The notes under the pieces are model-generated. The model did no database searches, had not been told where the DNA came from, and saw only the letters and a program-made list of their open reading frames with translations. A program made the translations under genes and the position numbers. Positions 1 to 64,000 of a stretch of DNA of 64,000 nucleotides are shown here, piece after piece. Each line of letters opens with the position of its first letter. Position 1 is the first letter of the stretch. Location of the stretch: positions 14,100,850 through 14,164,849 of the forward strand of contig NC_134029.1 of the NCBI RefSeq assembly GCF_964204645.1. The letters are read 5' to 3'. The DNA comes from Tubulanus polymorphus (lineage: Eukaryota > Animalia > Nemertea).

Positions 1-1401
1 TATGCATTAACATCTTTATTCAGTGACCTTTCACCTTGTCTGAGGTGAGGCGCATTAAGACAATCAAAGAACTAATTCATATTTCTAATAAATATGACCG
101 TTTTTGAAGTCTCATCTCCCGGAGTTAATTGCAGGGCATTTGCAACTGACGAGCTAAGAATTTGAGCAGCAAGTTTTACCCGCATTTTATAAAATGATGT
201 TAGATAGACATGCGCACGAGTCAACTTGGGTACAAGTTTAAAATGGTTTCTGGCTTCATAATTCTGAAGCTCAACAATCTGTTTCCATGAAATGTGTTTC
301 CCCCTTCGCCACATGTAACATGTATTGCTGTTTGCGCCAGAGCTATAAAAACAGTTTCTGACAGTTTTTAATGAGATGAGGGGCATCCAATATAAAGTAC
401 AAATCTCTAGCAGTAGCAAAAGGGTTTTTTGTTTTATACACAGCACTTTCAAAACCTTCGATTCGATGCATATTAAAAAGTCGTCTATTTGATGATGTCC
501 CGTCACATGTGAGGGAAGGACTTTCATACCGTACAGTTCTAAATACATAATTGTATCCCATACCAAAGGATAAAGAAATATCCGCTGTAATGCCATTGCA
601 AGGAAAACTTGCAATCAGGTATGAAATATTATTCGTAAGTCCCCTGACCATGAAAGTTAATATTTAATTTGCTAAGGGAGACTTTGATGTGCCTTCTGCC
701 ATATTGCGTTCATAGTTAATAATACAATTGGAAACATCATCCAAATTCGTATCCCCAATAAGCTCTCCAGATGCTTTATCATACACTAAATCAGCTTTTA
801 ATTTAACTTCATCATGCAGCAAACCTACGTAAGGAACATGTTCTTAATGTGAATTTTCATTTCCAGATTCCTTCAGCTATTCAACAAATGATTTGACTTG
901 AAAACCAGACTGTGGTTTAAATGAATACGTATAGTCAATCAACGTTTGCGAAGATGGTAAACTTATGAAACCGGAACGACGCATTGCTTCGTATGTACCA
1001 GGTGATTTTCCTCGAAGATATAAGCACCACTTTATTATTAGAGGGTGCCATCGGATTGATTTCTTGTTGGACGTCTGTGTGCACTTCAATTACTGGTCCC
1101 AGAATACTCTTGAAAATGTACCTTCAACAAATGCCGAGTTATTTGGATTAGTCATTTCTTCGTTGTGAAGTTCCATAATCGATCTAAAATCATCAGAACT
1201 TAATTGATCCAGTTTAGTTCCCTCTCTGAATTCCAATCTTTTAATTTTCAGTTGGAGTCTATCAATTTTGCACTTCATTATTCTTAGTTTACTATCTTTT
1301 TTGTTTGCCGATAAATTTGAGTATGTACAGTGTGACGTCAAGCCAATTTTTTGGGTAGTCACTATGCTGCAATTTTGACATTCTGGCACGTAACCTAACA
1401 T
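1..1401 (-). pseudogene. P-element/THAP9-like DDE transposase, frameshifted, runs off the window start
   Basis: Successive minus-strand ORF pieces carry P-transposase motifs: IRWHPLIIKWCLYLRGKSPGTYEAMRRSGFISLPSSQTL, LTCDGTSSNR, ILDAPHLIK, LTRAHVYLTSFYKMRVKLAAQILSSSVA. Stops and frameshifts separate the pieces. Confidence 0.8.
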
Positions 1402-1930
1402 GAAATTTGAGCTTGATTGTGCACCTTAATTGTTATTTCATATTCGTTAGTAATTTGAATCCAAATTGATACAACTGGACCACTATCCGTGTCAGTTAAT
1501 TTGACCAGCGTTAACCCAACATCATTTAAGGTATGCACTTACCATGAATCCAAAGCGATCTTTGATTCCGAAATTTCCTTCAGTATTTCATTTCTATTGG
1601 CATTTTGTATCTGTAAAAAAAATCAGTTCAAAATCAGTATGTAAAATACCGTGAAATCCGAAGATATATTTGTCAAAAAATCTGTTCTGATGTTAACTTA
1701 ATAAAGATTATATCTTACCATCGACGAATTGTCTTGTTTCATGGTTTAATGAACTTTCTGGTTCGATAATAACAGCTTCACATACCTGTTGATATGGCAA
1801 AAAAAGATTTCATTTACTGACAAGAAATAAACTACATGTATATATAGACTGATTTAAATGTTATGTGCTGAGGATATCCCAAGGTTAAAGATACAATGAC
1901 ATTTTCGTTAATTTCAAGGCTATTGGGATG

Positions 1931-2342
1931 AATTTCACTTTTCCCTGCAAAAGGAAAATCGAGTTGTTATTTCAATGAATAATTTTATTCTCCATCAAGA
2001 TAACAACCAAGATATAAAAAACCTTGGTACATTGTACATTTTGATAAAGTAAATTGTACATTTTCATTTTGACGTCAAAGGTGAAGATAAAAAAACTGTT
2101 ACCATATCTTGTACATTTCAACAGGTCACAAATCACAAATTTCACTTTTCCCTGTAAAAGGAAAATCGAGTTGTTATTTCAATGAATAATTTTATTCTCC
2201 ATCAAGATAACAGCCAAGATATAAAAAACCTTGGTACATTGTACATTTTGATAAAGTAAATTGTAAATTTTGATTTTGACTTCAAAGGTGAAGATTAAAA
2301 AAAACTGTTACCATATCTTGTACATTTCAACAGGTCACAAAT
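1931..2342. repeat. Tandem duplication of about 205 bp
   Basis: 1931-2133 and 2138-2342 are near-identical (aatttcacttttccctg...caacaggtcacaaat). Confidence 0.9.
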
Positions 2343-2441
2343 GGTAAAATTTCCAAATGGTGCTGAATATTAAGTTTCTTTTGTAGCTACAATATTGAAT
2401 TTATTTTTCATCATAGGTAATTAATATGTGTTTTTTCACAG

Positions 2442-2630
2442 AACTCAAGTGAATTTAAAGATGTTATGCGGCAGGTGGAGAGAGAGGAAGGATTGAAAGC
2501 AGGTCAGGAGGCTGAAATAATTCATTGCCTATTCTATAAGAAAGATGAGGCATGTAAGATGCTGAAGAACTGGGAAGTTCAGTTACATAGTTTGGGGTTA
2601 GATCGAGATAACTTAAGTCAAGGTCTAAAG
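2442..2630 (+). CDS. Candidate internal exon, possibly of the host coiled-coil gene
   Basis: Acceptor ttttttcacag, donor gtatgt, 189 nt open in phase 0/0 (NSSEFKDVMRQVEREEG...DRDNLSQGLK). Phase-compatible with the exon at 29105. Confidence 0.45.
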
Positions 2631-2739
2631 GTATGTGAAGTACCAGCAGATAATGCTTATCTTGAAATATATTTTTAACATAGTGTAGTTGCAATGAATA
2701 AGCTTACGAATTTTGCTTGCGTATTTTGAATTGTAATGA

Positions 2740-4803
2740 TTTTGCCCAGCTGAGGGTTCAGGGTTTTTCTTTCAACCGTTCAACTTTCTAAGATCATAGA
2801 ATAATTCTGTATCATCAGAATATAATATGAAACTTACAACCCTCTGGTCTCCCTCTTCCATCTTTCTACTAACAGCTGCAGAATAATCATTAGTTTAATA
2901 ATTGTATATACATCGCAGTTAGGCGGGTTTCAACCCAGTTTTGATGAATTTGTTTTGAAAATCTTTTCTCATTCCTCTAGTTGAGTACTTCGGTGCTTCA
3001 TTCAGACATACATTGGTTACCCTTATTGTTTCAGTTGTACTGTGATCATTTATTTCCTCCGGGCGTTTCCATATTGATACCATATTCCTGTAGTAATTTC
3101 CTCGTGTTAGAGTAATATCTCAATAGGCGCATTCAAAACAAGCTTATCAATCCATGTTCTGCGTTTTTATCTGTCATCAGGTTGAAAGTCCATCAAATTC
3201 AATGGTTCCTAATCTCCTTTCAATTTGATTGCACAATCTAATATATCATGGTCTGGTTGTACAGGGCCTGTGCCTATGAATTGATGTGAACTCGTATCAA
3301 AAAGAGACCTGACGGGAGACGATTTTCTTTTATTCTGTTCAGAACGTGATTGCTGTGATACTAAAAATGCATGATACCGCTTCATTGCCGAAGCTATTTG
3401 TGACGAGATGTTGTGAAACTTTGAAAATTGTGAATTCAATATCCAAGAATGACAGAGAGTATCAGCCACCTCGTTGAATTTCAGCTGTTGTAAGCTGAAA
3501 ATATAAAAACCAAAACGGGTTACCATGGTGAAAATAACTTGATGCAAAAATATCTACAGGCTAACTGCTAGACTTGGTTGAAATGAGCTATTATTTTCTT
3601 ATGTGGATATAACCTGTGAGGAAATGTTATTCAATTGAAATGACATACATCCAAACTGGAAAGTGCCATCATACAATTAAAGCAACTAGAGTATTCTTAA
3701 ACTGATACATCTTAATAGAGCACTAAAATGAAATTCTTTGTTTTATAGCTATCCTAAATGAATCGACGAATCTTACATAAAACTGAAGAAAATTTTTAAC
3801 CCGCAGTATTTTCCGGCGATTAAGCCGACTAGGCCAATAAGCGGAGGGCAGTTTGTTTTTTAGCCTAAATACATGGTTCACTCAATGCATCGCTAAGCAG
3901 AGGCCCTTCATCAGGAGATTTTAATCCACGGATTTTTCAATAAGTTTGTCTCAATCGACGATGTATGAGGCTGACAATTCCTGCCTGCCGATGTGTGAGA
4001 ATGCTGTGTATACTATCATCACCGAGTCACTGCTATATATAGACTCGCTCAGGTGATAGAGCCATATACTGTAACCTACATTTGCACACACACGGCTGAC
4101 AGCTAACGCGCATATATACAAATGTGCTGAAGCTGCGGTAATAGATTGCCGCTGACAGGTGATGAAAGAAACAAAGAAACAAAATAGTTCTAAATGGATT
4201 ATTGGTAGTAGATAATGACCTTAAATAAATATGGAACACTCTTATTGATTTTTATGATCTTCAAGAGCATTCGAGTGACATAGTTCGGGAAGTAACTATT
4301 TAGGTCAGATCGTATCCTTAGGTCAGATCGTATATGTCCAATAAGCCGATCATGATATTTTGGGGTGAAAATCTGAGGAAAATCAGCTTATTAGCCGGAA
4401 AATATGGTACCTTTGGTTTAGCTTTGTGATTCTTGACATAATTATTAAAGCCTCGAAACTGGTCGAATGGGGATGATGTATTAATACCTCTACCAAGAAA
4501 GGTGTCGTAGTGAGGGTCCCAAATACCAGAGTGCTGCTGCAATGGTAGAGAAAGCTAACATTCATTGCTTGCATTACTTCTAATAATTTATTTATTTGGC
4601 TGGTAAATTTTGTTTGATTTTTCGATTGAGTGTCCCTTACAGACCCACCACACCTGCCGGGAGCGAAACAGGGGGTTTGATTTTGAAATCGGAAATCGAA
4701 GTACAGATATAGATGTGTGATCGGCGGTCGAGTAAACAGAATATTTTAAAATCGAAGTACATAATTGGAAATTCGGTTCCGGTTCATCCAAACAATCTTC
4801 CAT
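2740..4803 (-). pseudogene. Decayed, intron-containing gene resembling the N-terminal part of an uncharacterised transposase-like family
   Basis: Minus-strand peptides FLGRGINTSSPFDQFRGFNNYVKNHKAKPK, PKYSTRGMRKDF and DDTELFYDLRKLNG, with stops and frameshifts. Recognised from memory of repeat-associated invertebrate proteins; no catalytic domain is visible. Confidence 0.35.
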
Positions 4804-5728
4804 TCAGTCTGAATCGGCAAGCGACTGATTGGGATGAATTTTTCTGGCTGCCTAATTTAATACAATGAGATTCTGGAAATAGCTATATTACAAGATCATT
4901 TTGTACATTTTTATATTTTTTTGGTCGTTTTCTACGTGTAAATAGTCCGATAGTTTAGTGTGGTTTTTTTCCTCGGGTAGATGTTGATGTAGAAGTCCTC
5001 TAAGTTGATGATCCCGCGTGTTGACTAGATAGGAAGAAAGCACATTTAGAAACGCAAATTTTCCAGATGAGAGTATGGCCCTGGGGTATCCGAAGTGTAG
5101 TTGTATGACATTGACGGTGCAGCTCCGATTAGGATGGGTTTCTCAGTCAAGGGGTGCGCAGTTGGTACTTCACATCTGGTGCTGAATTTGCCTAAAAGTA
5201 TAAGTTTTACACTGGGAGCAGTTATGTGTTTCTAATATACAGTGAGTTAGGTCCGTGAATGTATTGCAATCAAACGGACAGTGCTATGCGTATTGATAGA
5301 CCGTCAGTAAGAAAGCGGCACAGACACGTGAATATTGAATACATGTTTGTACACTTACATATATACAGTCTTGATCGGGTTTTATTTACATTGTCACGAT
5401 TAGATTTTTGGTAGCTTTTAATGAGACTGATGTCAAGAGGCAACTTTCCAGTCACCATTGCGCGTAGATAGACTGAGCTTGCTATCCTAAGGTCACAAAC
5501 GGAGGCAGCGTTCCAGCTATCGTGGCAATGAGACTGAGTTTACAGTCAAAACATCAGAAACAGTAAACTAATAAACTAATACGTATGTGATGATATAGAG
5601 CAAAAGTGGTCAGACAGTTCTATGCGTATTGATAGACCGTCATCCCTGTTCGATCTAAATCAGAACATACCTCAAGTGTCAAAGTCGGGATATGTAGGTG
5701 TAAGTAATAAAAAAGGCGTTGGGTTTAA

Positions 5729-7380
5729 TTAATAGACTACGCTAATGGTGTCGATTGTGATTCTGTTTACTGCATTCAGTCCGTTTGCATCCAGGTGTAT
5801 AAGTACATTGTTAAGAGTCCAAATATGAAGGTTTTGTTGAATCATGATTTCTTGGTTGAGGCGATCTATTAGCGAGTTTTTGAAATAAATTATAGTGTTG
5901 ATGCGGCCAGAGCCTTGTTCTAAATTGTAGTGATTTTTGTACAAAATGGATTGTGCAAGAAACAAAAGGTAGTTCGCGAGTGTGCGTTTGAAGAAATCTC
6001 TTTCTATTGTTTTAGTAATTCCTGTGTAGACGATGTCTTGAGTGATACTTATTGGTGTGTCTAGTATGCGTTGAATGATTGGTTGTATAGATGAATATAA
6101 TTGCTGTGCTTCTATGCATGAGAATTCTACATGGTCATTCGTTGCCGCGCGTCCACAAATTTTACAATTTGGATCAGTTTTTATTTTCCAAAGTACTAGT
6201 TTTGAAGCTGTTGCCAGAGTATTATGCAGTAATTTCCAATGAATATCACTAAATCGTCTATCAATATGTTTATTATAAACTTCATTCCAAATTTCCGGCC
6301 AGTTCAGATCAGCATTTAACATTTCAGTAATTTTGGTTTGCCCTATCGGTGTGATTTGATGGAGATTTTTTAATAATAGAATTCGATAAATTTGAGATGA
6401 TAAAAGTTTTCCTATAGTGCACACTATATTACCAAATTGTACATAGATTTTTGGTAATTCATCGGGATCTAAATTTTGGTCAGACAGAATTAGTTTCCAA
6501 TGTTACGGTATCGCATTGTATATACATGTGTGTTTAAATTTATTTGTTAATGGAATTTCGTTAAATGCTTTGTAGTTTCCACGATTATCGAATAGATGTC
6601 GTAGATTGATTATACCGTGATGTATGTATTCTGTGAAATTGGTTTTCTTGTTGAGCTTAATTTTTGGGTTGCCAAAAATAGGTTTTTGCAGAATTTCGGT
6701 AATGGTCTCAGTTGTAACTAGATTTTGTTGAAAAACTGTCCATGATTTTAATAAATGTCTGTAGTAGTCATTTGTAATGACTTTTTTGGGTATTTCATTG
6801 TGAATGATGTTTGAAATATTCCAGCCTGGGCCTAGATATTTTTGCAGATTGTAGTTGATAAGTGGTTTCCAGTGTGTTGGTTTTAGAGCGTGGTTTATTA
6901 TCATCTTAATTGCCTGTGTTTGTTGTCTGTATTTAATGTTGTGTAAGTCGAGACCTCCGTGTTCGATTTTTTTATGTATTATGTCTTTACTGACGAGGCG
7001 TTTTCCATTATCCCATAGGAAATTGATGATTTTTGGTTCAAAGATTTTGATATATTTATCTGGAATTGGAAAAATCTCGGAAGTGTACCATAATATAGGT
7101 AGTATAAAAGAGTTTATGACAACCTTTTTGCCATGTAAAGATAATTTAGTTTGGCGCCAAAGATTTATGATATTTTGAATTTTATTTATTTTCGGATTCC
7201 AGTTTAAATCATCAGTATTTTCATTGCCGAAATGAATTCCATAAATTTTCATTGATTTCTTCCAATTTAAGTCTAAAGGTTTATCGTTTCTAGCTTTCCA
7301 AGATCCTATCCACATACACTCAGTTTTATCTTTATTAATTTTTGCACCTGATGCTCTTTCAAACAGAGTTGAGGTTGTAA
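5729..7380 (-). mobile_element. 5'-truncated L1/Tx1-clade LINE, ORF2 C-terminal half (RT end, thumb, zf-RVT)
   Basis: LFERASGAKINKDKTECMWIGSW...LSLHGKKVVINSFILPILWY...GGLDL, then WKLLHNTLAT...CKICGRAATNDHVEFSC (CCHC zinc knuckle). Disrupted near 6430-6500. Confidence 0.85.
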
Positions 7381-9439
7381 GGACTTGTTGTTAGCAGTAC
7401 TCTCACTTCTGAAAAAAATTAAACCTACGTCTACTTGAAGAAAAGATTTCTGTCCGTCCAATAGAACGATAAATGTAATGGGTCAATGCAGGGTCAGTGG
7501 CCAGAGTTTGTGTGAGCTTCGACAGGAGGCAATCAAACCCTGGCAAGTGAGGATAGTAAGATTGCAAGGTGAATTTATCGAACAATGCCTCATTCTGGGT
7601 ACAGCAACCTTACAAGTATAGGGTACTCAATTCTGAATATTCTGTGCATTAATGAGTTATGCATGTATGGCCGCCATTTTTTTTCTCAAGCATAGGGGCC
7701 TACTCTGGTCAAGTGCAGTACCCAGAATTGAGTATACCCTGGATAAATGTGTCGAGTACTATACTTGGGTACTCAGAACTGAGTAAAATTAGATAAATTC
7801 GCCTGAGGAGTCAATTTCGAACATAAATAGAACAGGCCAGACATACTGGCTTTGCAATAAAATAAATTGCTATCAGCAAAATTTTGCTAAGCTGCTGTTA
7901 AGACAGCCAAAAGGAGTTTAATTTCTAAATGAAATTAATTGTCGTCATCCAATTTACTCTTATTAAAATTCAGAGAAAGATGAGAACGATTAATCTAATA
8001 GCATCTTGTACTGTGCTGAAGATTCCATGTTGATGCGCGGCGCAGTTTGCAATATTTACTGCGGAGCTTTGATGATAGCACAAAAGGCTCTTTTGCTTGC
8101 CAAGTGAAAGCATATTCGAACAAATCACGTATTTAAGCGTAATCCATTCTCGGAATCGTAGCGAGCAGAATTTTGAAATAGGGTCTCATAAAAATGTTTT
8201 CTGCATTTTTCACGAAAGTTAAATCGGGAAAATTTCAATTTTTATCAGCCAATCAGGAAGTTGTGTCTTCCCTGTGATTGGTTTATCTGAAAATATCAGC
8301 AGCTGTTCACGTATATTATCGCGATTTCATTACTGGCGCTTTTGCGCATGACGTCATGTATCAACACGCGACAATACTTCCGCGTTCGCTACGTGTTCGC
8401 TGATTGGCCCATTTACTGGGAAATTCCACAGAAGCCTAATGTGGTTTGTTACAAGCGCTGTGATTGGCCCGACCCGATTCTGGCATGGCTTTAGCTTAGT
8501 GGGTTCGAATCCCTTGACGGGTGAAGATGATGGATCCTATCAATATCTATTGAAACAAATAAGTTTCCCGGTTGGGCAGCCGCGGATATCTACAGTACCG
8601 GATGTGTTCCGGTTCGATATTTCGAGGTTTCTTTGAATTTTGGAGTGATATTGAAATCCGGTAAATACCAGCGGTAGATTGTGAAAACCCATTGCATGAT
8701 ATTTGTATTACTTAATCAACGAAAAGCGTCGGGGCCGCGCCAGGAGTTTTCGTGATTCAAGTAGCGCAATAGCCTACTTCTTCGAGTTCGTCCACCTCAA
8801 TTTTCACTCCGCCAATCTCTGACACGGCTCTGTCCCCGTCGGCGCTGTGATTGCACTTTCGTACCACCAAAATTTTTTATTTCTATATCAGGGAGGTCTG
8901 GAGAATAAAAAAGTCAAAATTTGGATATCACATAGGCCTGATTTCGTCGAATAAGTCGACCATGGTCGTTACGTTTCCGTACTTATTACCACCTAAAACC
9001 GTCTGAACAATTTTGTCACAACCAACATTTCGTTTACAGAAATCAGGTGTTCACGTGAATCCGTGGTATCGTCTACTGTTTTACTTACGGGTTTTATTTT
9101 AAGGTTTAAAATTGTATTTCAAGATCGATTTCTATGAAATCTTTAGTTGATTTGGTGTTTGGGAGGAATTTTTATTTGCTCTACAGAAAATTCATCCTTG
9201 ACAATTGCGCAAGGTTCGCGAAAAAAAGGTTTTACCAAATCGGGTGTATGACCTTGATATGCTAATTAGCCATGTGCCCGAATTGCAAATTCAATCAAAT
9301 TTTATTCTGCCAAAAAATGTTAAATACAATTCGCTTTCCGAGAGTTAATGGTATGCTGCATGGAACAAAGTTGTTTTGAGATGGGTCTTGAAGCTATTGA
9401 GGTCGAGAGATAACCATCTAGATAGTTCGTGAGAGTTCC

Positions 9440-10256
9440 AAAGTTTTGAAGACGCTTCAAGGTAATGTCTTGATATTTGTTTTATACGTGTATCTACCCT
9501 AGACACATCTTCAGGCCAAAAACTGGCCCTGTCAGATTCAAGATGGCCGACTGGCAGCCATTGTTGTTCGCCAAAATCAGCACTTTTTACACATTTTTGA
9601 AGTTTTCGAGGGAAATTTTGAAGACACTTTTATCAATAACCTTGATCATTCGTATATATTTGTATCCCCCGAGGGCCCATCGGCATGTGAAAAATTGAGT
9701 TGATCGGACTCAAGATGGCCGTACTGTGACCTTTTTTGTTCCCAAAAATGTCAATTTTGGCCTGAATTCTGAGTACTGTAGCTTTCTAATGGTGCGCCAT
9801 GTTTCATTGCAATTTGTAATGGGTATTCTTTGGAAAGGGATCTTTTATATCCGAGAGGGTATTTTTGACCAGGCAATTATGACGCACTTGGCGGCCATCT
9901 TGGGGTCATCAGTACTCATTCGTAGGTGGAAAAAAAGTTTTTCCACATCATAATTGATACTTAAGCATATTTTGCTACTATAATCAATTGGAAAGTTGTA
10001 GCTCATGACATGTTCTATGATCGAGGTGAGTTTCAAGCTCATTGGTTTTTTTTATGGCCACCAGGGGGCGTTGCACAATACAATAACTTAGTATTTCTAT
10101 ATTACATTCGTTCCTGCTGTCTGTGTTAACACACGATTTTACTCTGTAAATGATATTGAGCAGGGAGTGTATATTGATAAATATAACCCACAGATTACAT
10201 CATTTATAAAAAGCAAATCTGACAGGCTGGCCATTGTGCCCCTTGGGGCTCTTGTA
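9440..10256 (+). mobile_element. Non-autonomous Helentron/DINE-like element, homologous to 47717-54197
   Basis: 9440-9970 aligns by eye with 47810-48338, and 9965-10100 aligns with the units at 53610-54110. Ends in the short hairpin gccccttggggc followed by tcttgt. Confidence 0.6.
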
Positions 10257-11333
10257 ATTCCATATACACTGTATGTTATACGTAAACGAAGTCATTTAGC
10301 ATCAACGGTTTGTGCTGTACAGAGCTTGTCTTTTTGAGTCATTGGGGAAAACCCACTACCACTTTAATATTCATGATGAGTCATGCAGTTGCGTGTGATT
10401 ATTACGTGTGTATAAGGGGTGTACAATGCTGTGGTCGTTTCATTTGACAGATTTTCATAAAGTTTCTTTGGTTCAACTATTAAGGTTTCTTTCTTAAATA
10501 TTAATGCACCTGGACATGATGTGTTTCCATAACTCTTTATTCCTTTCTTTCCGAACAAACTTTCAACATAAAAAGTCATGGGAAAAGACCTTGGTGGCAG
10601 ATTCAGACGTCTCAGTACTGAGAAATTTTATAAAATTGCACTGAAATTCATATTTTTAAAACCTTGTTTTGTCTGCATTGGATACTTAACTTGCCCTTTT
10701 CAATGTCCATGGGTCCCTGGATCCGTTCCTAGATTTGCCCTTCTAGCTTATTTGAAATATGAAATTGATTGAAGGACAGGTCATTTATAATTTGTGAAGC
10801 TGCCGCGTCAAGCCCCATGGGGCTCTTGTTGTTGATTGAAGTCGAAGAAAAAAATTGGGCCTTCCTCTTATCAAGAGAGAAATTTAATTTCAAACATGCA
10901 TTATCATCCTTTAACTAGCATTCCTTTAAATCTTCAGGGAGGAAATTTTTCCGGATTTTTCAAGTCTGAGGTCATTTTTCTGGCAAAGCCTAAAAAAGAT
11001 GAGAAAATATGAGGGGGGGGGGTAGGAGGTTTATTCGAAAGTTTGTTGGTACCGGTGGCCGTAAAAGCGCTGCAGACCGGACCACATTTATTTCGAATGA
11101 AAATACAAACTCAACAGTCCGTGGACATTTGTACTTAGTTTTTGCACAGCAGTGTTCTAACCACGTGTTGAAAATGTTGAAATAATGAGACAGTTATGAA
11201 AATATTCTTTTTCCAAAATAGATTCTATGACAAAAATGCAGATGTTCAGAATTTGGAACCAACATGGGAATGGTTCATATCCGAAGTTATCACACTGTGT
11301 TGCAGATTGGAATAATTGATGTTAATCACATGT

Positions 11334-11407
11334 GAGTAATAGGGAATAAGTTGTTTCAGATCAGAGGTCGAGAGGTCGAATCTGAAACAACTTATTCCCT
11401 ATTACTC
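11334..11407. repeat. Perfect 28-bp inverted repeat with an 18-nt loop
   Basis: gagtaatagggaataagttgtttcagat - cagaggtcgagaggtcga - atctgaaacaacttattccctattactc. Confidence 0.95.
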
Positions 11408-11476
11408 TTAAAATATTCATATATATGAATATGAATAACCTCTAAAATCAATTTTAATAAAAAATTTGATATTAAA

Positions 11477-14400
11477 ATGGAAGCAAATAAGAAGTACTAC
11501 TGTCCAACATGTAAAATCAATATAGATAAATCCCAAAAAGCAAGACATGATGAAACTAAATCTCACTTAGAGAATAAATTGAAATTAGAATATAAAGATG
11601 ATGTATTAGAAACTAAATTAGATGAATTAAAGAATGAAAAAGAAATATATAAATGTGATACATGTAATCAATCATTCAGTAACAAAAGATATTATAAAGA
11701 ACATTTAAAATCTAAAAGTCATATTAGACATATTAATAATGATATTTTAGGTGAAGAATATTTTGATAAAGATATTGATAAGAAACAGAAGACATTTAAA
11801 AGAATAAAAAATAAATTAAACAATAAAAGACCATACATACATGGAAGATGTTACAAAATTTTTTTATTCATTCAATAATAAAAAAGAAATAGAAATAACC
11901 GAAGCATTCAAAAGTGATATTGGACCAGCTGCTATTGAATTTGAATTTCATAAAGGCAAAACATTAGAAGAAAATAAAAAACATTTAGAAAATATGAAAA
12001 TATAAAAATAATTACAGACGTAGAATATCCTAAGATTAGTATATCGGCTAAAGTTAAATTTTTTGACGCCTTATAAAACGTTACCATTATGAAACCTAAA
12101 CAATGTTAACCATTCAGCGTCATTTTACAAACGACAGCCGTAAATCGATGTGCAAAAGGTCACAGGTCTATGTGTACACAAACAAGCTATCTGGCAAAAT
12201 ATTATTGACATAGATGTAGAATGGCTTACTGTGATTATATAATGACCTATATTTGAACGTCGAAATGTTATATTGCATTGAATATCATTAGAAGACGTAT
12301 TGTAATAGTAAAGGATGTATGATTATATCAGAAGGGGCAGGCATAAATAGAAATGATAAGTAAATCGGATTATTCGGTTAAATGGCGGATGTATACACGA
12401 TTTGGAAGTCTGATATAAAAGTCAGACCCTGACGTGGGCATGCCGGTGGAATGACGAAGCTATCTACGATGTGTGTAGGGCCGGCGTGAATTTCATCAGC
12501 GGCTAAAAGCGGTCAATATGAAAATGTGTAAACATATAATTTCAATATTCAAACGTTTTAGAAAATATGTTTGATATTAGGAGTATGCAGGTTTCGTGAG
12601 ATTAGCAATTTATAATAGCATAGCTATCATATACGGCTCCGCGTCCTCTGATGGCATGTGTATTAGGTGACAATTCAATTGAATTCTTTATTGATCCTTA
12701 TTACATTGAAATTTCGGGATAGAATTCCCAAATTCAATAAATACAAATTTTAAAATAAATTAATACAACATACATGACACACGGGTAATTCATACAGAAC
12801 AACATAAGCATGTTATTTTAAATGACAATGTCTACTTCAACCCACCCAGACTCAAGACTCTAGGATATCGAGTGACAGCCAAACCCGTGGCCCGGGCCGG
12901 CTGGCTAGGCCACACGATATGCTCGAAGTCATGATGAAGCAGACATCAGAAGAGCTCGTTCTTCAACCATGGAGGCAATGAAGTTGCAGACCAGCTTAGA
13001 GGCATAAGTAAATGAAGTCGGTCGCAAGTTTGCGATCAATTATTGAGAATTTTCAATAAAAAAATTTAAACCACTACTAGAGTCGAAGACCCGCTGTATC
13101 ATCTACCCAATCGCCAAATCTCATCATTCCCCAAATTTCTTAAAACTTCGATTTCAAATTTGCAATTCCACATTAGCTTAGCCCAGAAATTATACATTTT
13201 TTTCGCAGGCGTCAAATAATTTTCTAAAATTAATTTTCTTGTTAAAATCTGAAGATAAACCAATATATAATATAATTCTCATTCACAACATATTATATCT
13301 AAACAACATATTGATGATAGATTAGATAAATGTTATAATGAAATAAAAAATAAGATAGAAGAGATATATTTTGAAGGATCAGGTTTAATATTTGATGTAA
13401 TAATATTTATGACTTTACATGTGTATAACACAAAATATAATAAGTTAACTAAATCGAAACCAACTGATGAAAATAATTTATCATATTTTAAAGATGATAA
13501 TATAAATGGATCAAGTTATATCAAATTACCATTTAAAACTAATGCTGTTATAAATGTACAAAATTCTGTTGATAAATGTTTTCTATGGTCAATAATTAGT
13601 TGCTTACATCCTGCAACTGATAATATTTGTAGAGTATCAAATTATAAACCATTTGAAAATAATTATAAGGTAGATAATTATCCTGTTAGCATTAAAAATA
13701 TCCCAAAAATAGAAAGAGATAATAATATAAAGATAAATGTGTTTGATTTAGTCAAATTACCAAAAACAAAAGGTAATAATATTAAACATTATACATTAGA
13801 ACCTTAATACCTATCAAAAGATTATGATTCAAATGGTTTTATAGATATATTATATTATGAGAATCATTATTTGTGGATTAAAAGAATTGATCTATTTTTC
13901 AAATCAGAAAATGATTTTGATAATAAAATATATCTATGTAGAAAATGTATAACTAAATTCAGAACTGAAAGTGCATTATTAAATCATAAACAATTATATG
14001 ATAATCATGATTATTGTAAAATAGTTTTACCAAATGAAAAGGATAAAATATTAGAATTCAAAAAATATGATTACAAGAATAAAGTACCATTTGTAATATA
14101 TGGTTATCTGTTATAATTGGTTATTCAGATCCTCTAATAACAAATGCTATTAAAAAGATCAAAGTGCTGCAGCTTTCGGGTTATATATAAAATCTGATTA
14201 TCCAGAACTAATTGAAAGTGAATATTATCATTATAGAAATGAAAATGTTATCAATCATTTTTGTGACTTATTAATTGAGTATGAAATAAAATGTAATGAA
14301 AAGTTGAATGAAAATAAAGAAATAATTACGACAGAAGAAGATAAAGAAGAATTTGAGTTTGCTGATAAATGTTATTATTGTGAAAAACTATTTAATTTTA

Positions 14401-16157
14401 AAGATAAAAAAGTTAGAGATCATGATCATTTGAATAGTAAATTTAGAGGAGCAGCGCATGAGAATTGTAACTTACAAGCTAAGAAAATTAACTTTGTTCC
14501 AGTAATATTTCATAATTTATCAGGGTATGATGCTTATTTATTTATCAAACAGCTATGTCATAAAATGGAAGAAATCAATAATGAAATAGAAAGATTAAAT
14601 CCAAATAGATCAAAAGATGTTGCTAATATACCAACTTATAAATTTAAAATGTTAGCTAAAACATCTGAAAATTATATATCTTTCCAATTTGGGTGTCTAA
14701 GATTTATAGATTGATATAGATTTTTAAGTAGTTCATTAGATAATTTATCAAAATCATTAGTTGATGATGAATTAAAAATATAAAAACAACAGTATCCAAA
14801 TAATGATGATTTTCAATTAATGAGATATAAAGGAGCAATTCCATATAGTTTTTATAAATCGCATAATAATAAGAACAATTCTATGATGAATTAAAAAATG
14901 AATATGTTTAATATGAAGTCTATAATAGAACATTGAATATTTGGAATCATTTTGGAATGAAAAATCATGGACAATTAGTAGATTTATATTTAAAATCAGA
15001 TGTATTATTATTAACTGATTTATTTGAAAGGTTTAGAGATGTAAATCTAAAATATTTCAATATTGATCCTTGTCATTGTTATTCTAGACAAGGTTTAACT
15101 TGGGATTGTGGATTAAAATTTACAGATATAAAAATGGATTTGTTAACAATTATAGATCTATTATTATTATTTAAAAAATCTATAAGAGGAGGAGTTTCAG
15201 GTGTATTAGGCAATAGATATTTCAATGTAAATGATAACCCTGGATATAAGTTATTATATATAGATGCAAATAATTTATATGGTTGGGCAATGATGGAACC
15301 ACAACCTTATGGAGTATTTGAAATAACTGAAGTTTTACAACATGAATAATGATAAATTTGATTGGAAGAATTCTAGATATTGCAGATGATTCAGAGACTG
15401 GTTACTTCTTTGTTGTAGATTTAGAATATCCTGAAGATAAAAATTTAAATCTAGAAATCTAGCATACTGTCCCGAACATAAAACTGTAACACATGAAGAA
15501 TTATCAAATTATCAAAAAAGAATTAAACCCAAAAATCAAATTCATACAGAAAAGTTAATGGTAACTCAGGAAGATAAATATAATGATGTAGTACATTATA
15601 GAATGTTAAAATTCTATTTGAATCAAGGAATGATTCTAAAAAAAGTACATAGGTATATTTCATTCAGTCAATCTAAATGATTAGAAAAATATATAGATTT
15701 TAACACCAGAGAACTAAAGCTAAAACTGATTTTGAGAAAGATTTCTTCAAGTTAATGAATAATGCATTCTATGGTAAGACCTGTGAGAATATTAGAAATA
15801 GAAATGATATTGAGTTAGTTAGCAATGGTAAAAGGATAAGGCATTTACAAACATATCCTAAATTCATTGGTAACAGAATAAAATTTAGCCGCTGTTAAAA
15901 TGAGAAGAACATCAATGAAATTTAATAAACCAATTTATGTTGGTGCTTCAGTTTTAGAAATATCAAAATTATTGATGTATGAATTCTATTATAACGTATT
16001 ACAACCTCATTTTGGAGAAAAGAATATAGAAATCTTATATATTGATACTGACAGTTACATATTAAAGATAAAAACTAATAACATAACAGATGATTTAAAA
16101 ACATTAAAACATCATTTTGATTTCAGTAACTATCCAAAAGCTCACGAATTGTTTAGC
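11477..16157 (+). pseudogene. polB: Protein-primed family B DNA polymerase with N-terminal C2H2 zinc fingers and an HNH/EndoVII-like insert
   Basis: CPTC..H and CDTC..HLKSKSH fingers; GSSYIKLP, DKCFLWSI, DHDHLNSKFRGAAHENCNL, FHNLSGYDAY, YLKSDVLLLTDLFERFR, SIRGGVS, YIDANNLYGWAM, KDFFKLMNNAFYGKTCENIR, YIDTDS. Many stops and frameshifts, an insertion at 12061-13241, and the C-terminus replaced by the BEL element. Confidence 0.92.
12061..13241 (+). mobile_element. Non-coding Helentron-type insertion splitting polB
   Basis: Composition shift; subterminal inverted repeat tttgacgcct (12062-12071) / aggcgtcaaa (13207-13216), then a short taatttt..aaaatta hairpin. Inserted in a T run; polB-like coding resumes after it. 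Confidence 0.6.
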
Positions 16158-19100
16158 ATCCCTCAAGAAAAAAGATCAAAGTGGAATGACTTTGTCCATA
16201 GAATATCTCGAGTAAGAGAACCAACGTTAATCGACTTGCAGCATTGGCTCAAAGACTGCATTGATGCGCACTTTGGTCCATATTCCGTTGCTAGCAAGTA
16301 AAAATGTAGCGATAGTCAGATAAGTAATTCTGGAACTTTAGTTCCTCGTGTAAGGCATACAACTCTTAATACGTCTCAATGTAATAACGGTAACGATTAA
16401 CAATGAGTTATTTGTTCAGAAAACCATCATCTTTCTAGGTGTAAATATTATATTGACAAATCAATTAATGATAGATATCAGTTGATTAGAAACAATCGTT
16501 TATGTCTTAATTGCTTATATCCTGGCCATTTCCTTAATTCATGTCCATCCAGTGGCGTCTGTAAGGAATTGGGATGCAGAAAGAAGCATCATACTTCTAT
16601 TCATCGGCCTCGTAATGATAAAAGTACTGTTAATAATGTTCAAACATCTAGTAACTGTACGGTGTTAATGCAGGTTGTAATACTCTGCAAGTTTATTTTC
16701 AGATAGTGCCGATTACAGCGCAGGGAAGCAACGGTCGCCGCGTGTCCACATATGCTCTGCTGGATTCTGCCAGTGATGTCACCTTTATTAATAATGAACT
16801 AGCAAATGATCTTGGTTTGCATCGTAAGAGACGCTTGCTAACGGTTAACACCCTCCATACTAGTACTTCGCATCATTCTCAGTGCGTTTCGTTTTCAATG
16901 CGTTCTCAGTCGGATCTCTATAGTGATGTTATTACTTCAAAAATGCATGGACAAATTACGGCAACTTCAATTGTTCATCTCAAAATATTAAAGCTCGTGT
17001 TTCTGATATGCAACATTTGAATGGTTTGGAGATTTGTGACGTATGCCTCGATCAGATTAGGGTATTAATAGGAGTGGATGTGCCAAAGGCTCACCTCCAA
17101 ATTGACGTAAAAGAAGGCGCTGCAGGGGAGCCTTTTGCTATTAAAATTTGCCTGGGTTGGTGTCTCTTTAGTCCTTCATATGTAGAATCTTTGGCTGAAT
17201 CTTTGGCTGGAATCTTTCGTCCAAGCTCACGTTAATTGTATAATTGCAGGGGATAAGGATTTAAACGAACAGGTTGAACGTTTTTGGTCCACTGAGTCTT
17301 TTGGTGTAGCCTGTCAAGGTCAGACAGGGTCAATTGAGGATCAAAGGGCCTTGTCTATCTTAGAAAATATTACAAAAATCGTTGAGGGGCACTATGAAGT
17401 GGGGATGCTTTGGAGGGATAAGAGTAGTACGCTTCCTTTTAATAAATCAGTTGCTGAAAGGAGGTTTGGAATTTTGGCTAGTCGTTTGTATAAAGATCCA
17501 AACATAAAAAAAGGGTATTCTGATACATTGAACGGTTACATCGCCGATGGTTATGCACGCAAGTTGACGTATGAGGACGCTTCAGTCGTTAGTCCCAGAA
17601 CATGGTTCATACCACATCATTGCGTGTTGAATGCAAAAAAGCCTGGTAAATTCAGAGTCGTATTCGACGCGGCTTCAAAATGTGAAGGAATTTCACGGCG
17701 GTTAAAGGCGGGTTTCATTTAACCAAATTCATGTCTTCAAGTAAAAACGTTTTGGCGCATATACCTGATATCGATCGTAATGATCCCACGTTAGGTTTAG
17801 AGTTCAATGAACTGTCAGTCGAGAGGGTCTTTGGTATTAAGTGGAATCCTGAAAATGATGTTTTTCTGTTTAGGCCTGACATTAAAGAAATTTCTCCTAC
17901 TAAACGCCGTAATCTTATCACTGTTTGTTCAATTTTCGATCCCTGTGGATATCTCGCTCCATTTACGTTTAAAGCGAAATGTTTAATACAGGATTTAAGG
18001 AGGTGCAATTTAGACTGGGATGATGAATTGACCGATAATTTGCTTGTTAGATGGCGCGCGTGGCAAGATGAGTTACCTTTTCTTGCAAATGTTAGTATCC
18101 CTCGCCACCACTTAGGTTTCTCTTCTAACGCAAAACATATTGAGTTACATCTGTTCTCGGATGCTTCAGAACGTGGCTTTGGTTCTGTTGCGTACCTGTG
18201 TTATACTTTTGATATTTCTATTCCTTGTTCAACAGCTGCATCAAAAACTCATTTAGCTCCAATTTAACAGAGATTAACGGTGCCAAAATTTGAACTACAA
18301 GGTGCAGTTATGTCCACATGTTTATCAGAGACGTTAAGGGCTGAATTAGGAATTTCATTTGTATTGATAAAGTATTTCTTTGGTCTGATTCAACCACTGT
18401 ATTGAGGTACATAAGCAATGAATCAAAGCGATTCAAGATGTTTGTAGCTAATAGAGTTACGGAGATTCGTGAATCTACTAATCCTAATCAGTGGAAATAT
18501 GTCCCTAGTAATTTAAACCCAGCAGATGACTGTACTTGCGGTCCTCCAGCTGGAAGTTTAACTATTGAACAAAGATGGTTACGAGGGCCAGAGTTTCTTT
18601 TTCAGACGACTGAAAAATGGCCGGATCAGCCGGTCTTAGGTTCCATTAGTGAAAACGATGATAACGTTCAAAGGTTCAAATATGTGAACAACACTGCTGT
18701 TTACGACAGTTCTTTACTTCTTAGTTTAGCCTTGAGGGTCTAATTACGCCTCAAGATGTTTCATCATTGATGTTGCTAAAACGCAAAACTGCATGGATTT
18801 TGCGAGCAGTAAGAAATTTTGCTGCTAAAATTCCCAGGCTGGGTATGACGGCTATAAAATCCAAATATTTCTTACCAGAGGAATTAAATGATGCAAAGAT
18901 GTGTTTAATTGTAAATGCGCAACGGGAATCGTACCCGAGCGAGTATAATTCGCTGCATCAAGGCATAGTAGCTAATAAGAGTAGGTTACGTTGTCTCGAT
19001 CCATTCATAGATGGTCCCTGTATAAGCATCAATTGTTACTCCCATTTGGTCACCATATTACGAATCTAATCGTGAAACGTGAACATTTATTGTCATTGCA

Positions 19101-20783
19101 TTCTGGGCCTGAACATGTCATAGCGTCTGTACGACAAAATTATTGGCCTATCAAGGCTCGAATTGTGGCGAAATCAGTCATTCGCAAATGTTTTACTTGT
19201 TGGCGACGAACGGCAATGCCTAAGATACCTTTTATGTCTGATTTACCGGACTTTCGTTAACTGCGTATTCTCACCCATTTGAATATACAGGAGTTGATTA
19301 CCTTGGACCTCTGTTAGTAAAAAGAGGTTGTTCTGTTATTAAACGATGGGTATGTCTATTCACTTGCCATGTGACTCGGTCAGTTCTACTTGAATAAGCA
19401 GATTCCCTCGAAACTGATATTTTCATGTTTGTTCAACGTAGTTTTATTAATAGACGTGGTACGCCTGGGGAGTTGTATAGTGACAATGGAACCAATTTCA
19501 TTGGTGCTGAAAGGGAATTAAAGTCTTCTCTTTCAGAATGGAATCAGTCATTCATATCGAATTTTTTAGTAGAAAAAGGCACGAAGTGGATTTTCATGCC
19601 GCCCAACGCGCCTCACTTCGGTGGCGTATGGGAACTATTAGTTAGGTCGGTTAAGAGAGCTTAAGTCAGTACTTGGGGAGCAATGTGTTTGTGAAACTGT
19701 GTTACGTACTAGCCTTATAGAGGTGGAGGGTGCCATCAACAGTAGACCCCTTACATATAACAGCTCAACGATCTAACACCAATAACCCCTAATCATTTTC
19801 TCCATGGTGGAGCATCTTCAATAATCTCATTTGGTAAGTTTGAAAACTAAGAGATCAATAGCCGTAAAAGGTGGCGGCAGTGTCAGGTTCTGGCGGACCA
19901 TGTGTGGGATGATGGATCGTTGAATACTTGCCTTCCCTCACTGTAAGAGGTAAGTGCACTGATGAAAACTCTAATGTAAATATTGGAGATTTAGTAATTA
20001 TCGTTGATAAGAATATCCCAAGGGGACAATGGTCGTTAGGTAGGGTAACAAATACTATGCCCGGTAAGGATGGACGAGTAAGAGCCCTTAAGGTCAAAAC
20101 AAGAGGTTCTGAGTACATACAACCTGTATCTAAAATTTGTGTATTAGAGGAAAATCGCTGACAAAATTATTATTAGATAATAACCGTATCATGGGTACAT
20201 GTGCTGTCACATGAGTGACTAAGCGTTGTAAAATTTTGCCAACATATGTATTGTTGCCAAGGAGGTGCTATGTTAGAAATTAGCTTTAATTTATAATTAG
20301 ATTATTAAAAGATTTTGTCATATAAGAAATTATTCATTAGCTATGGTTTTTTTGTATTTGTTATGATTTGTAATTTCATACTTTCTTCGTGTTTTTTACA
20401 CTCTGCAAGTTTTGATATGGATTATAGATTATGAGTTGTGCATTTCCGTGTAGGCGAATGCCTTATATCATGCCTTAACGGCTCAGTAACTTTTGGCATA
20501 TATAATGTTTGATCAGAAATCTGTGTATTCAGTGTCAGCTCTACATTGTCGCACAGTGAACATGAAATTGTGAGTAGCCTCTCTTTAAATATGATTATAT
20601 CAATTATGTCAAATGCTATAATTTGTGGCACATGATGTAAAAAGGAGCATAATTATTGTTGCAGGAATGTTTATTTGTTTATCCTTTGTAGCAAACCATG
20701 AATACATAATAAATAATGTGTTTGAAACGTTCGCTGTAGTTGATTTAGATCGTTGCCAGTCGCCGGTCAGCCAAGGCACGACA
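16158..20783 (+). mobile_element. BEL/Pao LTR retrotransposon, 5'-deleted and decayed (gag, protease, partial RT, RNase H, integrase, 3' LTR)
   Basis: Gag knuckles CLNCLYPGHFLNSC and CKELGCRKKHHTSIH; protease ALLDSASD; WFIPHHCVLNAKKPGKFRVVFDAA; LHLFSDASERGFG; FVANRV; NPADDC; integrase SDNGTNFIGA, PPNAPHFGGVWE; GQWSLGRV. Confidence 0.92.
20271..20783 (+). repeat. Putative 3' LTR of the BEL/Pao element
   Basis: Purine tract aaggagg precedes TGTT at 20271; aataaa near 20708; ends in ACA at 20783, where AT-rich Polinton sequence resumes. No 5' LTR is available for comparison. Confidence 0.6.
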
Positions 20784-20905
20784 GTTGCAATTTAGATGAA
20801 TACTTAAAGTTTAAAAGAGAATAAGCAAAAGAGAATGAGATTATGAAAAGGATTCTAACATGTTAATCGGCTTTAATTCAATTTTAATAAAAATATGTAT
20901 AATAA

Positions 20906-21252
20906 ATGGAGAGTAATCAAGCACACAGTGAGAACAACAAATCATTTCTAGATAGAATAAAAGATATCACAAATGCTAAATCAGAGGATTATATATTTAA
21001 AAAACTAAATGAACTAACAATTCATAAGAAATATTTAATTACAAATATTGATACAGTTTCTAATAAATATGGAGATAAATTAGTTTAGAATATGAAGGAT
21101 TAAAGGGAAATAAATATAAATTCAGAACATATTTACCAGATAGATTGAATAGATTATCTAGTGAAGATTTAGAAGAATTATGTTCTGGTGATTTCTATTT
21201 CATATACAAAGGTAAGAATGAAAAAGGGCACCATGATATAGATTTTGAATAA
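20906..21252 (+). pseudogene. Small Polinton ORF with one frameshift, possibly OB-fold/ssDNA-binding-like
   Basis: FKKLNELTIHKKYLITNIDTVSNKYGDKLV, continuing in another frame as LEYEGLKGNKYKFRTYLPDRLN...FIYKGKNEKGHHDIDFE*. The fold is an inference. Confidence 0.45.
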
Positions 21253-21266
21253 AATATGTAAAATAA

Positions 21267-21986
21267 ATGGTAGAATTAAAAGAATATAGAATATATGTTG
21301 ATTCTAGAAAACAATTAAATTCTAAATCTCATAATTTACTTGTACAATTAGATAAAGAATTTAAGAATTGTGTAGGTTTTAGTATATCGGATAAAACTTT
21401 CGAACATAGAGGTTTTGCAATTTATATGAGAAATAAAAATAAATGGTTTCATCTATTTTTAAAACCAGGATTATATAATTTAGAATCATTAGCGCAGGAA
21501 ATTAATAGAAGAGCTCGGTTGAAAATCGGGAGTACTGATGAATTTGGAATTAAATTTATTAAAATTGATAGTTCTAATAAAATAAGAATAAAGTTATCTA
21601 CTGAACAAAATAAATTTATGGTAAACAAACTAATAGCTAAAATGCTAGGAATTAAACCGCATATTGTTACTGGAAACGCAGAAGGTAGCTCAAATATAAT
21701 ACCTTTTACACACTTTTATATTTATTGCAATTTAATTTATCCTACAAAAACTTTCGAAGCAACTTAAGATACAATTTGTAATTCTAGTATATTAAATATT
21801 TTACCACTAAAAAATGTTAAACAATTTGGAACGCAAATAAATTATAATTTAGCTGAATGTGATTTCAAACCATGCATTCCACAATTTAATAATTTTAGAT
21901 TAGAAATAAGAAATCATAATGGATATTTAATTGATTTGAATAATTTTTCTGTGATATATGAATTAGTTATAAGATGTAGAGAGTAA
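21267..21986 (+). pseudogene. Minor capsid (penton, single jelly-roll)-like gene with one in-frame stop at 21765
   Basis: IYVDSR at the N-terminus, LKPGLYNLESL, LIAKMLGI, FYIYCNLI, and in-frame read-through SILNILPL...RLEIRNHNGYLIDLNNFSVIYELVI, a pattern typical of Polinton pentons. Confidence 0.7.
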
Positions 21987-22063
21987 TTTTTTTTTATATA
22001 CATAAATATGAATATAACAGTAGGAGTATATGTTTTGGATTTGATTTTAAACGTGAGAAAGAA

Positions 22064-22363
22064 ATGAAATTTGATATTAATGATGTAATAACACATATTA
22101 AAAATATTGCATTTTCTAATGAAACAACATTTGAATATGAAACAACAATAAATAAAGAAACTTTTGATGTAGGAAAGATTACTGATTTAATTAGAGAGTC
22201 TTTAAGATTTTATGAATTAGATGAAGATTTTATCATTGATGATATTAAAAGAATAATAACTGAAATATATGAAAATAAAACGAATAATATTATGAATGTT
22301 GAAATAATTATAACTAAGTTAACTAAATATTTTGAAGATAGTATTTTTTTAATTAATAAATGA
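22064..22363 (+). CDS. Polinton hypothetical acidic protein (99 aa)
   Basis: Intact ORF within the compact co-oriented array; its stop overlaps the next ATG. Confidence 0.5.
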   Translation: MKFDINDVITHIKNIAFSNETTFEYETTINKETFDVGKITDLIRESLRFYELDEDFIIDDIKRIITEIYENKTNNIMNVEIIITKLTKYFEDSIFLINK

Positions 22364-22567
22364 GTGATTATAAGTGAATAATAAAATGGTGCCTTACTAT
22401 CAGTGGGAACTGTTGGTTATATAATGGTATCAAAAAAAGTATTTAAAATGGGAAGTGTTAACATTGATAGATTTGATATCAATGATATTTTAAAATTAAC
22501 GTCAGCAGTTACTTTATCTAATTTAACTATTGATTATTTGGAAAAACAAAAATATATTCCTATATAA
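22360..22567 (+). pseudogene. Small amphipathic Polinton/adintovirus-type protein, disrupted near its start
   Basis: TAAATG start, then NGALLSVGTVGYIMVSKKVFKMGSVNIDRFDINDILKLTSAVTLSNLTIDYLEKQKYIPI*. Not in the ORF track. Confidence 0.45.
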
Positions 22568-22591
22568 ATGCGTAATTTTTTTACTAAATAA

Positions 22592-23014
22592 ATGGCATCT
22601 GCAATTATAACTATTATAGGATCAGCAATTGTTAACCCTTTAGCATTTACAGGTGGTGGGTATTTATTTAAGCATATTGATAAAAATGGTTCATTATCAG
22701 AACAAAAAAGACATAACTTAGCATTAGAAAAATGTAATAAAGCTGCAGAAGAATATAGAGAAAAAAGACAAAACTATATGGATTACATCAATAAAGAATT
22801 ATATAATCAGAAAATTTCACATAGAGATTTTCAATCAGTCGATGATGCAATGAGTTTATATAACGCAGTAACAAATAAAGAAAAATTACATCTATACAAA
22901 CCCAAATTATCAGATTATTATACCCCAAGTAGGGAACAGAGGAAATATGAAATAATTTGGATTTTAGGCGGAACAGTTATTGTTATATTTGTAGCATATA
23001 AATTTACAAATTAG
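22592..23014 (+). CDS. Polinton/adintovirus-type small protein with hydrophobic N- and C-termini (140 aa)
   Basis: MASAIITIIGSAIVNPLAFTGGGYLF...EQKRHNLALEK...PKLSDYYTPSREQRKYE plus a C-terminal TM segment. Intact ORF. Confidence 0.65.
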   Translation: MASAIITIIGSAIVNPLAFTGGGYLFKHIDKNGSLSEQKRHNLALEKCNKAAEEYREKRQNYMDYINKELYNQKISHRDFQSVDDAMSLYNAVTNKEKLHLYKPKLSDYYTPSREQRKYEIIWILGGTVIVIFVAYKFTN

Positions 23015-23983
23015 TATTTTTTTTTCTAAATAAATGGATGATAAAATTGATAATGTTGATATTATTCATGATATAAATGAAACTAAATTAAAAATATAGC
23101 TGCAAAGCAGCGATAACGGGTTTTCTGCTGTCTTAGAATCCTGTTCATCGGTGGATTTCGACAAAGCATTTGATAAGGCATTACATCAGCCATTACTACC
23201 TAAACAGGCTATTAGGAAACAGTATCAATGATAGGTCGCCCAAATGGCTCAGCAGTTATCTCTGAACGAAAACTTATAGCCAAAATCAACGGAACGCCTC
23301 ATCTTGGAATAAGTCGGTCTAACTAGTGGAGTCACGCTAGGTAGTATCCTAAGTCGTCTACTGTTTAATGTCCTGACAAATGACATACACAGTAATCCAA
23401 AATATACCGCAAATCAATTGTGACAAAGTATTGATGCGAATGACCTATTTAGTTCATCGACCATGTACTGAACACTATTATTGTGCCCCAGCATTTGGGG
23501 TCATTCTACTTGAACCCCAACATTCAATATGTCCACCATATTCTGGTGATGATGTAGTCATTTTAATTTTTCTGCCAACTTCATTTCTTCTTTCATATTA
23601 ATCTAACATTAAACATCATTAAGTATGCGTCCCCTTATTGAAATTAGGTTAACTATCTCAATATATCGATGTAACTAGGAAGACCTTATTTAAAATGTCG
23701 AGATTTTTATGTCGACTTTTTGCGATATTGTCTCAATAAATTGCCATACGTATCACGACATTTTAGCTAAAGGAGTGATAATTATGTCGACGGTTCGCGG
23801 TTATGTTGCGATACAGACGTCGACATTGGTGAAAGGCGTGATCCGTATAACGATTTATCGTGATATTAACACGATATATCGACTTAATTATGTCGATAAA
23901 TCACGATATATCACGTTTGTTCGACATAATTTCGTCGTGATAAAAGGTCGCGACGGTTTTGTATGGGTCCCATATATACGGAA

Positions 23984-24414
23984 GTACGGAAGCGATAAAG
24001 GGCCTCGAGTTGTCGCGTTCCAACTCGACAAAGTCGCCATATTTATGTCGACATATCGCGATATATTGCTTCAAGTCGACATGAATATGTCGACATATTG
24101 TGACGTTATGACGACATATTTCGTTTTCTCAACCATTTTCCTCACAACAATTCAACATATTCATGACGACTTGAAACTCAGTTGCCATATAACTGGCGTC
24201 CTCATCTTACATTTCGACGTGTCTTCAAATGACGGCTTGTCCCGTGGAAAATGGGCGAAAAAGCGAAATTTGTCGTGAAAAGTCGCGTGTGTAGACACAT
24301 TCATGTCGACTTGACGCGATATATCGCGATATGTCGACATAAATATAGCACCTTGTCGAGTTGGAAGCGACAACTCCAGGCCCTTTATCGCTTTTGACAT
24401 ATAAGCTTCCGTAC
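23984..24414. repeat. MITE-like foldback with about 160-bp inverted arms
   Basis: tacggaagcgataaagggcctcgagttgtcgcgttccaactcgac... versus ...gtcgagttggaagcgacaactccaggccctttatcgctt. A second copy lies at about 42543-42958. Confidence 0.75.
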
Positions 24415-24619
24415 ATCTTTAGAAAAAGAAATCATATATGTGATCTTTCATTAAGTAGGATCACTTGAATGATCGCTTTTATATCACTTTAAAAAAAAAC
24501 GAATCTGCCAAAATGACCTTAATGTTCGACACTATATCAGATTAATCGACTTCAAAATAGGCGAAAGCATAAGTCTTTATTACGTTATTAATTGGCCTAA
24601 TTATTCAAAAGCTAATAAA

Positions 24620-25450
24620 GTGGGCGACAAAACCAAAAAAATTAATTGTCGCGGGCGATAAAACCAAAATAATCAATTGTCGCGGGCGATAAAACCAAAA
24701 TAATCAATTGTCGCTGGCGATAAAACCAAAATATTGAATTGTCGCGGGCGACAAAACCAAAAAAATGAATTGTCGCTGGTGATAAAACCAAAATCTTGAA
24801 TCGTCGCGGGCGACAAAACCAAAAAAATGAATTGTCGCTGGCGATAAAACCAAAATCTTGAATTGTCGCGGGCGACAAAACCAAAATATTGAATTGTCGC
24901 GGGCGACAAAACCAAAATAATAAATTGTCGCGGGTGATAAAACCAAAATAATGAATTGTCGCGGCGATAAAACCAAAATCTTGAATTGTGGCGGGCGACA
25001 AAACCAAAATATTGAATTGTCGCGGGCAACAAAACCAAACTAATGAATCGTCGCGGGCGATGAAACCAAAATAATGAATTGTCGCGGGCGATAAAACCAA
25101 AATAATGAATTGTCACTGGCGATAAAACCAAAATAATGAATTGTCACTGGCGATAAAACCAAAATATTGAATTGTTGCAGGCGATAAAACCGCGACAAAA
25201 AAAAATTGTCACGGGCGATAAAACCAAAATAATGAATTGTCGTGTGCGACAAAACCAAAATAATGAATTGTCACGGGCGATAAAACCAAAATAATGAATT
25301 GTCACGGGCGATAAAACCAAAATATTGAATTGTTGTGGGCGACAAAACCAAAATATTGATTTGTCGCAGGTGACAAAATCAAATTAATGAATTGTCGCGG
25401 GCGATGAAACCAAAATAATGAATTGTCGCGGGCGACAAAACCAAAATTAT
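24620..25450. repeat. 31-bp minisatellite array (about 26 units)
   Basis: Unit aaaaccaaaataatgaattgtcgcgggcga(t/c), head to tail with no spacers. Confidence 0.95.
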
Positions 25451-27030
25451 TGTTTTGTCGTGTTATTTTAATTTTGTCGTTTTGTCATAATGTCGCCCTC
25501 ATTTGCATATACGTGTTTTTTTTACGCATGGCCCTTATCAGCCACCATACTAAAGCCTTAAGGTCGTGTAAAACATCGATAAACACTTCAAGCGACAAAG
25601 CGAACTCTCCTTTCCCCCACAGCAAACGCTTAACCTAGTAGAGGCTACTAGCCTATGTAGGCCTATGTATATGCGTAGGCCTAACATCCGGACAGATTGG
25701 TCGTAGGCCTATTGAATAACAACCCACCTAAATATCGTAAATTTTGTTTTGAAGTTCAATCCAATGAGTCCGTTAATAAACGCAACAATTATACTGTGTT
25801 TGTTTGAGACAGTAAAGCTCAGTACCTGTAGGCCTAAAGCCGCGTCAAACTCCATAAACACTTTAAGCGACACAGCGAACGATCCCTTTCCCCAACAGCG
25901 AATGCTTATTCAGAATGTCAAGTGTGAGTCCAGCATACGGAAAGGATTGTGTTATATACTTGTATTTAGTTAATACCTTGTGCATTTGACAATGATCGGT
26001 ATGTACTGTAGGAAATATAGAGTATTGATGGTATTGATATAGAGGTTGAAGCCTGCGGCCGAATAAAGTAATATATTCTTTTATCTTGATACCTCGTCGA
26101 CATAACAGCTTTTCTCCGCTATATCTCTTCGGCGTGTTTCGTTTAGGCCTACGACTCCCCGGTACACTTATGATTTATCTTAGTAAATACACGGTTAATT
26201 TGATAAAGAAAAATAGCTATTGCTAAACTAACTGCTTGACGCCCGCAGCCAATTCACTGGTAGTAATAAATTAATTTGTACTCGATTTGATTCTCATGAT
26301 GAGGTGAAACTTGCAGCTGATCCCCGGAACGACGATGTAGTGACACACGTCGATTCGTCGATGTTTACGGCTCGACAGTGCTTTTAAAATCTAAAGTAGT
26401 AAATTTCGTGTATATCGGTAATACGATTTGATGAGAAAAATGGGCTATTGTTAAAATTAGTTTTTAAAAACCGCGACAGAATGTGCAATCTTTGGGTAAT
26501 AAATTTGTTAATTTATGCTTGAATTGATAACTGATGTGACAAGAAACGTGCGGTAGATTTCGGAAAGAGGACTTAGAAAAACATGTCGGCTCTTTGAATG
26601 GGGCTCAATTTTCAATGTTTACGGCCCGACAGTGCTTTTGTAACGATGATTCTTCAAAATACGCACGGGGTATTTGTAGATCGAAGTGAACTGAATGATA
26701 TCAGACGGATTGTATCGACAACAGCGGCAAGGTAACAAAGCCTTTGTTCTTTTAGTAAAATTAGTGTGGAAGAAAATAATAATAATAATAATCACGCGGA
26801 TATCAATAGGGTTTTCTGTGAAATAACAGAAAACCCTAATTATATTTGGAAAAACAAATATTAGAATTTGAAAATGATTTAAAAGTTAAAAAGAAAAAAT
26901 ATTTAAAAAGCAAAATTATATATTATCTTATTATTAGTGGTTCAGTTACAATAAGTTCTGTAATAACATTTTTAGCCATATTCAGACCATTAACTCCTTT
27001 AGCTATATCAATTGGTGTGTTAGGATTTCT

Positions 27031-28411
27031 AAGGACGGCATTGTCATAGCTCATTGCAGTCGCTTTAATCTGCCTGTAAAGAAATAATCTGATGCTACTA
27101 ACCATGGTATATTTGGATATTTGAAACCTGTAGGTTGTTAATCTGGTGTCACCCATGTTTCGCGTATCTTGACTTCAGCACATGATGGCAGTACTTTTCT
27201 GTTGTTTTTCCCTAGTCTTTTCCATATCCAGCGCACAAATTTTCGGTACGCAATATGCCTGTACAGTCTGAAAAAATGTGTACATGTATTCAAACCGTGT
27301 ATGTACCTTTCTAAAATGTAATTAAATTCTTTTTATCCATTGATTTAATCTTCTTACTCAAATATTGATTGATCATCTGGAACTGGTCCATAATTTTCGC
27401 AATACTCATAAAAGCCTACTTCGATGACGTATGGATGTAAACAGATAGCATGAAATCTTGGGTGGTCAGTAATACATTTCACTCCCTCATCAGTAACACG
27501 CTGACGAATCACAGGCTCCTCCATGCAACAGCAGCATTCTATTTCAGTTGGCATGGGAATGCATTTGTATTGGATCTGGTTATTTGGACCTACCACACTG
27601 CGACACAATCACCTTGAAAAACGAGTTTTAAAAAATAAAAAAAGCTCAGGCTAGTTGTAGTCATTCCAATATTATCAGATAAAAATTTCATTATGTGATT
27701 TTTTCATTTAGCAAGTTGTCGTGTATAAGAATCATTATTGCTCTGTGACTGTAGTATTTCTATTTGTTCTTCAGATCAGTTTCATTGAATTAAATCGAAT
27801 TTAGGCCTATATTTCATGTATCTTGTGGACTTGGTGGGTAGTGATATTACGGATTTCATTAATTACCAATCAACATTATCACTTCTGAAATCTCCGTCTT
27901 CACTTTCGTCGTCCGAAGATGACGACAGTGACAATTATTCTTCATTTTCGTTTGACATGTTTTAGTTTGACGATAATGATTCGCAATCTCCACCGTTAGC
28001 AGTAGTCGATTTTGCAACATTCGGCTCGAATAAATACGGCTGGACTACATCCTGGTCATCTACTCCATGAACCATATTTTCCGAGTCGCTCATTTTTAGG
28101 CCGAAAGTGCTTCAATATGAAAGCTTATTTAACACCGACAAGGAAGAATTTTTAAACGCGGAAGTAAAATATGCGGTGACGGTTGCTTCCCATCCACTAG
28201 AGGCAGCCCTCCCAATGATGTCAGTGCGAGCGCCATCTACCAACATTTAGTGTGAACTACTCTCAAAGCATACAGTTCGGTGCGCACAGAGAAAGTGATC
28301 ACTTTCAATTGAGTCTAAAAAATGAGTCTAATTTCAAATATAGCATAAGTATTAGCAAAACAATCAATCAAAACTAAAATCTTGTATAATGAGTTAGGCT
28401 GCATTTGATCT
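27031..28411 (-). mobile_element. Kolobok DNA transposon fragment: P2X7-ballast-like (KolX-type) pseudogene on -, last codons of the transposase on +, one terminus at TTAA
   Basis: Three exons from ATG 28093: QPYLFEP; CIPMPTEIECCCC..CITDHPRFHAICL; YRHIAYRKFVRWIWKRLGKNNRKVLPSC. Convergent KDGIVIAHCSRF* at 27031-27087. Terminus ...gcatttgatct followed by TTAA at 28412-28415. Confidence 0.7.
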
Positions 28412-29104
28412 TTAAAACAAAACTATGTACCAAATAGTTTCACGGAGAAGGATTTGTCCTTGAAATTTGGTGATTTTGCCCAGCTGTTTTTCATTTAAGT
28501 GATGAAGGTTTTCTGCTTCTCAACAGTGAAACTCTATTGTTGTTCCCTGAATTATTATTGGTTCAATTTTGTATAATTTTTGGCCATATTTGTTTATGAA
28601 ATCAGCTGTCAAGATCAGTATTTTGTTTCCAGATGGTAATTTGGTTCATATTGTTTGCAGGATTTTATAGTACTTTACATCTACCTATATATTAATACGA
28701 AACTGTACCAAACAGTGTCATCGTGGAGAAGGATTGGGCCTTTAAATGTGGTGTGGTAGCCTATCATACACTAATGCAGTGGCTATAAATGGGTGTGAAA
28801 ATATTAGGGGGCCAAATGGAGGCAAACAAAATTTCAGCCAATCAGTGAGCAGGAATTTTAGTTATAGATGGTCATTGTATCAAAACAATTCTACGGTACA
28901 GTATTACTCATGCAGTTACATTGACCCAGTTAGTAGAGCACTAGACTTTGTGGCTTAATGATCAGGAGTTCCATTACTAATAGATAGAAAAGTTTTAAGT
29001 TCTTGGCTAAAAAAATCATCCATACTCACCTATGCTCATCATAAAATCCGATATCATTGCTTTGCAGCTATATTTTCAATTCATTTTCCTTAATCTTTTA
29101 TCAG

Positions 29105-29211
29105 AGATTGAGGGAAGAGAAACATGAAAATGATACAAAAATGCAGCAAAGGGAAGATGAGATGGAAGATCTTAAAATGAAGTCTGATGAAATGGAGAAT
29201 CGATTGAGAGG
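29105..29211 (+). CDS. Host coiled-coil protein gene, exon A
   Basis: cag/gtaag splice sites; RLREEKHENDTKMQQREDEMEDLKMKSDEMENRLRG; ends in phase 2, matching the next exon. Confidence 0.7.
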
Positions 29212-29296
29212 GTAAGAACAACTACAAGATGTAAATTGTGGTGGTTATATTGATTAAGCCCTACTCAGGAGGAGAATGATTTTGAAAATTTTTCAG

Positions 29297-29457
29297 ACAA
29301 ATATCTGAACTTGTGAAAGAAAAACATCTGGTTTATGCTAAATTGAAGACAATGGAAGATAGATATGCTGGAATGCTTTCTGAGATGGAGGTTTTACGTT
29401 TAAGCACAAGCATTGGTGTTCAATCTTGCAATCTGCAACGAGATTATGCTGCAGAAG
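29297..29457 (+). CDS. Host coiled-coil protein gene, exon B
   Basis: tttttcag/gtgtgt; phase 2 in, phase 1 out; QISELVKEKHLVYAKLKTMEDRY...DYAAE. Confidence 0.7.
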
Positions 29458-30841
29458 GTGTGTTTGACCAAAAATATTTACATACATTCATACAAATAGT
29501 CCTTAGAGCCTATGATTAACAGTCCACAGTGTACATTATCCATTGTCCCTGTAAATACACCATGATGAAAAGCTCATTGCGTACTACCATTTTTTCCAAG
29601 ACTGATGTTTTGCTTATGTAAGGGACCATTCATAAAATCTAATTTCAGACCAAGCAGGCTATTGCGTTAAATTTCCATCCTTTGTTGGGGCGCTGTACAT
29701 GTATCTGACCTAGACACATCTGTAGCTCAAAAATTCTAATTGATGTAATAGCCATATAGATTGTTCCAAGAGACATGGTCGTCTATTCTGGACTTGAACC
29801 GATGAAGAGTTAATGGGTGGTTTTACTTCAAAAAACTGGTCCATACTGAAATTTTTAGGCCCTATATTAGATATATTTAGACCGTATATTATGGCCCAAA
29901 ATACAAAATGGAGCAAAATTAGATTAAGTAACATCTTTGGAACTAATTTTCAATTGGATTCATAATTTTGATGAATATAAAACTAGAAAAAGCCATTGCA
30001 ACTGACAGAATGATAGAAATTCGTGCCACATTTCAATAGGCAAGTTTTTTGGGGTTTAAAATATACTGATTTTAGCTGGGAGCCCAGAATATATTGGGTT
30101 CATTTTTTTGAAAGATCACTGTTCAAAAGGCGTAATCGTCAATCAATTAATGTTTTACCACTTATGATACATTATATTTTTGCTGATTGGGGTATTCATC
30201 ACGGGGCGCGAGGTGCGCTGCACATTGTACTTTTGAATCTCCTGACACTCATCACAGTTGATGGGACATGACGGTATAACATTTGATAAAATGAATGAAA
30301 TAGAATTCTAGTCTGTGCGATGCTGAATTGACTTATTTGTCATAATAAATTGACTCTCGTTGCTAAGGTTATTTTAGCTGATTTTACCTTGTTATCAATG
30401 CAACTTGCAAATGAAAGGTAACTTTTTGGCGTAAGTACGCCAATTATGGACACAAAAATCTCAGGACAAAATATGGACAAATAAGTGCAATTGCTGTTTA
30501 TTCGTGAATGGGTTAAAATCAACCAATTGCTGAAAGAAAACACACATTTTTGACCATGTCAAACTTATGATCACATAAAACCCAGATTTGCCGAGGAAGT
30601 TTTGAAGCGGTGTCATGCTAGATATATTTGGTAAACTTTCATCCACTATTGATTTCCACAAAGCACCCGCATTGTTCTACCTAGAAACGATGAAATAACA
30701 AGCAAAAAAAGTTCTCAAGTAATATCTATATGCGGTACCATACTTCAGGAAATCTGCCATACCTCATAGTATGGTCATTTAAATCAGAAGCGCTAGAAAC
30801 CCTTTATTGCTACCTGGCAGTTATATTCATATTTTTTTCAG

Positions 30842-31080
30842 CTGAAATAGAGAAGTTAAAGAGTGAGTTGGTTACTGCGCAAAATGAATCGCAACAATGT
30901 ACTCGGTCGACTAAAATGATGGAAGGCCAGCTTAAAGCAGTAAAAGCTGAACTGAATGCTAAAGCTAAAGAACTGGAAATAGTGTCACATAAACTACATG
31001 ATGCAATCTCAGAGATCTCAACGCATTCAAATGAAATTTCGAACAAACACCAGGATCATGTGGAAAAGTTGTATGCCCAG
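30842..31080 (+). CDS. Host coiled-coil protein gene, exon C
   Basis: tttttttcag/gtaaag; phase 1 in, phase 0 out; AEIEKLKSELVTAQNESQQ...VEKLYAQ with a heptad pattern. Confidence 0.75.
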
Positions 31081-31139
31081 GTAAAGTTCATATAATATTG
31101 ACATATCACGAGTGGGGCAGATAAGATGTCCACATACCA

Positions 31140-32250
31140 ATGTTAGAAGAACAAAACAAAAATTTTGAAAATTTAAGAGATACAATAACTAGTATAAACT
31201 TTTCACCCACAGTCATTGGGGTATCCAAAACGTGGGCGCTAGATGATCAAGATAATGACGTATTATACAAACTAGACGGATACAATAGCTTTTTCTTAAA
31301 TCGTCATTTTAACTATGCAGGCGGTGTGGCGATATATATTGATGACCATTACCATTGTAAAGTACGTAACGACATGAGTATTGAAAGTAACACTTCTGAA
31401 TTGTTATTTTGCGAATTGTCGATTTCACGTAATGAAAAAATATTAGTTGGTGTCCTGTATCAACAAAGGAGGTCAACCAATTGATCAGTTTACCACCGAA
31501 CTTAATTCAAGATTAGCTAAATTGCCTAAAAATAACGTGTTCATTTTGGGCAACATCAATATAGATCTCATCAAAGCATCCACGCACAACAAGACCCACG
31601 ACTTCTTGAATAACATGGTTTCGCACTCATTACAACTTCTCATTTTAAAACCAACAAGAGTCACCGAAATGTCAGCAACCTGTATTGACCACATATATAC
31701 CATTGTTGACAACCAACGACCGGCATATTGACTACTGATATTTCAGACCATTATTCTACCTTTGTTATTTACCCGATGGCTCGACGCTTTGTTATTTGCT
31801 CGACGGCGTAAAAATGCATCGTACATTATCCATTTTAGACCGATCAATGAACTCAATATTTTGGATTTTAAAGCGCGCTTGGTCTACGAAGACTGGAGTG
31901 ACATATACACAACCAATGATCCCAACGTGGCATAAAATCCCTTTTTCACGAGATACAAGCTGCTCTACGACTTAAGTTTTCCTATTCTAACTAAAAATGT
32001 AACTCGTCCTTCGTGTAAACCCTGGCTGTCCGAGGGCTTACTAAATTCTGTCAAAACCAAATTGAAATATTACCTAATATACAAACGAACTAAGCGCGCT
32101 GATCATCACGAACGTTATGAGAAATATCGCAACAGGTTGAATCGATTGCTTAAAGCGGCGCAGAAACGGCACTTCGCATTAGCATTAATTGCTGTGAAAC
32201 ATGACCTGAAAAAAACCTGGTCGATTCTAAACCAAGTTATCGGTAGCCCT
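31140..32250 (+). mobile_element. CR1/L2-type LINE fragment (APE endonuclease and tether), decayed
   Basis: VIGVSKTW, GGVAIYI, ILGNINIDL, PTRVTEMSATCIDHIY, ISDHY, KPWLSEGL, KHDLKKTWSILN. Confidence 0.85.
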
Positions 32251-32356
32251 AAAGATAATTTAGATTTTAAAAAGTGTTTTCTGAGAGGTCGAGTGAAAAA
32301 CCTAAATGACCTACATCGAGCAGCGATGACGTAGTAGGTTGATAACAACAACAAAA

Positions 32357-34120
32357 ATGGCGGAGCTCATTGCATGTAGTGAAGTGAGCGATTCTTCGTA
32401 TTTAGTGGACGATAGCGATACGTTATCATCATCAAATCAAAGTAAGTATATACGTGATGCCCTGTAAATGCTATAGGCACTCTCTACATTACCGACAGAT
32501 CATATATCAAACGCGTGTCTGAAAGTTATTGTTTGTTTTTCCTGCCGGTTATTCTCAATCTCGTCAATACATTACAATAGGCTATACAGCTGACACCGGA
32601 CACGCACATTCTCAACTAGGCCTACTTATTTAATGCGTATTTGTACTGAGTCTACATAATATAATAATACTGTCATCTGAAGATTTTTTTATTGACAAAA
32701 AGCAGTTGATGAGAGATCTCTCACCTTTACTCAAAATGAAAATTATTTGGCTTCATTTCAGGCGATGACTCACTTACTCATTCAGACTTAGAAAAATCCA
32801 ATTTAAATAGCTTAGATCCCTACTCGCTAGAACCATTAGCCATACGTGAACAAGATAACAGAGAGATAAATCTAATGTCAGAAGAAGGCCTACTAGGTGA
32901 AGGGATGGAAAGGATTGGAAACAAAGATTGGTAGGCATATGTTTATGAACGTTTTTAACTTGAGACCATTCTTTGCATCATCGCTTGCCAAGGTTTAATT
33001 GTAGACCCTTCATTAATAGACCAATGCAAGGATGATTCGTTGAGGATTGAAACAAATATACTCAATAAAGAAATCTTTTTTTATTCATAGGTGTGAATGT
33101 AATAACTGTGTTAGCATGGAGACAGAACCAGAAAGCTATTGCTGCCACGAAAAGAATGCTGTCCTCCATTAAAATGGAAGAATTTTCCACTGAAAATGGT
33201 CATGAGTTGATTTGCATCACCGCACATCCTGGGTTTCGTTCAGTTTGTCTAGATCCGTGGTCCCTCGAAATGGCATATCAATATTTAAAAGCTGATGGGT
33301 ACATAGAACCTGAAATGCCCAATCAAGCGTAAGTAGAAAACTAGAAATAATTTGTTTTTTTAATTAGGGTTGTCTGACTTTCGTCGAAAACCCTCTTTAA
33401 ATTCTGTTGATTATTATTATTATATATTTTCCGCCGATTTCGTCAAATAAAATTCATCTTCATTCAGATTCTGCAACTGACAGCTTCGAAATGAAATGTA
33501 TAAATTGATACTGTAATAACGGTCTCTCTGAACCAACAGATTGTCTGAATGTACTTTCCATCCTATTTGAAACTTAAAATTACTTATTAGGTTACTGTAA
33601 ATAAAGAATTGAATTGAATTGTTAGACAACAAGCACCGGCGAAATAACAGTTTGTGACGTCATTTAGTAAGTAAATAAAGGAGGGCTCCGAGAATTTCCA
33701 AATCACGGGGGACTATACTGGGGTTAGACCATTCAACCAAAAAGAGGATTGCTCCGATAATATCCATATCATCTCATTTTATTTTTTCCATCGAATACCC
33801 GGTAATTAATTTTTCCTTTCGATCACATGCATCCAGAAAACCCGTTATCGCTGCTTTGCAGCTATATTTTTTATTGTTTTAGGCAAAGAGCAATTCTTTT
33901 GCATGTATGTACATCAATATAAACAAAAGTGTAATGCATTTATTCTATTTACAGAAAATATGGATATACTGGCTATAGAAGATTTATCCAGTGGAACTAT
34001 AGAATATTGGGAAAAAAGAAAAGAATACCTATTCCAAATTGTGTTGTTTCACAAATAAGAGAAACTTATCCAGATGAAGGTGGCATTTACAAAGGTTTTA
34101 AACAACCAAATCTGAATTAA
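32357..34120 (+). pseudogene. Four-exon P2X7-ballast/nanor-like cysteine-rich gene (KolX-type accessory gene of Kolobok), one frameshift
   Basis: Exons 32357-32441, 32762-32930, 33091-33328, 33955-34120 with GT-AG boundaries; PYSLEP, ERIGNKDWCECNNCVSMETEPESYCC, CITAHPGFRSVCLDPWSL, GYRRFIQWNYRILGKKKRIPIPNCVVSQIRETYP..YKGFK. Confidence 0.8.
33362..33870 (+). mobile_element. Short Helentron/DINE-like element in intron 3 of the KolX-type gene
   Basis: 5' end aattagggttgtctgactttcgtcgaaaaccct; 3' end cagaaaacccgttatcgctgctttgcagctatattt. Confidence 0.7.
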
Positions 34121-34634
34121 GTACATTTTGTAGTAGTGTTAACTAATAGGTTTATTGTTCTAGATTATAGATTTACAGCCCTGCACTTACTTATTTACTA
34201 CATGATTTCATAATTTGAAGGGATGAAAATAATTTTTTATGATAAATATTTATTTACCATTCTTAAATATATAATCATGTTGTTGTTACGATTGGCAATA
34301 CTAGTTGATGAAAACCTTCAGTTTTGTGTGCTATCAATTCGGTTTCTTTATCAGCAAATCAGGTCTTGTGCAGCATGATTGCATTTTCTTTGTTGACTCG
34401 AGTTACTTTACTTGTCAGGGGTGGTGGTTTGGAATTGTCGCTGAGGTAACTCCTACCAGAGACAACATGGTCGCAGACACAGGCCATTAGTGGAGTAATG
34501 TAATCTGAAATGAACAATGTGCCAAAACTCCATGGTAATAAATAGATGTACATATATTTATATGATTAAGTTATTACTATAAACTTACTGAAAGTTGCTC
34601 GCTCCAATACTTTGCAAAGAGTATAACTTCCCTT

Positions 34635-36672
34635 CATGAACTTTGGATATACAATTAAGTACCTATCGTCACCCTGTTTTGTTTTAGCTTGCTTCCGCCA
34701 AACATTTTCATTGTGATGAAGGATTGCTATTTGATACCTGAAAATGTTACACTAATAAACATTAATATTTTGCTGACACTTTATCGAGAATCTTTGAAAA
34801 TACTCCAGTTCTCTATTTACCTTGCCCTCAATGCCATGATAACTGAAATGGAGCATTTTTGGGGCCATGTGATTCAGCAGTGAATGGAACGATTCAACTC
34901 CGGATGTGACACTGTTCAGTGAAAGCTGTTTAACATCCTTCAGAACATTTGTTGAAAATACAGTTTGATGTAAACGAGTATATGCTTTTGAATCTGCAAA
35001 CAAAAGTCTCCCTATTTCAAGGTATGGTACAGGTACATATAGAATGAAGGGTGCTATTTTCGTTTAGGCAAAAGCTAGGTGAGATGTATAGTGTAAACCT
35101 ATAGCCTGAAGAAGGATGAGAAAAGACATAATAACACAAACCAACAACAAGAGCTAAAGAATTATTTGGAGTTGATATTTTACTCATAATAACATTACTC
35201 TGTAACCATAATAACATGTAAGGTGAAAATCATAAAGCAGTGATTACAATAAAAGCCGTGAAATTTATGTTATACATCTATTATATAATGTTTTTTTAAT
35301 TACCATCATAAAGACATGCTGATTCTCCCTGTAAGGTATTCAAAATATAAATACAATTTGTAAAATATAGCTGCAAAGCAGCGTTGACGGGTTTTCTGCA
35401 AAGCCATTCAGAATGATGGGAATTGTAGTAAATTGAAATATCGATACATAGAATAAAATGCATTGACAGATTCGAACCTAATATGCTGTGTAAACGTCAA
35501 ATATGATTCAGCTTTGAAACCGAACATACGCGGACGTACAATCACAAATATTAATTTATTTGACCAGGCATTTATTTTGGCTTTCAAACATCATGATACT
35601 GTATTATCACCATCCTTAAAAATGGATCTGTCCTATTAAGAACTCATCTTAAGCATGAACTTTGGATATACAATTAAGTACCTATCGTCACCCTGTTTTG
35701 TTTTAGCTTGCTTCCGCCAAACATTTTCATTGTGATGAAGGATTGCTATTTGATACCTGAAAATGTTACACTAATAAACATTAATATTTTGCTGACACTT
35801 TATCGAGAATCTTTGAAAATACTCCAGTTCTCTATTTACCTTGCCCTCAATGCCATGATAACTGAAATGGAGCATTTTTGGGGCCATGTGATTCAGCAGT
35901 GAATGGAACGATTCAACTCCGGATGTGACACTGTTCAGTGAAAGCTGTTTAACATCCTTCAGAACATTTGTTGAAAATACAGTTTGATGTAAACGAGTAT
36001 ATGCTTTTGAATCTACAAACAAAAGTCTCCCTATTTCAAGGTATGGTACAGGTACATATAGAATGAAGGGTGCTATTTTCGTTTAGGCAAAAGCTAGGTG
36101 AGATGTATAGTGTAAACCTATAGCCTGAAGAAGGATGAGAAAAGACATAATAACACAAACCAACAACAAGAGCTAAAGAATTATTTGGAGTTGATATTTT
36201 ACTCATAATAACATTACTCTGTAACCATTGTAACATGTAAGGTGAAAGTCATAAAGCAGTGATTACAATAAAAGCCGTGAAATTTATGTTATACATCTAT
36301 TATATAATGTTTTTTTAATTACCATCATAAAGACATGCTGATTCTCCCTGTAAGGTATTCAAAATATAAATACAATTTGTGAAATATAGCTGCAAAGCAG
36401 CGATGACGGGCTTTCTGCAAAGCCATTCAGAATGATGGGAATTGTAGTAAATTGAAATATCGATACATAGAATAAAATGCATTGACAGATTCGAACCTAA
36501 TATGCTGTGTAAACGTCAAATATGATTCAGCTTTGAAACCGAACATACGCGGACGTACAATCACAAATATTAATTTATTTGACCAGGCATTTATTTTGGC
36601 TTTCAAACATCATGATACTGTATTATCACCATCCTTAAAAATGGATCTGTCCTATTAAGAACTCATCTTAAG
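34635..36672. repeat. Near-perfect 1019-bp tandem duplication
   Basis: 34635-35653 repeats at 35654-36672; the ORF track shows duplicated ORFs offset by 1019 bp; only a few substitutions. Confidence 0.95.
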
Positions 36673-38009
36673 CACCTGCTGAGTCGATAGATTGAGTGAA
36701 TTTACAGATAAGAACGTACTATGATTTAGAATAGATTTAAGAAGTTAATGTTTTTATTGAAATATTTGAATAAATACATATATTGTAGATTCAATCAATA
36801 AATTATGAATTGATCTGGTCTAGGTTTCCAGCTGATGTTGATTTTGGCTTTTATGGATTACAAATTCTATAGTGATAAACAATTGATACCTGCAACATGT
36901 GTGTAAATCAAACCTATTCCACTAGTTGCGTGTGTTTCCTAATAAACAGGAGAGTCACTCTTTATCCAAGTTATTAGAAAAATAATGTTCATTTAGTTAT
37001 AGAAATTCATTGCCTTTTTGGAAATTCTGTAATAATATTTGTATTGTCCTAATTTTTATTACTGTATGAACCAATGATATGCTTTGTAAATATCATGTAA
37101 TAAAATAAATTTGAATTTGAATTAAATTTGAACATGAGAATCAAGCATAACTTGTGTTTTTTCAAAATGTCTTTTGTTAACAGTTTCAGAGTTTCAATTG
37201 CAATCAAATCCAAATTGGCTAAAAAGTACATAGGACTAAATGAAATGAACCGTTAGTTACTGAAAACCTATTCCAGTGTTATGTCGATCGTGTTGAATCA
37301 CTTTTCTTGAGTTGAAAGAATCAGATCTTCTATGGTGCAACATCGGTCGAAGAGAGATATCTTGGTGTTGACTGTCCTTGACCATCTAACTGCATGCGTT
37401 TGACATTGGAATCAGCATCATACCCATTTGAACTGCAAAATATTCATACAACATGAAAACCTACAGTACATGTATACAGTAATCAAACTTTCACCAATGT
37501 TGGATATTTGAATGAATGTTGGGTTTATTTCAGTATTCTAAAGCAGGAAATAATTAGCCCAATCAATAGGCCCTATTCCCATTGGAACAATTGTATAATG
37601 CGTACGCTATACTGTACACTTATCAGTCAAGAATGGAGAAATCGGTATACCAAACCTACGAACAGCAAAATGTACAGGCCTACAATGATTTCTTGTATAC
37701 AAGCCGTGACCACATGAACGTTTTGGTTTGACTATTAATGTCAGCAGGTCAGAGAAGGCCTGGCCAAATTTAATCACATGGCTCAAATCAATTAGCTTTT
37801 CTGCGTGTGAATACTTCACTGTATTGTTTTAAAAATAGGCCTATCAAGTGAATTAGTACATAGACTGAATTAAACTTTAGGCTACTCCTGACCAAATCCT
37901 ATCCATGTTATAATTGCACCAGTTATAGTAACATCACTGTAGGGCCGACGAGAGGGAAAAAGTTGTGTTTGTAGTACATAGGCATGGTAGGCTTGTCGTA
38001 CTCACTTAA

Positions 38010-38480
38010 AACGCTGTTGTTACCTGTACGTGACTGTATGGTAATTTCTACAGGTTAGCCGTATGTGAGTAGGTTGACGCTCAGACTTGCAATATTGGGA
38101 TTCGAAACCAAACGAAAAAAAAATCCAATTGTAGTCCAGTGATTTACCAACTGTGCCACAGAACGTAACTGCAGGGTGGATGAAATTTGATTTACAAATA
38201 GCCTAGCCTCACCTAACCCAAACTCTATTCTTTCACGCATGCACGTTTGCAGATTATAGGAACTCACGTACAGCGTTTTTAGGGAACTCACGTACGGTTA
38301 ACCTGTGGATATCACCGTACAGTCACGTACGGGTAACAACTTCGTACTTAAAAAATGGTATTGGCTACTAAGAACTCACGTACGGCGTTAGTAGGGAACT
38401 CACGTACGGTTAACCTGTGGAGATCACCATACAGTCACGTACGAGTAACAACTACGTACTAAAAATGGTATTGGCTACTA
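38010..38480. repeat. Small foldback/tandem repeat with a degenerate tRNA-like segment
   Basis: gggaactcacgtacggttaacctgtgga...cagtcacgtacg.gtaacaac occurs twice (about 38282 and 38394) and inverted at about 38015-38070. A/B-box-like motifs on the minus strand at about 38095-38160. Confidence 0.6.
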
Positions 38481-39796
38481 TATAATTGGCCTATAGACAA
38501 ATAAATACCGGTAGTGCGGTAGGCTTTCTTAGCTTCCACACTTCACAACCGAACCAACTGACCAACCAGTATATTTAGTCCCAGTATGCACCAACCAGCA
38601 CAGGCCTAACACTGTCAACTGTGTGTACTGTCGTAGGCTATCGAGAATCACCTGATACTTTTCTGTCGTATGTTTTCTCTCTGAGACGAACGTAATTCTA
38701 GTAGCCTTCCGCGACTCAACGACCTTGATTTAAACTTGATCAATTCAAAATCTGTTTTTTGACGCTTTTGGTTACATGAACTGATCAGCAATATACTTAA
38801 ATAAAATAACCGGAATAACAAGAAATCAAAAATATTAAAGAGGTAACAAACAAATGTCCGTAAACCTGTCAGACACGCGAACGCCGGACTCGTAAACTCT
38901 TGGACTCGGACCCGCTGAGCAATAAATTCATAAAATTGACTTTGAAATTGATTGTGGAGAAGAGAGGGAATTATTCGATAGCTCTTCCTCGAAAAGAAGA
39001 TAGAAATATCGGAAAGAAAACACAACATGGCTACTAATTGAACGGAGCCAAATTTCCGATGTTGCCGATGACAGTGCCTTTATAAAGTGGATTTATCGAA
39101 ATTCCCATGCAGTATCTGGAGATTGAAGTGAGCTGAAGGCTATCATACGGATTGTATCGGCGACAGCGGTAAGGTAAGAAAGCCTTTACACTTTTAACAA
39201 AAACTATGTGGAAAAGGGAAAAAAAAATAAATAAATATAGCAGCAAGCAGCGATAACGGGTTTCTGACTTTCTGGGTAGAATGCCGTTCAGGGATGCGAG
39301 CAAAGATTTCACCTGAAATCAGTTAGTTACATTCCGTTTTTTCCGTCAAAAGAGCCACCTAGGGGTCAACTTACAACATGGATATGTTGACCCGCATGTG
39401 CTACTACGCGCATGTGCTACTACGCGCAAAGTACTAATGTGCCAGGTTTTGGGGGAAATAACATCGAGAAGAACGAAGCTCCGGTGTTTTTACCATTCCC
39501 TAGTGACAGTTTAAGCGCATATTCGGTTATTATTAGTTCCGAAAAAGTCGACTAGATAAGAAAACTGAATTTGGCCCAAAGCACAAATTTGGCCTATAGG
39601 GTAAACTATGCAAGAGGGAAAGCCTTATAGTGTTGTGACTATTAGTAGAGGAGTGACAAGTCAGTCTGACAAGTTAAGCGATCAGATGGGGACTACCATT
39701 CACTTGAAATTGACGTCCAATAACCATTATAAAAACATAATCACGAACGGTAACATCACTCCCCATTACTGACTGTCACTGGTCTCTGGCTAGCAA

Positions 39797-41037
39797 TCAT
39801 TCTTTATCGGTGCAGTGAATATGATCTTTCCATGTTAAATTACGATCAAAAATTACACCTTCAAATTTCGCACTATCAACACGATTAATGATTTTATCTG
39901 CAAGAAAGATATTAAGTCCTAGGTGGTCCCTATTGCCAAATACCATATAAAGAGTTTTATCTATATTTACAGATAATCTATTGGCTCTAAACCACTGTAA
40001 TAAATTTGATAGTTCCGAATTTAATGTATGCTCTAATTTTTTTGGGTCTCGATCACTGTAAAAAAAAGTTGCTGTCATCGACAAATAGTATTGATTGTAA
40101 AAGCCTACAAGAAGATGGACAGTCATTGATATAAATAAGAAACAGCAGGGGACCTAAAATAGACCCCCGTTTCACTCCGGAAGTAATAATTTTGTGGTTA
40201 GATAAACTGTTATTAAACTTTACAGCTTGTTTCCTATCCAGGAGATTATGAAACCAACTTAAGGGGGAACCACAGATACACAACATTTCAGGGTCGTCGT
40301 TATTATATACATTCTGCCAGTTACTGGCCAACAAAGAGCGGGAGAAATGTTCAATTGACCGCAAGTTAATATCACGGACCTGCGTTTTCGACGGGGATTT
40401 GTAGGGTTTGGTCTCATACACACCGTGAATGGCGGCAAAAATTGGGTAATGATCTGTGAGATCAGCTAAAAAAACGCCGCTAAAAAACGTCGATAAAGTT
40501 AATTAAAATGTTATCAATAACTGTTGCAGAGTGCTCGGTGACACGAGTAGGTAAAGTGATGAGGGGCAAAAAGGAATTAGAAATCGCAGTATTCATAAAA
40601 TTCTCACTTAAGTAATTTTTGCCAAACTTACTGTAATCGCCAATGAGAATAACATTTAGACCGTTAACCTCTTGGGCAAATACATCAAATTCACGGTATA
40701 GAACGCCAATAATTAGCTTACGTTTAGAATTTGCAGTTGTTTCAATAAATAAGGACTCAGCTAGATTTAAGTCATCCCTGATCTTAAAAGATATAGCATT
40801 ATTGATCAAAAGACCGACTCCACCCCCTCCCTTATTTAGTCTACTTCGGAAGACACTAGTGAAGCCAGGTAAACGAAACAAAGATTCATTTGGTACATTG
40901 GAGTCTGTCCAAGTTTCCGATAAACAAATTATACTAAAATCATGGTTAATTATATGGATATATTCAGCCAAACTATCAAAGTTTTTTTCTGGCACTGCGT
41001 ACATTAGAATGGAATACACTAAAGGGCACTCCATCAC
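39797..41037 (-). mobile_element. CR1/L2-type LINE fragment, endonuclease joined to the RT C-terminal part (internally deleted)
   Basis: IICLSETW, GGGVGL, PTRVTEHSATVIDNI; then SGVKRGSILGPLLFLIYIND, LFVDD, WFRANRLSVNIDKT, GVIFDRNLTWKDHI. Confidence 0.85.
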
Positions 41038-41479
41038 TAGATTTCAGATTGAAATGCGTAGAAGTATAGTAACTATATCAACTGAAATGAACAAAACAAA
41101 AGATCTATGGGCAGAAAGTCACTGTCATTAAAATTCACCGAATTTCACACACTTCAAAACTTTCGGGCTACTTCTGAATTCAATAAATTTCTGTCACTTC
41201 TCAAATTTTACTGCAGAAATGAGTAGGCCTCAAATCAAGTCATGGTTTAACTATTCTAATCAACATTTCATGAAACTTTTAAAAGAAATTGAAAATATTA
41301 TTTACCCTTCTATGTGCAAGTTTTTGTGAGGCCGATCTTTTCGAGGTTGATGGGGTAATCATCGTGGACGGAGTGAGTTGTGGCTGAAAGTCATCAGTTT
41401 TGCGCTTGAAAATTGTTGGGATGGCATCAGCTTTCAGAGCTCTTTTTTGTTTGTAGCCCATGGAAACTGCTACCGAGTT

Positions 41480-43600
41480 TTCGCCCGCGACAATTCATTA
41501 TTTTGGTTTTGTCACACGCGACAATTCATTATTTTGTTTTTGTCACACGCGACAATTCAATATTTTGGTCTTATCGCTCGCGACAATTCAATAATTTGGT
41601 TTTGTCGCCCGGGAATATTCAATATTTTCATTTTATCGCCTGCGACAATTCATTATTTTGGTTTTATCGCCTGCGACAATTCATTATTTTGTTTTGTCAC
41701 ACGTAGCAATTCAATATTTTGTTTTTATCGCCCGCGACAATTCAATAATTTGGTTTTGTCGCCTGCGACAATTCATTATTTTGGTTTTATCGCCTGCGAC
41801 AATTCATTATTTTGGATTTATCGCCCGCGACAAATCATTATTTTGGTTTTGTCGCCAGTGACAATTCATTATTTTGGTTTTGTCGCCCGTGACAATTCAT
41901 TATTTTGGAGCTACAATTCTTATTTTTGGTTTTGTCGCCCGCCACAATTCATTATTTTGGTTTTATCGCCCGCGACAATTCATTATTTTGGTTTTGATGC
42001 CCGCGACAATTCATTATTTTGGTTTTGATGCCCGCGACAATTCAATATTTTGGTTTTGTCGCCGGCGACAATTCATTATTTTGGTTTTATCGCCCGCGAC
42101 AATTCAATATTTTGGTTTTGTCGCCCACTTTATTAGCTTTTGAATAATTAGGCCAATTAATAACGTAATAAAGACTTATGCTTACGCCTATTTTGAAGTC
42201 GATTAACGCGACAAAGACAATTCATTATTTTGGTTTTGTTCCCCGCGACAATTCATTTTTTTGATTTTGTCGCCGGCGACAATTCATTATTTTGGTTTTA
42301 TCGCCGGCGACAATTCATTATTTTGGTTTTGTCGCCCACTTTATTAGCTTTTGAATAATTAGGCCATTTAATAACGTAATAAAGACTTATGCTTACGCCT
42401 ATTTTGAAGTCAATTAATCTGATATAGTGTCGAATATTACGGTCATTTTGGCAGATTCTTTTTTTTAAAAGTGATATTAAAGCGATCATTCAAGTGATCC
42501 TACTTAATGAAAGATCACATATTATTTCTTTTTCTAAAGATGTACGGAAGCTTATATGTCAAAAGCGATAAAGGTCCTCGAGTTGTCGCGTTCCAACTCG
42601 ACAAGTGGCCATATTTATGTCGACATATCGCGATATATCACGTCAAGTCGACATGAATATGTCCACATATCGTGACGTTTTCACGACAAATTTCGCTTTT
42701 TCGCCTATTTTCCACAGGACAAGCCGTCATTTGAAGACACGTCGAAATATAAGATGAGGACGCCAGCAATATGGTGACTGAGTTTCAAGTCGTCATGAAT
42801 ATGTCGACTTGTTGCGAGGAAAATGGTTGAGAAATATTTCATCAAAACGTCACAATATGTATTCATGTTGACTTGACGCGATATGTCGAAATAAATGGTG
42901 ACTTTGTCGAGTTGGAACGCGACAACTCGAGGCCCTTTATCACTTCCGTACTTCCGTATATATGGGACCCGTACAAAACCGTCGCGATCTTTTATCACGA
43001 CGAAAGTATGTCGAAAAAACGTGATATATCGTGATTTATCGACATAATTAAGTCGATACATCGTGTTAATATCATGATAAATCGTTATACGGATCACGCC
43101 TTTCACCAATGTCGACGTCTGTATCTCAACATAACCGCGTACATAATTATCGACATAATTATCACTCCTTTAGCTAAAATGTCGTGAAACGTATGGCAAT
43201 TTATTGAGACAATACACCAAAAAGTTGACATAAAAATCACGACATTTTAAATAAGGTCTTCCTAGTTACATCGATATATTGAGATAGTTAACCTACTTTC
43301 GATAAGGGGACGCATACGTAATGATGTTTAATGTTAGATGAATATGAAAGAAGGAATAAAGTTGGCAGAAAAATTAAAATGACTTTATCATCACCAGAAT
43401 TTGGTGGACATATTGAATGTTGGGGTTCAAGTAGAATGACCCCAAATGCTGGGGCACAATAATAGTGTTCGGTACATGGTCGATGAACTAAGTAGGACAT
43501 TCGCATCAATACTTTGTCACGATTGATTTGCGGAATGCGACAAAATATTGAATTGTCGCGTGCGACAAAACAAAAATAATGAATTGTCGCGGGCAACAAT
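41480..43600 (-). mobile_element. Second, inverted copy of the about 2.1-kb 31-bp-array element (first copy about 23400-25450)
   Basis: Reverse-complement homology shown by matching ORF-track peptides (e.g. HRPCTEHYYCAPAFGVILLEPQHSICPP). Array at 41480-42335; two oppositely oriented units at about 43540-43598. Confidence 0.85.
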
Positions 43601-43701
43601 ACCGTCCTTAATTGCTTATTGCTTAAATACCGTCCAAATATAATCCTTCAACTTGAAAATTAGTTCTGACACTTACTAATGTAAACATTGACTTTGGTAT
43701 C

Positions 43702-44795
43702 CAGGGGCGTAGCCACCTAAAATTCAATGGTGCGACAATCCGGAGCGCACATCCATACGAGCGACGATGGCGCGATGTATAGAAGGGGGGTTTGGGGGCT
43801 CTCCCCCAAGAAAATTTGAACATTAAAACGTCTGAGATGCGTTCTGATGGCTATGAGAGCTCATATTTGAATAATCTTTCTGTAGATAATATAATGCCTC
43901 TAATGGTATCTTTGGTCTAGGGACGGATCCAGATGTTTCGCCATTCCAGAGCGGTTTCTGAGTCCTGCTGAACTGGAAGGGCAACTATATCATAGCACAA
44001 AACGGGGGACCTGGGGACACTACCCAGAAAATTTTGATTTTTCAATGCTCTGAGATGCAATCTTTAAGCATATTTTGGGCATAAAGTCTATCACCTTGAA
44101 GTTTATTATTTTCGTTTAGATTCATTTAGACCATTTTCTATACTACTTCGAGAATACTTGCCCGGAATAGAACATTCATGTTAGTACAAGAGCCTGTCAA
44201 AATCACGAACTAGAAAGATACAAGGGCAAACCTGAGTACCCCTCGATACAAGTGGTCAGCTGGATCTGCCCTTGACCATTTATTGATGAATAGTAAACTA
44301 ATGTAAGCTTATTGTACATCAATACCGGTAGGCCTACTCTCTCGATTTTCTCGGTTTCCATGTCTCGGCACTTGAGCAGAATTTTTTTGGTTAAATCCCT
44401 TATTATGGTCCATTTTTCATGAACAAAAAACACCTAAAGAATCAGTGAAATATAACCAGAACAATACCGGCTTGAGTCGCTCTAAAGTAATATGAAAAAA
44501 GTCTTCTGAATTCGGCAACTTTGATACTGTGAGATCAGGTGCATGGTCCAGATGTGATGCCGTAAACACTATAAACAAAACTCGCTGGAGTCACTGGGTT
44601 GGATGTGGCCTACACCGAAAATCTCAAGTGCATTACCAACGCCTCCGTATTAGCACCACTGACTTCTTCAAAAGAACTTTATACCCCCCCCCCATGTTAA
44701 TACAGAATTTCGTTTATTATGACGTTTTAACAATGGGTTTTTCAATTATTGGTGCGACATATGTCGCAGTTGTCGCACCGGTGGCTACGCCCCTG
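43702..44795. mobile_element. MITE with 16-bp TIR CAGGGGCGTAGCCACC
   Basis: caggggcgtagccacc at 43702 and ggtggctacgcccctg ending at 44795; flanks gtatc/gtttc (possible imperfect TSD). Confidence 0.75.
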
Positions 44796-45130
44796 GTTTC
44801 CTCGGAAAATATTCACTCTTGAATGCAACAAGACTTCAAGCTAATTTTTCCTTGCTAATTTCTTCATTTTCTTAGTGTAAGCTTCGAAAAGTTTTGCTCT
44901 TTATTCACTCTTGCCTGTTACTATAGTAACAAGCAGCTGGGGCCCTGCAAGTCAGCGATGCTCATGGTGAGTTTGACCACTTACAGCTGTCAGTATCAAT
45001 TAAATTGTTGTTGATACTGGCTCTTTGAGAGTGGAAATGCCGCGATCATAACCACTGGGATAGACTTTAGTACGGCATTTAACCCGGCAAGGCAGAAACC
45101 CGTTATCGCTGCTTTGCAGCTATATTTTCT

Positions 45131-46263
45131 ATTTTGTTTTGAAGTTCAATCCAATAAGTCCGTTAATAAACGCAAGAATTATACTGCGTTTGTTTGAGAC
45201 AATAAAGCTTAGTACCGGTAGGCCCAAAGGTTGCGTACAACTCGATAAACACTTCGAGCGAACACACAGCGAACAATCTCCTTTCCCCCAGCGAACGCTT
45301 ATTACGAATATCAAGCGCGAGTCCTGCTCAGTGGTGTTGGTAGTGCAGCGACTGCAGCTGCGAAAGCAGCGGCAATAGTTTAATGACATTTTTTGTCTCT
45401 CTATACCACGTTTTTGAAGAAATTAAGTAAATTCACTGCGGCAATATTTAGAACCTGTCCAAAATCGAGATTTGGCCGCAGCAATCAAAAATTGCTTCCA
45501 ATTCGCCTGCAGCTTACGGATAAGAGTATGTTATATACTTGTATTTAGTATATACGTTCTGGATTTGACAATGATCGGTATGTACTGTAGGAAATATATT
45601 AGTATTGATAAATGGTTGAAGCCCGCGGCCAAATGAAGTAATATATTCTTTTATTTTTATACCTCGTCAACACAACAGCTTTTCTCCGCTACATCTCTTC
45701 GGCATGTTTAGTTTATGCATACGACTCACCGGTACTCTAATGATTTATCCTAGTAAATACATGGTAAATTTGGTAAAGAAAATTAGGTACTGTTGTATTA
45801 GGTTGATTCGTCGATGTTTACTGCTCGACATTGCTTTTAAAATCTAGAGCAGTATATTTCCTGTGTATCGGTAATATGATTTTATGAGGAAAATGGGTAA
45901 TTGTTAAAGATTACTGTTTGAAAACCGCACCTGAATGTGAAGTCTTGCGGCAATAAATTTGTTTATTTACACTTGAATTGATAATCGAAGTGACAAGCAA
46001 CCGCCAGTGGATTTCGGGATGACGACTCAGAAAAATATGTCACCTCATTACATGGGACCCAATTTTCGAAGATTACAGCCGGACAGTGCTTTTGTAACGT
46101 TGATTTATCAAAATACGTATTTCGTGAGTATTTGTAGATCGAAGTGAGCTGAAGGATATCATACAGATTGTATCGGCAACAGTGGCAAGGTAACAAAGCC
46201 TAAGTTCTTTTAGTGAAAATAGTGTGACATGAAATAATAATAATAAGAAACAGAAAACCCTAA
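45131..46263 (-). mobile_element. Another copy of the Helentron-like element body
   Basis: Direct homology to 25742-26840, ending in aacagaaaaccctaa. A partial copy is also at about 39040-39230. Confidence 0.75.
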
Positions 46264-46911
46264 CTACGGTGTTACGTTTTTCCAGAAATGTTACGTATTT
46301 CATATAGATTCAAAATCCGGGAAATTTTTTCCATAACAATAGATATCGTTTATTACACAAATAAAAATAGTCATATTGTTCATTTACTTGCTTTTGAGGT
46401 AAATCACGCCAGAATAAATTTTCAACGATCTTTGGCGGAACACTGACTGCTTTGTGACCCGCTATTATGAAGTTCTGTCAGCTACTGCCATCTATGTTGA
46501 ATCAAAAATGGTGTCTGGTGAGGATAATTTTGTAATGTCTGATGCCAAGTTTTCTTCAAATCCATCATCTCAATCTGAGCCTAGTGACACACACGATTCT
46601 AAACTTGAGACTTTTGATTTTTGTGTTTAGTTAAGGAAACTACTTATTTTTCATGAAAGTTACCAGTTAAAAGGTTGATTCCGTAAAAATTTCTGAAAAT
46701 ACTTAAAATTTAGATATATGTGTTACTTGGAAAAAAATTCATGGTTGGCAGGTCTGTTGTTTTGTGCTTCAAGGTCATTGGTTTCATTTTATGTTTACCA
46801 GCAGAGATTTTTTAAATTTTGATTGTTGAGAATTTCAAATCACTTCCCAAGAAGGCATCGGTGCATACCTAGTTAATAAAGCCTTTCTGATTTTGTTGAT
46901 TGTCATTTCAG

Positions 46912-47079
46912 ATGCGAAGTTCACAGGGTGAAGTTTCTTTTTGGCAAGAAAAAAGTTTTCACTTAAACGCTGAAAAAGATGAACTCGAAGAGAAAATAGC
47001 AAACTTGACACGGCAGATAGGTTTCAACCAATCTAAGTTACAACATGAAGGACGTAATATGCACACTTATGAACTCCAG
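46912..47079 (+). CDS. Host coiled-coil protein gene, exon D
   Basis: atttcag/gtagtg; phase 0/0; MRSSQGEVSFWQEKSFHLNAEKDELEEKIANLTRQ...YELQ. Phase matches exon C. Confidence 0.6.
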
Positions 47080-48338
47080 GTAGTGACAAAATTAAATTTT
47101 CTGTTGAAACTTACTATTTTTCTTACTTGCAAATTAGTATGTGGAAAAGTGAACAAGCAAAAAACAACGATGAACAATTTTTAGCCTTCAGTCAAAAACT
47201 TAAGTGCATACAGATGTTGTTCCCAGCTCTACAGGCTAAAGTTTTTGGGTGATTTTCTAGTGGCTTTGTACATTTGTTTTAGGTGCGAGGAAAATTAGCC
47301 CTATTGTTTTTGGCACCTATAGGTCATCCAAGATGGCCGCCACAGTCATTTAGATATGTAAAATAGCCATTTTGGAGCTTCTTCCTGCTCTACAGTCTTC
47401 AATTTTAGAACAATTTTCTAATTACTTAATCTGTGGTTTTATCAGGGATGAAAATCTTCCGACCATAGACGGATTTTCGACCTTTTCTAACATTTTCTTT
47501 ATTCCTGAGATCAGTGTAAATCGCCTCAATCGCTTTAATCACCTCAGTCGCGGGCATCACATCGGAGTGCTCCTTAGTTAGGAGTGCTCCTTAAGATGGT
47601 TTTCGGCAGTAGTTAGCATAACTGTGGAGTCGGGGAGAAACCAATATGGCGTCTCATTCAAAAAGTGGCTCTTATTCAGGCCTAAACTATTAACATTTTT
47701 ATCAAAAGAAAGTAAGTTTTTAGCCCACTTGTGACTTTAGTCCCAGCGGGCTATTGCGTTCACTTTTCGTTCGTCGTCCGTCCGTAGACAGAATCCAGTT
47801 ATTTAGGGAAGTTTTGAAGACGCTTCTATGTAATGTCTTAATATTTGGGTTACACATGTATCTACCCTAGACACATCTTCACCCCAAAAACTGGCCCTCT
47901 TTGAATCAAGATTGCCGACTGGCAGCCATTGACGTTCGCCAAAATCAGCACTTTTTCACGTTTTTGAACTTTTTGAGGGAAATTTTGAAATGCTTTGATC
48001 AATTGCCTTGATCTTTTGTGTATATTTGAATCCCCCCGGTGTCCATCAGCATAACAAAAATTGGGTCGATCGGACTCAAGATGGCTATCCTATGACCTGT
48101 TTAGTGCCCAAAAATGTCAATTTTGGCCCAAATTCTGAGGCCTGTTGCCTCGTACTGGTGGTTTGCCATTTCTCATTGCAATTGCTGATGGGTATTTTTT
48201 AGAAAGGGATGTTTTATACCTGAGACAGATATTTTTGATCAGCCAATATGACGCAATTGGTGGCCATCTTGGTGTAATCAGTACTCATTCGTAGGTGGGA
48301 AAAAAATTTTTCGACATTATATCGATACCTAAGCATAT

Positions 48339-51300
48339 GGCAGATTGCACATTATTGGGTACCAAAAACTAACTTTGTTTGTCAATTTTTAATTTTTCTT
48401 GAAACACTTTTTATTGATGATATTTTCAAAAATTACATAATTTTTCAAGTCTAGAATAACGATTGAGGATAAAAAAATAAAAAAATCTTGACAAAATAGT
48501 CATTTAAAGATGGTACTACGTTCTGTCACGAATTGATAATGCATGTTTGACATGGTATAACATTTAAAAAAATGCGACGGGAAATAAACGAATTACATTA
48601 CAGAGAAGAAAATTACCAAGTGCGTCATGGCAGTAGGTGAGTTTAACCACCTTTATTCACTTTATATTAGATAAAAGCTCTGATTCTAAAGGGTTAAATT
48701 TGACGGAAATTTATCGAAAATGTCGGATAGATTTTCCTCACACAAGAATACATGTGATTGTCTAACATATCAAGCTTCATCACGGTACTCGCTTACAGAT
48801 AAACGATTGAGGTTGTTACTAAAAACGTTCTTTTATTTGCTTGATCGCAAATACCGAACGTAATGTTTGACAGAATTTGTCCCGAACGTATTGATTGGGG
48901 TGTGTTACGTTCGGGACTCCAGGCCCCGACACTGAGCGATGTCACACCACAGTCAGTTAAATATTCCAGATATCGTGCAGTCGACTAACCAGCAGATCTC
49001 GGTTATTGTTGCGAAACTAGGTTAAAATTCATCGATATAAACAGCAAGCGCACAGCGGGATAATTCCCACGACTATAAATAGAACTCGCGTCAGCGCGCA
49101 ACACATATCAACTGTCAGTGTGCCGTATTCCACGTGGTAGTAGATTGCGGTGAAATATAGAAATGATGACTGACTCGCGAGGCAAGCAAAGACCAATTGT
49201 GTGTAAAATATTGCCGTGGTAAGCGAAATGCCGATGCAACTTGACTCCAAGCTTTAGATGGATTTTGATTTTTAACAGTGAATTGAAATGGGAAAATATT
49301 TTTTCCAGTCACAAAATCGGCTCCGAGGTAGGGGGAGTCTTAGTACAGTGTACTAATTTTCTTATTGAAGCGAAGCCTTTAAGTAGCGGCTGGGCTTGCA
49401 TATATCACTTTGTAAAATGTTTATATCATTTTTACGAATAAAGATGTTTTACTTGTACATGTATAACTTTGTAATAATAACTGTGCACTAGTTTTGAGAA
49501 AAATCGATCCTTGTATAAATATTTTCGACTATTCTACTCCTAGGTCTTTTGTTGTAATCTAAAATGATTTTCTAAAATATAGAAATCTTTATCTTCAACC
49601 CGAATTTAACATTTTATTTCATATGAACTTATAACAGTATTCCGAACAGTTACTACAGTACATTAATTCAAGCAAACAAATTTTTCAACTGTTTATAGTC
49701 TTCCTCGACTCGTTTCAATTCGGCAATTTTGAATGGCCCGTGGCCTTCAAGCGTCAAAGGTCCGTAAAAGAGGAGTCTCCTGCTGATTGTTTCTTCGTCG
49801 TTCCGTCGTGGCCAGTCGAAAGTGTCAGCGCCTACCCTGTGTAAATATTTTAAGTGGGCATTGTCATCGTCATACCGTAAAATTCACCCGATGTAGTAGA
49901 CGCGGTCAAAACAGACAGCGTGATACTCTCCCACCTACAAAAGCAAAACAGTTAGTGCCTTTCGATATAAATTCTTGCAAAAATCAGTGGACAAAAAACT
50001 TACTGAAATTGCAGGAAGAGTGTCTTGATCAATGTTAAATTCTTCATCAGTAATTTTTTTATGCCAATAATCATCAACGGACTGTGTGGAATTTAGTGCT
50101 GTTGGTTGGTGTGAAGAAAGTTGGCGACTTTCCGGTGCTGAAGGATTTTCAGGTAAGTGAACTAGTGTTTGCGGTTCCTGGTTGATTTCAACGGAAACAT
50201 TTACATTATCAACGGTTTCTCTTTTCGATAGACTCTTCAGTTTTACATTCTTTGAGACGCTGACGTAATTAGAGTTTTTGCACACAGACAACTCCAAGCC
50301 AATACAATGCATACAAAAACAACAAAATTCTCGCACCATCAGTTTGTAATTGATGCCAGTATTCTTGTATGAATGTTGTCGACGACACCCCTTAAGAGTT
50401 CTGATATTTGTCTCGGGCCTGTTTCGTAGAATTGTATTGTCGGCTACATAGAGAAATGACCGCCGCGAAATTGCATCATCGAGTGTTAGATTGTTTTTAC
50501 AATAGGTGTACATTTCCGAGGCACTACATATAATTATCCCACCCGATATGGCCCGATCGACACAGCGATTCACTACACCAATTTCTCCATCCCCCTCCCC
50601 CTTCCCGTGCTCTGATCCGTAAAAGTGCCGTTCCATGATATAGTTCGAAAGGCTGAGATCGGCAAAGGTACCTTTACCTTTGAATTGGCTGCTACAGCCA
50701 TCTGAAAAAACGACCACTCTTTCGAGAGTTAAATTTCTGCGTTTAACCAAGTAGCTCATTGCTTCATTAAAATAGTGCTCGACGGCATTGAAATCATGAT
50801 TTGCGTCATCAGATATGATGACTACCGATTCTCTGACTTTGAGTTTCGAAATGGGGTCTGTGTAATACGTAACACAAGGATGTACAGTTATGGTTTTCTT
50901 CCCATAATATGCAGATTTAATTTCATCCTGGAATTTAACTTCCCGATTCTTAGCAAAATCTGATACCATGAGAAGCCATTTTTCTGGTAGACTGTCTTTG
51001 ATGGATGTAAACTGCATATATTGCCAGTGGGCAGTAAATACATGGAGTGGGTAGCTGACTCCACCACAGTTTTCAAAATCTGAAACTAGTTCAATGACAA
51101 ACTGTCGAAAATTTCGCGATCAACATGTATTTTGGTTGGGCATTTGGGTATTTTGGATCAGTCTTTTTTTCCCAATGATTCCAACAAATACACTCTTTAT
51201 CAAAACCAGAACAGAGCTTTTCAAGGCTGTTCTTTAAATTTCCACACTTTTAGCAACTACCCTTCACGCATTCTAATCTGTGGAAACGTTGGCCATCAGA

Positions 51301-53606
51301 TTTGTCACACAAAAGTCGGTCACGTAGTTGAATTCCATCAGAAAATGGACCACCAACAACTTTAAGCGCTTTCATTTTATAATTCAAATTTTCACAATGT
51401 ACACATGTACAAACATTACGTGTTTCGCTTAGTTTTCTTACGTTTAGCGGTCTCAATAAATAGAATTTTCTGAGACTTACAGACATGTCAGGAAATTCTT
51501 TGAGAAATAGTTTATGCGTAGCATTTATAGATAATAGGAGCATATATCCCGGGCCATCCTTGTTAGCATACCGTTTTTGCGGCATGACACAGGATATATC
51601 CTCCCGAAAATAGAATGAACGAATAGCATTTTTAACTTTATCAGAGATCTGATCTTTTCGCGTTCTACGGGCACCAGCAGTTTTTATTGCGTTAGTCAAT
51701 GTTTTCCGACTGACTGCATACTCTTTCGAGAGATATCTGATACTGGCCCTTTTACACTTCTTTGCTATTTCTAGGATAGCACTCTTAGTGAACCTATTTT
51801 TTGACCGAAGTTTTCGAGATAGTGGGTGACCCAATGCAGCTTTTTTTTCGGGGGCTCGCGTTTTGAATAAGTCGTTTTACAACCGCTGCATATTTCCGGG
51901 GGGACTTAGGTAAATTCTTTTTTGCCCTTGACGTGGCATTATAAAATTGCTATTTTCCAGTAAATGGACTTTTTTCTATCGGAGCACAGGCCTCATCATT
52001 TCCACTTCTTGATTTATTTTGTTCCTTTTTTGTTTGTTTTCTATTGCGATCTTTTTCGCGCACGCGTCGCAATTTCTGTGCCGACCATCTGGCATGCTCC
52101 TCGCGTTTCTTTTGACGCCAGTATTCACGTTGCTCATTTACTTTGTTTCTTGTTGCAGCATTATTTTTTACAGATGTTTTCTTTTGAGGTGTTTGATTCA
52201 AAACTATTCTTAGTTTTTTTACTGTTGTTTCATTTTTTTCATTTTTGCGTCTTTCACACATTTTCCTATTTCTTTCTTGAGCCAATTCATTTTCTCTAGC
52301 TCGTATCACTTTAGCTTTATTGCTAGGCTTTTGCTTTTGCAATTCTGTTTTATTTTTGTCTCTACGTAGGCGAGCTGCTACTTTTTGTTGTTCTAGATAT
52401 AATGCGTATTTTTCGGGGTCATTTTTCTTCATCAAATTACGATAATAGCTGGTGCGAGAAGACATAGTTATTATTGAAACAAATGCATTACGCAGAACGC
52501 AGAATTTGGGGACATATATAATGATAATTTGTACTATGAGCATCGATTCCGAAAGATTCACGCAAACATTCCTTCGAACCAATACATTCAGAACTGATTT
52601 CCGTCATAAAAAATACGTTCGATAATATTTTCCATCAAAACATTGAATTAGCGATACGTTCGGTCATTCTCCTTATGATCTGCGTGACCTTCATGACTCG
52701 ATCGATAAAAGCGAGCCATTTTTGCAAAATCAAGGCCAGTGATCGTACTTTAATATTGATTTCATGACAAAAAATGGTCATTAACCAACATATTTTTTTA
52801 TTTCAATTGTTCCCGACAAATAAGTCGCGAACGTAATGCAGTTTGAAGGAATGGTATAAACATATCAGCACAAAAAAACGTAACTTACAGAGAAAATCTG
52901 TGACTGGGGTTCAAAATACCAGGTCAGACCGGAACTAATGGGCATTTGAATGGGGCGTTAAATTTGAGGTCACGTGTTTATTTCAGTCCGGAACCTATCG
53001 CAAGTTTTTGAAGGAACAACTGAGGGCGATACGTTCGGTAATTCAATATTGATTTTTTTCCCGGCAGCGTGGCGATGAACTGCTTAGAGTATGTTTGATA
53101 TCATTGTATGTGCGTGGAGCGTCTATTTGCAGCCGATCGATAATATATGAGGCTCTGTGTGACCGCGATGCACTACGATAATTTCACGCGTATTTTGACA
53201 GATGATACGATACGTTCGCACTATTACAAATGATGTCGTGTTATTTAGATTAGTGTACTCTTAATTGTTATTTAAAGCCAATGCATTGATTACTAGAACC
53301 ATCGCTATGTATTAATGAAATTCGTTGCACGTTCGCTTATAAAATAGTTACTTTAAGGTAACTTATTTCATCTTAGCTTCTACGTTCGTTAGAAAATTTC
53401 GTCCATAGAAATACGTTCGGGATACTTTATTTTTCAGATTTTACAACAAAATAAATATCATACACTCATAAATCTTTCTTATTTATTCCACAATGATACG
53501 TTCATGAATATAAACTGAAAGAAAAAAGCATTTATCATATTTAAAACAAATTATACCCTTATAACTATATTGACGGAGTCTGGTACCCAATATTGTGCAA
53601 TCTGCC
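48339..53606 (-). mobile_element. Full-length Sola2-type DNA transposon (5268 bp)
   Basis: 26-bp TIR GGCAGATTGCACA(T/A)TATTGGGTACCA with one mismatch; 4-bp TSD ATAT (48335-48338 and 53607-53610). The empty site aagcatattttg is present in the paralogous repeat at about 9963-9974. Confidence 0.88.
49668..52465 (-). pseudogene. Sola2 DDD transposase with a few stops and frameshifts
   Basis: Basic N-terminus; CTCVHCEN; DFAKN..QDEIKSAYY..TVHP; SDDANHD; FSDGCSSQFKGK; EHGKGEGDGEIG; CFCMHC. In-frame C-terminal extension FDWPRRND..GPLTLEGHGPF to a stop at 49668. Confidence 0.85.
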
Positions 53607-56600
53607 ATATTCTGTTACCACAATGAATTAGAATGTTGTAGCTTATAACGTGTTCTATGATTGTAGTGCATATTTTGTTACCACAATGAATTAGAAAGTT
53701 GTAGCTTATAACGTGTTCTATGATCGTATGATTTTAGTTATTCTATATGGTCACCAGGGGGCATTGAATAGTATAATAACTTAGTATTTCCTTGCTATAT
53801 TGGTATCTTGGCATATTTTGTTACCATATGATCAATTGCAAAGTTGTAGTTCATGAAATGTTCTATGATTGTGGTGAGTTTCAAGGTCATTGGGTTTTGA
53901 ATATGGTCACCAGGGGGGCGTTGAATAGTAGAATAACTTAGTATTTCCATATTAAATTGGTAACAAGGCATATTTTGTAATCACAATCAATTACAAAATC
54001 GTAGCTGCTGACATATTCTATGATTGTGGTGAGTTTCAAGGTCATTGGTTTTTGTATATGGCCACCAGGGGGCGTTGAATAATACAATATCTTAGTTATT
54101 CTATATGGTCACCAGGGGTGTTGAATATTGAAATTGTTAGATTGTTGAGCGTTTGAAACCACTTCCCAAGTGGGCATTGTGTCCCTGGACCCCTAGTTTG
54201 GCTAAAAGTTACTGATTTTTTTTCCCCATAAATTATTTGAAAAAAAATATTTTCCGACTTTTTCAATATGGGCCGTTTTCATCCCTGTTTTATGATGGAA
54301 GGAGTGTGATGCATGAGTTATCCTAGAGACTTTCGGGAACTGATTTGGGTCCTCTCGGTTAAAGGGCAAGGTTCATTTCCTCCCTTCATAAACGGGTCGA
54401 CATACACTCATGGTGAATATTACACTCAGGCGTTTCCCTTGATATGGGGCTTCAGCGACATTCTTTAGCTTGTTCCCGCTTCATAGTCTACAGTTCCATA
54501 GGATTTTCTTATCACTAGGTATATGGATTAAAGGCATATGGAGGATAAACCCTTACACAAATTGAAGACGTTGCTTTAAAATGGCCTGATTAGCGATGTG
54601 TTATTAGTAATGCGACGTCGTTTTCTGGAAAAGGGGACGTCGCTTTCGGGAAAATGCGACGTTGCCTCTGTGTGAGAGTGTACATCGCTTTCTGGTAAAG
54701 GTGATGTCGCTTGGTGCCAAGGACAATGTCGCTTTTGGGTATAGCAACGACTGGCAAATTGAAAACTATAGGGCTTGTATTTTCTTCTAGAAACAAGGAT
54801 TGGAGAGGGAATTGGCAGGGAAAGAAAGTCAACTTCTAGAATTAACTGTTAAGTATAATGATTTAGAGGACAATCTCTTCCACACTAGACAGAATTTACT
54901 CTGCGAACAAGACAATTCAACGAAATTGGCTACAGAGGTAAATATCATTAATCTTCAATAAAGTTAAGATTTATTTTGGTGACTTGCACAATTAATTGCA
55001 ATTAATTGTTTAAATATTATAATATTTTAACTTTGTTTATCTGGCTGGGATGATGAACCTAATATCAAATTTTATTCAATACCTTACCTGTGTGCTATAA
55101 ATTTATAGGTATTGCATCTTGAAAATCAGGTTTGTGTTATGGATCAGTCTGTGTTGGCTGTAGTGTTCATGTTGTGGGTGTGTTTATGCTAGGTTCTCAC
55201 TTGGGATCATTATTTTGGTAGCCATTGTACGTGTGAAACCGGCCCCTGGTCTATCATCTTGATATGGTTGATAAGATCTAATAGTAAAGATTAACATCAT
55301 TAACTGAAAACCAGTTGATTAGAGCCATTTTGAGAATTTGTTGAATAAGAAAGAAAGATAAAAGTGATTTCAAATATATCATCTGTGAATGGCCATTGAA
55401 GAAATGCATGTTGTGACAATAAATAGTGAGTCCCAAACTGATATGACGATAGATGAAGTCTGAAAAGTTTCCTTATAGCTAACAGTTTATTGACTCCATC
55501 CACATTTTGGCTATAACCTATAACTTCAGGAATACTGAGTGAACAAAATGTTGAAATATTTATATAGGGCCTATACCATAAAGAACAGAAGAGACCAATT
55601 CAGTAATTAAGAGGGAAGCAACTAATTTTTAGATACAATGATAGAATTAGTCACCTAATAATTCATAAACAATATAGATTGGAATTTCGTAAAGGGCAAA
55701 TGCCATCAAAATAGAATATTGTTATGGACTTTCGCTTTAGCGAAGTCCATTTTGTTATCGCATATGAAAGTTTCTTGCTTTGGTACAAAATAACTTAGAA
55801 ATGAGGCATAGTTTCTCTACGGAACTTTCAAAACATTCAATGCAGTAATAAAATCTCTTACCCTATTGAATTTCATCGGAATCCGTTGCTTATTTATTAA
55901 TTTAGTTATTTATTTGTTGTTGTAACTACATTTCGTTTCGTTTCACATGCCCCTTTATATATAGGCCTATGCATGCTTCATACACGTCCTAGACACAGAC
56001 TCGCTGCAGTGTGGTGTACTGATCTGTTCATGTATATGAAAAGTGCGCCTCGCGCGTAGCCTAGTTCAAGTTTTCTTGGAAATTGCAAATGATTCAACTG
56101 CCAGGTTTCGTCGCGGGCGGCCGTGAAAAGCAGTGAATTTTATAGAAGGACAGTAAAATTGGGAAAGAGGGAAGTGAATCTTGGAAATTGTTCAATTTAT
56201 GAAAATAGATTGTCTAACGTTAACAAACTCTGACATAGTGTATGAAATAGATGATATTATTACACCATGAACGTGGAGAGTGTCTATTTGAGTAAGTGGG
56301 GAAAACCCACTACCATGTATATTCATGATGAATCATCATGCAGTTGTGTGTGATGGAGATCGTATCAATAGACAGATTTTCATGAAAACTTCTTGATTCA
56401 ATCATTTATGTAAGCGTGCGCATTTCTGAGCTCATATCTGACAAACACTCACAGCTTCTAGTCATTTCACTAGACGGTTCACATGGTAAATTTATTCGTT
56501 TAGAAGTGTTTCTGAATTGATAAACTCTTACCATTGTATTCTGTTGCTACTGTTGCTATGTATGACATTATAGATGTGTATTAGTGAGTAGCGCTGTTGG

Positions 56601-59053
56601 TCTGTGGATAAGGTGAACAAACGATGTTTATTTTATCCATTCTACATAGGCTATGACTAGCGCGTATGCGTGCGTGCGCTGATTGTCATAGACATCATGA
56701 ATAGCGCTACTGCGGGAAATATGTGAACTACATAGATGAATTGTGGATAAATAAATGACTAATTTATGGCTAATTAGAGATACCTTTTTCGATCAGTCAG
56801 ATGTCAGTTCGTTATTTCCATACTCAAGTTTCTTCTGGTTAAGCAATCATGGATAGTACAATTTTGATGGCAGTTGCCCTTTAACACGTTCGCTGCCACT
56901 GAAGAGATAAACCGTCTTGGTAGGTGTACCGCAGTTTGTCATGATGAGTTATATCGTCATCCATTCCATGTCATTTCATAGCATTATGAATGACCTGGCA
57001 GAGGCGAGAAACCAGCTAAGAATTGTTTGGCTGTATGGTGAGACGAAGATTTGTTTAAGTGCTTTTTGGTTTACCTTTGTCAGCGATATGATGTTGGCAT
57101 TGAGCCAATTCATGTAAAATCGCAGTACGTTTTTTTATATGAGCATTTGTTTCATTGGTTCTCGGCTTAAACGATGTATAATCGATGCGATTGAAGACAT
57201 GGCGAACCTTTGTCGATGACATGGTCAACTGACCTAAAATTCTACGAAAAACTGTTTTTGGTGGGAAAATTCTTAGCTCTCGCGTATAAATTTGCAATGA
57301 CCTCGATTGGGGGGCGTCGTCTCGCCGAGCGAATGGGATTGGCTGTTTTTGGGATATACGAGGAATTCCGGCTACTACTAAAATAATTATGGGAAAGCTA
57401 TAGAATGGCGTACGTTTCATTGGACTAGGTGCCGTATACGTGCCGATTTCAAATGCTCATCGCTGGTGAGGGTGTAATTATTTCACTCATCTGCCATAGG
57501 TATTGTTTCATTTTAATACCCGGTGATTGTTTTGATTGACATTGAGGTGTAAGCGAATATTCACTTACACTAGGCCTCCACATGCACGCGGAGTGCTACA
57601 CCACACACACACAAGCTCGTACAGTACAATACGGTGATGCTGTAACTCATGAACGTTTGACTTGAAAGTAGGCTGAATAATCGTAGCAGAAGATGAGCGC
57701 TGTGTTATCTGTTCGATAGAATTTGTAATAAATTGTTATTTCTTGTGACCTGAAAATACTAAGCAGCAAACTATAAGGTCTATCGAGGTCTGAATATTGT
57801 AGTGGTAAATTCCAGGATTTAAAACGATCTAATAGCCGATTTCTTCTGTACTGGTAATTTAGCTTCCGTGGCCAACATTGGAAGAGGTTGCCAAGCCCCA
57901 ATATTCAGCCACCCTCTGATATGTGACATCCCAAAATAATGGTCTGTTTGTCGTAACCCGACCAACCCGACTTCAGAGGTACCGAGTGAAAACTTTTTTC
58001 TTGGATTCTTTGAAATAAATTTTATTTTTGATAAAAACGGCCAACCGAGTATGAGCTACGTACATTTGAATTCTAGTGTGCATCGTGTGAAAACATGCCT
58101 TGACATGTGGCCTAGTTTAAGTTTCCAAGAAACTGGCAGTGTTCCAATAAGCTGCCATTCATTCTAATAGTGACTGTATTAAAGCTGGTAATGTAAAAGC
58201 GCGCACATATTCAATGTACTGTTTCAATTTTAACACAGAGATGACGCTCTGGACGAAGTTATAATTTTAGAATAATTCTTGAAATCTACGCTGACAAATT
58301 TCCCGTGCACAACATAGATGATTTTTTTGCGATATTGTTTCCATGTAAAAAAGCCCAAGGGTGAAAAATTTGTTTTTAGCTCTAGCTTTCAAGGTAAACC
58401 ACACTTTGCCCATGGGCAATTTATTTTAAAATTGCTTGGATTTTGGGAGGAAATCATCGTCAACTGTTCATGTATATCCCTTCGTCAAAAGACTGCGATA
58501 GGTTCTGCCTTTTTCGTGTGATAACCGATGTGGCGCGTGGTGAGGGATTGGACGCAGTAGATGTTCCAATCGGACCCCTGGTTGGGGGGGGGGGCCTTGG
58601 ATATCGAGTAATGGTTGAGAAAACGCACAGGAAGTGTATAGACTGCCCTTAGCATCAGTTCAAGTGCAAGGAGAGCATGTGCGACAGACTAGTTCATGCA
58701 ACTGCCACCAGGGGACATTGAAAGAACCATATATCTTCGGTTACGTAGCCATTTTGGAACATCAATACTTTTTACGTGGTATCCCTTGTACGTAGCTGGA
58801 TCCACATTATATCCAGCATATAATTGACCCAGGTTGCGCTACTTGGAAATAAGTCATATGAGTAAGTCATATAAGTCATACTGATTAGAATTATTTCGAT
58901 GATGCTTCCCGAACCAGATAGACAGAAACCCGTTATCGGTGCTATCAAAAATTCATAAAGACTAAAAATGTACAACTCAAAAAATTGTTGAGATTCTGTG
59001 ACAGATTTACTTTTTCAACTTAAAAATACAATTTTGGTATTGTTTGACTCATT

Positions 59054-59331
59054 GGGCCGACTCTATTATCCATCTGGACGCGTCCTGATGTCTCAAATTT
59101 CACTGTTTCATCGATCACGTGATCATCCGGATATCTCCGGACTCTCCATTCTGGGGAGGTGGTTTAGTTGCGGAGTGGATCCGTGCGGTTAAGAAAATAC
59201 ACGTTCAGCCTAGCATTAACAGGCAACCAGTCTATTAAGTGATAGCACAGTCGTTCTCCGATTGTACTCTTTTTCACCGAAATCACCGGATCATCCGGAT
59301 ATCAATCCGGACGTGATAATAGAGTCGGCCC
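59054..59331. mobile_element. PIF/Harbinger-like MITE (278 bp)
   Basis: 17-bp TIR gggccgactctattatc / gataatagagtcggccc with a 3-bp TSD ATT on both sides. Confidence 0.75.
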
Positions 59332-60739
59332 ATTGGAATCTCTCCTATATAGATCATAGCTGCTTAACTATGAAGCCCACTTTCTCACTAGATGGCGAAT
59401 GATCTTCCTTCTTTTTCATAGATTTTCATAGCTTCACAAGCATTTTACTGGGTACTCCTGTGGTAACCAGATGGCACTACAATCGGATATTGGCATATAA
59501 GTCAGTCATTAGCATGTGATTAGTGGTGTTTCTGTGCATGCCTGTGTTACTATTTTCGTTTGCTGACCCAGACCAGCTTCTGTTTATATACTTTAGTAGA
59601 AAACTATAGTAAAGTCACTATGAGCACTTTTGCTTGTACTATAGTACCTGGAAAATCTGTGTGACTTGAGCGATATCTTGAATGGTCAGAATATCTAAGT
59701 GAAATGGTAGTAGCCACGTTTATTGTATCCGGAGCAAAGAATCCTAATGAAATATCCTGATTGATGCAATTACATTTGCGTATACATATGAATTTTCTCT
59801 GATCTTTGATCTATTACATAACAAAAAGCTAGAGAAATTACATAATTGCACATGGTATTTGAAAAATTCCCGATAAAAAAATGTCGAATCAGAAAACGCA
59901 TAAAGCCTAATTCCTAAAAATGACCTTACATTTAATTACTGTGCTTGTATCGATACTCGCAATTCATTTAAATTTCATCCATTAGCGGAACGAAAAGAGG
60001 CTTTACAACTTCTTTTGATTCCGTGTTTTATAGAGATAGTGAAAACATATCCGCTTTAAATGTAGAACTTACAGATAGCTTTTTCAAATTATCCTCAACT
60101 GTTCTCTACCTCGAATCCTATAAACTTGCTAAACCGACGAGAAAAAATGCGTTTTACCAGTTTTTCTCAGATAGGTGAATTACACTGAATTTTCTAGAAG
60201 TAATGCGTTTATCATCATGCGAATAACGACTTGTACGAACCTGTGATATAGAATAGCAATACGAATGGGAGTTTTAGGCCATAACAACACATATATGAAT
60301 AAAAGAGTTAACATATTACATCAGGATGGATATTGGGGTATATGTGTATGACTACTAAAAGGATAGTTCACGGTTTTACCTGTGTTGCCATGCATCACTG
60401 TGTGTACAGGTTCAAAACATAGCAGTTGCTCTTCTAATTACCGTGACTAATTATCAGTGCCCATACCCATAGAAACCATCAAACTGATCAACTCAAAACA
60501 TATATAAAGCCGCATTCATGTAATGTCTTTCAATTGCGACAAGTAATGCTGAAAAGATGACTACATTTTTCCAGCACAACCCGCCGTTATTTATGTTCCA
60601 GTACTTTCTAAAGATACTGACCATAAAACTACTTAAAGGGGCAGTAGCAAAATTGCCCTTAATGCTGGTCCATCGGAATTGTCAAAAATAGTTAACTATA
60701 TTCACGATTCATTTGCGTTATTACACATACGAATTTTAA

Positions 60740-62007
60740 GTTGTTCTGGAGATATTTTTCTTGAGATTTCTCAAGGAAATGTGATGTGGGATTCACTACC
60801 AGAGGACCAGCAAACCGTGTCGAAGATTTTAATATTCAAATCTGGTGTTCTGAAACATTATTTATGCAAGGAATTATTATTCAAAACATCATGTCTATCG
60901 GACGTGGCAATAGATTGGAATGCAATCGATGATATGCTTCGTCGGATGTCTAGTGAATATGTATTCTGCACAGGCATATCCAGACCAGAATTTGACGGCG
61001 TTTGTTCATCAATCAAGTATATTCCATCGTTCGTTATCGAGAGAAAGATTCCGCCATCGTTTATATCAAAAAAGTGAAAAAATGGTATAAAGTTCAATTC
61101 AATGCTACAGTAAAAGATCGAGAGGCAAGATTATCAGCAAAGTCTCGATGTCCGGAATGTTTAATTGCTTATCGCAATCTTCGAAAGAGGAACAAGCGTG
61201 AACAATTGGTTACTCCGCAAACTAAAGCAAGAAGTTCAGAAAAAGATTCCAACCGTCCTATGACAAATTTGACACCACAAAGCAAAAAGCGGAGAATTGA
61301 GAGAAAGAGTTCAAGTGCTAGAAATGTAAAGTGTCGATTAATTAACACCTCACCGGAAATTGAAAATGACTATACTATTGAACTGGAACAGTCCCAATGT
61401 AAGGAATTGGAAGATTTTTGTTCTCACGTCAAGCCTGGTGATATCGAAGCCGTCTTAGCAGAAGCAGAATTAGAAAAAGATAGATTGCAAGCAATAAAAA
61501 CTACCTGGGAAGCTGATCAACACCGCAATAGTAAGTGAATGACAATCATTTTAAATTCCATGAAAAATTCATATAATTCTGAACCATAGATATTTTCAAT
61601 ATTGGAGGATACTTTAGCCCATAATTCCAGACGAAAATGAGACTCTTTTAACTCAATTTTTTTTGTTGATTTAAGTTCAAACTGATAAGTGAAATCCAGA
61701 CAAAATTTACAAAATATTTTAATTTTTCAAAATAGAAACTGGACAAAAAGGAAACCGTTGGAGTATGGTGGCCTATCGAATTGCTCTGTCAATATACTGT
61801 CGAAGCCCTGCAGCCTACGTAGCAATACAAGAGTGGGGAATTTTCGAACTGCCCTCGCGAAGTTCACTGCAGCGCTATTCTACTGCACTGCTGCAGGCTC
61901 CTGGAACGGAGTCATATTATGATTATTTAGAAGACACATTTAACAGTTATAATTTGTGGAAAAATGAGTGTACATTGAAAGGCAAAATGTCACCAACCTC
62001 AACTGGA
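60740..62007 (+). pseudogene. N-terminal part of a second P/THAP9-like transposase gene, cut by a Gypsy insertion
   Basis: CPECLIAYRNL zinc-binding-like segment; intron 61531-61736; then GNRWSMVAYRIALSIYCRSPAAYVAIQEWGIFELPSRSSLQRY, a P-transposase signature. Confidence 0.65.
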
Positions 62008-62103
62008 TGTAAAAGTACAACAAGTCAATACGTGGCCATGATGTATAGTTTATTTTAACAACTCTAGATGGCAGCACCTGCCAGTACAAACAAATACATT
62101 ACA
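62008..62103 (-). repeat. Putative 96-bp 3' LTR of the Gypsy element
   Basis: On the minus strand, PPT aaggagga is followed by TGTAA...TTACA with an internal aataaa. P-transposase sequence lies directly beyond. Confidence 0.7.
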
Positions 62104-64000
62104 TCCTCCTTAAGTATAAAGAATACACCGAATGCTAAATTGTATGAACCAGCAAAAATTATACCTAATAGCCTAATATACTTATCTAACCTAAGACCAA
62201 TTACTACAACAAGTAACTCAAGTTTGAGTTTTTTTGTGGTAAAAACAATAACCCAAAAGGACAGAAAACCATTTCTGTTCTAATCTAACATGCACAAGTT
62301 TCTAATCTAACATGCACAAATTTCTAACAGGCACAAATAAGTAGATCAACATCGAATAATGCAAATTGATATTGTAGTTAATGTTAGTCATCATTGTACA
62401 TTATTACAATGCAAATAAACTATCAGTTATTAAGTAACATAATCAGCCAAGTAACTTGGTTTTTTTTACAAATCGACCGGACGTTTTGGAAACATTAGAA
62501 TCACTAACAACCTGAGGAGTTTCAGGGGGGTCAGGGAGACTAACTACAGGAGATTCTGGGTAGAAGGGTGGAGATTGAGGAGGTTCAAATTCTGGTAGTC
62601 CCTGAACTAATACCGGCGGTATAGGCAGAGTTTCCTCTCCAGTTTTAAGTAAGTGTCTACGATTACGACGCAATTGTTTACCATTAACATCATTAAAATA
62701 TGATCTTTCATTATTATCAGCAACTGCTGTTACACGTGCCGGTTGCCAAGTGTCTTTTGCAGACTTTTTGTACCTCACTATTTCACCTGGCCTCAGTGTA
62801 GGCAGTGATCTGGCGGCTCTGTCATAATATTTCTTGTACAACTCTTGCCTTGACTGAAGACGCAAGTGATCCCTATTAGAATTTGAATTTGATGGTTTTG
62901 ATATGACCTTGGCAACTGGCAGTCTCGTTTTCAGATGTCTACTCATCAGTAACTCTGATGGGCTTTTACCCACACCCTCTAGAGGTGTATCTCTATATGC
63001 CATAAGAGCAAGGTAGATGTCTCCACTAGAATCCTCGGCTTTTTTTAACATGTTTTTAACTGTTTGTACAAAACGCTCAGCTTGTCCATTTGATTGTGGA
63101 AATGTTGGACTGCTAGTATCATGAACAAAGCCCCAGTTTCTGGCAAAGTTCTGAAAGTCTCTACTAGTAAACTGCGGTCCATTATCACTATAGGTAATGT
63201 CGGGTATTCCATGACGAGCGTAGATTGACTTCAACGCGTTAGTCGTTGATTTACTCTGGCAGTAACGCAACTTCTGGATACTTCGAGTAGAAGTCAACGC
63301 AGATCAGATAATCCCGATGTCTGAAGTGAAATAAATCACATGCCACCTCAGCCCATGGACGATCAGGCATTTCGTGAGGAATTAATGGTTCCTTGCGATT
63401 CGCGTTTCTCGTTTCTAGACATATTTTGCAGCGCGATACCATGCGTTCGATGTCTTTATTCATATCCGATCAATATAATATATCTCTCGCTCTGCTTTGT
63501 TTACATTTCACGATGCCGAAATGCGACTCGTGTACGATTTCGAGCATTTCCGGATGCATTTTGGCGGGAACTATGATACGCTGTCCGCGATACGCAATGC
63601 TGTCGATAACACTAATTTCATCACGAAATGTCATATGTTTTCCAAGTTCTGGATTGATATCTCGCTTATCTGTCGGCCAACCGATCATGACCGCAGTGCA
63701 AAGTTGCTGCAATACGGGTTCCGATTTCGTTTCCTCGCATAACTGGCATAACTGGAAGATATTTCTCGACGCTACAGACTTCCAGTTCTTGACAGTCTGC
63801 TGTTTCATCTAAACACGTACGACTGAGCGCATCTGCCACATACATTAGTTTACCCGGTTTGTAAACAACGTTGAATTGATATTCACGCAATGCCATGCAC
63901 ATTCCTTGTAATCGCGGTATAACCTTATCTTACGACTTCGTGCAGATCGACACTAACGACTTATGATCCGTCTCGATTGTAATCTCGCGACCATAAATAT
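62008..64000 (-). mobile_element. Ty3/Gypsy LTR retrotransposon, 3' part (RNase H, integrase, 3' LTR), frameshifted
   Basis: YKPGKLMYVADALSR; VHESHFGIVKCK; CKIC; PWAEVACDLF; VDFYSKYPE; SDNGPQFTS; PQSNGQAERFVQTVK; RRNRRHL. Confidence 0.92.

Follow-up and report, generated by a model that had tools for sequence, protein, structure and literature searches.

Gene starts of an invertebrate Polinton lineage resemble poxvirus late promoters and may be read by the polymerase of a helper virus

Results

A decayed Polinton copy in the window

The window, by which we mean the whole 64-kb stretch of DNA that was analysed, contains a decayed Polinton copy spanning position 11335 to approximately 23090. 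As the initial annotation had described, the element is more AT-rich than its surroundings, with a GC content of 23%, the flanks having 36.5% and 37.1%. Its left end (11335-11407, forward strand), recognized from reads and sequence, starts with AG, and the terminal sequence recurs in inverted orientation over 28 nt at 11380-11407. We found 479 genomic reads with loose ends before 11335 (agreement 0.37), and this divergence indicates that the Polinton occupies many insertion sites in the genome. While the AG at 11335 is thus accompanied by many flanks, the right end is absent from the window copy. In one DNA read run, depth was roughly 350-1200 over the Polinton and about 21-40 over the BEL/Pao retrotransposon that interrupts it, a ratio that also depends on the retrotransposon's own copy number. 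The repeats in the window are of a kind typical of invertebrates, in line with an invertebrate animal as the probable host.

The first gene is a decayed polB (11477-16160, forward strand) for a protein-primed DNA polymerase B, with matches to the Pfam families zf-met, Endonuclease_7 and DNA_pol_B_2. It comprises N-terminal zinc fingers and an endonuclease VII-like insert, carries several stops and frameshifts, and lacks its last part. The DNA_pol_B_2 match at 14912-15346 (E 5.7e-5) lies under the curated cut-off, and the product groups with full protein-primed polymerases in a tree, so that the predicted protein-primed family B DNA polymerase of a Polinton is present in the window copy. A secondary insertion of 1.18 kb within polB (12062-13242) is missing from other copies, as 166 DNA reads join 12061 directly to 13243. 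The BEL/Pao retrotransposon (16161-20784, forward strand, ends approximate) was identified by a Peptidase_A17 domain at 17731-18264 and a depth drop of about 25-fold. Beyond it lies a gene array (20880-23090) that is cut off by a high-copy repeat, with loose read ends at 23091-23092. The sole whole gene of the window copy is the one starting at 22592; the others are truncated or interrupted by stops or frameshifts.

Gene starts in the array and at polB

The initial annotation had placed ATAAATG at the ATGs at 20906, 21267, 22360, 22592 and 23034, and TAAAATG at that of polB (11477). All of these positions are right, as are the T7-T9 runs that it saw before the last three array starts (T7 at 22344, T7 at 22576 and T9 at 23017). 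It overlooked a sixth array start at ATG 22008, which reads TAAATATG (site 21987-22010).

All sites described here are on the forward strand. At polB, the promoter-like site (11451-11479) is composed of an A-rich core, a spacer and a TAAAAT initiator over the ATG, corresponding to an intermediate-like class; AATAA is separated from TAAAATG by 12 nt. The site at 20881-21252 has an A-rich core and TAAATG (ATG 20906), and belongs to a broken small gene. The nearest named atlas cluster to its orthologue in contig L002, described below, was the phi29 single-stranded DNA-binding protein (SSB) with a score of 0.87, which we take only as a lead to a possible ssDNA-binding protein. The region 21242-21986 likewise has an A-rich core and TAAATG (ATG 21267), followed by a putative penton-like gene with a stop at 21765-21767. 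In the next region (21987-22363), a T9 run, 7 nt and TAAAT-ATG (ATG 22008) introduce a broken gene whose orthologues in L002-L006 begin at TAAATG. A T7 run, 6 nt and TAAATG (ATG 22360) precede a further broken gene (22344-22567), with a stop at 22375-22377 and orthologues of 73-76 aa. The same arrangement of a T7 run, 6 nt and TAAATG (ATG 22592) is found at the intact 140-aa gene (22576-23014), whose product has a C-terminal hydrophobic segment and nine homologues with 67-78% identity. Finally, a T9 run, 5 nt and TAAATG (ATG 23034) lead into the opening codons of a gene truncated by the high-copy repeat (23017-23090), the orthologue of which gave a weak SLATT match.

At four window starts, therefore, a T7-T9 run is found 5-7 nt before TAAAT. 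A search of the full 64 kb, both strands included, gave three matches to T7-N4-8-TAAATG, all of them within the array, and none of 3000 array shuffles (word size 2, 3 or 4) reached three such sites. The block ATTTT(A/G)N1-2TAAAA, which had been noted upstream of 11477, 20906 and 21267, was found at exactly these three starts on the forward strand (11451, 20881 and 21242) and once on the reverse strand (26761), with a shuffle P within the array of about 0.016. At the same three starts, AATAA lies 11-12 nt before TAAA. Approximately 2100 genomic reads cover the polB site, some perhaps originating at 20881 and 21242, where the sequence is similar; among the variants listed, those at 11466, 11468 and 11469 fall in the spacer and none in the core or initiator. 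In the window alone, the enrichment of TAAATG was modest (5/7 starts versus 13/154 other ATGs, Fisher p 1.8e-4).

Related elements share the gene order and the start motif

An alignment of the nine homologues of the 22592 protein led to five metagenome contigs, L002-L006, with the same gene order as the window array. Five array starts of the window match orthologue starts in the same order in these contigs, and judging from this comparison, all five starts first noted are real gene starts. L002 also encodes an integrase with rve and chromodomain regions, an A32-like ATPase and a deoxynucleoside kinase, and the model of its capsid protein (pLDDT 90.7) matches double jelly-roll capsids. The integrase, ATPase and double jelly-roll capsid of a Polinton are thus found in L002; these genes are absent from the truncated window copy. 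No match to an adenovirus-like maturation protease was found in L002, which is a partial contig. The best viral match of the kinase model was the deoxycytidine kinase of turkeypox virus with 29% identity, and the second was a Megaviridae kinase, also with 29%, making this a weak and non-specific link to poxviruses. An atlas search with a 206-aa protein of L002 gave nothing above 0.81. No viral relatives were confirmed when the 22592 protein, the capsid or the capsid alignment served as query, and searches of phage collections were blank. One further candidate relative, L001, turned out to be a phage.

The TAAATG enrichment on which the initial annotation hinged was borne out in L002-L006, where the motif is present at 33/37 mechanically called starts as opposed to 34/369 out-of-frame ATGs (p 3e-30). 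When starts were checked by homology in the window and L002-L006 (n=42), we counted 38 TAAATG, two TAAAT-ATG, one TAAATA-ATG and one TAAAATG, with a purine at +4 in 41 of the 42. Position -3 is T in 33/37 of the L002-L006 starts. A T at -3 is a poor context for translation initiation. An apparent exception, the ATG at 7588 of the L002 integrase, proved to be internal, as the gene starts at 7141 with TAAATG and has a stop at 7516-7518; the idea of an early promoter for ATG 7588 was therefore dropped.

Among TAAATG starts in L002-L006 with a run of at least five Ts, the spacer is 5-8 nt in 22/23. In 19 co-oriented gene pairs, the T-run keeps a distance of 5-8 nt to TAAATG (sd 0.9 nt), and its distance to the stop of the gene before it ranges from -12 to 696 nt (sd 189 nt). 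A distance that is fixed to the start and variable to the stop indicates that the T-run belongs to the start. The A-rich class noted above is exchanged with the T-rich class between orthologues of the SSB-like, penton-like and MNI genes. Of the two promoter classes that had been suggested, a second one with an A-rich core, though unstable across orthologues, seems plausible in the case of polB and of the penton-like gene.

The motif is absent from most other elements

Loci sharing the polymerase motifs were collected in two motif scans of viral contigs, which yielded 30 and 13 of them. One of these, L011 (38% GC), has TAAATG at 7/7 starts, including those of polB, integrase, ATPase and back-to-back divergent genes, with a background of 0/95; a core of at least five Ts is present at only 1/7. 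The remaining loci of the scans have 0-2 TAAATG starts each. TAAATG was found at 0/57 starts in a control group with CAGT instead (24/57 starts, versus 3/37 in L002-L006), 1/43 in a control group with TAAA near the ATG, 10/154 in 15 other control loci, 0/8 in two contigs with distant capsids and 1/35 in four further control loci. We take the CAGT to be the arthropod RNA polymerase II initiator. Position -3 is A in 35/43, 31/57 and 88/154 of the control starts. The AT-rich L015 (22% GC) has TAAATG at only 1/11 starts, indicating that AT content is not the cause of the motif. Together these counts support a pattern that is specific to the lineage and not an effect of AT content or of an AAAATG Kozak-type context.

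The pooled counts (L002-L006, L011 and the 57, 43, 154 and 8 control starts) took 31 of 44 loci. Those left out (L001, L009, L022, L028, L030, L031, L032, L036, L039-L041, L043 and L044) are phages, chimeric, decayed or short contigs and unrelated elements, and those among them that were counted had 0-2 TAAATG; L045, L046 and L050-L054 duplicate other contigs. A scan of viral contigs for a T-run plus ATAAATGG returned three phage-like loci. In a PolB tree made by a quick method with 21 rows and without L047, L048 and L055, the window groups with the CAGT-type, TAAA-type and L011 elements (99% SH-aLRT), in an order that the tree does not resolve and with the window on a long branch. Such trees are compatible both with and without a sister relationship of the window and L011 and a single origin of TAAATG.

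The start sites fit descriptions of poxvirus post-replicative promoters

In the available parts of the literature, the late promoter of vaccinia virus is described as a T-containing core, a distance of about 5-7 bp and TAAAT(G/A) over the start site (PMC5294985). Cores are placed ~6 nt upstream of the initiator in late genes and ~11 nt in intermediate genes, and the initiator of G8R is TAAAAT (PMC12722222). Slippage at the initiator is reported to yield a 5' poly(A) leader (PMC6211774). At the sequence level, the gene starts of the lineage display both features of the late promoter, TAAAT(G/A) over the start and a T-rich core about 5-7 bp upstream, the latter being rare in L011 as given above. 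The T-run class fits the late description, and the polB site appears to fit the intermediate one. The resemblance to the vaccinia intermediate and late promoters and to the initiator of the yeast elements pGKL1/2 comprises an A/T core, a fixed spacer and TAAA(A)T over the start codon, at least as far as the accessible accounts go. A difference is that vaccinia and pGKL1/2 encode their own polymerase.

Taking these features together with the analogy to CroV and Mavirus, we consider it probable that the start sites of this lineage are promoters for a viral RNA polymerase of the poxvirus type, provided by a putative helper. No match to RNA polymerase or late-factor families was found among 15 ORFs of L002 and seven of L011, both incomplete contigs, and the polymerase would therefore come from the helper. 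Transcription would start inside TAAAT, and slippage would add a 5' poly(A) leader in place of the unfavourable T at -3. Both gene expression and packaging would take place in the cytoplasm of cells infected by the helper. Entry into chromosomes would rely on the packaged chromodomain-rve integrase of the element, much as in the Mavirus and CroV pair.

The proposal of transcription by a pox-like helper made in the initial annotation thus retains its post-replicative promoter architecture and loses its early part. The poxvirus early core AAAANTGAAAA is found within one mismatch at 3/42 starts, and early signals, that is this core together with a TTTTTNT terminator after genes, were not found in the lineage. 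The T-runs had been connected with TTTTTNT early terminators, an interpretation that does not hold, as the runs track the downstream start and the depletion of T5NT in coding DNA of L002-L006 (z -2.7, -2.3) is no stronger than in controls (L029 -3.8, L023 -2.6). AATAAA was likewise not depleted in CAGT-type controls. With results alike in the controls, neither of these two tests separates nuclear from cytoplasmic expression, and a test of splice-donor depletion did not discriminate the lineage from controls either. Concerning the motifs of other viruses, TAAAT is also present in ranavirus polB promoters. DTAAG, a baculovirus-type late motif, is found within 60 nt of 13/42 starts, a frequency that we judged to be near chance.

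Alternative explanations

We regard it as unlikely that host RNA polymerase II transcribes the element in the nucleus, with the T-run and TAAATG acting as a host core promoter or signal for translation that is specific to the lineage. Such a mode of expression would suit germ-line integration, the many copies and the chromodomain integrase, as well as the grouping of the window PolB with CAGT-type elements and the lack of separation from these elements in the coding-sequence tests. It is harder to reconcile with a -3 T that is the opposite of the A in controls, with a motif that holds at 20% and 38% GC yet not in the AT-rich L015, and with the rarity of CAGT (3/42 homology-checked starts). A TATA box at these sites would moreover place the transcription start beyond the ATG.

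It is also quite improbable, in our estimation, that a pox-like polymerase derives from a source other than a poxvirus, such as a different type of large DNA virus, a pGKL2-like sister linear element or genes in an unseen part of the element itself. In yeast linear elements, according to the text available, an element-encoded polymerase works from a TAAAN initiator at which slippage occurs (PMC6211774). TAAA is present within 6 nt of the ATG in related groups (34/43; 6/8), and L002 and L011 are incomplete, leaving room for such a source. Against it stand the empty search for RNA polymerase and late-factor families in the ORFs of these two contigs, and the combination of a T-core and a 5-8 nt spacer, which fits the poxvirus description specifically. 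ATNTGA, the upstream motif of yeast linear elements, is present at only 3/42 starts.

The possibility that the motif is a by-product of a TAA stop beside the ATG, an upstream AATAAA poly(A) signal, a splice acceptor or AT-richness, to which AATAAA within all five first-noted window starts, T-runs that in some cases closely trail a stop, and the commonness of bare ATAAATG in Polinton DNA (six inside polB, 13225-16160) might point, is largely refuted and very improbable: an upstream stop lies within 4 nt at only 5/33 TAAATG starts, AATAAATG (16) and TATAAATG (14) are about equally frequent among these 33, divergent starts without an upstream gene also have the motif, the T-runs of the 19 pairs keep their distance to TAAATG but not to the stop, and AG is found within 15 nt of the ATG at 1/33.

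Discussion

Transcription of the lineage by a poxvirus-type helper polymerase has its closest parallel in Mavirus, for which the available text reports that the CroV late promoter precedes all genes and that CroV induces Mavirus, virophages sharing the late promoter of their helper (PMC6723459). Both are integrating small dsDNA viruses with a protein-primed PolB, an rve integrase and a double jelly-roll capsid, and both have one conserved motif ahead of their genes, which in Mavirus matches the late promoter of a helper (same source). The differences are that the host here is an animal, that a helper and a protection of the Mavirus kind are only postulated here, and that the motif is the poxvirus-type TAAATG and not the TCTA of CroV; TCTA is found within 30 nt at 15/42 starts, TAAA(A)T at 42/42. 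The lineage also resembles the adintoviruses, animal Polintons/Mavericks for which the accessible text gives a protein-primed PolB, rve-chromodomain integrase, A32-like ATPase and double jelly-roll capsid, an AG terminus and many genomic copies (PMC8502044). It differs from them in its TAAATG starts, the deoxynucleoside kinase of L002 and the maturation protease, not found in the partial L002 contig.

Association of Polinton-like viruses with poxviruses has already been published. Barth et al. 2024 propose the first poxvirus hyperparasites (PMC11296320). According to the available portion of that work, the entomopoxvirus-associated AHEV_PLV1/2, CBEV_PLV1 and Ca_PLV1 are, like the present lineage, Polinton-type elements in animals; they differ in having been found in occlusion bodies, AHEV_PLV1 and Ca_PLV1 having no detected integrase and the other two a primase-helicase with tyrosine recombinase. 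Its main text does not contain the words promoter, motif, TAAAT or transcription, and parts 1 and 71 of the 72 parts of its supplement deal with proteins and repeats and not with gene starts. The word promoter is likewise absent from the accessible text of the 2026 PLV framework preprint (10.64898/2026.06.19.733378) and of a coral study (PMC11131425), and promoter, helper and cytoplasm from the main text of Starrett et al. 2021 (PMC8502044). Coral polintoviruses, perhaps of a different lineage, are reported to be expressed (PMC11131425), which weighs against the helper reading. In protists, a preprint on Halocafeteria infers a helper from promoter likeness (10.64898/2026.07.28.741278, in the text available). 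In a literature that included few subscription journals, we did not find promoters of the poxvirus type described for animal Polintons, and within these bounds such probable promoters are the element added here.

A promoter signature offers a way to test by what route the genes of animal Polintons are expressed and if some of these elements need a helper, like the virophages of protists. If the reading of the start sites as promoters for a poxvirus-type polymerase is true, it provides a simple sequence test to sort Polintons into host-transcribed and helper-transcribed ones. For the host invertebrate, it predicts an undiscovered pox-type virus. We tentatively raise the further possibility, which we would not yet favour, that this germ-line Polinton lineage of invertebrates represents inherited poxvirus virophages, silent until a pox-type infection activates their late and intermediate promoters, and may serve as a heritable antiviral defence. 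In that case, the start motif of any animal Polinton, be it CAGT, TAAA-n or TAAATG, would reveal the transcription system of the element and hence the undiscovered helper on which it depends.

Additional sequence features of the Polinton and its surroundings

Palindromes, imperfect or perfect and non-coding, are located just upstream of polB both at 11334-11407 of the window and at 4657-4840 of L011, a 38%-GC Polinton-type contig. Another is present at 9173-9340 of L002, a metagenome contig carrying a relative of the window Polinton. At 22565-22591 of the window, an upstream stop creates an additional TAAATG, whose 7-codon frame closes right before the ATG at 22592; this arrangement is probably due to chance.

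With two further host repeats of the window as the reference, read depth over the Polinton (11335-23090) in sequencing run X1 was roughly 5-12 times the value in runs X2 and X5, the ratios being built on summed contig depth, which is not copy number. We regard extrachromosomal amplification in X1 only as a lead.

Elsewhere in the window, two 31-nt tandem arrays in opposite orientations (24493-25543 and 41478-42466) lie between arms of 95% complementarity (23404-24040 and 42895-43536). Arrays and arms probably represent one repeat element in two copies. Decayed LINE and LTR retroelement pieces, all on the minus strand, were recognized at 5729-7315, 40480-41034 and 62443-63812 by zf-RVT and endonuclease matches and by integrase-like text.

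Start motifs and gene content in related contigs

Among Polinton-like contigs, TAAATG or a TAAA no more than 6 nt from the ATG was found at 34 of 43 starts in L012, L025 and L037, and at 6 of 8 in L007 and L008. A is the preferred base at -3. These starts may constitute a second helper-type or initiator class. In L013, L014, L024, L026 and L038, 24 of 57 starts have a CAGT no farther than 40 nt away; this motif is known as the arthropod Pol II initiator. The labels 'insect-type' and 'marine-type' are our own.

L002 carries a deoxynucleoside kinase gene within its Polinton (10340-10981, minus strand), with three close homologs (60-67% identity) and turkeypox virus as the top viral fold match of its product. 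A hydrophobic segment is present in 5 of 17 L002 ORFs, compared with 4/43, 5/57 and 6/155 in controls, hinting at a virion that contains a membrane.
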